Part shown: piece by piece, positions 1-25,564 of the stretch | Layout of the letters: each line of letters begins with the position of its first letter | Position numbering within the stretch: the stretch's first letter is position 1 | DNA from: a virus | Lineage: Duplodnaviria; Heunggongvirae; Uroviricota; Caudoviricetes | Virus record (IMG/VR): IMGVR_UViG_2917860307_000003 | Coordinates: 1-25,564 of that record | Reading direction: 5' to 3' (one strand) | Length of the DNA stretch: 25,564 nt | Program-made: the position numbers and the translations under genes | The notes under the pieces: model-generated | Seen by the model: the letters and a program-made list of their open reading frames with translations, nothing else | What the model was told of the DNA's origin: nothing | Database searches by the model: none

Positions 1-1053
1 ATGAAAAATACTGTAAAAATAAACAGTGCTGATTTAATCAACGCTGATTGCCTGCATTTTATTCAGTCCCTGCCTGATGACTCCATTGATCTGATTGTTA
101 CCGATCCGCCGTACTTCAAAGTGAAGCCCAACGGCTGGGACAATCAGTGGAAAGGGGACGAAGATTACCTGAAGTGGCTGGACCACTGTCTGGCCCAGTT
201 CTGGCGGGTGCTGAAACCTGCCGGAAGCCTTTACCTGTTCTGTGGACATCGCCTGGCATCTGATATCGAGATCATGATGCGTGAACGTTTCAACGTGCTT
301 AACCATATCATCTGGGCGAAGCCGTCCGGACGATGGAACGGGTGTAATAAAGAAAGTCTGCGCGCATATTTTCCCGCCACAGAGCGTGTTCTGTTTGCTG
401 AACATTACCAGGGGCCATATTGCGGCAAAAGTGACGGCTATGCGGCAAAAGAAAGGGAACTCAAACAGCACATAATGGCACCGCTGATTTCGTATTTCAG
501 GGATGCTCGTGCCGAACTGGGTATAACGGCAAAACAGATTGCCGAAGCCACTGGTAAGAAAAATATGGTTTCCCACTGGTTTGGTGCCAGTCAGTGGCAG
601 TTGCCGAATGAGGCTGACTACCGGAAGTTGCAGGCACTGTTTTCCCGTATAGCGGCAGAGAAGTTTCAGGAACAACAACTGGAACAACCACACCACCAGC
701 TGGTGGCATCTTATGATTCACTGAATCGCAAATATTCTGAATTGCTGGATGAGTTTAAAACTCTCCGGCGCTATTTCTCCGTATCAGTTTCCGTGCCTTA
801 TACCGACGTCTGGACGCATAAACCCGTTCAGTTCTACCCGGGTAAACATCCGTGTGAGAAGCCTGCGGATATGCTCCGGCAAATAATCAATGCCAGTAGT
901 CGACCAGGCGATCTGGTTGCTGATTTCTTTATGGGATCCGGTTCCACAATAAAAGCAGCAATGGCGCTGGGGCGTCGGGCGTTAGGTGTTGAGCTTGAGT
1001 CAGATCGGTTTAACCAGACGGTGAAAGAGGTAAGTGAACTGGTGGGGAAATAA
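1..1053 (+). CDS. DNA N6-adenine methyltransferase, beta-class (orphan, phage-encoded)
   Basis: 350-aa ORF starting at the window's first base; DPPY motif IV near the N-terminus (IVTDPPYF) and FxGxG motif I near the C-terminus (DFFMGSGST), the motif order of beta-class amino-MTases; no adjacent endonuclease. Confidence 0.85.
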   Translation: MKNTVKINSADLINADCLHFIQSLPDDSIDLIVTDPPYFKVKPNGWDNQWKGDEDYLKWLDHCLAQFWRVLKPAGSLYLFCGHRLASDIEIMMRERFNVLNHIIWAKPSGRWNGCNKESLRAYFPATERVLFAEHYQGPYCGKSDGYAAKERELKQHIMAPLISYFRDARAELGITAKQIAEATGKKNMVSHWFGASQWQLPNEADYRKLQALFSRIAAEKFQEQQLEQPHHQLVASYDSLNRKYSELLDEFKTLRRYFSVSVSVPYTDVWTHKPVQFYPGKHPCEKPADMLRQIINASSRPGDLVADFFMGSGSTIKAAMALGRRALGVELESDRFNQTVKEVSELVGK

Positions 1054-1060
1054 TTCTGGT

Positions 1061-1082
1061 GGCCACGTTGCCTGGCCTTTTT
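1061..1082 (+). terminator. Weak candidate intrinsic terminator downstream of the methyltransferase
   Basis: 5-bp stem GGCCA/TGGCC (1061-1065 / 1073-1077) with 7-nt loop, followed by TTTTT. Confidence 0.3.
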
Positions 1083-1130
1083 ATTTCCAACACAGCACCC
1101 GCAAATAATCGCGAGGTGAGAGATGACGAA

Positions 1131-1467
1131 ATGCCTCATAACCCAAATACCTGGCCGGACTGGCTGGAGTTGTTCCAGAGCTGGTGGCGTGGAGATACGC
1201 CGCTGGGCGCAGTGATTATGTCGATTGTTATGGCTGGTTTGCGTATTGCCTATTTTGGTGGTGGTGGCGGCTGGAAACGAAAATCACTCGAAATTTTTGC
1301 TCTGTGGCGCTCTGACGCTGACATTTGCATCCGCGCTTGAGTATGTCGGATGGCCTAAATCGCTTTCTGTTGCCATTGGTGGTGGGGTGGGGCTGATCGG
1401 GGTCGATGCAATTCGTGGGGCTGCAATGAGAGTAATCGGTAACAAGTTTGGTGGCTCTAAGGAGTAA
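1131..1467 (+). pseudogene. S: Lambda S-like class I holin, apparently frameshifted (N-terminal part in one frame from ATG 1131, C-terminal part in the next frame ending 1467)
   Basis: Frame-3 translation MPHNPNTWPDWLELFQSWWRGDTPLGAVIMSIVMAGLRIAYFGGGG resembles the lambda S N-terminus/TM1; the frame-1 translation (…FASALEYVGW…VGLIGVDAIRGAAMRVIGNKFGG) resembles the lambda S C-terminus; the frame-1 ORF has no ATG (TTG only) and is preceded by an in-frame stop; frames switch within 1257-1290. Confidence 0.5.
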
Positions 1468-1470
1468 TTT

Positions 1471-1947
1471 ATGCAGGCACTAAATTCCCAGCGTAAAGCT
1501 TTCCTCGATATGGTGGCATGGTCAGAAGGAACGGATAACGGGCGACAACCGACACGTAACCACGGTTATGACGTTATTGTTGGTGGTGAACTGTTTACTG
1601 ATTACTCCGATCACCCTCACAAACTTGTCACGCTAAACCCGAAACTTAAATCAACAGCTGCCGGACGTTATCAGCTTCTTTCCCGTTGGTGGGATGCTTA
1701 CCGTAAACAGCTTGGTTTGAAAGACTTCTCCCCCAAAAGCCAGGACGCTGTGGCATTGCAGCAGATTAAAGAGCGTGGCGCTTTACCGATGATTGATCGC
1801 GGTGATATCCGTCAGGCAATCGACCGTTGCAGCAATATCTGGGCTTCACTGCCGGGCGCTGGTTACGGTCAGTATGAACATAAAATCGGTGACCTGATTG
1901 CCCGATTTAAAGAGGCTGGTGGGGTGGTAAATGAAGTTGAGCTATAA
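1471..1947 (+). CDS. R: Endolysin, lambda R-type lytic transglycosylase
   Basis: 158-aa ORF; very close to the lambda R sequence as I recall it (NSQRKAFLDMVAWSEGTDNGRQ…HGYDVIVGGELFTDYSDHP); AAGGAG RBS 7 nt upstream of ATG. Confidence 0.9.
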   Translation: MQALNSQRKAFLDMVAWSEGTDNGRQPTRNHGYDVIVGGELFTDYSDHPHKLVTLNPKLKSTAAGRYQLLSRWWDAYRKQLGLKDFSPKSQDAVALQQIKERGALPMIDRGDIRQAIDRCSNIWASLPGAGYGQYEHKIGDLIARFKEAGGVVNEVEL

Positions 1948-2398
1948 GTTGGTTATCGCTGCTTTCTTCGTTACTGTCATTGGTTCTTTTATCTTTTCAG
2001 CGAATCATTACCACAATAAAGCCATTGAATACAAAAAGCAGCGCGACGAAAACGCAATGGCATTAGATTCGGCTATGGCGACGCTCTCTGATATGCAGAA
2101 GCGTCAACGTGACGTAGCAGAACTTGACGCCAGATATACAAAGGAGCTTGCTGATGCTAACGCGACTATCGAAAGTCTCCGTGCTGATGTTTCTGCTGGC
2201 CGTAAGTGGCTGCGCGTCAAAGCAGTCTGTCCCGACATGCATAAAATCACCGCCGCCTCCGGCGTGGATGATGGCTCCAGCCCCAGACTTACTGACACCG
2301 CTCAACGGGATTATTTCGTTCTCAGAGAGCGCATTGAAACCATAACTAACCAATTGAATGGCCTGCAAGAGTATGTGAGATCACAGTGTTCATATTAG
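1931..2398 (+). CDS. Rz: Rz i-spanin
   Basis: 155-aa ORF with N-terminal TM segment then coiled-coil region; clear similarity to lambda Rz (QRDVAELDARYTKELADA…KAVC…TASGVDD…PRLTDTAQRDYF); start overlaps the end of R. Confidence 0.85.
   Translation: MKLSYKLVIAAFFVTVIGSFIFSANHYHNKAIEYKKQRDENAMALDSAMATLSDMQKRQRDVAELDARYTKELADANATIESLRADVSAGRKWLRVKAVCPDMHKITAASGVDDGSSPRLTDTAQRDYFVLRERIETITNQLNGLQEYVRSQCSY
2154..2345 (+). CDS. Rz1: Rz1 o-spanin lipoprotein, embedded in the +1 frame of Rz
   Basis: ATG 2154 preceded by AAGGAG; signal peptide with lipobox LAVSGC; proline-rich mature part (CASKQSV…PPPPAW…TPLNGIIS) matching lambda Rz1. Confidence 0.7.
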   Translation: MLTRLSKVSVLMFLLAVSGCASKQSVPTCIKSPPPPAWMMAPAPDLLTPLNGIISFSESALKP

Positions 2399-2436
2399 AA
2401 AAGTCTTACCATAAGATTTTTGTATATGGATGCATT

Positions 2437-2811
2437 ATGTCTCAATACGCGCGCGCTGCTTTAATTGCTTATTATTTGGTTGCTGATAATTCATTATCCC
2501 CTCGTGATGCATGGGAGGCTGCAGTCGCTGAGGTTACAGAAAGCGAATCGGCAAGAAAGAAAGGATGCCCAAGGGCAACGTTTCTCGCTCTGACGGATAG
2601 CGGTTATCTGAAGAATGTAAAACCACAGCATGGGGAGAGAAAGGTCGGTAAGTTGTACCAAAGGGCAATTGAAGTTGCGAATCTGATTCTTGATTTGCCC
2701 GGAATCAGCAAAGCTGAGTTAGTTGATAAAACTTGCTATAAAGACAGGCAAGGGTCTTATGACATTGTTCTGACACTCGCTCAGTACGGATTTCTTCAAC
2801 GTCCTCAGTAA
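2437..2811 (+). CDS. Hypothetical protein, 124 aa (accessory gene; function unknown)
   Basis: ORF in a lower-GC stretch between the lysis cassette and packaging genes; start uncertain (ATG 2437 has no obvious RBS; alternative GTG 2386 overlaps the Rz stop); followed by a strong terminator-like hairpin. Confidence 0.5.
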   Translation: MSQYARAALIAYYLVADNSLSPRDAWEAAVAEVTESESARKKGCPRATFLALTDSGYLKNVKPQHGERKVGKLYQRAIEVANLILDLPGISKAELVDKTCYKDRQGSYDIVLTLAQYGFLQRPQ

Positions 2812-2829
2812 GATATCAAGTGATTTATG

Positions 2830-2853
2830 GCCTCGCTTTTAGCGGGGCTTTTT
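2830..2853 (+). terminator. Intrinsic terminator downstream of the 124-aa accessory ORF
   Basis: 7-bp stem GCCTCGC/GCGGGGC (one G-U pair in RNA), 5-nt loop TTTTA, then TTTTT. Confidence 0.55.
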
Positions 2854-3002
2854 CACATCTGAATTTCACTGCGCACCCCACGCGCACATTATCACCCGAG
2901 CCTTTCAGAAAGTTGAGCCTGAGAACTGCCGTATATGGTGGCGACCATCTCGGGGCGGCTTTTCTGTGGGGCAGGCTCAATTTTCTAAAAGGTAATAGCG
3001 CT

Positions 3003-3500
3003 ATGAAAGCAATCACGCTTTTTAATACACCGATCCGTGTTGATGAATCAGGAATGATCTGCCTCACTGACATGTGGAAAGCTAGTGGTAAAAGTGAATC
3101 TGAATCGCCGTACCACTACCTGCGAAACAAGCAGACCAAAGAGTTCTTGGCTGAGCTGGAGAAAAACCACGAATCTGTGGTTTTTACGGAACGCGGTGTG
3201 CACGGTGGAACTTATGGAGGAAAGTTCGTTGCTTATGATTACGCAGCATGGCTAAACCCTGAATTTAAATATGCAGCCTATAAAGTCCTCGATGACTACT
3301 TCACCGGAGAGCTTCAGCATCGCAGCAGCTTAAGTGCACAGCTCAATATGAAGTGTCACGAGTTTGATCAGAAGAAAGATATGGCGAGCTTTTGCGGGCA
3401 GGGACTGGCTGCTTGGCGTTACACCAAGCCAGTTCTGATGGCTGAAATTAGTAACCTGGCTACCCAGCTGCAGCTCACAATACCCGGGCTGCATTCATAA
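3003..3500 (+). CDS. KilA-N (APSES-type) DNA-binding domain protein
   Basis: 165-aa ORF from ATG 3003; N-terminal pattern (ICLTDMWKASGKS…YLRNKQTKEFLAEL…GGTYGGKFVAYDYAAWLNPEF) matches the KilA-N domain as I recall it; the track's upstream extension from 2820 looks non-coding. Confidence 0.55.
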   Translation: MKAITLFNTPIRVDESGMICLTDMWKASGKSESESPYHYLRNKQTKEFLAELEKNHESVVFTERGVHGGTYGGKFVAYDYAAWLNPEFKYAAYKVLDDYFTGELQHRSSLSAQLNMKCHEFDQKKDMASFCGQGLAAWRYTKPVLMAEISNLATQLQLTIPGLHS

Positions 3501-3550
3501 GCGCTCGAATCAATATGCCTACCACACCACTCGTGTGCGGATGAACAGTG

Positions 3551-3679
3551 TCAGCTCATGTAAGACAGCAGATGGTTCAACCATATGTGGAAGTGTTCCA
3601 ATATCCAATTTGCGCAAAGCTTTATTATCATCTTAAGTAAGATATTGATTATCAGATTGATTAAATAATCTTTTTTCAT
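3551..3679 (-). CDS. Candidate small hydrophobic peptide (42 aa) in an AT-rich island; speculative
   Basis: Minus-strand ATG at 3679 with GAGGG 4 nt upstream; my translation is MKKDYLINLIINILLKMIIKLCANWILEHFHIWLNHLLSYMS; below the 60-aa cutoff of the supplied track. Confidence 0.25.
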   Translation of the reverse strand: MKKDYLINLIINILLKMIIKLCANWILEHFHIWLNHLLSYMS

Positions 3680-3773
3680 AATCCCTCTTCAATATTCAGT
3701 TTTAATGGAGGGAAGAATGCGGAGTTTGTGATTTGCGTTGTAGACAGAGAAGAGTTAAACGAGTCGATTTATC

Positions 3774-4124
3774 ATGCCTGCCTTAATCCCCAGAGCCTGC
3801 CGTGTTCGTGGCTGCCGCCATACCACCACAGACCCGTCAGGCTACTGCGAAAGCCACAAAAGCGAAGGCTGGAAGCAATACAAGCCAGGACAATCCCGTC
3901 ATCAGCGCGGCTACGGTTCGAAGTGGGACAGTATCCGCGCGCGTGTCCTGAAGCGTGACAAAGGCCTGTGTCAGTTATGTCTGCGTTCTGGTGTGGTGCG
4001 TGAGGCGAAAACTGTTGACCACATCATCCCTAAAGCGCATGGCGGCACTGATGCTGACAGTAATCTGCAGAGTCTGTGCTGGCCGTGCCATAAGGCGAAG
4101 ACGGCCCGTGAACGGTTAAAGTGA
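3774..4124 (+). CDS. HNH endonuclease (phage packaging-associated)
   Basis: 116-aa ORF with Cys-rich N-terminus and HNH core (VDHIIPKAHGGTDADSNLQSLCWPCHKAKT); sits immediately upstream of the terminase genes, as in HK97-like cos phages. Confidence 0.85.
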   Translation: MPALIPRACRVRGCRHTTTDPSGYCESHKSEGWKQYKPGQSRHQRGYGSKWDSIRARVLKRDKGLCQLCLRSGVVREAKTVDHIIPKAHGGTDADSNLQSLCWPCHKAKTARERLK

Positions 4125-4140
4125 TAATAATTCTCAACTG

Positions 4141-4215
4141 TCTGAGGGGAGGGGCGGGTCAAATCCCTGTGACCTGACGTCTTCCGGACTGCCCGCCCCA
4201 TCGTTTTTTTATACC
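4141..4215. other. Structured GC-rich element between HNH and terS; candidate cos/packaging site or terminator
   Basis: Perfect inverted repeat GGGGCGGG (4151-4158) / CCCGCCCC (4192-4199) enclosing an inner GGTCA/TGACC pair and a GACGTC palindrome, followed by a 7-T run (4204-4210). Confidence 0.35.
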
Positions 4216-4249
4216 CGCGAAAAATGAAATTTAACCAGGAGTGCCGCAT

Positions 4250-4633
4250 ATGGCTGGAACGGCGGGGCGTTCCGGGCGTCGCCCCAAGCCAACGGCGCGC
4301 AAGGCGCTGGCCGGAAACCCCGGCAAGCGAGCCCTGAACAAAGATGAACCCGTTTTTACGCCCATCAAAGGTGTTGAGCCACCGGAGTGGTTCGCTGAAG
4401 AAGAGCTCCCTCTCGCCACGATCATGTGGCAACTGACAACCAAAGAACTCTGCGGTCAGGGCCTGCTGTGCGTGACTGACCTCGCAGTGCTTGAGCGGTG
4501 GTGCGTAGCCTATGAGTTCTGGCGACGTGCCGTGAAAAATATTGCCAGACAGGGCAACACCATCACCGGTGCAATGGGCGGCATGGTCAAAAATCCGGAG
4601 CTGACCGCCAAAAAGAACAGGAGTCCGAGATGA
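4250..4633 (+). CDS. Terminase small subunit (P27/HK97 gp1-like), N-terminal frame; probably continues by a -1 shift to 4743
   Basis: ATG 4250 preceded by AGGAG; Arg/Lys-rich N-terminus (MAGTAGRSGRRPKPTARKALAGNPGKRAL) typical of this family; stops at 4631-4633 while a clean 42-codon continuation exists in the -1 frame. Confidence 0.8.
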   Translation: MAGTAGRSGRRPKPTARKALAGNPGKRALNKDEPVFTPIKGVEPPEWFAEEELPLATIMWQLTTKELCGQGLLCVTDLAVLERWCVAYEFWRRAVKNIARQGNTITGAMGGMVKNPELTAKKNRSPR

Positions 4634-4743
4634 GCAGTACGGGGGCAATGCTCGGACTCGACCCCAGCAGCCGCCAGCGTCTGATTGGCCTGGCGGGGCA
4701 GAAGAAAGCCACTAACCCGTTTCTGAAAATTATCGAATCATGA
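4630..4743 (+). CDS. Either the C-terminal segment of the small terminase (reached by -1 frameshift at 4609-4615) or an independent 37-aa ORF translationally coupled at both ends
   Basis: ATG 4630 overlaps the terS stop as ATGA and has AGGAG 6 nt upstream; my translation is [37 protein letters not shown]; its stop overlaps the terL start as ATGA. Confidence 0.5.
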
Positions 4744-6416
4744 GCCGGAAATCTTACCCCAACGTAAATGCTGCAAATCAGTATGCCCGGGATGTCGTGC
4801 GCGGAAAGATTGTTGCCTGCCAGTTTGTGATTCAGGCCTGCCAGCGCCATCTTGATGACCTGATGGCGGAAAAAAGTAAGTCGTTTCGTTACCGCTTCGA
4901 CAAGGACCTGGCTGAACGGGCCGCCAAATTTATTCAGCTGTTGCCGCACACCAAGGGTGAGTGGGCATTTAAACGGATGCCCATCACGCTGGAGCCGTGG
5001 CAGCTATTTGTGATCTGCTGTGCGTTTGGCTGGGTCAATAAAGGCACCCGGTTGCGCCGCTTCCGGGAGGTGTATACCGAAATTCCCCGTAAGAACGGTA
5101 AATCGGCAATCTCTGCCGGTGTTGCCCTGTATTGTTTTGCCTGTGATAACGAGTTTGGCGCGGAAGTGTATTCCGGTGCCACGACAGAGAAACAGGCGTG
5201 GGAAGTCTTTCGTCCGGCGCGACTGATGTGTAAACGCACACCAATGCTGACGGAAGCGTTCGGGATTGAGGTTAACGCCTCAAACATGAACCGTCCGGAG
5301 GATGGCGCGCGGTTTGAACCGCTGATCGGTAACCCCGGTGATGGTTCATCACCCCACTGTGCGGTGGTGGATGAATATCACGAGCACGCCACCGATGCGC
5401 TTTACACCACGATGCTTACCGGGATGGGGGCGCGACGTCAGCCACTGATGTGGGCCATCACCACTGCCGGGTACAACATTGAGGGGCCGTGCTACGACAA
5501 GCGGCGGGAAGTCATCGAGATGCTCAACGGCTCGGTGCCCAACGATGAACTGTTCGGGATCATCTATACCGTTGATGAAGGTGACGACTGGACCGACCCG
5601 CAGGTGCTGGAAAAAGCCAATCCAAATATTGGCGTGTCGGTTTATCGCGAATTTTTGTTAAGTCAGCAGCAGCGTGCGAAAAATAACGCCCGTCTGGCAA
5701 ACGTCTTTAAAACAAAACACCTCAATATCTGGGTGTCGGCGCGTTCGGCGTATTTCAACCTGGTGAGCTGGCAGAGCTGTGAGGATAAATCACTGACTCT
5801 TGAGCAATTCGAGGGGCAGCCGTGCATTCTGGCCTTTGACCTGGCGCGTAAACTGGATATGAACAGCATGGCGCGACTTTATACCCGCGAGATTGACGGT
5901 AAAACGCATTACTACAGTGTGGCCCCGCGTTTCTGGGTACCGTATGACACGGTGTACAGCGTCGAGAAAAATGAAGATCGCCGGACAGCCGAACGCTTTC
6001 AGAAATGGGTGGAAATGGGCGTCCTGACCGTTACCGATGGTGCTGAGGTGGATTATCGCTACATCCTCGAAGAGGCCAAAGCGGCGAACAAAATCAGCCC
6101 GGTCAGCGAGTCACCCATCGACCCCTTCGGGGCGACCGGGCTCTCACATGACCTTGCTGATGAAGACCTGAACCCCATCACTATCATTCAGAACTACACC
6201 AACATGTCCGACCCGATGAAAGAGCTGGAAGCGGCAATTGAATCGGGGCGCTTTCATCATGATGGCAATCCCATCATGACCTGGTGTATCGGCAACGTGG
6301 TCGGCAAAACCATTCCGGGTAACGATGATGTGGTGAAACCCGTCAAAGAGCAGGCGGAAAACAAAATCGATGGTGCAGTTGCGCTGATTATGGCGGTTGG
6401 CAGAGCCATGCTGTAA
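4740..6416 (+). CDS. Terminase large subunit
   Basis: 558-aa ORF directly downstream of the small terminase; size and position typical of an HK97-family large terminase. Confidence 0.85.
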
Positions 6417-6485
6417 CGAGAAAGAAGACACGCTGTCTGATCACATTGAGTCCTACGGGATCCGCTCGCTTTAACTGAGGTAATT

Positions 6486-6668
6486 ATGATCATGCTGATT
6501 TTCGCGCCGCTGGTGGGCGTGCTGGGTGCGCTTTTGCTGGCGTATGGTGCCTGGCTGATTTATCCCCCGGCGGGTTTTGTTGTTGCCGGGGTGCTGTGCC
6601 TGTTCTGGTCGTGGCTGGTGGCGCGATATCTCGACCGTACACAGCCGTCTGTCGGCGGAGGTAAATAG
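6486..6668 (+). CDS. Small membrane protein (60 aa, two predicted TM helices); function unknown
   Basis: GAGG-containing RBS upstream of ATG 6486; strongly hydrophobic sequence; stop overlaps the portal GTG start. Confidence 0.45.
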
Positions 6669-7909
6669 TGTTCTTTTCGGGATTATTTCAACGAAAAAGT
6701 GACGCGCCGGTGACCACGCCAGCAGAGCTGGCGGATGCTATCGGGCTGTCATACGACACCTATACCGGAAAGCAGATCAGCAGCCAGCGGGCCATGCGAC
6801 TGACGGCGGTTTTTTCCTGCGTCAGGGTGCTGGCAGAGTCGGTCGGGATGTTGCCCTGCAATCTGTATCACCTGAACGGCAGCCTGAAACAGAGAGCCAC
6901 CGGCGAACGTCTGCATAAGCTGATCTCCACGCATCCCAATGGATATATGACGCCGCAGGAGTTCTGGGAGCTGGTGGTCACCTGTCTGTGCCTGAGGGGA
7001 AACTTTTACGCCTACAAAGTGAAAGCATTTGGCGAAGTGGCTGAACTGCTGCCCGTCGATCCTGGCTGTGTGGTACCGAAGCTTAACAGTAGCTGGGAGC
7101 CGGTCTATCAGGTCACATTCCCGGACGGCTCCACGGATGTGCTGACCCAGGAGGATATCTGGCATGTGCGCACGCTGACGCTGGACGGCCTGGTGGGACT
7201 GAATCCCATCGCCTATGCCCGCGAGGCAATATCGCTGGCGGCAGCGACCGAAGAGCACGGGGCCAGACTGTTCAGCAATGGCGCGGTGACGTCGGGTGTG
7301 TTGCGTACAGAGCAGACGCTGTCGGATCAGGCTTATGAGCGCCTGAAGAAAGATTTTGAGGAGCGTCACACCGGGCTTGGCAATGCTCACCGCCCGATGA
7401 TCCTTGAGATGGGGCTGGACTGGAAGTCGATGGCGTTGAACGCAGAGGACAGCCAGTTCCTGGAAACCCGCAAGTTTCAGCTTGAAGAAATCTGTCGTCT
7501 GTTCCGTGTGCCATTGCACATGGTGCAGAACACCGATCGCGCCACCTTCAACAATATCGAAGAGCTGGGGCTCGGATTTATCAACTATTCACTGGTGCCG
7601 TATCTGACCCGCATCGAACAGCGGATCAACACCGGACTGGTACGAAAAAGTAAGCAGGGCGTTTATTACGCCAAATTTAACGCCGGGGCGTTACTGCGCG
7701 GGGATATGAAGTCCCGTTTTGAAGCCTACGCCACCGGGATCAACTGGGGAATTTACTCTCCCAATGACTGCCGCGACCTGGAAGATATGAATCCGCGTCC
7801 CGGTGGTGATGTCTATCTCACACCGATGAACATGACCACGAAACCCTCCGATGGCAGTAAAGCCGGTAAGCAGAAGGATAACGCCAATGCAGACGAAACA
7901 ACGTCTTGA
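6668..7909 (+). CDS. Portal protein (HK97 family)
   Basis: 413-aa ORF between terminase and prohead protease; GTG start with GGAGG 8 nt upstream. Confidence 0.8.
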   Translation: MFFSGLFQRKSDAPVTTPAELADAIGLSYDTYTGKQISSQRAMRLTAVFSCVRVLAESVGMLPCNLYHLNGSLKQRATGERLHKLISTHPNGYMTPQEFWELVVTCLCLRGNFYAYKVKAFGEVAELLPVDPGCVVPKLNSSWEPVYQVTFPDGSTDVLTQEDIWHVRTLTLDGLVGLNPIAYAREAISLAAATEEHGARLFSNGAVTSGVLRTEQTLSDQAYERLKKDFEERHTGLGNAHRPMILEMGLDWKSMALNAEDSQFLETRKFQLEEICRLFRVPLHMVQNTDRATFNNIEELGLGFINYSLVPYLTRIEQRINTGLVRKSKQGVYYAKFNAGALLRGDMKSRFEAYATGINWGIYSPNDCRDLEDMNPRPGGDVYLTPMNMTTKPSDGSKAGKQKDNANADETTS

Positions 7910-8537
7910 TGTACCGCTGAGTCTGAAATCTGTCAGTGACTCCGGTGAGTTTGAAGGGTATGGCTCCGTCTTTGGTGTAAAAGACAGCCACGATGATGTG
8001 GTGATGTCCGGGGCATTTGCTGCTTCCCTGCGGGCGTGGAGTGACAGAAAAGCGTTGCCTGCGCTGCTCTGGCAGCACCGCATGGATGAGCCCATCGGTG
8101 TTTACACCGAAATGAAGGAAGACGATGTCGGGCTTTACGTCAGGGGGCGGTTGCTCATTGATGATGATCCCCTGGCAAAACGCGCACATGCACACATGAA
8201 GGCCGGTTCGTTAACCGGCCTTTCTATTGGGTACGTCCTGAAGGACTGGGAATATGACCGGACGAAAGAAGCCTTTCTGCTGAAAGAAATCGACCTCTGG
8301 GAAGTCAGTCTGGTGACGTTTCCGTCTAACGACGAGGCGCGGATTAGCGACGTCAAGAACGCGCTGGCCCGCGGGGAAATCCCCGAACAGAAAAAAATCG
8401 AAAGAGTCCTGCGTGATGTCGGACTCTCCCGTACCCAGGCCAAAGCATTCATGGCCGGGGGCTATGGCGCACTGTCCCTGCGCGACGCTGAGGATGTGGG
8501 CTCTGCACTGAATGCACTGAAAAATCTGAACTTCTAA
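7887..8537 (+). CDS. Prohead maturation protease (HK97 gp4-like)
   Basis: ATG 7887 with AAGGA RBS; motif region SGEFEGYGSVFGVKDSHDDVVMSGAF typical of HK97-type prohead proteases; the track's upstream start at 7851 is less likely. Confidence 0.75.
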   Translation: MQTKQRLDVPLSLKSVSDSGEFEGYGSVFGVKDSHDDVVMSGAFAASLRAWSDRKALPALLWQHRMDEPIGVYTEMKEDDVGLYVRGRLLIDDDPLAKRAHAHMKAGSLTGLSIGYVLKDWEYDRTKEAFLLKEIDLWEVSLVTFPSNDEARISDVKNALARGEIPEQKKIERVLRDVGLSRTQAKAFMAGGYGALSLRDAEDVGSALNALKNLNF

Positions 8538-8551
8538 TCAGGAGAAATACG

Positions 8552-9757
8552 ATGGCGGTTGATATTAAAGATGTCGAACAGGTCGCGCAGGAGCTGCAGC
8601 AGAAGTTTGACGACTTCAAAGCAAAGAACGACAAGCGCGTGGATGCGATTGAGCAGGAAAAAGGCAAACTTGCCGGGCAGGTGGAAACCCTGAACGGGAA
8701 ACTCAGCGAGCTGGAAAATCTCAAAAGCGATATTGAAAAAGAGCTGCTTGAGCTGAAACGTCCGGCAGGTGGTACGCAAAATAAACTGGCCACCGAGCAT
8801 AAAGAAGCGTTTGTGGGCTTCCTGCGTAAAGGCCGTGAAGATGGTCTGCGCGATCTGGAGCGCAAGGCATTACAGGTGGGCACCGATGAAGACGGCGGCT
8901 ATGCCGTGCCGGAAGCACTGGATCGCAACATTCTCACCCTGCTGAAAGATGAAGTGGTGATGCGCCAGGAAGCCACGGTGATCACCGTTGGCGGTTCCGA
9001 CTACAAAAAACTGGTGAATCTGGGCGGCACGGCTTCCGGATGGGTGGGCGAGACTGACGCGCGCTCCCAGACTGCCACCTCAAAACTGGGACTGATTGAA
9101 CCTTTCATGGGGGAAATCTACGGTAACCCGCAGGCCACCCAGAAAATGCTGGATGATGCTTTCTTCAACGTGGAGGCCTGGATCAACAGCGAGCTGGCAA
9201 CCGAATTTGCCGAACAGGAAGAAATTGCCTTTACCTCCGGCGATGGTACCAAGAAGCCAAAAGGGTTCCTGGCGTATGAATCCACCGATGAAACCGATAA
9301 GGTCCGGGCGTTCGGCAAACTTCAGCATATTGTATCCGGCGAAGCGACGACGGTGACCGCAGACGCCATTATCAAACTGATTTACACGCTGCGTAAGGCA
9401 CACCGCACTGGCGCGAAGTTCATGATGAACAACAACAGCCTGTTTGCCATCCGTCTGCTGAAAGACAGCGAGGGTAACTATCTGTGGCGTCCGGGGCTGG
9501 AGCTGGGGCAGCCGTCCTCTCTGGCGGGTTACGGTATCGCTGAAAACGAACAGATGCCGGATATCGCCGCTGATGCGAAAGCCATTGCATTTGGCAACTT
9601 CAAACGGGGTTACACCATCGTTGACCGTATCGGCACCCGCATTCTGCGCGACCCGTACACCAATAAACCGTTTGTCGGTTTTTATACCACCAAGCGCACC
9701 GGCGGGATGCTGGTCGATTCGCAGGCCATCAAACTGCTGAAGATTGCAGCGGCGTAA
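8552..9757 (+). CDS. Major capsid protein (HK97 fold) with N-terminal coiled-coil delta/scaffold domain
   Basis: 401-aa ORF; first ~75 aa are charged coiled-coil; AGGAG RBS; follows the protease as in HK97. Confidence 0.85.
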   Translation: MAVDIKDVEQVAQELQQKFDDFKAKNDKRVDAIEQEKGKLAGQVETLNGKLSELENLKSDIEKELLELKRPAGGTQNKLATEHKEAFVGFLRKGREDGLRDLERKALQVGTDEDGGYAVPEALDRNILTLLKDEVVMRQEATVITVGGSDYKKLVNLGGTASGWVGETDARSQTATSKLGLIEPFMGEIYGNPQATQKMLDDAFFNVEAWINSELATEFAEQEEIAFTSGDGTKKPKGFLAYESTDETDKVRAFGKLQHIVSGEATTVTADAIIKLIYTLRKAHRTGAKFMMNNNSLFAIRLLKDSEGNYLWRPGLELGQPSSLAGYGIAENEQMPDIAADAKAIAFGNFKRGYTIVDRIGTRILRDPYTNKPFVGFYTTKRTGGMLVDSQAIKLLKIAAA

Positions 9758-9763
9758 TCACTC

Positions 9764-9785
9764 AGGGGCGCTGAACCGCGCCCCT
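9764..9785 (+). terminator. Hairpin downstream of the major capsid gene (candidate attenuator/terminator)
   Basis: 8-bp GC-rich stem AGGGGCGC/GCGCCCCT with 6-nt loop, followed by a weak T-containing tract GTTCTG. Confidence 0.35.
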
Positions 9786-9805
9786 GTTCTGAAGGGTGAA
9801 GAATC

Positions 9806-10006
9806 ATGATCCTGAAACAAGATCTGAAATGGTCACCGGACGGTATGCGTGTTGAGGTCATTCGGGCCGGTGAGTATGACGACGGGGCGCTTCCTGCCCG
9901 GGTGCAGGAGATTGCACTTCAGGCCGGGTTAGCAGAGCGCGGAACCAGTGCAAAAAGCAGTAAAGCGACAAAAGAGAAAAAAGCCACGACCAGTAAAGAG
10001 GGCTGA
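9806..10006 (+). CDS. Small hypothetical head-module protein (66 aa, Lys-rich C-terminus)
   Basis: ORF placed between the capsid and head-tail adaptor genes; no recognisable domain. Confidence 0.4.
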   Translation: MILKQDLKWSPDGMRVEVIRAGEYDDGALPARVQEIALQAGLAERGTSAKSSKATKEKKATTSKEG

Positions 10007-10008
10007 GT

Positions 10009-10332
10009 ATGCTTCTGACAATGGAAGAGATTAAAGCCCAACTCCGGCTGGATGAGGATTTCGATACTGATGACCGCCATCTGCAACTGCTGGCCTGTGC
10101 GGCACAAAAGCGGACGGAAACGTATCTGAACCGGAAGCTCTATGCACCGGATGAAACCATTCCGGACAGCGATCCGGACGGGCTGCACCTGCCGGATGAT
10201 ATTCGTCTGGGGATGCTGATGCTTATCAGCCATTTTTACGAAAACCGCTCGTCGGTTACGGAAGTGGAGAAACTCGACATGCCGCAGAGTTTTGGCTGGC
10301 TTGTCGGCCCGTACAGGTACTTTCCGCAATGA
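10009..10332 (+). CDS. Head-tail adaptor (gp6-like connector protein)
   Basis: 107-aa ORF with the N-terminus (MLLTMEEIKAQLRLDEDFD) typical of gp6-like connector proteins; gene order. Confidence 0.7.
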   Translation: MLLTMEEIKAQLRLDEDFDTDDRHLQLLACAAQKRTETYLNRKLYAPDETIPDSDPDGLHLPDDIRLGMLMLISHFYENRSSVTEVEKLDMPQSFGWLVGPYRYFPQ

Positions 10333-10739
10333 AAATTCGTCAGGCGCAGACCAGTGCAACCTACATTCTGCCGGACCCCGGCGAACTGAATAAACGCGTC
10401 CTGATCCGCCTGCGGGTGGATATGCCCGCGGATAACTTTGGCGTGGAGCCTCAATACCCGGTTACGTTCCGGACATGGGCGAAGGTTATCCAGACCAGTG
10501 CCACCACCTGGCAGGAAACCGCGCAGACCGGGGACGCCATCACCCATTACATCACCATTCGTTACCGCCGGGGGATCACCGCTGATTATGAGGTGGTCTG
10601 CGGTGACAGTGTGTACCGGGTGAAACGTCAGCGCGATCTGAACGGGGCGCGGCGTTTTCTGCTGCTGGAGTGTACGGAGCTGGGCGAATGTAGGCAGAGT
10701 CACGGAGGCAACAATGACGACTTCCTTTTTGCACGTTGA
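10329..10739 (+). CDS. Head closure / head-tail joining protein
   Basis: 136-aa ORF overlapping the adaptor stop; size and position typical. Confidence 0.6.
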   Translation: MKIRQAQTSATYILPDPGELNKRVLIRLRVDMPADNFGVEPQYPVTFRTWAKVIQTSATTWQETAQTGDAITHYITIRYRRGITADYEVVCGDSVYRVKRQRDLNGARRFLLLECTELGECRQSHGGNNDDFLFAR

Positions 10740-11220
10740 TTTTCAGCAGCCCGCGGAGATGCGCTTTAACCGCGCCCGTGTCCGGCGGGCGTTTGTCACG
10801 ATTGGTCAGCGTCATATGCGTGATGCCCGTCGGCTGGTGATGCGCCGTGCGCGGTCGGCACCGGGTGAAAACCCCGGTTATCAGACCGGACGCCTGGCTC
10901 GTTCGATTGGTTACATGGTACCCAGAGCCAGTAAACATCGCCCTGGTTTTATGGCACGTATAGCCCCTAACCAGCGTAATGGAGAGGGAAACCGCCGTAT
11001 CACCGGTGATTTTTATCCGGCTTTTTTGTTCTATGGCGTGAGGCGAGGGGCAAAGCGTCGTCGCAGCCATCATCGTGGTGCATCCGGTGGCAGCGGCTGG
11101 CGACTGGCTCCACGTAATAACTTCATGGTGGAAACGCTTGAAAAGAACCGCAGTTGGACACGCTATTTTCTGGCGCGGGAATTGCGTAAATCACTGAAGC
11201 CGGAGCGACGACACAGATGA
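10714..11220 (+). CDS. HK97 gp10-family virion morphogenesis protein
   Basis: 168-aa strongly basic ORF at the conserved position after the head closure gene. Confidence 0.6.
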   Translation: MTTSFLHVDFQQPAEMRFNRARVRRAFVTIGQRHMRDARRLVMRRARSAPGENPGYQTGRLARSIGYMVPRASKHRPGFMARIAPNQRNGEGNRRITGDFYPAFLFYGVRRGAKRRRSHHRGASGGSGWRLAPRNNFMVETLEKNRSWTRYFLARELRKSLKPERRHR

Positions 11221-11777
11221 AACTGACGCCTGTTATTGCTGCACTGCGTGCCCGCTGTCCGTATTTTGAAAACCGGGTCGCAGGCGCGGCCCAGTTCAAA
11301 AATCTGCCGGAGGTCGGAAAGCTGAAACTCCCGGCGGCATATGTTGTACCGGGTGATGATTCTCCGGGAGAAAACAAAAGCCAGACCGACTACTGGCAGG
11401 AGCTGAAAGAGGGTTTCTCCGTGGTTGTCATACTGAGTAACGGGCGTGATGAGCGCGGTCAGTTTGCCTCGTATGATGTGGTGGACGATGTCCGGCAGAT
11501 GCTCTTTAAGGCTCTGCTGGGCTGGAACCCGGAGGCGTGCGGTAACCCGATTACCTATGACGGCGGCACGCTGCTGGATCTGAATCGTCATGAGCTGATT
11601 TATCAGTTCGATTTTTCGGTCATCAGCGAGCTGACCGAAGACGATACCCGCCAGCAGGATGATCTGAACAGTCTGGATGAACTGCAAACGCTGGCGATTG
11701 ATGTTGATTATCTCGAGCCCGGTAACGGGCCTGACGGCGATATCGAACATCACACCGAAATAACCCTTCCTTCCTGA
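11217..11777 (+). CDS. Mu-like tail-associated protein (tail terminator/completion-like)
   Basis: 186-aa ORF immediately upstream of the sheath gene; acidic C-terminus; product inferred from gene order. Confidence 0.5.
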   Translation: MKLTPVIAALRARCPYFENRVAGAAQFKNLPEVGKLKLPAAYVVPGDDSPGENKSQTDYWQELKEGFSVVVILSNGRDERGQFASYDVVDDVRQMLFKALLGWNPEACGNPITYDGGTLLDLNRHELIYQFDFSVISELTEDDTRQQDDLNSLDELQTLAIDVDYLEPGNGPDGDIEHHTEITLPS

Positions 11778-11785
11778 GGATCCTC

Positions 11786-11956
11786 ATGTTTGTCAAACCT
11801 GTTAAAGGGCGGTCAGTTCCTGACCCTGCCCGCGGCGACCTTTTGCCCGCCGAAGGGCGAAATGTTGACGAGAACAACTACTGGCTGCGCCGTGAAGCAG
11901 CGGGTGATATCCGGCGCGTGAATAAAAAGGTGAATACCGATGACGATAAGCTTTAA
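11786..11956 (+). CDS. Small conserved Mu-like tail-module protein (56 aa)
   Basis: My translation is MFVKPVKGRSVPDPARGDLLPAEGRNVDENNYWLRREAAGDIRRVNKKVNTDDDKL; overlaps the sheath start; below the track's size cutoff. Confidence 0.5.
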   Translation: MFVKPVKGRSVPDPARGDLLPAEGRNVDENNYWLRREAAGDIRRVNKKVNTDDDKL

Positions 11957-13436
11957 CACCATTCCGTCGAATACGCTGGTTCCGTTGTTTTATGCGGAAA
12001 TGGATAACTCGGCGGCGAATACTGCACAGGACAGTGGAGCATCGCTGCTGATTGGTCATGCCAATAACGGTGCAGAGATTGTTGCCAACAGTCTGGTACT
12101 GATGCCGTCGGCAGACTATGCACGCCAGATTTGTGGTGCGGGAAGTCAGCTGGCGCGTATGGTCGAGGCTTATCGCCAGACTGACCCGTTTGGCGAGCTG
12201 TATGTGATTGCCGTTCCTGAATCCACAGGCGCGGCGGCAACGGTTACGCTGACGGTGACCGGGGAAGCAACCGAAAGCGGCACGGTGAATGTCTATGTGG
12301 GACGTACCCGCGTGCAGGCTCCGGTGACCAACGGCGATAACGTCACGACGATTGCCAGCAGTATCAAAGATGCCATCAATGCCGTTCCGACTCTGCCGTT
12401 TACAGCTTCATCTTCGGCTGGTGTTGTCACGCTGACCGCGCGTCATAAGGGGCTTTGCGGGAATGAAATTCCTGTCAGCCTCAATTACTACGGCTTCGGT
12501 GGGGGCGAAGTGCTGCCAGCGGGCGTACAGATTGCCGTGGCGACGGGGACCGCCGGAACGGGCGCTCCGGTTCTCACCGGCGCGGTGGCTGCAATGGCGG
12601 ATGAGCCGTTTGATTATATCGGTCTGCCGTTCAACGACACGGCCTCCGTTAACACGCTGGTGACCGAGATGAACGATACCAGCGGTCGCTGGAGCTATGC
12701 GCGTCAGCTGTATGGTCATGTGTATACGGCAAAGATCGGCACGCTGTCAGAACTGGTGACCGCAGGTGACCAGTTTAACCAGCAGCACATTACCCTGGCG
12801 GGGTACGAAAAAGACACCCAGACGCCTGCCGACGAGCTGGCGGCAAGCCGTACCGCCCGCGCAGCGGTGTTTATCCGCAACGATCCGGCACGTCCCACGC
12901 AGACCGGTGAGCTGGTGGGTATGCTGCCTGCGCCGAAGGGGAAACGGTTCACGATGACCGAACAACAGACCCTGCTGTCTCATGGCGTGGCAACGGCGTA
13001 TGTCGAAAGCGGGGTACTGCGCATTCAGCGTGATGTCACCACGTACAGGAAAAACGCTTACGGGGTTGCGGATAACAGCTACCTCGACAGCGAGACGCTG
13101 CATACCAGCGCGTATGTACTGCGCAAACTGAAATCCGTCATTACCAGTAAGTACGGGCGTCACAAGCTTGCCAGTGACGGTACCCGCTTTGGTCCCGGTC
13201 AGGCGATTGTCACCCCGGCGGTGATCAAAGGGGAACTGCTGGCAACCTACCGTCAGCTCGAGCGTGCGGGGATCGTGGAAAACTACGAACTGTTCAAGCA
13301 GTACCTGGTTGTGGAGCGTGATGCCAGCGATCAGAACCGCCTGAACACGCTGTTCCCGCCTGACTATGTTAACCAGTTGCGTGTCTTTGCCGTGGTTAAC
13401 CAGTTCCGTCTTCAGTATTCAGAGGAGTCTGCATAA
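11940..13436 (+). CDS. Contractile tail sheath protein (Mu gpL-like)
   Basis: 498-aa ORF directly followed by the tube gene with TAATG overlap. Confidence 0.85.
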   Translation: MTISFNTIPSNTLVPLFYAEMDNSAANTAQDSGASLLIGHANNGAEIVANSLVLMPSADYARQICGAGSQLARMVEAYRQTDPFGELYVIAVPESTGAAATVTLTVTGEATESGTVNVYVGRTRVQAPVTNGDNVTTIASSIKDAINAVPTLPFTASSSAGVVTLTARHKGLCGNEIPVSLNYYGFGGGEVLPAGVQIAVATGTAGTGAPVLTGAVAAMADEPFDYIGLPFNDTASVNTLVTEMNDTSGRWSYARQLYGHVYTAKIGTLSELVTAGDQFNQQHITLAGYEKDTQTPADELAASRTARAAVFIRNDPARPTQTGELVGMLPAPKGKRFTMTEQQTLLSHGVATAYVESGVLRIQRDVTTYRKNAYGVADNSYLDSETLHTSAYVLRKLKSVITSKYGRHKLASDGTRFGPGQAIVTPAVIKGELLATYRQLERAGIVENYELFKQYLVVERDASDQNRLNTLFPPDYVNQLRVFAVVNQFRLQYSEESA

Positions 13437-13792
13437 TGGCCCGTATCGGGGGAACCTGTTATTTCAAAATTGACGGTCAGCAGCTATCGCTGACCGGCGG
13501 CATTGAGGTGCCCATGAACAGGACGGTCAATGATGACATCATCGGCCTGGACGGCTCAGTGGACCGCAAGGAAACTCACCGTGCGCCTTATGTCAAAGGG
13601 ACCTTCAAGGTGCCGAAGAATTTTCCGGTGAACAAAATCACCTCGTCTGATGAGATGACAATCACTGCCGAGCTGGCGAACGGTCAGGTCTATGTACTGT
13701 CGTCTGCCTGGCTGCACGGCGAAGCGAACCATAATGCCGAAGAAGGCACGGTTGATCTTGAGTTCCACGGTGAAGAAGGGGATTACCAGTAA
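13436..13792 (+). CDS. Tail tube protein (Mu gpM-like)
   Basis: 118-aa ORF between sheath and chaperone; TAATG overlaps at both ends. Confidence 0.8.
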   Translation: MARIGGTCYFKIDGQQLSLTGGIEVPMNRTVNDDIIGLDGSVDRKETHRAPYVKGTFKVPKNFPVNKITSSDEMTITAELANGQVYVLSSAWLHGEANHNAEEGTVDLEFHGEEGDYQ

Positions 13793-14061
13793 TGAAAGAG
13801 CTTGAGTTAAAGAAACCGATTACCGCTCATGGCGAGACACTCTCCGTACTGGAGTTTGATGAGCCCACCGGGAAAGATGTCCGCGAGCTGGGATATCCCT
13901 ACCAGATGAATCAGGATGAGTCCGTCAGACTTCTGGCGCATGTGGTGTCGAAATACATCGTGCGGCTGGCGAAAGTGCCGCAAAGCTCTGTCGACCAGAT
14001 GTCTCCGGCAGACCTGAATGCAGCGGCGTGGCTTGTGGCCGGTTTTTTCCTCCAGGCCTGA
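13792..14061 (+). CDS. Tail assembly chaperone, short product
   Basis: 89-aa ORF directly upstream of the tape measure gene, ending just after a T-TTT-TTC heptamer. Confidence 0.75.
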   Translation: MKELELKKPITAHGETLSVLEFDEPTGKDVRELGYPYQMNQDESVRLLAHVVSKYIVRLAKVPQSSVDQMSPADLNAAAWLVAGFFLQA

Positions 14062-14210
14062 CGGCTGAATACCTCACTGATCGCTTCTTTGACTGCGCCA
14101 GTTACTGGCGCATTAATCCTTTCGAATTGCTGAATATGCCGATCAGTGAAATTCCCTTACTGGTCAGTCAGGCAAACAGGATAGAGCAGGAGAAACGCAC
14201 ACATGGCTGA
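13792..14210 (+). CDS. Tail assembly chaperone, long product made by programmed -1 frameshift at T-TTT-TTC (14043-14049)
   Basis: Canonical X-XXY-YYZ heptamer 12 nt before the frame-0 stop; the -1 frame stays open to 14210, overlapping the tape measure start. Confidence 0.65.
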
Positions 14211-16035
14211 ATTTGAGCTTAAGGCGTTGATCACCGGTGTCGACAGGCTTTCTCCCGCGCTGTCGAAAATGCAAAAGAAAATCCGGGGATTTAAACGCCA
14301 GGCGGAAGAAGCGTCACAGGGTGGGCTGGCGCTTGGTGGCGGACTGGCAGCGGGTCTGACGCTTTCCCTGAAATCTTATGCCGATCAGGAAAACGCCGCC
14401 ACCGGGCTGAAAGTCGCCATGATGGATGCGAACGGCGAGGTTGGAAAGAGCTTTCAGGACATCAATAAACTGGCTATTGGCCTGGGTAACCAGCTACCCG
14501 GTACAACGGCTGATTTCCAGAACATGATGCAGATGCTGGTGCGTCAGGGGATCCCGGCAGAAAACATTCTGGGTGGTGTGGGTAAAGCGACAGCTTATCT
14601 TGCGGTACAACTGAAAAAAACACCGGAAGCGGCTGCCGAGTTTGCAGCAAAGATGCAGGATGCTACCGGAACGGCCTCAGAAGACATGATGGGGCTGTTC
14701 GACACAATTCAGAAGGCGTTTTATCTGGGCGTTGACGACACCAACATGCTGTCCTTCTTCACTAAAACCAGCTCTGTTCTGAAGATGGTGAATAAGGACG
14801 GTCTTCAGGCTGCACAGAGTCTTGCCCCCATCAGTGTCATGATGGATCAGATGGGGATGAACGGGGAGTCGGCAGGTAATGCCCTGCGAAAAGTTATCCA
14901 GTCCGGATTAAGCGTTAAGAAAATCAGGGACGTCAATAAAATCATGGCCCGCCAGAAACTCGGGGTACAGCTCGATTTTACTGATGGCAAAGGGAGTTTT
15001 GGCGGTCTTGATAACATGTTCAGGCAACTGGCAAAGCTGCGAAAACTGACCGACGTTAAGCGAACCGGTGTACTTAAGGCAATATTTGGTGATGATGCCG
15101 AAACCCTTCAGGTGGTCAATGCGCTGATCGATAAAGGAAAAGATGGCTACGATCAGATCCAGCAGAAGATGAATAAACAGGCCAGCCTGAATAAACGTGT
15201 TCAGGCACAGCTTGGTACGCTGTCCAACCTGTGGGAGGCAATGACAGGGACCGCAACTAACGGCCTTGCGGCTATTGGCGGCGCATTTTCTGGTGACGCT
15301 AAAAATATCACGCAATGGCTGGGGGAGTTGGGGGAGAAATTCACGAAGTTTGCGGATGAAAATCCCCGGGTTATTCGCGGTGTCGTCGGGCTTGCTGCCG
15401 GTCTTGCGATTCTGAAACTGGGATTGATGGGCGTTGGCGGTGCCATCAGTATTGTCAGCAGGATCATGTCGATGACGCCGATTGGCATGATTGCGACGGC
15501 GATAGCCCTGGCTGCAGGATTAATTATCACTAACTGGGATGTTGTCGGACCTTATTTTAAGAAACTCTGGGAAACCATTGGTCCTTATTTTGAAGCTGGC
15601 TGGGAACTCCTTAAGAAAGTTTTTGCCTGGTCGCCGCTGGGGATGGTGATCAATAACTGGGGGCCGGTTGTTAAGTGGTTTCAGGATATGTGGGACAAGC
15701 TGAAGCCAATTATTGAGTGGTTTACCGACAGTTCCGGTGACACAGTCGATGCCATTAACTCTGCGCAGTGGGGCGCGGGTGCTTATGATGCTTATGGGAC
15801 GGGAATACCGGCGCGGGGATACATACCTTATCCGGCGGTGGATCCGGCTCAGTCAAACAACGCCTCCGATGCCACAGGCCCGAATCCCTTCATGATTAAC
15901 AAAGCTTCTGCGCCAAAAGTTGATGGTGAGATCAAGGTATCTTTTGTGAATTCGCCTCCGGGTATGCGGGTTACGGAAACACGTTCCAGTAGCATTGATA
16001 TTAATCACGATGTTGGGTACACCAGATTTAGGTAA
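14203..16035 (+). CDS. Tail tape measure protein
   Basis: 610-aa ORF with Ala/Gly-rich helical and hydrophobic segments, downstream of the frameshifted chaperone. Confidence 0.85.
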   Translation: MAEFELKALITGVDRLSPALSKMQKKIRGFKRQAEEASQGGLALGGGLAAGLTLSLKSYADQENAATGLKVAMMDANGEVGKSFQDINKLAIGLGNQLPGTTADFQNMMQMLVRQGIPAENILGGVGKATAYLAVQLKKTPEAAAEFAAKMQDATGTASEDMMGLFDTIQKAFYLGVDDTNMLSFFTKTSSVLKMVNKDGLQAAQSLAPISVMMDQMGMNGESAGNALRKVIQSGLSVKKIRDVNKIMARQKLGVQLDFTDGKGSFGGLDNMFRQLAKLRKLTDVKRTGVLKAIFGDDAETLQVVNALIDKGKDGYDQIQQKMNKQASLNKRVQAQLGTLSNLWEAMTGTATNGLAAIGGAFSGDAKNITQWLGELGEKFTKFADENPRVIRGVVGLAAGLAILKLGLMGVGGAISIVSRIMSMTPIGMIATAIALAAGLIITNWDVVGPYFKKLWETIGPYFEAGWELLKKVFAWSPLGMVINNWGPVVKWFQDMWDKLKPIIEWFTDSSGDTVDAINSAQWGAGAYDAYGTGIPARGYIPYPAVDPAQSNNASDATGPNPFMINKASAPKVDGEIKVSFVNSPPGMRVTETRSSSIDINHDVGYTRFR

Positions 16036-16042
16036 AGACGAA

Positions 16043-16064
16043 CAGGGAGGGCCGCCCCTCCCTG
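16043..16064. terminator. Hairpin between the convergent tape measure gene and minus-strand moron; likely terminator for the moron
   Basis: 9-bp stem CAGGGAGGG/CCCTCCCTG with 4-nt loop, 3 nt past the moron stop; U-rich run on the minus-strand transcript (UUCGUCUUUA). Confidence 0.5.
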
Positions 16065-16067
16065 AAC

Positions 16068-16514
16068 TTACTGTGCGAACACGCAATTTCGGCCTGATGG
16101 GGAGCCGACAATTCTGGACATTTTTTCGCAAATAACAGCTACCTGTTCTCCTTTTTTAAGAGCAGCAGCTGTTGATTTTTCAGAGTCTTGCATCTCCATT
16201 CTTGCTGGCATGAATTCATTTTCAGTTCTGAATTTAATAATTATAGAGTCAGTAAAGTCCTTATCAATGGATTGTACGATACCTCTAACGGCGATTAATT
16301 TACCTTTTAACTGTTCATCGGTAGCGACTTCATTTTCTTCATACTCTTTAAACAGCTGTCGAGCAGTAGTGTTGTAGATTTCTTTTTGCGGTGCCGCAGC
16401 TTCCGTATCGGATGAGTATGAAGAATTAGAGCCTTTATCGTTATTGCCTGCAAAATATCCAATAATCACCAACCCGATGAAAATATATAAAATCCATTTT
16501 AATAATTTCTTCAT
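16068..16514 (-). CDS. Moron: membrane-anchored protein with an OB-fold-like (tRNA_anti-like) C-terminal domain; function unknown, possibly superinfection exclusion
   Basis: 148-aa ORF on the opposite strand to the whole tail operon, in an AT-rich insert; N-terminal TM anchor (MKKLLKWILYIFIGLVIIGYFAG); C-terminal pattern (NEVATDEQLKGKLIAVRGIVQSIDKD…KKGEQVAVICEKM) resembles that family as I recall it. Confidence 0.6.
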   Translation of the reverse strand: MKKLLKWILYIFIGLVIIGYFAGNNDKGSNSSYSSDTEAAAPQKEIYNTTARQLFKEYEENEVATDEQLKGKLIAVRGIVQSIDKDFTDSIIIKFRTENEFMPARMEMQDSEKSTAAALKKGEQVAVICEKMSRIVGSPSGRNCVFAQ

Positions 16515-16624
16515 GTTATCACCTTAATGCTAATAATTTATATGGTTACAAATGGTAATGGCTACCACTACAAATTATGGCATTACCAGTAAATATTACT
16601 ACTGATAATAAATATGGGACTTAT

Positions 16625-17953
16625 ATGACGTGGAAAGACAGACTTCAGGACGCGTCATTTCGCGGTGTGTCGTTTAAGGTTGAAGAAGAAAGTGCGGGAA
16701 CCGGCCGTCGTGTGGAAACACACGAATACCCGAACCGCGACAAACCCTATACCGAAGACCTGGGAAAAATCACTTTCCGCCCGTCCATCACGGCTTATGT
16801 GGTGGGCGATGACTGCTTTGACCAGCGCGATCGCCTGATTGACGCGCTGAATAAACCCGGTCCCGGCACGCTTGTCCATCCGACATACGGTGAGCTGAAA
16901 GTCTGTGTTGACGGGGAGGTTCGGGTCAGCACATCGAAGAGTGAAGGGCGTATTGTCCGCTTTGACCTGAAGTTTGTCGAAGCGGGAGAACTCTCTTACC
17001 CCACATCAGGTGCGGCGACGGCGCAGACGCTGATGTCATCCTGTTCTGCACTGGATGACTGCATCAGTGACAGTTTCAGTGGTTTCAGTATCGATGGCGT
17101 GGCAGATTTTGTGCAGAACGACGTCGTCGGTAATGCCGGCACAATGCTGGAGTATGTTTCTGATGCGATGAAAGTGGTGGATTCTGCCGTATCGGATGCC
17201 GCCAGGCTGTTGCAGGGGGATATCTCGGTACTTCTGCCGCCGCCATCGTCAGGCAAAAATTTCGTTGAGCAGGTGCAGAAAATGTGGCGTACCGGGAAAC
17301 GTCTTTATGGTAACGCCAGCGACCTGGTCACCATGATCAAAACGCTTTCCGGTGTCAGCCTCGGCAGCGATCTGCAACCGCGCGGCGTCTGGAAAACGGA
17401 CAGTAAAACCACCGCTACGGCGACGCAGCAGCGTAACGTGGTTGCCAGCACCCTTCGTACGACCGCAATCAGCGAAGCGGCGTATGCCGTCACCCGATTG
17501 CCTGCGCCAACAACTTCCGCGGTGATGCAGAATGCCGCAGTGGGGCAGGCAACAACAGCTGCGCAGAGCACCGGCTGGCCTTCCGTCACGCATCCGGCAC
17601 TGAACAATGCACCGGCGGTGAAAAACACGGTTGATCTGCCGACGTGGGAAGAACTGACTGACATTCGCGACACACTGAATACGGCAATTGATAAGGAGTT
17701 GTCCCGTACAACCAGTGATGCGCTGTTTCTGGCGCTGCGCCGGGTGAAAGCAGATCTGAATGCGGATATCAACACGCGCCTTGAACAGTCTGCACGGATC
17801 ATTCAGCGCACGCCGGATGAGGTTTTACCCGCGCTGGTGCTGGCGGCGACCTGGTTTGATAACGCGGCGCGTGACGCGGACATTATCCGGCGTAATGCCA
17901 TTACGCATCCCGGCTTTGTGCCGGTGATCCCTCTGAAGGTGCCAGTGCAATGA
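16625..17953 (+). CDS. DNA circulation protein (Mu gpN/gp43-like)
   Basis: Conserved N-terminal motif WKDRLQDASFRGVSFKV; I prefer ATG 16625 (GGGA upstream) over the track's 16577, which extends into the AT-rich moron promoter region. Confidence 0.75.
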   Translation: MTWKDRLQDASFRGVSFKVEEESAGTGRRVETHEYPNRDKPYTEDLGKITFRPSITAYVVGDDCFDQRDRLIDALNKPGPGTLVHPTYGELKVCVDGEVRVSTSKSEGRIVRFDLKFVEAGELSYPTSGAATAQTLMSSCSALDDCISDSFSGFSIDGVADFVQNDVVGNAGTMLEYVSDAMKVVDSAVSDAARLLQGDISVLLPPPSSGKNFVEQVQKMWRTGKRLYGNASDLVTMIKTLSGVSLGSDLQPRGVWKTDSKTTATATQQRNVVASTLRTTAISEAAYAVTRLPAPTTSAVMQNAAVGQATTAAQSTGWPSVTHPALNNAPAVKNTVDLPTWEELTDIRDTLNTAIDKELSRTTSDALFLALRRVKADLNADINTRLEQSARIIQRTPDEVLPALVLAATWFDNAARDADIIRRNAITHPGFVPVIPLKVPVQ

Positions 17954-19029
17954 ACGATAACGTCACGCTACGGGTAAATGGCCGGGAGTGGAATGGCTGG
18001 ACATCGGTGCGCATCGGTGCCGGTGTTGAACGACTGGCGCGGGATTTCAGTGTGGAGATCACCCGCCAGTGGCCGGGAGATGAGGGTATCACCACGCTTC
18101 AGCCGCGCATTAAAAACGGTTCAAAAGTGGAGGTGCTGATTGGTGATGAGCTGGTGATCACCGGCTGGGTGGAGGCGACGCCCGTTCGTTACGATGCCCG
18201 TTCGGTCAGCACCGGTATTGCCGGACGCAGTCTGACCGCTGACCTGATTGACTGTGCAGCCGAACCGACACAGTTTAACGGACGATCGCTGGTACAGATT
18301 GCGCAGGCGCTTGCTGCGCCTTTCGGCATTGAGGTGGTGAACAGCGGTGCGCCGTCGGGTGTTATTCCTGAAGTCCAGCCTGATCACGGTGAAACGGTGA
18401 TTGAGGTAATCAACAAAATACTCGGTCAGCAGCAGGCGCTGGCTTATGACGACCCGCACGGCAGGCTGGTGATTGGCGGTATTGGCTCAACGCGGGCACA
18501 TACCGCGCTGGTACTTGGGGAAAACATCCTTTCCTGTGATACGGAGAAGAGTATCCGGGAGCGGTTTTCAGTTTACCAGGTGGCGGGGCAGCGTGCCGGA
18601 AACGACGATGATTTCGGTGAGGCCACCACCACCGCGCTGCGGGCCCGCACAGAGGACGCATTTATTGCCCGTTACCGTCCGATGTATATCAGGCAGACAG
18701 GGCAGGCCACGGGGGCAGGCTGTATTGCGCGTGCTGACTTTGAAGCCCGACAACGGGCGGCGCGGACGGATGAAACCACCTATGTGGTGCAGGGCTGGCG
18801 ACAGGGTAACGGTACGCTGTGGCAGCCCAACCAGCGGGTGATTGTCTTCGATCCGGTCTGTGGTTTCGACAATACCGAACTGCTTGTCTCGGAAGTCACG
18901 TTTACTCAGGACCAGAACGGCACCCTGACGGAAATCCGTGTCGGCCCACCTGATGCTTATCTGCCTGAACCCGAAGCCCCCGGCGCGCGGAAAAAGAAAA
19001 AAGCCAGAGTACAGGAGGACCCGTTCTGA
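17950..19029 (+). CDS. Baseplate hub / tail protein (Mu gpP/gp44-like, P2 gpD family)
   Basis: 359-aa ORF with ATGA overlap to the upstream gene; gene order in a Mu-type baseplate cluster. Confidence 0.7.
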   Translation: MNDNVTLRVNGREWNGWTSVRIGAGVERLARDFSVEITRQWPGDEGITTLQPRIKNGSKVEVLIGDELVITGWVEATPVRYDARSVSTGIAGRSLTADLIDCAAEPTQFNGRSLVQIAQALAAPFGIEVVNSGAPSGVIPEVQPDHGETVIEVINKILGQQQALAYDDPHGRLVIGGIGSTRAHTALVLGENILSCDTEKSIRERFSVYQVAGQRAGNDDDFGEATTTALRARTEDAFIARYRPMYIRQTGQATGAGCIARADFEARQRAARTDETTYVVQGWRQGNGTLWQPNQRVIVFDPVCGFDNTELLVSEVTFTQDQNGTLTEIRVGPPDAYLPEPEAPGARKKKKARVQEDPF

Positions 19030-19577
19030 TGAGGACGATTGAAGCCATGCAGCGACAACTCCTCGGCCTGATTGGGCGGGCAGTGGTGAAAAGCATCAGT
19101 GCCGCCACGAAATGTCAGACCGTGGATGTGTCCCTGATTGCCGGTGAACCTAAAGCCGGGGTTGAACATCTTGAACCCTACGGTTTTACCGCAAGGGCAA
19201 ACAGCGGTGCGGAAGCAGTGGTGTTGTTTCCGGATGGTGACCGTTCTCATGCGGTGGTTGTTACGGTGTCGGACCGGCGCTACCGCCTGAAAGGGCTGCA
19301 GACGGGTGAGGTGGCGGTCTATGACGATCAGGGGCAGTCCGTGACGCTGACCCGGGAGGGGATCGTGGTGGACGGTGCAGGTAAAACGATCACGTTTCGC
19401 AATGCACCTGAAGCACGTTTTGAAATGGACCTGGAAGTGACAGGACAGGTGAAAGACCTGTGCGACTCCGGCGGCACCACCATGTCAGCGATGCGGCTTG
19501 CCTATAACGGCCATCGTCACAGAGAGAACGGTCAGGGCAGTAACACCGATAAACCTGATAAAGCGATGGAGGCATGA
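19029..19577 (+). CDS. Baseplate spike/assembly protein (Mu gp45, gpV-like)
   Basis: 182-aa ORF at the conserved position. Confidence 0.65.
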   Translation: MRTIEAMQRQLLGLIGRAVVKSISAATKCQTVDVSLIAGEPKAGVEHLEPYGFTARANSGAEAVVLFPDGDRSHAVVVTVSDRRYRLKGLQTGEVAVYDDQGQSVTLTREGIVVDGAGKTITFRNAPEARFEMDLEVTGQVKDLCDSGGTTMSAMRLAYNGHRHRENGQGSNTDKPDKAMEA

Positions 19578-20002
19578 TGGAACTGTGGCTGACGGTGAAC
19601 GGTAAACGCACCTGCGCCAGCGCACCGCTGGATCCGCTGACCCGCGCCGTGGTGATTTCCCTGTTTACCTGGCGGCGGGCGGAGCCTGATGACAACGCCG
19701 ACGTCCCGATGGGATGGTGGGGGGATTCCTGGCCTGCGGTACAGAATGACCGTTACGGCTCCCGACTGTGGCTGCTTCAGCGCAGCAAACTGACCAATCA
19801 GCTGGTGCAGACGGTAAGGGGATATATCCGCGAATGCCTGCAATGGATGATTGATGACGGCGTGGTGTCCCGTATTGATCTGGATATCCGCCGCACCGGG
19901 ATTAATGAGCTGGGTAACAGTATCACCCTCTGGCGTCGTGACGGACCGGTAATGATTTCTTTTGATGATCTGTGGAGTGCGATAACGCATGGCGGACAGT
20001 GA
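19574..20002 (+). CDS. Baseplate protein, Mu gp46 family
   Basis: 142-aa ORF overlapping its neighbours; conserved position. Confidence 0.65.
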   Translation: MMELWLTVNGKRTCASAPLDPLTRAVVISLFTWRRAEPDDNADVPMGWWGDSWPAVQNDRYGSRLWLLQRSKLTNQLVQTVRGYIRECLQWMIDDGVVSRIDLDIRRTGINELGNSITLWRRDGPVMISFDDLWSAITHGGQ

Positions 20003-21047
20003 ATTTCAGCGCCCGACGCTGGCAGAAAATATCAGTATGCTCCGTAACGATTTATTCGCCAGGCTGGACGTCAGCGACACGCTCCGGCGCATGGATGAAG
20101 ACGTGCGGGCAAAGGTGTATGCGGCGGCGCTGCATACGGTTTACGGGTACATCGATTATCTGGCAATGAACATGCTGCCTGACCTGTGCGATGAGTTCTG
20201 GCTGGCGCGACATGCTGCGATGAAACGGTGTCCGCGCAAGGGTGCCACAGCTGCCAGCGGGTATATGCGCTGGGAAGGCGTCAGCGATGGCCTGAAGGTG
20301 ACCGCCGGGAGTGTTATTCAGCGCGATGACCTGGTTCAGTACACGGCAACTGCCGATGCAACCAGCTCCGGTGGTGTCCTGCGCGTGCCGATCGCCTGCT
20401 CAAGTGCAGGCGCGGTCGGTAACGCTGACGACGGTACGTCATTAATCCTGGTCACGCCGGTGAATGGTCTGCCGTCTTCCGGCGTGGCAGATACCCTGAC
20501 AGGTGGATTTGATACTGAAGAGCTGGAAACGTGGCGCGCCCGCGTCATTGAGCGGTATTACTGGACACCTCAGGGCGGGGCTGACGGGGACTATGTCGTC
20601 TGGGCTAAAGAAGTGCCCGGCATTACCCGCGCATGGACATACCGTCACTGGATGGGAACGGGAACTGTCGGTGTGATGATTGCCAGCAGTGACCTGATTA
20701 ATCCCATTCCGGAAGAATCAACGGAAACGGCAGCAAGACAACATATCGGGCCACTGGCCCCGGTGGCAGGCTCTGATTTGTATGTATTCAGGCCGGTGGC
20801 ACATACGGTGGATTTTCATATCCGCGTGACGCCGGACACACCAGAAATACGAGCCGCCATTACTGCGGAGTTGCGTTCGTTCCTGCTGCGTGATGGTTAT
20901 CCGCAGGGAGAACTGAAGGTGTCGCGTATCAGTGAAGCGATTTCCGGTGCGAACGGGGAATACAGCCATCAGTTGCTTGCACCGGCGGACAATATCTCCA
21001 TTGCAAAAAATGAACTGGCGGTTCTGGGGACGATTTCATGGACGTGA
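19989..21047 (+). CDS. Baseplate J-like protein (Mu gp47)
   Basis: 352-aa ORF at the conserved position. Confidence 0.7.
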
Positions 21048-21622
21048 CAAACGATGATTACATCCGTCTGTTGTCGGCACTGTTGCCCCCCGGTCCGGTG
21101 TGGTCAGCCAACGATCCGGCGATTGCCGGTGCGGCACCGTCATTAACCCGCGTTCATCAGCGTGCGGATGCCCTGATGCGGGAGCTGGACCCGCGCACTA
21201 CCACTGAACTGATAAACCGCTGGGAGCGTCTGTGCGGTCTGCCGGATGAATGTATTCCCGCAGGGACACAGACCCTTCGCCAGCGTCAGCAACGGCTGGA
21301 TGCGAAGGTTAACCTGGCAGGCGGCATCAATGAGGATTTTTACCTTGCACAGCTTGCTGCCCTGGGCAGACCAGACGCCACCATCACGCGATACGATAAA
21401 AGCACCTTCACATGCTCATCGGCCTGCACTGACGCGGTGAATGCGCCGGAATGGCGGTATTACTGGCAGGTCAACATGCCAGCCGCCACCAACACCACCT
21501 GGATGACATGTGGCGATCCCTGTGATTCCGCACTGCGTATCTGGGGCGACACCGTTGTCGAGTGTGTGCTTAACAAACTCTGCCCGTCGCATACCTACGT
21601 AATTTTTAAATATCCGGAGTAA
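21038..21622 (+). CDS. Tail protein, Mu gp48 / YmfQ-like
   Basis: 194-aa ORF between baseplate J and the tail fibre, as in e14 and Mu-like tails. Confidence 0.6.
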
Positions 21623-21625
21623 TCC

Positions 21626-22396
21626 ATGCATCGTATAGACACGAAAACCGCGCAGAAGGATAAGTTCGGCGCGGGTAAGAACGGTTTTACCCGTGGTAAC
21701 CCCCAGACCGGCACGCCTGCCACCGATCTGGATGATGACTACTTTGACATGTTGCAGGAGGAGCTTTGCAGCGTGGTGGAGGCATCCGGTGCCAGCCTGG
21801 AGAAGGGGCGAAACGACCAGTTGCTTACCGCGCTTCGTGCGTTGCTGTTAAGCCGCAAGAATCCGTTTGGCGATATCAAATCGGATGGCACTGTGCAAAC
21901 GGCTCTCGAAAACCTTGGTTTGGGAGAAGGTTCGGCATTACCCGTTGGTGTGCCTGTTCCGTGGCCTTCCGCCACTCCGCCAACAGGCTGGCTGAAATGT
22001 AATGGTGCTACCTTTGATAAGGTGAAATATCCCAACCTTGCCAAAGCATACCCTTCAGGGAAACTGCCTGATTTACGTGGTGAGTTTATTCGTGGCTGGG
22101 ATGACGGACGTGGCATTGATGCAGGACGTGCTTTATTGAGCATTCAGGCTGGGATGCTGGAGAAGCACCGCCATATTGTTGTTGCCAACGATGGCTATGA
22201 TTCAGGTGAAGAATGGGAGCTGGCTACAATTTTTCAGAACACATACACACAAGGTCGGGGGCTTGACGCCGTTTTTACAGGGGGAACCCTTATTCCGGCT
22301 CCGAGGTTGCATTCACGAGGAAGTATTGGTAACACGGGCGGGAACGAAACACGACCGCGCAATATTGCATTTAACTTTATTGTGAGGGCTGCATAA
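21626..22396 (+). CDS. Tail fibre protein in current orientation: constant N-terminus fused to variable C-terminus Sv
   Basis: 256-aa ORF; a recombination site lies inside it at 21905-21930, so the first ~100 aa are constant and the rest is on the invertible segment. Confidence 0.75.
21905..21930. repeat. Left inversion crossover site (pix/gix-like) inside the tail fibre gene
   Basis: CTCGAAAACCTTGGTTTGGGAGAAGG; its reverse complement shares 15 contiguous identical bases (CTTCTCCCAAACCAA) with the site at 23751-23777. Confidence 0.75.
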
Positions 22397-22998
22397 TGAA
22401 TCACGCGGTATTAAATAACGAACTTATTGCCGTGCAGGAAGGAAACATTATCGTTTACAACTATGACAGTGAGACGCGGGAATATATTTCTGCATCAACT
22501 GAATATCTTGCTGTGGGTGTCGGTATTCCGGCATATTCCTGTTTAGACGCTCCAGGTACACATAAGGCTGGTTATACAATTTGCCGTTCTGTGGATTTAA
22601 AATCATGGGAATATGTGTCAGACCATCGTGGTGAAATTGTCTATAGCACCGAAACAGGGGAATCAAAAGAAATCAAAACTCCGGGTGATTACCCTGAAAA
22701 TACAACCACTATCGCCCCGTCAACGCCATACGATAAATGGGATGGTGAGAAATGGGTGACAGATACTGAGGAGCTACATCACGTCGCAGTAGAAACGGCA
22801 GAAACACAGCGTCAGTCAATGATTGAAACTGCAATGGCTTCCATTAGTCTGATTCAACTGAAATTGCAGGCCGGGCGGAAGCTGATGCAGGCAGAGACCA
22901 CCCGACTTAACACTGTGCTGGATTACATTGACGCGGTGACGGCAACAGATACCAGCACAGCGCCGGATGTTATCTGGCCTGAACTGCCGGAGGCGTAG
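22396..22998 (+). CDS. Tail fibre assembly protein (Tfa/U, expressed orientation)
   Basis: 200-aa ORF overlapping the fibre stop; C-terminus (…TSTAPDVIWPELPEA) matches the C-terminus of the convergent paralogue. Confidence 0.75.
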   Translation: MNHAVLNNELIAVQEGNIIVYNYDSETREYISASTEYLAVGVGIPAYSCLDAPGTHKAGYTICRSVDLKSWEYVSDHRGEIVYSTETGESKEIKTPGDYPENTTTIAPSTPYDKWDGEKWVTDTEELHHVAVETAETQRQSMIETAMASISLIQLKLQAGRKLMQAETTRLNTVLDYIDAVTATDTSTAPDVIWPELPEA

Positions 22999-23410
22999 GC
23001 CATTCAATATCTGGAGCACTGGAAATATCGACCACTTCCAGTGCGTCCAGATAATCCAGCCACAAATTATATTGCGCCAGTTCCTCACCTTTCAGACGAC
23101 CAATAGCTGCTTTACCAGGCCATTGCCTGCTGTTCATGTGTTCGTTGGCAGTATCTATGCGCTTCTGACGCTCGTATTCTGCCATTTTTATCAGTTCTTC
23201 AGGTTCCAGTGGCGGAATATTACCCCATACGGGATAACCATCATCATCCGCAATCCTCATTTTTCCCTCTGGTGGCTTCTGAAATGCAGAAAAAGTTTCT
23301 TCATCAACCTCCACGCCTTTTTCTGGCCATAACCCCACGGATTCATAATGTAATTTCAAAGCCAACGGATAGAAGGCGTTAGTTTTTGCATCATAAATAT
23401 ATTTGTTCAT
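22970..23410 (-). CDS. Alternative tail fibre assembly protein (Tfa'/U', silent orientation)
   Basis: 146-aa ORF convergent with tfa; shares the C-terminal motif (…SSAPDIEWPTPPA). Confidence 0.7.
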   Translation of the reverse strand: MNKYIYDAKTNAFYPLALKLHYESVGLWPEKGVEVDEETFSAFQKPPEGKMRIADDDGYPVWGNIPPLEPEELIKMAEYERQKRIDTANEHMNSRQWPGKAAIGRLKGEELAQYNLWLDYLDALEVVDISSAPDIEWPTPPAVQAR

Positions 23411-23412
23411 TT

Positions 23413-23777
23413 TTATTTCCCTATTGCAATCCAGTTAGCGCCAGCACCCGTTCCGCCAGTACGAGAACTCATTAAATAAAATGCAAGTAGTCCGCCTCCT
23501 GCCGGAGTTGTCGCAAAGGCAGGGCAATCTGTCGCACCGTTAACTGCACTGTCAAAAGACGTGGCAATACGATAACCAGATGTAAAAGGAATCGGGAAGT
23601 TTACAGTTGTTGGATAGCCGATTGGCCCTGCAATACTGACGCCAAACTGTATGATTGTACCATCCGGAAATTTCATCCAGCCTGGCCCCGACGTGAAGCT
23701 AGCCATATCCGGGATCTGATTTACCCCGGTTCCAACCTCCCGTTTTGCCGCTTCTCCCAAACCAACGTTTATGAAAA
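23413..23777 (-). CDS. Alternative tail fibre C-terminal cassette (Sv'), without its own start; fused to the constant N-terminus after inversion
   Basis: Minus-strand frame reads through the right recombination site encoding …GLGE…, in register with the same GLGE encoded at the left site in the fibre gene. Confidence 0.65.
23751..23777. repeat. Right inversion crossover site (pix/gix-like)
   Basis: CTTCTCCCAAACCAACGTTTATGAAAA, inverted relative to the site at 21905-21930. Confidence 0.75.
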
Positions 23778-23831
23778 TACAGAAATAACGAGCAAATGGC
23801 ATCATTCCTGCTTTTGTCAGGGAGATCTACC

Positions 23832-24386
23832 ATGCTTATTGGCTATGTACGTGTGTCAACAAATGACCAGAACACAGATCTACAACGTAATGCGCTGAAC
23901 TGTGCAGGATGCGAGCTGATTTTTGAAGACAAGATAAGCGGTACAAAGTCCGAAAGGCCGGGACTGAAAAAACTGCTCAGGACATTATCGGCAGGTGACA
24001 CTCTGGTTGTCTGGAAGCTGGATCGGCTGGGGCGTAGTATGCGGCATCTGGTCATTCTGGTTGAGGAGTTGCGCGAACGTGGCGTTAATTTTCGCAGCCT
24101 GACGGATGCTATTGATACCAGCACACCGATGGGGCGTTTTTTCTTTCATGTGATGGGTGCCCTGGCTGAAATGGAACGAGAACTGATTGTTGAACGAACA
24201 AAAGCTGGACTGGAAGCTGCTCGCGCACAGGGACGAATTGGGGGACGTCGTCCCAAACTTACACCAGAACAATGGGCGCAGGCCGGGCGATTAATTGCAT
24301 CAGGCGTTCCTCGCCAGAAGGTGGCGATCATCTATGATGTTGGTATATCGACACTGTATAAGAAGTTTCCGGTCGGAGATAAATGA
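23832..24386 (+). CDS. pin: Serine DNA invertase (Pin/Gin/Hin family)
   Basis: 184-aa ORF from ATG 23832; N-terminus MLIGYVRVSTNDQNTDLQRNAL with catalytic-serine context and C-terminal HTH; close to E. coli e14 Pin as I recall it. Confidence 0.9.
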   Translation: MLIGYVRVSTNDQNTDLQRNALNCAGCELIFEDKISGTKSERPGLKKLLRTLSAGDTLVVWKLDRLGRSMRHLVILVEELRERGVNFRSLTDAIDTSTPMGRFFFHVMGALAEMERELIVERTKAGLEAARAQGRIGGRRPKLTPEQWAQAGRLIASGVPRQKVAIIYDVGISTLYKKFPVGDK

Positions 24387-24676
24387 AACCGTAGCATGTC
24401 GTATGCAAGATCGTGCGCGGTTGGCTGGTGAACTTCCGATATTGCAAGTATTGAATTATTTCCAGCCGTTATCGATTTTACGTATTTTTTTGTATGAGAG
24501 GATTTGCACCTCCTCCCACCGACCATCTATGACTGTACGCCACTATCTTTAGGACTGCTATGTGCCAGAGGAAGACGTTTATTTTTACATTGGAAAAACG
24601 CTTGGATCGGTGAACATAAAGACGAGTTTTCCAGATAGAACGCCTGGTCAGTACTGGCAGACCAGACTGAATTTTA

Positions 24677-25564
24677 TCAGGAAAATTTACGGGAGCCTAT
24701 GACGCAGAGGATGACACCGAATGTAATCAGTATCATCAGCGGACTAATGGCTTCATGCAGCAGTGTGGCTGACAGACCCAATCCAAAGAAAGGCTGTAAT
24801 AGCTGTAGCTGACCGACAGCTGCAATCCCGCCAGTAGCCAGTCCCTTATACCAGAATATAAAGCCAATCAGCATGCTGAATAGCGAGACGTAGGCCAGAG
24901 CGAACCAGGCCGATGTAGAAATCCCGCCAAAAGTATCGGGTATTGTCATCAATGAGGCCAACACCATAAAAGGCAGGGAAATAATCAGTGCCCAGCTAAT
25001 GACTTGCCATCCCCCAAGCACTCGGGTCAGTTTTGCGCCTTCTGCATACCCAAGTCCACAAATAACCACAGCGGCAAGCATAAGAAGATCGCCTGTCAGG
25101 GAGACTGTATCACTTTGCATGAAGGCAAACCCTATCACCAGTAGGCTACCCAGAACAGAAAAAATCCAGAACGCTATTGTTGGTCGTTCACCACCTCGTA
25201 GTACCCCAAAAATCGCTGTACTAAGCGGCAGTAGCCCTAAATAAACGATCGAGTGGGCCGCATCAATATGCTTTAGCGCCATCGCTGTAAGTAAGGGAAA
25301 GCCAACAATGACGCCCACAGACACAATAATTAGCGGTGCGAACTGAGCGGCTTGTGGGCGTTTTTCACGAAAGTAATAAACAAGAATCACCGCCAGCGTA
25401 CCGGCAATGGATGCCCGGAGGAAAGTCAGAAAAAACGGATCCATATCAAGCACGGCAACACGTGTGGCCGGTAGGGAACCACTAAAAATGATGACGCCCA
25501 ACAGACCGTTGACCCAACCAGATACTGAACTTGCCGCCATTTTATCTGCCACTGAATTCTCCAT
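24677..25564 (-). CDS. EamA/DMT-family membrane transporter (probably host-encoded); start codon at the window edge
   Basis: 295-aa polytopic membrane protein with about 10 hydrophobic segments; the ATG is the last three bases of the window; convergent with the prophage. Confidence 0.6.
   Translation of the reverse strand: MENSVADKMAASSVSGWVNGLLGVIIFSGSLPATRVAVLDMDPFFLTFLRASIAGTLAVILVYYFREKRPQAAQFAPLIIVSVGVIVGFPLLTAMALKHIDAAHSIVYLGLLPLSTAIFGVLRGGERPTIAFWIFSVLGSLLVIGFAFMQSDTVSLTGDLLMLAAVVICGLGYAEGAKLTRVLGGWQVISWALIISLPFMVLASLMTIPDTFGGISTSAWFALAYVSLFSMLIGFIFWYKGLATGGIAAVGQLQLLQPFFGLGLSATLLHEAISPLMILITFGVILCVIGSRKFS

Follow-up and report, generated by a model that had tools for sequence, protein, structure and literature searches.

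Genes and features of the locus

As shown in Table 1, two genes lie between the lysis genes and the packaging block of the window, by which we mean the whole 25,564-nt stretch of DNA that was analysed. Holin, endolysin and Rz genes were identified upstream of gene A, and HNH, P27-type TerS and TerL genes downstream of gene B, using Pfam and RefSeq annotation. The original prediction had placed both ORFs in this interval, and RefSeq agrees with it: in a 99.5%-identical E. coli prophage the two ORFs are annotated identically, as a DUF6979 family protein and a KilA-N domain-containing protein. No tRNAs were found in the window.

Table 1. Features between the Rz gene and the start of the packaging block.
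Feature	Position	Strand	Evidence
Rz spanin gene, last lysis gene	1931..2398	+	Pfam Phage_lysis, E 1.4e-42
Rz1, embedded in Rz	~2154-2345	+	lipobox LAVSGC read in the embedded ORF
Gene A, DUF6979 family, 124 aa	2437..2811	+	Pfam PF22399, phrog_5039
T1, predicted intrinsic-terminator hairpin and T-run	2829..2853	+	folding energy, stem kept in relatives
H2, small conserved hairpin UGCGC...GCGCA in the leader	2870..2886	+	predicted in every variant
Long bipartite leader hairpin (predicted), ~94 nt	2900..2993	+	inverted repeat I1, folding, covariation
Gene B, KilA-N + ORF11CD3 (Bro network), 165 aa	3003..3500	+	Pfam
AT-rich spacer between gene B and the HNH gene, 37.7% GC	3501..3773	.	
HNH endonuclease gene, start of the packaging block	3774..4124	+	Pfam HNH, E 1e-16

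Gene A had been described as lower in GC than the structural genes. This is correct as far as the packaging and head genes are concerned (45.1% against 54–60%), but gene B (47%) and the lysis genes (47–51%) are also low, so the step in GC content is located at the HNH gene (~3774) and not at gene A. The spacer in front of the HNH gene is rare: of 5426 complete E. coli genomes only 6 contain it, and no phage record does. It contains a 42-aa ORF on the minus strand (3551–3679) which has a GAGGG Shine-Dalgarno sequence and gave no Pfam or PHROG match. From 3785 onwards the sequence again matches other HNH/TerS backbones, and the end of the SfI genome corresponds to a position just past the HNH gene. 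No sigma-70-like promoter was detected on the plus strand between 1000 and 4400 by a crude consensus scan, which a weak or activator-dependent promoter could escape.

The proposals that both genes are accessory and that the Rz-to-packaging junction is a recurrent site for cargo were both borne out. Each gene is absent from closely related prophages, which supports an accessory status, and the contents of the slot differ among them: DUF6979 with KilA-N, DUF6979 with a 67-aa ORF, DUF6979 with a minus-strand 60-aa ORF, KilA-N alone, and KilA-N with a hypothetical gene and Gp49.

The DUF6979 gene and terminator T1

The protein encoded by gene A had been reported to contain no recognisable domain. 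By profile search it is a full-length member of the Pfam family DUF6979 (101.4 bits, cut-off 27; residues 1–121 aligned with positions 1–127 of the 127-position profile); what stands of the earlier statement is that the family is one without known function, and a literature search found no mention of it. A profile search retrieved 593 relatives, nearly all of them stand-alone proteins of 120–140 aa, from Proteobacteria, Firmicutes, Acidobacteriota, Planctomycetota, Chloroflexota and Methanoregula. Most are encoded by chromosomal singletons beside housekeeping genes, without lysis genes. No second Pfam domain was present in ten longer DUF6979 proteins, and no conserved neighbour was found in 78 loci from diverse phyla. 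The only signal among the neighbours was a slight over-representation of type I hsdM and methyltransferase genes, with DUF6979 adjoining hsdM or a phage methyltransferase in 5 of the 78 loci.

Gene A keeps the family motifs AW..A, S.S.R.KGCP[RK]..FL.L and QG.YD[IV]V..L, and its dN/dS of 0.19–0.27 indicates purifying selection. The enterobacterial phage clade of the family is 25–49% identical to other members, lacks the second conserved Cys (LCE changed to LTD) and, among the clades seen, is the only one tied to a lysis cassette. The AF2 model of the protein is all-helical (pLDDT 89, pTM 0.85) and no close structural match to it was found. A signal peptide and membrane segments are absent by inspection, and PADLOC gave no match. 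Our best guess, which we hold weakly, is that the product of gene A may be a small helical protein of the cytoplasm, with nucleic acid or another protein as its binding partner.

The start codon of gene A is located 38 nt past the stop codon of Rz. This spacing is identical in six loci on at least three packaging backbones (lambda-like, DUF1441-TerS and HNH/P27), and the block that matches other phages, from window position 2003/2085 to 2869, includes the 3′ half of Rz. Judged from this arrangement, gene A is predicted to extend the lysis operon, between Rz/Rz1 and the operon terminator, and not to form a unit of its own; it would be expressed only while the late operon is being transcribed by Q-modified RNA polymerase. 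The suggestion that gene A is an independent transcription unit thus received no support: the gene follows Rz at a fixed distance, no promoter-like site was detected in the scan, and T1 is shared with the next module.

A canonical terminator had been noted after gene A, and one was found. T1 consists of a 9-bp stem (2829–2849; ΔG −14.4 kcal/mol, z = −4.2) followed by TTTTT, as expected of an intrinsic (Rho-independent) terminator, and is considered a predicted terminator here. It was missed by a simple terminator scan because the extended stem uses up one T. In phi80, P22 and HK620-type phages the KilA-N/rha module begins with this same stem, GCCTCGC/GCGGGGC, and in KilA-N-only loci, phi80 and P22, which lack gene A, the stem is found directly after Rz. 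Pairs of the stem covary in loci L019, L021, L043 and L046. The boundaries of the two modules overlap exactly at T1, where the DUF6979 module has its 3′ end and the rha-locus module its 5′ end. By these sequence comparisons T1 is assigned to the KilA-N/rha module rather than to gene A.

Gene B and its structured leader

Gene B had been called a KilA-N-type gene, and Pfam agrees: residues 7–101 match KilA-N (PF04383; 61.7 bits, cut-off 23.8) and residues 109–161 match ORF11CD3 (49.9 bits, cut-off 25). NCBIfam returned nothing for the genes. Sequence-specific DNA binding has been described for the KilA-N domain (Iyer et al. 2002, cited in PMC8585504), and by analogy gene B is predicted to encode a DNA-binding protein. 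It fits the Bro network, the domains of which are listed in PMC10111431, in that an ORF11CD3 tail is joined to a shuffled N-terminal domain; Phage_pRha alleles at the rha locus carry the same tail. Selection on gene B is very strongly purifying (dN/dS 0.04–0.10). Its relatives in 80 viral contigs have 92–100% amino-acid identity and lie ~210 nt after Rz, while the Rz that precedes them is only 39–73% identical; the position after Rz/Rz1 is kept in 76 of the 80. Literature searches on hkbK and on KilA-N/Stx/moron gave nothing useful.

The stretch in front of gene B has 83% identity (blastn) to the sequence immediately preceding phi80 rha, and the covariance model built for it finds the same element upstream of P22 rha. 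In the phi80 record, rha carries the note 'DNA synthesis inhibition in IHF- hosts' and a putative terminator is marked after Rz. The Phage_pRha domain itself was absent from gene B in the Pfam search, with KilA-N and ORF11CD3 in its place. On sequence grounds, gene B is therefore an alternative allele at the rha locus and not a Rha protein. The comparison further suggests that the start codons of phi80 rha and P22 rha have been misannotated. Rha inhibits phage growth in IHF-deficient hosts (Mozola & Friedman 1985; Henthorn & Friedman 1995; both as cited in PMC4936722). Matches to the IHF consensus are not enriched (14 observed, 17 expected), and the leader shows no enrichment of such sites, so the link between the leader and the IHF phenotype is one of position and not of mechanism. 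One IHF site with a single mismatch is present at 2814–2826.

The leader occupies ~150 nt between T1 and gene B, and the original prediction was silent on it. Its core is predicted to fold as a ~94-nt hairpin in two parts: the lower stem has ~20 bp, there is an internal loop of 6 nt on the 3′ side, and the apex of the upper stem-loop, UGGCGA, is conserved. At the base of the hairpin AAAGG (2988–2992), the Shine-Dalgarno sequence of gene B, is paired, and this pairing occurs in all variant families, as CCUUU/AAAGG in the window and as CCUGC/GUAGG in the Stx/P22-type. The fold has z-scores of −3.5 to −3.95, and the same architecture was obtained for all 39 unique variants. In H2, 12 of 36 sequences have U-A in place of the C-G pair.

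Covariation was found along the long hairpin. Both sides have changed in 27 of 35 pairs, and 91.5% of cells pair, against 41–49% when the register is slid, in an alignment that was fitted to the structure of the model and in which ~5 leader variants represent few independent lineages. The circularity of such an alignment is mitigated by an ungapped test of the lower stem, which was made on arms outside the search pattern and gave 91% paired against 36–55% slid. The covariance model scores 125 bits on the plus strand and 28.6 bits on the minus strand of the window, 93.7 bits in phi80 and 41.4 bits in P22. The G-U pairs and the strand asymmetry point to an RNA of the sense strand. Taken together, comparison of the variants shows that a predicted sense-strand hairpin of ~94 nt, with the Shine-Dalgarno sequence of the gene paired at its base, has been maintained in evolution.

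The leader core is located 36–41 nt before the ATG of at least nine different genes, encoding Phage_pRha, pRha with ORF11CD3, KilA-N, ANT, HNH_3 (with or without AP2) and T5orf172 proteins. One leader variant precedes different genes and one gene follows different leader variants. The A and B variants alone are present in at least 916 of the 5426 complete E. coli genomes, DH5alpha included, and among phages the leader was seen in P22, phi80, HK620 and the Stx phages. Rfam gave no family in the window at the gathering score, nor at E ≤ 5 between 2380 and 3800. A search for a trans-acting partner RNA within the window revealed no complementarity to the leader beyond chance. An upstream mini-ORF in the internal loop was considered and rejected by inspection, its GUG/AUG not being kept in frame or in length across the variants. 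The inner hairpin is unlikely to be a second terminator, its U-tract being UUUCCU in most variants. Papers on anti-sRNA and Pas sRNA contain no mention of this locus. We found the leader annotated nowhere, and it may already have been described by Henthorn & Friedman (1995).

Interpretation and comparison with known systems

The original prediction joined the two genes in one accessory cassette. It is extremely improbable that DUF6979 and KilA-N form a functional two-gene cassette which moves and acts as a unit, for example as effector and regulator or as toxin and antidote. In the window and in five E. coli genomes (98.7–99.5% identity) the genes are neighbours with the same orientation; however, of the 5426 complete E. 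coli genomes 248 have DUF6979 and 417 have KilA-N, and these five are the only ones in which the two adjoin. DUF6979 is present in just 1 of the 80 viral contigs with this KilA-N, and in strain AVS0655 the two genes are carried by different prophages. They belong to different homology blocks with a breakpoint at T1, a strong predicted terminator and a leader predicted to block translation lie between them, and DUF6979 had no constant partner in the diverse loci compared above. A degraded prophage of Salmonella diarizonae does contain a partial DUF6979 gene, with the leader and another KilA-N gene after it, but position alone explains this case, with DUF6979 inserting before T1 and the occupant of the rha locus following it. 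Synteny comparison thus shows independent assortment of the two genes, and the distribution largely refutes the cassette. We also regard it as unlikely that DUF6979 is a dedicated component of the lysis cassette (a regulator of lysis timing, or an accessory of the spanin or endolysin) and not cargo. In enterobacterial phages the gene always follows Rz/Rz1 immediately at its fixed distance, the homology block to which it belongs includes the 3′ half of Rz, and it would be co-transcribed with the lysis genes. Related lysis cassettes, in contrast, are found in thousands of E. coli genomes and DUF6979 in only the 248, the protein has neither an exporting signal nor a membrane segment by inspection, and its relatives across phyla are mostly chromosomal singletons, without lysis genes beside them.

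Two further readings concern gene B and its leader. That the KilA-N protein is a prophage-encoded defence which protects the lysogen expressing it against phages, through abortive infection of the BstA kind, has a low probability. The gene lies in an accessory slot and has a weak PADLOC match to the candidate system protein PDC-S22 (E 9e-10). BstA, however, has a KilA-N-like N-terminal domain and a conserved C-terminal domain in ~307 aa, as described in PMC8585504, whereas gene B encodes 165 aa with an ORF11CD3 tail and without the C-terminal domain of BstA. Its place behind T1 in a late operon, with a Shine-Dalgarno sequence predicted to be sequestered and no promoter detected, is a poor fit to constitutive expression in the lysogen, and at this locus it is interchangeable with Rha, ANT and homing-type nucleases. 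The leader itself might act only as DNA, either as a linker through which modules are exchanged by homologous recombination or as a protein-binding inverted repeat, with no function as RNA. Its location exactly at mosaic junctions and the mixing of leader variants and downstream genes in both directions agree with a linker, and conserved boundary sequences in lambdoid phages were reportedly proposed in the HK620 genome paper. We nevertheless find this quite unlikely: the sequence diverges while pairing is kept, as the double changes and the slid-register test indicate, many G-U pairs would become A-C mismatches if the opposite strand were folded, in keeping with the difference in score between strands, and both the distance to the start codon and the pairing of the Shine-Dalgarno sequence are fixed.

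We consider it likely that the locus consists of two unrelated single-gene accessory modules, brought side by side in a rare recombinant SfI/SfV-like lambdoid prophage, and that gene B is a late, RNA-gated gene of the rha locus. In one module a DUF6979 gene would have become joined to the lysis operon at its 3′ end; the other would be a classical rha locus made up of T1, the ~150-nt leader and one interchangeable Bro-network gene. T1 would stop unmodified polymerase, and gene B would be transcribed only by late read-through. Translation of gene B would then be held down, or made conditional, by the leader hairpin until the hairpin melts or is cut, for instance by RNase III. In this way the dose of a potentially harmful DNA-binding protein might be limited, as Rha harms phage growth in IHF-deficient hosts. 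An antirepressor-like gene gated by RNA has a precedent in the IsrK-orf45-anrP locus of Gifsy-1 (PMC4825925).

More tentatively, the leader could represent an undescribed class of cis-regulatory RNA, portable and conserved in structure, which in P22, phi80, HK620, Stx and many other enterobacterial phages gates the translation of potentially harmful late-operon genes of the Bro network (Rha, KilA-N, ANT, HNH, T5orf172), and which might be the missing cis element of the Rha/IHF phenotype. With the same reserve, DUF6979 may be a new helical fold, and its occasional position next to type I hsdM or a phage methyltransferase hints at a relation to DNA modification. The gene pair is ordinary, being two accessory genes that were already annotated and that recombination has joined in a known hypervariable lambdoid slot. 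The rha locus would be of more general interest as a conserved regulatory chassis, a terminator with a leader that sequesters the Shine-Dalgarno sequence, for interchangeable genes of DNA-binding proteins or nucleases. Its leader offers a testable handle on how potentially harmful late genes are restrained and on the 30-year-old Rha/IHF observation. DUF6979 is a confidently modelled, structurally unmatched small protein distributed from enterobacterial phages to archaea.

The rha loci of phi80 (rha) and P22 (orf201) have the same late-operon position after Rz/Rz1, the same terminator stem and the same structured leader as the window, and a small product of the DNA-binding type of the Bro network; some Rha alleles also carry an ORF11CD3 C-terminus. 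They differ in that the window has an N-terminal KilA-N domain in place of Phage_pRha and a DUF6979 gene between Rz and the terminator. HK620 hkbK and the post-Rz 'kilA'/KilA-N genes of Stx phages (1717, 2851, Stx2a/Stx1a) are orthologues of gene B, with 87–90% nucleotide and 92–96% amino-acid identity, the same position after Rz and a leader of the same family. Unlike gene B, they have no DUF6979 gene upstream and are followed by other packaging modules; no function is recorded for them.

In P1 c4/icd/ant and Gifsy-1 IsrK-orf45-anrP (PMC4825925), an antirepressor-like gene likewise lies behind a terminator on an mRNA that is translationally inactive through its structure, but these systems are located after Q or in the immunity region and the present locus after Rz. 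A C4/IsrK-type locus was rejected: Rfam detected no isrK, C4 or c4-a1b1 in the window, and the Gifsy-1 positive control gave all three. Homology of the leader to the IsrK/C4 leader was likewise rejected, the leader model finding nothing in Gifsy-1. Lambdoid morons such as lambda bor resemble the two genes in their presence/absence polymorphism, in the terminator that follows and in a slightly lower GC content. In contrast to morons, neither gene A nor gene B had a promoter of its own that the crude consensus scan could detect; gene A lies inside the lysis operon, and gene B occupies a structured, conserved locus and is not a free-standing insertion.

Gene content of the window and of the slot after Rz

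The window represents the late region of an E. coli prophage that is lambdoid and SfI/SfV-like. Downstream of the HNH gene follow, in order, a P27-type small terminase, large terminase, portal, HK97-type capsid and contractile tail, and then a tail-fibre segment that is invertible. The terminator-like hairpin at the methyltransferase gene is one of several terminators through which late transcription has to pass. The gene for the EamA-like protein may be either cargo of the prophage or a host gene at its flank. Of 5426 E. coli genomes, only 6 had the AT-rich spacer (37.7% GC), and no phage record contained it; its 42-aa ORF had no Pfam or PHROG match.

Features of the window and second leader-like copies in comparison stretches
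Stretch	Position	Strand	Feature	Remark
Window	1-1053		DNA methyltransferase	
Window	1058-1077		Terminator-like hairpin and T-run	Directly after methyltransferase gene, ahead of holin
Window	1225-2398		Holin, GH24 endolysin, Rz/Rz1	
Window	2437-2811		Gene A	DUF6979
Window	2829-2853		Terminator T1	
Window	2870-2886		Small hairpin H2	
Window	2900-2993		Long bipartite hairpin	
Window	2988-2992		Shine-Dalgarno (SD) AAAGG	In 3′ base of long hairpin, 10 nt ahead of ATG
Window	3003-3500		Gene B	KilA-N + ORF11CD3
Window	3501-3773		Spacer	Between KilA-N and HNH
Window	3551-3679	minus	Hydrophobic 42-aa ORF	Strong GAGGG SD
Window	3638-3662		Two IHF-consensus matches	Within spacer
Window	3774-4124		HNH endonuclease	
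Window	22396-24386		Invertible tail-fibre segment	
Window	22970-23805	opposite to invertase	Alternative tail-fibre C-terminal and assembly genes	Adjoining invertase
Window	23796-24386		Serine invertase	Resolvase + HTH_7
Window	24677-25564	minus	EamA-like membrane protein, 295 aa	Weak LAB_N match; far window end, past invertase
L289 (phi80)	4117-4208		Second leader-like copy	
L169	8535-8625		Second leader-like copy	
L178	4555-4659		Second leader-like copy	
L195	1100-1204		Second leader-like copy	
L212	3122-3213		Second leader-like copy	
L220	807-909		Second leader-like copy	
L272	341-433		Second leader-like copy	

Both genes had been parsed correctly: RefSeq annotates them identically in a 99.5%-identical stretch of E. 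coli KS-NP019, as 'DUF6979 family protein' (gene A) and 'KilA-N domain-containing protein' (gene B). Both belong to known kinds and are ordinary representatives of them. The original prediction recognised no domain in gene A, but Pfam DUF6979 covers it end to end; its KilA-N-type call for gene B agrees with Pfam (KilA-N, residues 7-101; ORF11CD3, residues 109-161). The profile and structure searches it proposed yielded families for both genes and no structural match for gene A. The low GC of gene A (45%) is real but roughly shared by the lysis genes and gene B, the GC step lying at the HNH gene.

Genes A and B are independent modules

The two genes had been described as one cassette. Of the 5426 complete E. 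coli genomes, 248 carry gene A and 417 carry gene B, and only 5 have the full arrangement. DUF6979 occurred in just one of 80 viral contigs encoding this KilA-N at 92-100% identity, the window's twin, and strain AVS0655 carries the genes in separate prophages. In pairwise comparisons the DUF6979 homology block (window 2003/2085-2869) and the KilA-N block (~2830 to 3490) share only the terminator. The genes are therefore independent modules, and their pairing is a rare recombinant. Elsewhere the slot held DUF6979 with a 67-aa ORF, DUF6979 with a small minus-strand ORF, KilA-N alone, or KilA-N with a hypothetical gene and Gp49. Because its contents vary in this way, the Rz-to-packaging slot is a genuine cargo hot spot, as predicted, and the accessory nature of the genes was likewise confirmed. 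Both are under purifying selection (dN/dS 0.19-0.27 for gene A, 0.04-0.10 for gene B).

Gene A was also thought to form its own transcription unit. Across six loci, which comprise two lysis-cassette types and at least three packaging backbones, it starts exactly 38 nt past the Rz stop. In phages lacking gene A, the terminator directly follows Rz; where gene A is present, it lies ahead of that terminator. A crude consensus scan found no promoter-like site. Gene A thus appears to extend the lysis operon, inside which it is placed. The predicted intrinsic terminator behind it is well supported (hairpin 2829-2849 followed by TTTTT, dG -14.4 kcal/mol, z = -4.2).

The AlphaFold model of gene A has seven helices and is confident (pLDDT 89, pTM 0.85); neither a BFVD search nor a PDB sequence search gave a match. 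An exhaustive profile search collected 593 cluster representatives of DUF6979, nearly all stand-alone proteins of 120-140 aa, from Enterobacteriaceae, Paenibacillus, Acidobacteriota, Planctomycetota, Chloroflexota, Bacteroidota and even Methanoregula, with the conserved motif S-x-S-S-R-x-K-G-C-P-[RK]-x-A-F-L. No conserved neighbour was found across 78 loci. Type I hsdM lay at most two genes from distant DUF6979 genes in 4 of the 78, one of them a single operon (L100, DUF6979-hsdM-RhuM/Fic-hsdS), and in Kosakonia a phage N6/N4 methyltransferase is directly upstream. This proximity (comparison loci L100, L155, L167, L168 and L090) clearly exceeds chance expectation for a random gene, yet is a weak lead. 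The literature search returned no paper mentioning the family. Our low-confidence guess is that gene A encodes a small nucleic-acid- or protein-binding factor produced late in infection; the structurally unmatched family is worth follow-up.

A conserved RNA leader upstream of gene B

The gene B protein is 92-96% identical across phages, compared with only 39-73% for the upstream Rz, and ~190 nt of upstream sequence, comprising T1, H2 and the long bipartite hairpin, always travels with it. Gene B is thus preceded by a terminator and by a conserved hairpin in which its SD is base-paired. All 39 unique leader sequences (at least five sequence variants) have the same architecture, and the SD is paired at the stem base in every family with differing partners: CCUUU/AAAGG in the window, CCUGC/GUAGG in the Stx/P22-type. 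The upper stems carry double compensatory changes (RNAalifold). In the lower stem, which lay outside the search pattern, 91% of pairs were canonical, against 36-55% when shifted by 1-2 nt in an ungapped register test, with double compensatory pair types at most positions.

Six window-type sequences served to build a covariance model, which scored 125 bits on the sense strand and 28.6 on the antisense strand, and recovered all leader variants, phi80 and P22 included. In the resulting alignment, pairing cells reached 91.5% (75% in shuffles, 41-49% in slid registers), both sides had changed in 27 of 35 pairs, and the covariation score was 0.435 against 0.174, exceeded in 0 of 500 shuffles; a caveat on these figures is that the alignment had itself been fitted to the model. 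The abundant G-U pairs fit a coding-strand RNA. These comparisons indicate a structure conserved beyond sequence. Rfam held no matching family. Searching by blastn with the hairpin alone (A/B variants only) located it in 916 of the 5426 E. coli genomes, and no annotated feature lay under it among the matches listed. The laboratory strain DH5alpha carries it at 93% identity (NZ_CP026085.1, 1459084-1459185), presumably from the phi80 lacZdeltaM15 remnant; such a copy would ease study of the leader, which as an unannotated, covarying rha-locus element is worth follow-up.

At least 120 viral stretches matched a degenerate pattern for the hairpin core, and in these the core lies 36-41 nt ahead of the starts of many different genes: Phage_pRha, pRha + ORF11CD3, KilA-N (+ORF11CD3), ANT, HNH_3 (+AP2) and T5orf172/MUG113 (Pfam). 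All are in, or associated with, the domain-shuffling 'Bro network' (PMC10111431). Variants and genes exchange, one variant preceding different genes and one gene following different variants, and some contigs carry tandem leader-gene units.

Paired full copies ~2 kb apart occur in contigs L217 (299-407, 2318-2425) and L242 (2639-2747, 4828-4936), each copy preceding a different gene (Rha-type, HNH_3-type) as tandem units. The covariance model also detects shorter, leader-like second copies (34-44 bits) 1-2 kb downstream of the first; that of phi80 ends at the exact start of the final gene before cosQ. Accessory genes that close the late operon may thus share this element as a general leader. 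A degraded prophage end in Salmonella enterica subsp. diarizonae (L089, 4450-7800) has a holin, truncated endolysin, partial DUF6979, leader copy (28 bits) and frameshifted KilA-N of another type; the three ORFs that come next resemble, by eye, ArtB/ArtB/ArtA pertussis-like toxin subunits.

The rha locus and a proposed mechanism

The leader is 83% identical to the phi80 sequence immediately upstream of rha, and the Stx/P22-type variant occupies the same place before P22 rha (orf201). The phi80 record gives the order Rz/Rz1, putative terminator, rha, with the note 'DNA synthesis inhibition in IHF- hosts'. Since the leader matches these upstream regions, gene B is a KilA-N allele of the classical rha locus. 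It is not itself a Rha protein, because the pRha domain is absent. PMC4936722 (citing Mozola & Friedman 1985 and Henthorn & Friedman 1995) describes rha as regulated by IHF and its late-operon product as harmful to lytic growth when IHF is absent. A scan for the IHF consensus showed no enrichment. The annotated rha starts of phi80 (L289 2593) and P22 (L290 776) fall within the leader hairpin, and the ATG that many phages have in common (MNNPSVIPAF... in phi80) lies at least 36 nt further downstream, so both N-termini have probably been annotated too long.

We propose that transcription of genes A and B would start at the late promoter and depend entirely on Q-modified polymerase, with T1 shielding gene B from other transcription and the long hairpin limiting or conditioning its translation. 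Release might come through melting, through ribosome standby or through cutting of the ~20-bp lower stem by RNase III. No RNA partner complementary to the leader was found within the window. The outcome of the proposed control would be tight dosing of a potentially harmful DNA-binding protein. Gene B might instead be read as a BstA-like defence protein, but this is unlikely because the BstA C-terminal domain is missing and the expression context does not suit. For the dosing model, the RNA-gated antirepressor loci of P1 (c4/ant) and Gifsy-1 (IsrK-orf45-anrP) use RNAs other than the gene B leader: Rfam detects isrK, C4 and c4-a1b1 in Gifsy-1 and none in the window, and the leader covariance model has no match on Gifsy-1. 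These loci, where terminator read-through gives a translationally inactive mRNA (PMC4825925), are nevertheless the closest mechanistic precedents for gene B.

Follow-up and report, generated by a model that had tools for sequence, protein, structure and literature searches.

What does the AT-rich gap between the KilA-N gene and the HNH endonuclease gene of this prophage contain, and is the short, hydrophobic reading frame on its minus strand a gene or an accident of composition? The window, i.e. the whole stretch of DNA that was analysed (25,564 nucleotides), covers the late region of a lambdoid prophage of E. coli whose packaging genes are of the HK97 type. Its left side comprises genes for a methylase, a holin, a lysozyme, an Rz-like lysis protein, DUF6979 (2437-2811) and KilA-N/ORF11CD3 (3003-3500). 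After a gap of 273 nt, these are followed by the genes for the HNH endonuclease (3774-4124), a P27-family small terminase, the large terminase and the portal protein, with the HNH gene and the P27-family small terminase gene forming one packaging module. All of these genes lie on the plus strand and, hence, the gap is transcribed within the late operon. The gap and its two neighbours are the following:

3003-3500, plus strand: KilA-N/ORF11CD3 gene, left neighbour (PF04383, 7e-17; PF10549, 3.7e-13; annotated by PGAP in six genomes)
3501-3773, no strand assigned: lineage-specific island of 273 nt (GC 0.377; found in 6 of 5426 complete genomes of E. coli)
3774-4124, plus strand: HNH endonuclease gene, right neighbour (PF01844, 1e-16; megablast)

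The position between a KilA-N and an HNH gene, as given in a preliminary description of this DNA, is borne out by the Pfam matches (PF04383 together with ORF11CD3 on the left, PF01844 on the right). That description had also spoken of an AT-rich island, which is correct on average (GC 0.377 versus 0.53 for the whole window and approximately 0.50 and 0.57 for the flanking genes) but not for the island as a whole, as GC content is uneven within the gap and only its middle part is strongly AT-rich (0.49 in 3501-3600, 0.25 in 3601-3700 and 0.40 in 3701-3773).

At about 3490, roughly 10 nt before its stop codon, the KilA-N gene loses its homology to the many other KilA-N genes (HK620 hkbK, Stx phages, HK97 p60), and homology of the HNH gene to 735 other E. 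coli genomes starts at about 3751-3774; hence, the island is a private segment at a mosaic joint. It is confined to one rare E. coli prophage lineage. All six complete genomes harbouring it carry it at the same KilA-N/HNH position, at least 98% identical and unannotated, while it is missing from the 735 genomes with a homologous HNH gene and from about 390 genomes with the KilA-N gene. Two IMG/VR contigs also contain the island. No match was obtained among 50,697 phage records, and a plasmid collection afforded only weak, chance-level AT-rich matches (Staphylococcus, Acinetobacter). Likewise, a peptide-pattern scan of GTDB (one genome per species, 185,579 species) yielded no copy, an 18-mer scan of GTDB gave 15 matches, which equals the chance expectation and involves unrelated taxa throughout, and a 20-mer scan of JGI metagenomes gave six matches, all unrelated. 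In a large assembly collection, about 1000 index blocks contain the exact KilA-N allele; the 24 contigs read comprised six places and 18 similar ones, and all six places displayed exhibited the 273-nt gap without a called gene.

In related prophages, the same slot is filled differently. HK620 and Stx phages carry hkbL on the plus strand after the KilA-N gene, without similarity to the island. In E. coli H9Ecoli (locus L041, 2518-2892), an AT-rich reverse-strand gene (GC 0.34) for a hypothetical protein of 124 aa is found, and in O157 strain JEONG-1266 (locus L019, 3783-4010) a reverse-strand YlcI/YnfO gene. This suggests that the slot upstream of the HNH/terminase module is a hotspot for reverse-strand morons, the occupants of which are mutually unrelated. 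A decayed copy of hkbL was rejected as origin of the island, given neither nucleotide nor translated similarity, and so was a fragment of the H9Ecoli 124-aa gene, of YlcI/YnfO or of a hypothetical protein from a further locus (L003), again for lack of similarity. Possible scars of insertion, namely a 19-nt flanking direct repeat (3505-3523/3764-3782, 74% identical) and inverted repeats of 9-10 nt, are both at chance level for AT-rich DNA.

The genes around the island display several peculiarities of their own. About 20 nt past the DUF6979 stop codon, a GC-rich hairpin on the plus strand (2829-2855; GGCCUCGCU-UUU-AGCGGGGCU, followed by UUUUU) has the appearance of an intrinsic terminator (fold of 2812-2870, z -4.3), and was not reported by the consensus terminator scan. 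Further downstream, a hairpin of approximately 90 nt (plus strand, 2900-2993; -46.7 kcal/mol, z -4.1, none of 200 shuffles as good) precedes the KilA-N start codon at 3003, its 3' arm overlapping the ribosome binding site AAAGG of this gene and continuing into UUUUCU. More than 900 complete E. coli genomes, K-12 DH5alpha among them, contain DNA 85-95% identical to 2900-3007 directly in front of a Rha-family, a GIY-YIG or another KilA-N gene, and an alignment of seven sequences revealed compensatory double changes in 12 of 31 pairs, mostly stemming from a diverged O157 copy. No matching Rfam family was found. This hairpin resembles a leader with conserved structure (attenuator or translational switch) that is common to alternative morons past the lysis cassette. 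At the other side of the gap, the HNH gene itself has no clear Shine-Dalgarno (SD) sequence. A near-perfect ribosome binding site and start codon on the plus strand (GGAGGG-AAGA-ATG, within 3707-3731) opens an ORF of four codons only (MRSL, stop at 3729-3731), which is in frame with the HNH gene and lies 42 nt 5' of its ATG at 3774; in H9Ecoli, a short upstream ORF likewise precedes the HNH gene. Finally, the small-terminase gene carries a 1-nt deletion at about 4611 compared with relatives L001 and L050 (130 + 37 aa instead of 164 aa), and a 1-nt insertion at about 6415, late in the large-terminase gene, reduces its product from 577 to 558 aa (same relatives). As draft assembly GCA_004745355.1 (contig PDIF01000039.1) is 100% identical to the window at both sites, either the prophage is packaging-defective or the indels are homopolymer errors in the assembly.

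On the minus strand of the gap, the following features were located:

3551-3679, minus strand: ORF of 42 codons plus TGA stop, candidate small membrane peptide (ORF list; GC1/GC2/GC3 of 0.26/0.14/0.52; open in 7 of 7 haplotypes)
3683-3687, minus strand: SD-like GAGGG, 3 nt before the ATG (read from the sequence)
3602-3664, minus strand: hydrophobic core LINLIINILLKMIIKLCANWI, codons 6-26 (one variable site in 63 nt, synonymous, at I13, position 3641)

The ORF runs from 3679 to 3551 and translates into the 42-aa peptide MKKDYLINLIINILLKMIIKLCANWILEHFHIWLNHLLSYMS. Upstream of the start, the sequence reads GAAGAGGGATT-ATG, with GAGGG at 3687-3683, three nucleotides and then the ATG; thus, ORF and GAGGG exist as described previously. 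The peptide consists of a basic N-terminus (MKK), a hydrophobic core of about 21 residues and a variable His/Asn-rich tail. Its hydrophobicity is genuine even for AT-rich DNA, as both the GRAVY value of 0.73 and the best 19-residue window of 1.92 exceed those of ORFs obtained by dinucleotide-shuffling the island (P 0.04 and 0.02, respectively). The term 'amphipathic' is not borne out, however, since the hydrophobic moment at the alpha-helical angle of 100 degrees is low (0.51); instead, polar residues N8, N12, K16, K20, N24 and E28 recur with a strict period of four, giving a moment of 1.93 at 90 degrees. Five of the eight Ile codons are the rare ATA.

Two readings of this ORF come first. The AT-rich trough may largely be the footprint of a genuine, young, lineage-restricted, moron-like gene for a small membrane peptide running opposite to the late operon, a reading in which we place slightly less than even confidence. 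Alternatively, and quite possibly though with more doubt, the ORF is fortuitous. The island would then be non-functional filler at the joint of the KilA-N moron module and the HNH/P27-small-terminase module, passively transcribed in the late operon, and GAGGG as well as the hydrophobic translation would be accidents of AT- and T-rich DNA. The module borders, which fall exactly at the island edges (about 3490 and about 3751-3774), fit such filler, as do relatives in which KilA-N is followed by DNA unlike the island, e.g. hkbL. Moreover, the perfect SD sequence and ATG on the plus strand open only four codons and, hence, such signals arise here without a gene. On the other hand, phage genomes rarely retain 273 nt of inert DNA.

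The length of the frame, which had initially been regarded as unexpected in such stop-rich DNA, does not discriminate in favour of a gene. When 5000 dinucleotide-preserving shuffles of the 273 nt were scored for their longest ORF, at least 42 codons were reached in 27% (ATG starts) or 43% (ATG, GTG or TTG starts), so that the ORF is of ordinary length (P 0.27-0.43), just as expected for a fortuitous one. Composition by codon position is far harder to reconcile with an accident. The AT-richness of the ORF resides in codon positions 1 and 2 (Ile, Leu, Lys, Asn), while position 3 matches the genome in GC content. The difference between GC3 and the mean of GC1 and GC2 amounts to 0.32, compared with 0.025 +/- 0.09 in shuffle-derived ORFs of at least 35 codons (P approximately 0.001), and P is still 0.0055 among equally hydrophobic null ORFs, although these P-values are somewhat optimistic since codons are not fully independent, as indicated by a weak 24-nt periodicity (lag-24/lag-12 autocorrelation, P 0.04 after lag correction). 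The phase signal is limited to 3560-3679 with none on either side, i.e. it is bounded by the ORF, and chance would rarely produce an asymmetry confined in this way (P 0.001-0.005). In foreign AT-rich DNA, GC content would be lowest at position 3; the trough is therefore better explained by the coding of this frame than by foreign origin, and with a GC3 of 0.52 the GC deviation reflects amino-acid composition instead of a foreign mutational bias. As regards the periodicity, lag-12 matches cluster at codon position 2, and a hydrophobic-hydrophobic-polar-hydrophobic peptide pattern fits better than a DNA repeat; a tandem DNA repeat was sought with TRF, which detected none. Combining features, 2.5% of shuffles contain an ORF of 42 or more codons that starts with ATG and has an SD-like 4-mer, a share that drops to 0.07% if the observed GRAVY is required in addition. 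This joint null of length, SD and hydrophobicity (0.0007) likewise argues against a fortuitous ORF, and with the GC-phase criterion in place of GRAVY, none of 30,000 shuffles qualifies.

Conservation of the peptide frame in related prophages had been proposed as a check. From about 27 loci, seven haplotypes coding for five peptide variants were obtained, and the ORF is intact in all of them. As these haplotypes are near-identical, the check has almost no power: seven random substitutions would spare the ORF half of the time (P 0.5), which renders its intactness uninformative. Within the ORF, six non-synonymous changes (at 101 non-synonymous sites) and one synonymous change (at 22 synonymous sites) give an overall dN/dS (omega) of about 1.3, again in line with a fortuitous ORF; under strong purifying selection with an omega of 0.2, at most one synonymous change out of seven would have a P of approximately 0.013 (hand calculation). 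The placement of the changes, in contrast, is non-random and speaks for a gene. The non-synonymous ones, D4K (2 nt), Y5H, L27W, H31Y and H36N, affect codons 4, 5, 27, 31 and 36 but none of codons 6-26, the chance of sparing the latter being about 0.016-0.03 with core limits that were set after the data had been seen. This is a post hoc hint that codons 6-26 are under constraint. Furthermore, in the most divergent haplotype (L008/L012), 7 of 23 bases differ in the patch 3668-3690, while ATG and GAGGG are unchanged; the chance of sparing these eight positions in a hypervariable patch is about 0.03 (hand calculation, C(15,7)/C(23,7)). The start region of this haplotype reads AAGGAGGG-TAC-ATG and thus contains a stronger SD sequence. 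Plus-strand ORFs of the island were rejected for want of a start codon or SD sequence, including the frame that shares the GC-rich third codon position; the latter is interrupted by TAG in two haplotypes, whereas the minus-strand ORF is open in all. Taken by generic coding criteria, ribosome binding site and start codon are retained among variants and composition has period three, but neither purifying selection (dN/dS <1) nor homologues in other lineages were found.

Such homologues were sought extensively. A word-indexed search of 5.8 billion clusters and a HMMER search over 1.84 billion representative proteins both returned only a 93%-identical variant of the peptide (P0001). Pfam, NCBIfam and PADLOC gave no match, and PHROGs a single non-significant one (E 0.29). 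The likeness to membrane-active toxins or regulatory peptides suggested in the preliminary description hence finds no counterpart in these searches, which revealed no link to any known family of this kind. PGAP left the gap empty in all six complete genomes with the island, and no gene is called there in ten further loci displayed with gene tables; a gene caller did call the ORF in nine Logan contigs, exclusively in the strong-SD haplotype (P0001). Regarding transcription signals, a consensus scan of 3300-4000 revealed no sigma-70-like promoter 5' of the ORF, and in a PWM scan the best usable upstream sites scored 3.5-5.4 compared with a median best of 5.5 per 250 nt of the window, promoter prediction being weak evidence in general. 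Downstream of the ORF, no minus-strand terminator was detected by the consensus scan, and the minus-strand fold of 3500-3560 is unremarkable (z -0.01). On the plus strand, TTGATT-15-TAATCT is the site most like a promoter, its score of 6.9 being of background level, and a terminator was not detected. Missing homologues, missing PGAP annotation and a scan-negative result for promoter and terminator all agree with a fortuitous ORF.

In sum, an ORF with SD sequence and ATG, codon-like composition and a hydrophobic translation is located in an insertion-like island of one lineage. As neither relatives nor a promoter were detected, it is to be regarded as a modest and unconfirmed candidate, the resemblance of which to a real gene for a small membrane protein nevertheless goes beyond what chance would give. 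Of the original case for a small hydrophobic-peptide gene, the argument from length was wrong, and what carries it now is codon phase, the retention of SD sequence and ATG and the restriction of amino acid changes to the tails. If the AT-rich trough does reflect such a gene, the peptide would be made in the lysogen while the late operon is silent, by analogy to lambda bor, the H9Ecoli 124-aa gene and YlcI/YnfO, and may insert into the inner membrane, where it may act as a mild toxin, as an exclusion factor or by modulating a membrane protein of the host. During lytic growth, convergent late transcription would shut off the ORF and, at the same time, yield a full antisense RNA.

Rather than a peptide, the island could provide function at the level of nucleic acid, an explanation we consider unlikely. 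Two further features bear on it:

3691-3746, no strand assigned: invariant block of 56 nt, 5' of the ORF on the minus strand (contains none of the 21 variable sites among the seven haplotypes)
3682-3713, no strand assigned: inverted repeat TCCCTCT/GGAGGGA (local folds of -9.7 kcal/mol on the plus and -8.8 kcal/mol on the minus strand)

Here, the AT core would serve as a protein-binding or bent-DNA site (IHF, Fur, H-NS), or 3691-3746 would modulate the stability of the late mRNA or the translation of HNH. In agreement with the former, the IHF core (WATCAANNNNTTR) is matched perfectly, at 13/13 positions, on the minus strand at 3650-3638 (P 0.039), and the Fur box at 14/19 positions at 3659-3641 (P 0.036), but these P-values are marginal and lose significance once corrected for the several motifs tried; DnaA-box and H-NS motifs are matched poorly (judged by eye only). 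The low-variation core 3602-3664 would suit a DNA site equally well as a hydrophobic peptide core. In favour of the latter variant, the block 3691-3746 is invariant across haplotypes, which at the island mean of 7.7% variable sites has a chance of about 0.011 (hand calculation); on the plus strand it contains GGAGGG (3707-3712) and the four-codon mini-ORF (ATG 3717 to TGA 3731), and the HNH gene has no obvious SD sequence. Structure does not help this case, since folding gave nothing significant on either strand: the whole island has z-scores of -0.56 and -0.27, local folds reach no better than -1.3, Rfam returned chance matches only (E at least 5.8), and an AU-rich hairpin followed by U6 (3639-3677) was rejected as not significant. 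The hairpin at 3682-3713 is not significant either (z -1.3 on each strand); in minus-strand RNA it would pair the SD sequence of the ORF with an upstream anti-SD, in the late plus-strand RNA it would involve the SD sequence of the mini-ORF. Two further points speak against a regulatory element. First, about 99% of the prophages that share this HNH/small-terminase module lack the island, which is therefore dispensable for late gene expression. Second, a binding site leaves the period-three composition of the ORF unexplained.

A more specific version of the peptide-gene interpretation, which strikes us as quite improbable, is a family-less type I-like membrane toxin or exclusion peptide, for which the convergent late transcript of the phage itself and an SD-masking hairpin would jointly act as 'antitoxin'. 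The respective UCCCUC/GAGGGA pairing has a predicted energy of -8.8 kcal/mol (z -1.27, with 13 of 200 shuffles folding at least as well). By default, late transcription yields RNA antisense to the ORF. The search for a dedicated overlapping antisense RNA, as recommended in the preliminary description, revealed neither an antisense RNA gene with promoter and terminator nor an Rfam match to an antitoxin RNA. If this version holds, the peptide would occur only in the lysogen or only upon aborted late transcription, and the prophage state would be linked to host membrane physiology.

That the island is part of the DNA packaging signal (cos plus accessory sites), as had also been considered initially, is hardly credible despite its vicinity to the packaging genes and an IHF-like site such as that contained in lambda cosB, since the 735 E. 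coli genomes that harbour a homologous HNH gene lack the island, and since it lies upstream of the HNH gene and not in the interval between HNH and small terminase, where the genome ends of HK97, the prototype of HNH-assisted cos packaging, are located. In HK97, the small terminase binds 15-29 bp downstream of the cut (PMC11331095). By this analogy, cos should here reside within 4125-4250, at least 350 nt from the island, a placement by analogy only because mapping cos via similarity to HK97 failed for lack of nucleotide similarity.

Should the small membrane-peptide ORF be real, the 'dark matter' of prophages would gain a further small membrane protein that had escaped annotation, and the locus would exemplify that an AT-rich 'intergenic' island can be the mere footprint of a hydrophobic mini-gene. 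Such a gene is invisible to homology-based annotation, the NCBI pipeline having missed it in all complete genomes with the island. If it is not real, the locus still cautions that ORF length and a hydrophobic translation are weak arguments in AT-rich DNA. Practical value is small, given that the element occurs only in a rare E. coli prophage lineage and no phenotype of it is known.

Compared with known systems, the candidate peptide shares several traits with the type I toxins of E. coli and its prophages, i.e. Hok/Sok including hokW-sokW of Sp5 (PMC8621323), TisB, Ldr, Ibs, ShoB, ZorO and DinQ. With 42 aa it is below 60 aa, it has a basic N-terminus and one predicted hydrophobic helix, it is encoded in a prophage, and its SD sequence could be masked by a nearby complement, though by a non-significant hairpin. 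As in TisB, polar and charged residues are embedded in the hydrophobic helix. Unlike these toxins, however, peptide and island match neither their families nor their antitoxin RNAs (Pfam, NCBIfam, Rfam); given the failed test of family similarity and no detected antitoxin RNA, the ORF is not to be filed as a type I toxin. DicB, another small prophage protein (PMC6832061), is soluble and unrelated to the candidate peptide. A parallel is provided by the small membrane proteins of E. coli cryptic prophages identified by ribosome profiling or tagging, which are likewise encoded by short, unannotated prophage ORFs with a plausible ribosome binding site; the ORF described here differs from them in being known from its sequence alone and in belonging to no family.

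A further comparison is that with the morons of lambdoid and HK97-like phages, as defined in PMC3594210, examples being lambda bor (3' of Rz, reverse strand) and HK97 gene 15. In contrast to morons, the ORF has no recognisable promoter or terminator and is far smaller than is typical, and the island was never seen in another context, so that there is no evidence of it moving as a unit. Measured against that definition, extra DNA and a deviant GC content are present, while a promoter and terminator of its own are absent as far as prediction tells. Like morons, the island is additional DNA missing from close relatives, its base composition is unlike that of its neighbours, and it occupies the well-known variable slot between lysis cassette and packaging genes. 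Like lambda bor, finally, the ORF is oriented against the late operon, at a position where related prophages hold other AT-rich reverse-strand genes.

Follow-up and report, generated by a model that had tools for sequence, protein, structure and literature searches.

In Escherichia coli dnaX, −1 frameshifting takes place at the heptamer A_AAA_AAG, in which an AAA AAG lysine pair is preceded within a few nucleotides by a GGAG as Shine-Dalgarno-like element and followed 5 nt later by a stem-loop, and the shift gives the shorter product. The tetramer A_AAG was the most shift-prone one in a systematic study in E. coli, where tetramers without a stimulator supported approximately 0.15% frameshifting, barely above background, and A_AAG reached its maximum of 5.6% only in combination with the strong IS3 pseudoknot (PMC4066793). 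Programmed −1 frameshifting is also really present in phages of the type considered here, namely in the genes for the tail assembly chaperones. The small terminases (TerS) of SfII/SfIV/SfV/ST64B-type phages belong to the P27 family (TIGR01558/PF05119), and their genes are found in the order HNH-terS-terL, with an ATGA overlap between terS and terL. A literature search found no relevant report of a programmed frameshift in a small terminase gene, and a programmed terS frameshift would, to our knowledge, have been without precedent among small terminases.

The window, i.e., the whole stretch of 25,564 nt analysed here, is contained in the Caudoviricetes virus record IMGVR_UViG_2917860307_000003, and is a prophage of the SfII/SfIV/SfV-like group, the head being of the HK97 type and the tail of the Mu type. 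It shares with the P27-family phages both the HNH-terS-terL order and the ATGA overlap; however, its terS is divided between two reading frames (Table 1). The gene starts at ATG 4250, with a same-frame upstream GTG at 4241 also given in the ORF listing, and frame 0, which ends ...ACC GCC AAA AAG AAC AGG AGT CCG AGA TGA when read from the sequence, yields 127 amino acids before the TGA stop at 4631–4633. The −1 frame, which begins GAA CAG GAG TCC GAG ATG ... at 4615, comprises 42 codons before it reaches TGA 4741–4743, which overlaps as ATGA with the terL start codon, ATG 4740. The two frames meet at C-AAA-AAG (4609–4615), the A5 run of which occupies 4610–4614. The initial annotation had reported the frame-0 stop, the open −1 frame with its ATGA overlap, the C-AAA-AAG motif, and an ATG at 4630 preceded by an AGGAG of its own (4619–4623); each of these was found at the position claimed for it.

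Table 1 Features of the terminase region, with their positions in the window.
Feature	Position	Strand	Remarks
HNH endonuclease gene, 5′ of the terminase genes	3774..4124	+	PF01844 HNH, E 1.1e-16; same gene order in related prophages
terS as written	4250..4633	+	127 codons: first 122 authentic TerS, last five (NRSPR) out of frame before the premature TGA
GGAG, proposed upstream stimulator	4597..4600	+	inside the PEL codons (CCG GAG CTG) of terS
A5 run, A6 in homologues; missing-base site	4610..4614	+	DNA alignment column 361; also an indel relative to SfII, 689R6, SfIV and E. coli LZSFT34
Authentic C-terminal 42 codons of terS (EQESEMSST...KIIES, then stop), displaced to the −1 frame	4615..4743	+	includes the 37-codon ORF from ATG 4630
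9-bp hairpin in the terS coding sequence	4621..4659	+	present; neither significant nor conserved
terL	4740..6474	+	as written stops at TAA 6414–6416 (558 aa); minus one base, 577 aa with the end at 6472–6474

The family profiles relate the two frames to each other. The Pfam profile PF05119 (Terminase_4) is matched by the 127-aa ORF at profile positions 2–68 of 98 only, and the match reaches position 93 once the −1 frame is appended. On the NCBIfam equivalog profile TIGR01558 (P27-family small terminase), which has a cut-off of 45.6 bits, the 127-aa ORF as written remains below the cut-off with 40.2 bits, whereas the joined or corrected 164-aa protein exceeds it with 76.3 bits over profile positions 2–113 of 116; the 37-aa ORF alone aligns to positions 83–113. 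Since both profiles run across the frame break, the −1 frame codes for the authentic C-terminus of TerS. A sequence search of solved structures with the corrected TerS returned nothing at E values up to 1, and thus gave no structural context for the C-terminal 37 residues. The terL gene lies directly 3′ of terS, and its product matches PF03354 and PF20441.

The site at which the frames part becomes apparent from comparison with related phages. For the 601 nt surrounding the A5 site, 24 phage records give matches, the best of which span 602 nt; compared with SfIV, the DNA is 99.7% identical over the 601 nt. Seven phages were aligned, i.e., SfIV, SfII, SfV, vB_EcoM-720R4, 118970_sal3, Klebsiella ST101-KPC2phi6.3 and ST64B, and in all seven terS is a single 495-nt gene encoding a P27-family protein of 164 aa and ending in the same ATGA overlap. 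One A is the only length difference in this DNA alignment: six phages read GCC AAA AAA GAA and ST64B reads GCC AAG AAA GAA, as compared with GCC AAA AAG AA in the window. The alignment with intact small terminases that the initial annotation had called for thus places the C-terminal 42 residues in frame, with the run being A6 in six of the seven phages and AAGAAA in ST64B. Of the readings offered at that time, the single-base A5/A6 indel is now favoured, uninterrupted homologues with A6 (AAGAAA in ST64B) being the outcome named beforehand as contrary to recoding.

The same picture is obtained from complete bacterial genomes. The locus is present in 1,049 of 5,426 complete E. coli genomes, and a 76-nt query carrying A5 has an exact match in none of the 1,056 complete E. 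coli records with the locus, the best matches listed spanning 77 nt; with A6 restored, the query is matched exactly in 389 of these 1,056 records. When a spread sample of 60 records was inspected with the A6-restored query, all 59 near-full-length matches were without length difference, the 60th match being partial, and every record of the sample is annotated as a P27-family small terminase. At the level of sequence, the terS of the window is thereby shown to lack one base relative to all homologues examined. Restoration of one A gives a 164-aa protein that is encoded in identical form on at least 1,000 contigs, compared with 13 contigs for the exact 127-aa product, which scores below the family cut-off. 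At least four terS haplotypes, originating from different sequencing projects, are represented among the contigs with the 127-aa product, and eight of the ten A5 contigs examined also show single-base deletions in other base runs, e.g., T7 at 4204 and A6 at 4870. An example with such further deletions is the GenBank chromosome CP121673.1, the terL of which is broken into three ORFs, and a Salmonella protein with two substitutions also ends in KKNRSPR. Phase variation at the A-run was considered and rejected, because A6 appears short and the complete genomes hold no off-length allele.

The origin of the DNA bears on how the missing base is to be interpreted. Positions 2240–8916 of the window are 100% identical to PDIF01000039.1 (GCA_004745355.1), and a further look-up places more of the window on this contig. 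PDIF00000000 is the assembly of Escherichia cryptic clade II strain E2748, which was obtained with MIRA and SPAdes from Ion Torrent single-end reads of 35–400 nt at 45x, listed under SRX3260347, with no second platform mentioned (PMC6639607). The contigs of SRR6148327, which were assembled independently, evidently represent the same strain and share rare proteins with the window, show 0 SNPs relative to the deposited sequence over approximately 14.8 kb, and the only differences are five single-base run deletions (T7 at 4204, A6 at 4870, two C at 6124–6125 and C3 at 15506). At the terS site, the Logan assembly of SRR6148327 and the deposited assembly both have A5. Flow-based chemistry is known to miscall homopolymer lengths, and the terS locus shares with Ion Torrent miscalls the single-base change in a run, the draft based on Ion Torrent only, the presence of other unique run-length frameshifts, and the disagreements in run length between two assemblies of the same reads; no departure from this pattern was observed.

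Two other genes in the window are affected by single-base run-length frameshifts relative to all references. The lambda-family holin gene (window 1131–1467) is split over two frames by a change from T4 to T5 at 1294–1298, and the premature stop in terL is due to an extra A at 6415, which turns CTG TAC GAG into CTG TAA CGA G; in each case, a full-length protein is regained once the extra base is taken out. The window version of the holin stretch has an exact match in 0 of 90 matching complete E. coli records, and that of the terL stretch in 0 of 1,160, with the best matches listed being one base shorter for both. Three contigs from unrelated samples (L022, L023 and L024), which differ in their starts and haplotypes, all end with ...CTGTA at window position 6415; this shared end is probably due to a branch of the assembly graph at a polymorphic codon, combined with an exact look-up of the 558-aa product that selects for such ends. 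Downstream of the prophage, four chromosomal genes (TetR, O-methyltransferase, esterase and TPR) are intact at approximately 87% identity to E. coli, however, these four are the only genes that could be compared, the ykgO-like region being too divergent, and since all of them are intact the check on chromosomal genes speaks neither for nor against an artefact.

We consider it probable that the terS split is an Ion Torrent homopolymer undercall, in which A6 was written as A5 in an ordinary single-frame gene, and hence a sequencing artefact; we infer that sequencing, rather than an event in the cell, gave rise to the discrepancy. According to this explanation, terS would be an ordinary single-frame P27-family gene of 164 codons in an SfII/SfIV/SfV-like prophage, and the writing of A6 as A5 would displace the final 42 codons to the −1 frame and generate the premature TGA. 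Ribosomes in the living phage would translate AAA AAA GAA without any change of frame, and a recoding mechanism would not be involved. The main meaning of the undercall is one of quality control, in that draft assemblies from flow-based data yield frame splits at A- and T-runs. Such splits resemble dnaX-type recoding sites because runs of lysine codons are both slippery and error-prone, and they are quickly resolved by consulting close homologues and checking the sequencing platform.

A missing A could also reflect a real one-base deletion, in which replication slippage had converted A6 to A5 and left terS as a pseudogene in a decaying prophage, and in which the holin and terL frameshifts would likewise be real. 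The finding of A5 in each of the two assemblies available for the strain is compatible with such a deletion, as is the fact that natural frameshift mutations, too, favour homopolymers; moreover, the three frameshifts hit genes for lysis and packaging (holin, terS and terL), as would fit a prophage being inactivated, some 20 other structural genes are intact with 95–100% protein identity to relatives, and two other A5 contigs (L010 and L015) carry no further indels in the stretch covered. Against this stands an assembly based solely on Ion Torrent data and a change that is exactly the typical error of that platform, as judged from general knowledge of its behaviour. Furthermore, all three lesions are single-base changes in run length, unaccompanied by larger deletions, IS insertions or nonsense substitutions, the A5 allele is absent from complete genomes, and where A5 occurs elsewhere it is mostly found together with other homopolymer deletions. 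Taken together, we regard a real deletion as unlikely. A variant of this explanation, which we regard as very unlikely, is that A5 is real and that some full-length TerS is still made, either through a few-percent "savior" −1 slip at A_AAG helped by the fortuitous GGAG and hairpin, or by complementation of the truncated part by an ATGA-coupled 37-aa peptide; the phage would then be partly packaging-competent despite the lesion.

The initial annotation had likened the site to dnaX and raised the possibility of a programmed −1 shift at C-AAA-AAG, stimulated by the GGAG and the hairpin, that would provide TerS isoforms of 127 and 164 aa. The resemblance to the dnaX geometry is superficial, with the GGAG 8 nt upstream of the motif, the hairpin starting 5 nt downstream of it, and the 0-frame stop five codons past it, and A_AAG is indeed the tetramer most prone to shifting in E. 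coli. However, a full X_XXY_YYZ heptamer in the 0 frame, as defined by the motif rules in PMC4066793, was not found at terS: the first base is C and not A, so that only the A-site tRNA can re-pair, unlike at the dnaX heptamer with its additional re-pairing in the P site, and slippage is confined to the A_AAG tetramer with the low efficiencies quoted above. Nor does the outcome correspond, since the shift gives a shorter product in dnaX, whereas in terS it would be needed to produce the normal full-length one. The flanking elements do exist as annotated, i.e., the GGAG, which is a bare tetramer, and a perfect inverted repeat, GAGTCCGAG (4621–4629) and CTCGGACTC (4651–4659), which encloses a 21-nt loop, but a stimulatory role of the hairpin is not supported. 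The hairpin has a folding energy of −17.8 kcal/mol, with a z-score of −1.76 relative to shuffled sequences, 11 of 200 of which fold as well, and the window contains 33 inverted repeats with a length of 9 nt or more and arms up to 45 nt apart, this one included. Four of its nine pairs are broken in each of two homologues of approximately 80% identity, with a single two-sided change, and the covariation observed was reached by 70 of 500 shuffles; in the same two homologues, from the Klebsiella phage and ST64B, the columns of the GGAG read TGAA. The same flanking elements, including an unchanged hairpin, sit in intact A6 phages that need no shift. The two-frame layout is absent from every homologue examined, including those of SfII, SfIV, SfV, SfI and ST64B, and from complete genomes, all homologues examined being single-frame with either the extra A or the non-slippery AAG AAA. 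Hence, there is nothing to mark the terS site as a selected recoding site, a programmed shift is extremely improbable, and the comparative evidence, taken at face value, rules out that the split is the first programmed frameshift of a small terminase. The converse arrangement, a programmed shift in intact A6 phages that gives a truncated TerS, was also rejected, as ST64B has no A-run and the hairpin is not conserved.

The open −1 frame had further been suggested to represent a separate, translationally coupled gene of 37 codons that starts at ATG 4630. This ORF has a good ribosome-binding site, with 6 nt between the AGGAG and the ATG, and an ATGA overlap at each end, and gene callers have called the exact 37-aa product on 107 contigs. 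On the other hand, its residues are those that match TIGR01558 at profile positions 83–113, and they correspond to residues 128–164 of the intact protein in a cluster with 2,892 members, the AGGAG is just what the Q-E-S codons of terS spell, and a frameshifted terS lies upstream in all of the examined contigs in which the ORF is called. An independent origin of what is the C-terminus of the intact homologues is thus next to impossible.

Several other features of the window deserve mention. The tail assembly chaperone pair (window 13792–14210) likely represents a genuine programmed −1 frameshift. The first ORF (13792–14061, Phage_TAC_7) ends GGT TTT TTC CTC CAG GCC TGA and contains the full heptamer T_TTT_TTC at 14043–14049, which is the candidate slip site, and the ORF in the −1 frame (14028–14210) extends to the start of the tape measure gene; the same overlapping pair of chaperone ORFs is annotated in vB_EcoM-689R6. 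This arrangement differs from the terS split in the gene concerned, in the presence of a full heptamer, and in the two-ORF layout annotated in a relative, which terS lacks.

The cos region is presumed to lie between the HNH gene and terS (4125–4215), as the left ends of linear phages map there, that of SfII to 4125 and those of SfIV and SfV to 4183; the interval contains GGGGCGGG (4151–4158) and CCCGCCCC (4192–4199), followed by T7 (4204–4210). The tape measure and DNA circularization genes flank a gene on the opposite strand for a 148-aa OB-fold protein (tRNA_anti-like; 16068–16514, minus strand). E. coli LZSFT34 also has this gene, but SfII and SfIV cannot be aligned over the stretch that contains it, and it looks like an inserted accessory gene.

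An exact look-up of the 130-aa gp53-like protein (23413–23805, minus strand) found no record. At window 22396–24386, the plus strand carries a tail-fibre assembly gene that is opposed by inverted genes of the minus strand, of the tail-fibre assembly and gp53-like types, and the minus-strand copies share only 48–64% identity with their counterparts in the closest complete genome. The inverted genes are adjoined by a Pin-type recombinase (approximately 23832–24386), an arrangement that corresponds to an invertible host-range segment.

What the first reader, a model, noticed from the sequence alone, without database searches (positions are those of the whole stretch)
16036..16624. Opposite-strand AT-rich moron inside the tail operon encoding a membrane-anchored OB-fold-like protein
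A 148-aa gene on the minus strand sits between the tape measure and DNA circulation genes, the only antisense gene in a ~20-kb co-directional structural operon. Its composition is clearly more AT-rich than its neighbours. It has its own upstream AT-rich region (16515-16624) and a terminator hairpin 3 nt past its stop (16043-16064). The product has an N-terminal signal-anchor and a C-terminal domain resembling tRNA_anti-like OB-fold proteins. Independently expressed prophage morons of this kind often give lysogen phenotypes such as superinfection exclusion or envelope modification; this function is a hypothesis.
Basis: partly seen in the sequence, partly recalled or inferred. Interest (0 to 1): 0.7.

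Follow-up and report, generated by a model that had tools for sequence, protein, structure and literature searches.

The report
Accessory envelope-protein gene inside prophage tail operon
A small, AT-rich, backwards-facing gene wedged between two tail genes of an SfV-like E. coli prophage is an optional add-on ("moron") encoding a membrane-anchored, periplasm-facing OB-fold protein. It most likely protects the lysogen at the cell envelope, probably against other phages, but its function has never been tested.

Summary
The 148-aa ORF at 16068-16514 (-) has 37.6% GC against 53% for the window. It has a strong Shine-Dalgarno sequence and a terminator hairpin 3 nt past its stop. It lies between the tape-measure gene and the Mu-N-like DNA circulation gene of an SfV/SfII/SfI-like prophage.

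It is optional cargo. The tail cluster occurs in about 1,100 of 5,426 complete E. coli genomes, but this insert occurs in only 79. Phages SfV, SfII and SfI have an empty site. At least four unrelated low-GC genes, three of them with envelope-targeting N-termini, occupy the same junction in other prophages, so the junction is a moron hot spot.

Relatives in other phages sit in one of two places: antisense inside tail operons, or directly downstream of the CI-type repressor. Both placements are the kind expected for genes expressed in lysogens.

The function (probably a block to phage entry) is inferred, not shown. This is a new member of a known kind and of modest interest.

The parts
16068..16514 (-). 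Moron CDS, 148 aa: membrane-anchored OB-fold protein (PF12869 / PHROG 8545)
   Evidence: ORF and translation. Pfam E = 1.1e-18. PHROG 8545 E = 7e-49. Between alleles pN is 0.14-0.25 while pS is 0.67-0.88, indicating purifying selection.
16446..16496 (-). Codons for the single transmembrane helix / signal anchor (residues 7-23, WILYIFIGLVIIGYFAG), preceded by MKKLLK (+3 charge)
   Evidence: Kyte-Doolittle maximum 2.18 over 17 aa. AF2 helix at residues 2-21. There is no lipobox cysteine and no small residue at -3 (sequence).
16080..16382 (-). Codons for the OB-fold domain (residues 45-145) with the invariant cysteine pair C128/C143
16043..16064 (-). Intrinsic terminator hairpin of the moron, followed by a U-rich tract on the minus strand only
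   Evidence: -20.4 kcal/mol, z -3.8. On the + strand the hairpin is followed by AACUUACUGUG, so it is not a terminator for the late operon. A hairpin is also present after the stop of the diverged HCP8S3 allele.
16519..16524 (-). Shine-Dalgarno AGGTGA, 4 nt upstream of the ATG
   Evidence: Read from the sequence. Identical in the diverged E. coli allele.
16574..16582 (-). Candidate extended -10 promoter element TGcCATAAT (inferred)
   Evidence: Read from the sequence. The aligned position is TGcTATAAA in E. coli HCP8S3 and TGcGATAAA in Buttiauxella, while the surrounding sequence has diverged. Not detected by the two-hexamer scan.
16036..16620 (.). The variable insert as a whole (about 585 bp) at the TMP/gpN junction; replaced by about 20-45 bp in SfV/SfII/SfI
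   Evidence: Alignments and sequences. No flanking direct or inverted repeats.
14203..16035 (+). Tail tape measure protein gene (left flank). Its last ~60 nt diverge from the SfII sequence, so the exchange boundary lies inside the 3' end
   Evidence: Pfam PF10145; alignment.
16625..17953 (+). DNA circulation (Mu gpN-like) gene (right flank). Its ribosome-binding region (GGGACTTAT) is supplied by the insert
   Evidence: Pfam PF07157; comparison with the empty site.

Best explanation
This is a moron: a self-contained, horizontally acquired transcription unit placed at a permissive hot spot between the tape-measure and DNA-circulation genes of an SfV-like prophage.

It faces against the late operon. 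It carries its own ribosome-binding site, a probable extended -10 promoter and a one-way terminator. It can therefore be transcribed in the lysogen without switching on tail genes, while antiterminated late transcription reads through it during lytic growth.

Its product is a bitopic inner-membrane protein. The N-terminus is in the cytoplasm. One transmembrane helix and a ~20-residue flexible linker follow. A ~100-residue OB-fold domain lies in the periplasm and is probably stabilised by a C128-C143 disulfide.

The mechanism I consider most likely is as follows. The tethered periplasmic OB domain binds a component exposed in the periplasm during infection, either the incoming phage's DNA-delivery conduit (tape measure or tail tip) or a host factor that the conduit needs. 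This blocks genome entry, i.e. superinfection exclusion in the manner of HK97 gp15, P22 SieA or TP-J34 Ltp.

Shown: the gene's anatomy, its optional nature, family membership, the predicted fold, purifying selection, and its recurrent placement in lysogeny-type positions.
Inferred: promoter activity, topology, the disulfide, expression in lysogens, the ligand, and the exclusion phenotype.
For: Accessory status.
- The insert is in 79 genomes, while the tail cluster is in about 1,100 of 5,426 E. coli genomes.
- SfV, SfII and SfI have an empty site.
- The same junction carries other low-GC cargo: a 170-aa signal-peptide protein, a 225-aa lipoprotein, a 176-aa signal-anchor protein and a bPH_1 protein.

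Foreign origin and own signals: GC 0.376 against 0.53; terminator; Shine-Dalgarno and conserved extended -10.

Real, constrained protein: pN 0.14-0.25 against saturated pS; 18 invariant residues across 35 homologues.

Periplasmic orientation.
- +3 charge before the transmembrane helix.
- Homologues P0064 and P0067 replace the anchor with a lipobox; others add an N-terminal zinc ribbon before the helix.
- The cysteine pair is invariant.

Lysogeny-type placement of relatives.
- Of 43 IMG/VR contigs with a relative, 20 have it antisense in a tail operon. Nineteen of these are at the TMP/gpN junction in three alleles down to 78% identity, and one lies between the tail chaperone and the TMP.
- 14 of the 43 have it immediately downstream of, and co-oriented with, a CI-like or C-like repressor, i.e. 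the lambda rexAB position.
- The same holds for Burkholderia phage Carl1 (repressor operon ending in a terminator) and contig L016 (S24 repressor).
- Antisense copies also occur in a Klebsiella phage baseplate cluster and in a P2-like tail cluster.

Precedent: HK97 gp15 is a tail-operon moron next to the TMP gene. [quoted passage not shown]
Against: - No experiment on any PF12869 member from a phage was found. The origin of the PHROG label is unknown, so it is a lead, not a test.
- No PADLOC or NCBIfam model matches.
- Close homologues also occur outside recognisable prophages, in Pantoea and next to rplS in Pectobacterium. The domain may therefore have a general envelope role.
- About 20 E. 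coli genomes carry a 143-bp deletion that removes the promoter, start codon and transmembrane helix. One copy is truncated at an IS1 element. The gene is dispensable and sometimes decays.
- The only experimentally studied relative, C. difficile TcdC, has no known link to phage exclusion (PMC3575817; bioRxiv 10.1101/872283).
- The promoter is not a consensus sigma-70 site.
Confidence: 0.5

Rival explanations
1. Lysogenic-conversion envelope or fitness factor unrelated to phages. The periplasmic OB domain would bind a host envelope component (porin, peptidoglycan, lipid or oligosaccharide) and alter permeability or stress and antimicrobial-peptide tolerance. This is how the periplasmic bacterial OB-fold (BOF) proteins YdeI/YgiW are thought to work (from my own knowledge of that family).
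Against: No Pfam BOF hit. The strong association with repressor operons and tail-operon hot spots fits any lysogen-expressed function, but the only functional label attached to the family is superinfection exclusion. No virulence or stress literature was found.
Confidence: 0.25
2. Periplasmic nucleic-acid binder. The OB domain would bind DNA in the periplasm, either phage DNA escaping the conduit or single-stranded DNA arriving by conjugation or transformation, and so exclude incoming DNA directly.
Against: The domain is not basic (pI 5.6, net charge -1; family median +1). No nuclease or other DNA-processing domain is fused in 68 longer relatives. AbiP and PdpSau are described with cytoplasmic C-terminal domains (PMC10127798), whereas this protein's domain is predicted outside the cytoplasm. 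Injected DNA is normally shielded by the tail conduit (established knowledge).
Confidence: 0.1
3. A structural or assembly component of the tail, for example a chaperone for the tape measure or baseplate, needed for virion production.
For: Its position between the tape-measure and baseplate-proximal genes.
Against: It is on the opposite strand to the late operon. It is absent from the functional phages SfV, SfII and SfI and from more than 90% of E. coli prophages with this tail. Unrelated genes replace it at the same site. It is found in repressor operons elsewhere. It is membrane-anchored with a periplasmic domain.
Confidence: 0.02
4. A decaying remnant with no current function in this prophage.
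For: 5'-deleted and IS1-truncated copies exist in other genomes. The promoter is non-consensus.
Against: The copy in the window is intact, with Shine-Dalgarno, terminator and full-length ORF. 54 E. coli genomes cover at least 80% of the insert, and 74 records match at 99% identity or more. There is strong purifying selection across genera. The extended -10 is conserved.
Confidence: 0.05

Closest known systems
HK97 gp15 (the first-described moron; superinfection exclusion; PMC3594210)
   Same: A small moron inserted in the tail operon next to the tape-measure gene. It has its own expression signals and deviant GC, and encodes an inner-membrane-anchored protein. It also has chromosomal non-phage homologues (YebO for gp15; Pantoea and Pectobacterium copies here). 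One relative (L060) sits exactly at the gp15 position, between the tail chaperone and the TMP.
   Different: No sequence relationship: tblastn against phage records found no HK97 hit and Pfam gave no YebO match. gp15 is described as a small inner-membrane protein (PMC3594210), with no OB-fold domain of this kind reported. The phenotype here is untested.
PDB 3F1Z / Pfam PF12869 tRNA_anti-like ('putative nucleic acid-binding lipoprotein')
   Different: Only 15% identity to 3F1Z. This protein has a signal anchor rather than a lipobox. Neither protein has a demonstrated function or ligand.
Clostridioides difficile TcdC (PaLoc)
   Same: An N-terminal membrane anchor plus a C-terminal OB fold that matches PF12869 by profile comparison (PMC3575817). 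The OB domain was shown experimentally to be outside the cytoplasm (bioRxiv 10.1101/872283), which is the same topology predicted here.
   Different: Gram-positive host. TcdC is predicted to have a coiled-coil region and to form a dimer (PMC3575817). It was proposed as a negative regulator of toxin genes. Direct sequence similarity to the window protein was not tested here.
P22 SieA, TP-J34 Ltp and lactococcal Sie2009 (characterised injection blockers)
   Same: Prophage-expressed, membrane- or lipid-anchored proteins acting at the inner membrane or periplasm on the incoming DNA-delivery machinery (PMC10883804 for SieA). Like many relatives of this gene, they are encoded in lysogeny-expressed positions. 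That Ltp targets the tape-measure protein is from my own knowledge.
   Different: No detectable sequence relationship: tblastn found no P22 or TP-J34 record and Pfam gave no Lipoprotein_Ltp hit. The folds differ. A BFVD structural match to a gut-phage protein named 'Host cell surface-exposed lipoprotein' is only a lead.
AbiP / PdpSau (membrane-anchored OB-fold abortive-infection proteins; PMC10127798)
   Same: An N-terminal transmembrane helix plus an OB-like domain. Both are prophage- or plasmid-encoded anti-phage proteins.
   Different: Their C-terminal domains are described as cytoplasmic, positively charged and nucleic-acid-binding. They act after DNA entry by abortive infection. Here the domain is predicted to be periplasmic and near neutral. 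No PADLOC Abi model matches.

Membership tests
Pfam PF12869 tRNA_anti-like | HMM score above the curated gathering threshold | tested here: met
   67.7 bits against a 23.5 cutoff, E = 1.1e-18, residues 2-130 on profile positions 5-131 of 146.
Pfam PF12869 tRNA_anti-like | OB-barrel fold like the family's solved structure 3F1Z | tested here: met
Pfam PF12869 tRNA_anti-like | N-terminal envelope anchor (lipoprotein signal or transmembrane helix) preceding the OB domain | tested here: met
   Transmembrane helix at residues 7-23. Homologues P0064 and P0067 have lipoboxes at the same place.
PHROG 8545 ('superinfection exclusion Sie-like') | Profile match over the full length | tested here: met
   E = 7.2e-49, residues 1-146 on profile positions 14-176 of 177.
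PHROG 8545 ('superinfection exclusion Sie-like') | Actual superinfection-exclusion activity of a member | not testable with these tools
   No paper on the family was found. The source of the label is unknown.
Moron (Juhala/Hendrix sense; PMC3594210) | Present in some genomes and absent from closely related ones at the same site | tested here: met
   79 genomes against about 1,100 E. coli genomes with the tail cluster. SfV, SfII and SfI have an empty site.
Moron (Juhala/Hendrix sense; PMC3594210) | Base composition different from the flanking phage genes | tested here: met
   GC 0.376 against 0.53.
Moron (Juhala/Hendrix sense; PMC3594210) | Own terminator | tested here: met
   Hairpin at 16064-16043 plus a U-tract, z -3.8.
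Moron (Juhala/Hendrix sense; PMC3594210) | Own promoter | tested here: inconclusive
   No two-hexamer sigma-70 site in 16515-16624. An extended -10, TGcCATAAT, is conserved in three alleles.
Moron (Juhala/Hendrix sense; PMC3594210) | Expression from the repressed prophage | not testable with these tools
   Only indirect support: relatives lie in CI-repressor operons.
Superinfection-exclusion (injection-blocking) proteins | Blocks genome entry without blocking adsorption | not testable with these tools
   Requires phage challenge and DNA-entry assays.
Superinfection-exclusion (injection-blocking) proteins | Located in the inner membrane or periplasm | tested here: inconclusive
   Prediction only: positive-inside rule, lipobox and zinc-ribbon variants, invariant cysteine pair.
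HK97 gp15 / YebO, P22 SieA, Ltp (PF07553) | Sequence homology to the characterised protein | tested here: not met
   tblastn against 50,697 phage records hit only Burkholderia, Bordetella and Klebsiella phages. Pfam lists only PF12869.
Known anti-phage defence systems (PADLOC-DB) | Match to any defence-protein model | tested here: not met
   0 families at E <= 1.

The most novel reading that the evidence does not exclude
PF12869-type membrane-tethered, extracytoplasmic OB-fold proteins may form a large, uncharacterised class of prophage lysogeny-module proteins. The class spans about 7,700 clusters at 50% identity and, more distantly, C. difficile TcdC. On this reading the proteins block phage genome delivery from the periplasmic side by an OB-domain interaction with the incoming tail conduit. 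The TMP/gpN junction of SfV-like prophages would then be a previously undescribed hot spot that swaps mostly envelope-targeted cargo genes of unknown function, which may be exclusion proteins.
Probability: 0.3. Interest if true: 0.6.

Novelty: new member of a known kind. Interest (0 to 1): 0.4.

Why it matters
If the product is an entry blocker, it adds a new fold (a tethered periplasmic OB domain) to the small set of understood superinfection-exclusion mechanisms. It would give a function to a Pfam family with thousands of members and suggest a fresh way to look at TcdC.

It would also be a practical predictor of phage resistance in the roughly 1-2% of E. coli genomes that carry it, which is relevant to phage therapy and to Shigella and E. 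coli serotype-converting phages.

The hot spot offers a natural experiment. Near-identical prophages differ only in this cargo: empty, OB-fold, lipoprotein, signal-peptide protein or bPH protein. The effect of each gene could therefore be compared in almost isogenic backgrounds.

If instead it is an ordinary fitness moron, the finding is routine.

Tried and rejected
Searches that gave nothing.
- NCBIfam and PADLOC: no hits.
- Sequence search of the PDB: only chance matches to spike-protein constructs.
- Literature searches for PF12869, tRNA_anti-like, 'OB-fold putative lipoprotein', 'Sie-like' and phrog_8545: no experimental study of the phage or enterobacterial family.
- Hot-spot literature search: only P2/P4 hot spots, none for SfV-like tails.
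- Foldseek against afdb50 was unavailable.

Leads checked and dropped.
- A BFVD match to a protein named like Ltp suggested an OB-Ltp fusion. None of 120 profile hits or 68 longer relatives carries an Ltp domain. The common partner is an N-terminal zinc ribbon.
- Transposon-type insertion: rejected, because there are no flanking direct or inverted repeats.
- The strong promoter-like site inside the CDS (16267-16240, 11 of 12 matches) is probably an artefact of AT-rich sequence. The region as a whole yields no more sites than shuffles do.
- Structural tail role: rejected on presence/absence data.
- Cytoplasmic AbiP-like nucleic-acid binding: rejected on predicted topology.
- The ORF-finder start of gpN at 16577: rejected in favour of 16625.

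Full report
WHAT IS THERE

The window is an SfV/SfII/SfI-like prophage of E. coli or Shigella, with an HK97-type head and a Mu-type contractile tail.
- The stretch 14000-18500 matches 1,106 of 5,426 complete E. coli genomes at 95-99% identity. It also matches phages SfV, SfII, SfI, SKA5 and vB_EcoM-689R6.
- Pfam confirms large terminase (4740-6416), capsid (8552-9757), sheath (11940-13436), tape measure (14203-16035), DNA circulation/gpN (16625-17953) and gpP (17950-19029), all on the + strand.
- Between the tape-measure gene and gpN lies a 148-aa ORF on the minus strand, 16068-16514.
- Its GC content is 37.6%, against 53.0% for the window.
- Three nt beyond its stop is a 9-bp GC-rich hairpin (16064-16043) followed by UUCGUCUUUA. 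It folds at -20.4 kcal/mol with z = -3.8.
- On the + strand the same hairpin has no U-tract, so it should stop the moron transcript but not late transcription.
- An AGGTGA Shine-Dalgarno sits 4 nt before the ATG.
- The consensus scan found no two-hexamer promoter in the 110-bp upstream region.
- An extended -10 element, TGcCATAAT (16582-16574, minus strand), is conserved as TGcTATAAA and TGcGATAAA in two diverged alleles whose surrounding sequence differs.
- The true gpN start is 16625, not the ORF-finder's 16577.

IT IS OPTIONAL CARGO AT A HOT SPOT

- The 605-bp insert is found in only 79 E. coli genomes. Of the matching records, 74 are at 99% identity or more. 54 genomes cover at least 80% of the insert. 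Five records carry a ~74%-identical allele.
- The flanking tail genes are in about 1,100 genomes.
- In SfV, SfII and SfI the tape-measure stop is followed by only ~20-45 bp, including a terminator-like hairpin, before gpN.
- I sampled 60 records evenly from the 1,103 that match the junction. About 26 have the empty site. About 17 carry a ~620-bp insert like that of phage SKA5. The rest carry other inserts.
- The alternative cargo genes are a 170-aa signal-peptide protein (PHROG 8976), a 225-aa lipoprotein (PHROG 1353), a 176-aa signal-anchor protein (PHROG 5485) and a 125-aa bPH_1 protein (PF08000).
- All four are low in GC (0.31-0.42), all are on the sense strand, and none has a known function.
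- The insert has no flanking repeats. The last ~60 nt of the tape-measure gene differ from SfII. Acquisition therefore looks like recombination between related phages, not transposition.
- A ~70%-identical allele occupies the same site in another E. coli prophage and in a Buttiauxella prophage.
- Some copies are decaying. E. coli 042 and about 20 other genomes carry a 143-bp deletion that removes the promoter, Shine-Dalgarno, start codon and membrane anchor. One copy is truncated at an adjacent IS1 element.

THE PROTEIN

- It matches Pfam PF12869 (tRNA_anti-like) at E = 1.1e-18 and PHROG 8545, labelled 'superinfection exclusion Sie-like', at E = 7e-49.
- It matches nothing in NCBIfam, PADLOC or PDB sequences.
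- An AlphaFold2 model built from 35 homologues has mean pLDDT 87.6. It shows a helix at residues 2-21, a disordered linker at 25-35 and an OB barrel at 45-145.
- The topology is predicted as N-in, C-out, on four grounds:
  - three lysines precede the 17-residue hydrophobic segment;
  - some homologues replace the anchor with a lipobox;
  - others add a zinc ribbon upstream of the transmembrane helix;
  - two cysteines, C128 and C143, are invariant, as expected for a periplasmic disulfide.
- The domain is near neutral: net charge -1 here and a family median of +1.
- Between alleles and genera, synonymous sites are saturated (pS 0.67-0.88) while pN is 0.14-0.25. The protein is therefore under purifying selection.
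- The wider family is large: 7,689 representatives of 50%-identity clusters at E <= 1e-3.

WHERE RELATIVES SIT

Of 43 IMG/VR viral contigs encoding a relative:
- 19 have it antisense at the TMP/gpN junction of SfV-like prophages;
- one has it antisense between the tail chaperone and the tape measure, which is the HK97 gp15 position;
- 14 have it immediately downstream of, and co-oriented with, a CI-like or C-like repressor, opposite cro/cII-like genes, which is the lambda rexAB position;
- four have it at a contig end;
- five are unresolved.

- the immunity-repressor operon of Burkholderia phage Carl1, which ends in a terminator;
- directly after an S24 repressor in contig L016;
- antisense in the baseplate cluster of Klebsiella phage ST405-OXA48phi1.2;
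- antisense between gpU and gpD of a P2-like prophage, in a lipoprotein version;
- at the end of a Serratia prophage, after the tail fibres;
- outside recognisable prophages in Pantoea and Pectobacterium.

The two recurrent placements, inside the repressor operon or as a self-contained antisense unit within late genes, are alternative ways to obtain expression in a lysogen without turning on lytic genes.

MECHANISM

The step from 'lysogen-expressed, periplasm-facing, membrane-tethered binding domain' to 'superinfection exclusion by blocking genome entry' is inference. It rests on three things:
- the PHROG label, whose source I could not trace;
- the gene's positions in other phages;
- precedents. 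HK97 gp15 is a tail-operon moron whose inner-membrane product blocks entry in a way that depends on the incoming tail (PMC3594210). [quoted passage not shown]

I put about 0.5 on this reading. I put about 0.25 on an envelope or fitness role unrelated to phages, and about 0.1 on direct periplasmic nucleic-acid binding. Structural and non-functional readings get little weight.

A cytoplasmic AbiP/PdpSau-like mechanism (PMC10127798) does not fit the predicted topology.

The only studied relative is C. difficile TcdC. It is membrane-anchored, has an OB fold that hits PF12869 by profile comparison (PMC3575817), and has an experimentally extracellular C-terminus (bioRxiv 10.1101/872283). Its function is unresolved.

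VERDICT

Its own refutation test, universal conservation at this position, fails decisively.

The element is a typical moron and a new member of a known kind. Databases already name the gene. What is new is modest:
- the TMP/gpN junction as a cargo hot spot with at least five alternative genes;
- the dual placement of this family, in the repressor operon or antisense in the tail operon;
- a testable lead for the function of a large uncharacterised family.

Interest 0.4.

Noticed in passing
window 22970-24386: Two minus-strand tail-fibre genes, a gp53-like C-terminal domain at 23413-23805 and a tail-fibre assembly protein at 22970-23410, lie next to a + strand serine recombinase (Resolvase + HTH_7, 23796-24386). 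This looks like a Gin/Cin/Pin-type invertible host-range switch.
   Followed up: partly
window 24677-25564: A minus-strand EamA-family transporter gene runs to the window end. It is probably host DNA, which would put the prophage boundary at about 24.4-24.7 kb.
   Followed up: no
window 16240-16267 (-): A near-consensus sigma-70-like site (TTGATA-16-TATAAT, 11 of 12 matches) lies inside the moron coding sequence, in the same direction as the gene. It is likely a by-product of AT richness, but it could drive a shorter transcript.
   Followed up: no
L001 2552-2590 (SfII); L002 3140-3205 (SKA5); L013 ~7895-7925 (Buttiauxella): Prophages with an empty site or other cargo keep an intrinsic-terminator-like hairpin with a U-tract on the late-operon strand, immediately upstream of gpN. 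Late transcription must therefore read through it, presumably by antitermination. This may explain why terminator-bearing morons are tolerated here.
   Followed up: partly
L020 (E. coli 042) 1501-1962; L021 (EJN001) 2248-3311: Decayed alleles. One is a 143-bp deletion removing the promoter, Shine-Dalgarno, start codon and transmembrane codons. It is still annotated as a 128-aa 'OB-fold protein' from an internal start. The other is a copy, and a prophage, cut off at an IS1 element.
   Followed up: yes
L007 4833-5624 (+) (Bordetella phage vB_BaM-IFTN4): An unannotated 263-aa ORF with a signal peptide and a region resembling this OB-fold domain (27.7% identity by tblastn) lies downstream of the repressor gene. 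The GenBank record instead annotates an ORF on the opposite strand (4850-5326), which is probably a mis-call.
   Followed up: partly
L050 4410-5216 and the equivalent position in L051-L055: In Pantoea/Erwinia-type prophages the order CI repressor, then OB-fold gene, is followed by a conserved ~268-aa gene with no PHROG match. It could be a partner protein.
   Followed up: no
L011/L012 2682-3797 (-) (Serratia prophage); L014 9947-12352: Other tail-cluster morons were seen in passing. One is an antisense Acyl_transf_3 gene among tail-fibre genes, like the antisense acyltransferase neaT of PMC3573123. The other is an 801-aa GDSL-lipase gene between the tail tube and chaperone genes of a P2-like prophage.
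   Followed up: no

Follow-up and report, generated by a model that had tools for sequence, protein, structure and literature searches.

The window analyzed here, a stretch of 25,564 nucleotides of Caudoviricetes DNA, contains an apparently complete late region, with lysis, terminase, portal, sheath, tape measure, and baseplate genes, which makes a virion-level role for its tail fiber locus plausible. The prophage and its flanks match Escherichia coli at 96 to 98%, ymfQ and baseplate genes lie upstream of the fiber locus as they do in e14, and the right-hand neighbor encodes a DMT transporter. No tRNA or attachment site was found at the right end.

The fiber gene as now joined (21626 to 22396, plus strand) encodes 256 amino acids with a Pfam Collar domain (E = 3.8e-15). 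Its first 97 residues (21626 to 21916, plus strand) are constant and lie outside an invertible segment, while the collar-type C terminus (21917 to 22396, plus strand) is variable and lies within it. The N-terminal 105 residues are 97% identical to K-12 StfP, the whole 256-aa fiber is 72% identical to an in silico K-12 StfP2, and the collar part matches the tip structure of T4 gp37 (2xgf, E = 2.5e-21). A 200-aa TfaE-type assembly gene follows (22396 to 22998, plus strand; Pfam Caudo_TAP, E = 6e-30; 81.5% identical to K-12 TfaE). Its start overlaps the fiber stop codon (TAATG), and it is the assembly gene predicted to be expressed in the present orientation. On the minus strand, a cassette at 23413 to 23763 encodes an alternative, gp53-like fiber C terminus (Pfam Gp53-like_C, E = 1.2e-10) that is unjoined to the constant fiber part in the present orientation, and behind this silent cassette lies a 146-aa TfaP-type assembly gene (22970 to 23410, minus strand; Caudo_TAP, E = 2.4e-32). 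The C-terminal 70 residues of the TfaP-type protein are 71% identical to K-12 TfaP, and the 3' end of its gene overlaps the first tfa gene by 29 bp. The open reading frames named “gp53-like domain protein” and “phage tail protein” are best read as two states of one gene.

The nearest sequenced phage fibers are about 71% (collar) and 51% (gp53-like) identical to these C termini, and no citable receptor assignment was found among those best isolated-phage matches. Sequence matches to the fiber in the PDB were confined to the generic collar region of T4 gp37 and gp12 and, weakly, the N terminus of Mu S, and exact 30-mers of the gp53-like cassette had 0 matches in species-representative genomes.

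The best inverted repeat between positions 20000 and 25564 pairs 21910 to 21929 with 23751 to 23770 (20 nt, 1 mismatch) and includes an exact 15-bp run, TTGGTTTGGGAGAAG, at 21915 to 21929 and 23751 to 23765. Site limits were set by the Gin/Cin/Pin site pattern TTCTCNNAAACCNNGGTTTNNGAGAA, which matches the window twice, with 1 mismatch at 21903 to 21928 and 2 mismatches at 23752 to 23777, compared to 0 matches in 100 shuffles. The left, pixL-type site (21903 to 21928, CTCTCGAAAACCTTGGTTTGGGAGAA) has the central dinucleotide TT at 21915 to 21916, and the right, pixR-type site (23752 to 23777, TTCTCCCAAACCAACGTTTATGAAAA) has AA at 23764 to 23765, so that the two imperfectly dyad-symmetric 26-bp sites lie in inverted orientation with a common TT/AA core. 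Because the inner half-sites and core are the same in both, inversion restores both sites. Each is identical at 26 of 26 positions to its counterpart in the E. coli K-12 e14 P segment, and both can be aligned with Mu gix and P1 cix as taken from the Mu and P1 records. Further crossover sites, of the kind expected for a shufflon or a Min-type multiple inversion system, were considered, and none was found in the window by the pattern scan.

Between the central dinucleotides lie 1,847 bp (21917 to 23763). The left site codes for ..ENLGLGE.. within the fiber gene, and the right site, read on the minus strand, codes for ..NVGLGE.. in the same codon register. Exchange in silico at the central dinucleotides (21915 to 21916 and 23764 to 23765) keeps the frame and produces an open fiber fusion of 213 amino acids, a form that E. 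coli strain 181.1 carries as a real gene at 98% identity, and each fiber form, of 256 or 213 amino acids, has its own tfa gene directly downstream. The first-pass annotation had proposed most of this architecture, and it stands: a constant N terminus (amino acids 1 to 97) that can be joined to either of two C termini, the collar and gp53-like cassettes; two assembly genes, each with a Caudo_TAP domain; a Pin-like invertase, now assigned by Resolvase and HTH_7 domains and 95% identity to PinE; and two sites with a common 15-bp core in the same register. The site coordinates it gave, 21905 to 21930 and 23751 to 23777, were right to within 1 to 2 bases, and the possibility it raised against itself, that the sites are out of register, was checked and gave the in-frame 213-aa product.

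Din-family invertases are small serine recombinases of about 185 to 190 amino acids, with an N-terminal catalytic serine and a C-terminal helix-turn-helix. The pin gene (23832 to 24386, plus strand) encodes a full-length protein of 184 amino acids that belongs to this invertase subclass by its Pfam domains (Resolvase and HTH_7), its match to the Gin structure 3uj3 (E = 9.5e-94 over residues 1 to 181, with the catalytic Ser9 present), and its identity to PinE. An earlier in-frame ATG at 23796 was set aside as the start in favor of 23832, which opens MLIGYVRVST and has GGGAG upstream. A scan of 21400 to 24700 for promoters and terminators returned no more matches than shuffled sequence did, none of them usefully placed, and gave pin no convincing sigma-70 promoter.

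The 5' end of pin, where a Fis-bound enhancer had been suggested, contains a candidate for one on the basis of homology and synonymous conservation. In the P1 record the Cin enhancer is annotated at nucleotides 19 to 90 of cin, and the same nucleotides of pin (23850 to 23921), the presumed recombinational enhancer, are 76% identical to it. Two 15-mers of the Fis type G-N13-C fall in this stretch, at 23853 to 23867 and 23902 to 23916, with the right site 95.5 and 144.5 bp away; in Hin, about 100 bp separate hixL from the proximal Fis site (PMC3798978). Synonymous codon conservation reaches 88% in the first 15-mer and 67% in the second, whereas the stretch that separates them has 30% and the remainder of pin 36%. 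The distal 15-mer has a G/C-rich center (3 of 7 positions A/T).

Both orientations occur naturally at the homologous locus. In two near-clonal E. coli cattle isolates, strains 113 and 119, the homologous segment is flanked by the same genes and is present as exact reverse complements, 100% identical over 1,891 nt, and each orientation is listed for many further genomes from that cattle series. Both orientations of e14 likewise coexist in cultures of an MG1655 derivative (PMC4272514), and overproduction of PinE increases e14 inversion (PMC12529663).

By sequence, this segment is an ortholog of the P segment of e14, and the earlier attribution to the classical e14/Mu/P1 type is borne out. Gene order is the same as in the PinE system (stfP-tfaP-tfaE-stfE-pinE), the constant fiber part is 97% identical, Pin is 95% identical, both sites agree at 26 of 26 positions, the left-flank alignment runs at about 99% identity per column, and one collar-type cassette is again paired with one gp53-like cassette. 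Differences begin with orientation: compared to the MG1655 reference the segment is flipped, in the state named StfP2/StfE2 by Kirigo et al. (PMC12529663); the first-pass description of an “Sv orientation” is a mere label without fixed meaning for this element. The cassettes themselves are divergent alleles with the same domain types rather than the K-12 genes stfP, tfaP, tfaE, and stfE: the collar cassette is about 55% identical, the gp53-like cassette about 25%, and the TfaE-type protein 81.5%, and the TfaP-type protein is similar in its C-terminal half only (71% over 70 amino acids). No support was found for the special interest initially attached to this pair of receptor-binding domains, which are divergent alleles of the usual collar/gp53-like pair, with no characterized close relative. 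Counted in the same way, the segment is 1,847 bp here and 1,825 bp in e14. The right neighbor is the DMT transporter gene here and mcrA/icd at e14, and the annotation of K-12 e14 is that of a cryptic, pseudogene-containing prophage, whereas the window has an apparently complete late and structural set. It is this gene set, together with the divergent cassette alleles, that is particular to the present element compared to cryptic K-12 e14.

The layout also follows the G segment of Mu, in which Sc is followed by Sv-U, U'-Sv', and an invertase gene transcribed away from the right site. The sites can be aligned, and Pin matches Gin at about E = 1e-93. The fiber N terminus resembles Mu S weakly (E of about 0.03 to 0.045), gix has TC as its central dinucleotide where the present sites have TT, and the Mu segment, at about 3 kb, encodes fibers of about 500 amino acids compared to 213 to 256 here; the receptor-binding parts are unrelated. 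The C segment of P1 shares the site family, the TT core, and the 76% identity of the cin enhancer to the pin stretch, but cin is found at the opposite side of its segment, towards which it is transcribed; that segment is 4.2 kb long and carries unrelated fiber cassettes. In Shigella phages of the SfV/SfI/SfII/SfIV type, a short tail fiber and tfa match the gp53-like cassette at about 37%; in the present searches, the records of these phages matched this cassette only and were absent among the listed matches to pin.

The system is a Pin-type invertible tail fiber segment, an already well-known kind of switch. In an e14-family prophage whose baseplate is Mu-like, it very probably acts as a host-range switch of the P-segment/Pin kind. 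Pin dimers would bind both 26-bp sites and, by analogy with Gin, Cin, and Hin, would synapse at an enhancer, bound by Fis, within the first ~90 bp of the pin gene, after which cutting at the central TT/AA, rotation, and religation would invert the 1,847 bp. The fiber gene would be transcribed from upstream, with the first 97 codons alone outside the segment, so that orientation would decide the product. The present state would yield the 256-aa collar-type fiber with the 200-aa Tfa, and the flipped state the 213-aa gp53-like fiber with the 146-aa Tfa, so that a lysogen population would release virions with two receptor specificities. The window is one sequence of this locus, with a single orientation visible; we infer from the features above that this copy switches and that switching depends on Fis.

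A second, host-side role, absent from the first-pass annotation, has been assigned to the e14 segment by Kirigo et al. in 2025, that of blocking phage adsorption (PMC12529663), and the window contains a positional counterpart of the protein concerned. On the pin side and beyond the segment, a short leader (23778 to 23805, minus strand; MMPFARYFCIFINVGLGE, nearly identical to the K-12 leader MPFACYFFIFINVGLGE) opens an open reading frame of 130 amino acids (23413 to 23805, minus strand) that ends in the gp53-like cassette, as StfE2 does. A reading in which the switch mainly serves the host, with this protein produced by the lysogen in the present orientation, masking outer membrane receptors and blocking adsorption of other phages, draws on that shared leader and Gp53-like_C architecture, on the AGGA just upstream of the ATGs of the open reading frame, on the orientation of the segment in the window, which corresponds to the inverted K-12 form giving StfP2/StfE2, and on the report that StfE2 lowers T2 adsorption (PMC12529663). 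We consider it unlikely. The 130-aa protein is 33% identical to an in silico K-12 StfE2 overall and about 25% in the variable part, so that specificity is not transferable; no promoter-like site for it was detected in the scan of 21400 to 24700; the published effect comes mostly from plasmid overproduction, with receptor contact taken from docking (PMC12529663); and, with virion genes that are apparently complete, the classical host-range role is of direct use here. That the present orientation does two jobs at once, supplying a collar-type virion fiber and a receptor-masking 130-aa gp53-like protein, is a distinctly doubtful combination. If true, it would represent a StfE2-like defense with a specificity different from that of K-12, and the diverse cassettes of e14-family prophages would at the same time constitute a set of receptor-masking proteins.

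The host-range switch could also be a frozen relic, with a segment that has stopped inverting in this strain and a second cassette that is just silent DNA. Such end states are known. E. coli strain 181.1 has a fixed fusion gene that is 98% identical to the in silico 213-aa fiber, at a locus with one site, one cassette, and no pin, and in strain PSUO2, in the same chromosomal context, pin is degraded, indicating that the switch decays in some lineages. The failure to detect a pin promoter between 21400 and 24700 would fit the same explanation. Against it, the pin gene is complete and encodes the catalytic residues, no position of either site departs from the active e14 sequence, the two silent genes remain uninterrupted open reading frames whose domain matches run full length, and other Pin-family invertases are able to act in trans on these sites (PMC12529663), and we regard a relic as very unlikely. 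That the inverted repeat is a mere coding motif (LGLGE) common to two fiber genes rather than a recombination site, a reading suggested by the position of the 15-bp core within coding sequence on both strands, has practically nothing left in its favor and is already contradicted: the similarity covers an entire 26-bp dyad site, the outer right half of which falls beyond the cassette, the sites are identical to those of e14, and strains 113 and 119 have their inversion breakpoints exactly there.

Beyond annotation, where this locus should be labeled a Pin-type invertible tail fiber segment, the importance of the host-range switch is small. A 1.85-kb inversion will distinguish assemblies of this prophage family from one another and should be read as phase variation and not as misassembly or strain divergence. 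As an e14 relative with apparently complete virion genes, the prophage in the window makes the host-range and adsorption-block roles of such segments testable with real virions.

The tail fibre switch proposed in the first-pass annotation proved to be correctly found and correctly interpreted. It is an orthologue of the P segment of e14, a cryptic prophage of E. coli K-12, with different cassette alleles, and the kind of system is well known. In open reading frame and Pfam analysis, the plus-strand fibre gene (21626 to 22396; 256 amino acids, Collar domain) is followed by a plus-strand gene for a 200-amino-acid Caudo_TAP assembly protein, Tfa (22396 to 22998), whose ATG overlaps the fibre stop codon. 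The minus strand carries a second Caudo_TAP tfa gene of 146 codons (22970 to 23410) and a 130-amino-acid reading frame with a Gp53-like_C domain (23413 to 23805), and the plus-strand invertase gene pin (23832 to 24386; 184 amino acids, Resolvase and HTH_7 domains) lies beyond them.

Upstream of the fibre are genes for Mu gp48/YmfQ, Baseplate_J, gp46, V, baseplate P, DNA circularisation and tape measure proteins, as well as sheath, capsid, portal, terminase, HNH, lysis and methylase genes, which together appear to make up the whole late region of a prophage of the myovirus type. Positions 1 to 4633 carry ordinary late-region content. The window edge truncates an N6/N4 DNA methylase; an Rz-type lysis gene, DUF6979 and a KilA-N/ORF11CD3 protein are also present, and the small terminase gene is immediately preceded by an HNH endonuclease gene. 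No tRNA genes were found in the window. Over 100 other E. coli genomes contain unannotated DNA that matches the first 200 bp 3' of pin (24387 to 24586) at ~82%; this may be a conserved end of the prophage or an attachment region. An EamA/DMT transporter gene lies downstream of pin on the minus strand. In E. coli PSUO2 (NZ_CP011915.1, 3541 to 6000), pin is a frameshifted 116-bp remnant next to the same transporter gene, ~2.3 kb of other genes (DUF4145, a hypothetical protein) separate this remnant from resumed similarity to the window, and both fibre cassettes are still annotated.

In a search of 20000 to 25564, the top inverted repeat was 21910 to 21929 with 23751 to 23770 (20 nucleotides, one mismatch), which includes an exact 15-bp run. 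Limits of 26 bp were set by the Gin/Cin/Pin family site pattern, TTCTCNNAAACCNNGGTTTNNGAGAA, which matched only twice in the 25.5-kb window, at a left site (21903 to 21928, CTCTCGAAAACCTTGGTTTGGGAGAA) and a right site (23752 to 23777, TTCTCCCAAACCAACGTTTATGAAAA), and never in 100 dinucleotide-preserving shuffles. The two sites differ in their outer halves but have the same inner halves and central dinucleotide, so inversion would regenerate both. The known-site alignment that had been suggested gave 26/26 identity to e14 for each site and a column-by-column alignment with Mu gixL/R and P1 cixL/R; P1 cix has the same central TT, and Mu gix has TC. A second inverted repeat, 22917 to 22934 with 23043 to 23060 (18 nucleotides, 83%), was rejected as a recombination site because it is due to the convergent tfa genes, which share a C-terminal motif (LDYIDA or LDYLDA) and whose 3' ends have 29 bp in common (22970 to 22998).

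The left site forms fibre codons 93 to 101, encoding ENLGLGE, and the right site reads NVGLGE on the minus strand in the same register. When exchange was made in silico at the central TT/AA (21915-16 and 23764-65), the constant fibre N-terminus was joined in frame to the alternative C-terminus in an unbroken 213-amino-acid protein ending in NWIAIGK, as had been predicted; the out-of-frame fusion named beforehand as refuting the switch did not occur. The ATG of the 146-codon tfa follows the end of this fusion by 3 nucleotides.

In comparison with e14 (K-12 gene order ymfQ-stfP-tfaP-tfaE-stfE-pinE), Pin is 95% identical to PinE, the first 105 fibre residues are 97% identical to StfP, and the 200-residue Tfa is 81.5% identical to TfaE, with the variable parts at about 55% (collar) and about 25% (gp53-like). 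The gp53-like cassette is joined to the constant part in MG1655, whereas the collar-type cassette is joined here. This places the window in the orientation called inverted by Kirigo et al., which in e14 yields StfP2 and StfE2 (PMC12529663).

Pin aligns with the Gin structure 3uj3 over residues 1 to 181 (E=9.5e-94), with serine at position 9 where the crystal construct has alanine. Fis sites are described as having a 15-bp core with G at one end and C at the other (PMC4784862), and in the P1 record the annotated Cin enhancer spans cin nucleotides 19 to 90. The corresponding stretch of pin (23850 to 23921) is 76% identical and contains two candidate G-N13-C 15-mers, at 23853 to 23867 (GTGTCAACAAATGAC) and 23902 to 23916 (GTGCAGGATGCGAGC), the second having a G/C-rich centre. 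Measured centre to centre, they are 95.5 and 144.5 bp away from the right site; in Hin, hixL is ~100 bp from the proximal Fis site (PMC3798978). Synonymous codon pairs were compared across six divergent invertase genes (pin, gin, cin, fin of phage LLS, SEN8 and YenM 56.17). In this small sample of genes that are not independent, 88% of the pairs were identical in the first 15-mer and 67% in the second, compared to 30% between them and 36% elsewhere in the gene, the pattern that an overlapping cis element would produce. Synonymous identity was high, at 79%, in the first six codons too (pin 23832 to 23849), upstream of the annotated enhancer, and may stem from constraints on translation initiation or from a longer cis element.

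The collar-type part matches the T4 gp37 tip (2xgf; E=2.5e-21) through the collar region and a C-terminal NIAFN(F/Y)IVR.A motif, and matches short-tail-fibre structures too. No solved structure related by sequence to the gp53-like part was found; short fibres of SfV, SfI, SfII and SfIV match it at about 37%. The closest translated matches in isolated phages were vB_EcoM-673R5 for the collar (about 71%) and HeidiAbel_Bas97 for the gp53-like part (about 51%), and the constant N-terminus weakly resembles Mu S (E about 0.03 to 0.045). In nucleotide comparison, similarity to fibre and tfa genes of unrelated phages (HK97, HK106, pro483, 500465-1, Citrobacter phage Omnitron and Salmonella MET_P1_103_31) starts at query positions 405 to 416, exactly at the crossover site (21903 to 21916), and continues to ~23050. 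The site thus also marks a mosaic boundary at which phage families exchange cassettes.

Could the 130-residue minus-strand frame have a host-side defence role? It is the counterpart of K-12 StfE2 in position and architecture, and StfE2 is reported to block T2 adsorption (PMC12529663). It opens with an ATGATG preceded by AGGA outside the segment, and its 18-residue leader equals that of K-12 stfE at 15 of 17 aligned positions; the silent cassette is more than a bare fragment. However, the frame is only 33% identical to StfE2, no promoter-like site was found for it, and the published StfE2 evidence is largely from over-production and docking. As for a frozen relic, pin is degraded in one relative (PSUO2) and absent from another (strain 181.1), but here it is intact, as are the two sites and the four cassette genes.

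Both orientations of homologous segments can be seen in nature. Sequencing and PCR of clonal MG1655-derivative cultures showed the two e14 orientations side by side (PMC4272514), and e14 inversion is ~30% in the wild type by qPCR, rising when PinE or PinQ is over-produced (PMC12529663). When complete E. coli genomes were searched with the real left junction and the flipped junction made in silico, the flipped fusion was found in strain 181.1 with 98.1% identity across the entire 831-nucleotide query, as a fixed gene that is accompanied by a single site and a single tfa but lacks pin. The predicted 213-residue fibre is therefore a real gene elsewhere. Near-identical cattle isolates (for example, NZ_CP028680.1 and NZ_CP028662.1) share one prophage and its position, with the segment in either orientation. 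Among the listed records of this locus, 10 have the collar-type fusion (strains 113 to 118, 130, 131, 136 and 137) and 7 the gp53-like fusion (strains 119, 120, 121, 132, 138, 139 and 140). Strains 113 and 119 have equal flanking-protein accession numbers and site coordinates, and their inter-site DNA is 100% reverse-complementary over 1,891 nucleotides; these breakpoints, with the site identity, exclude the repeat as a mere coding motif. The cattle isolates, strain 113 to strain 140, are a ready natural data set on switching frequency.
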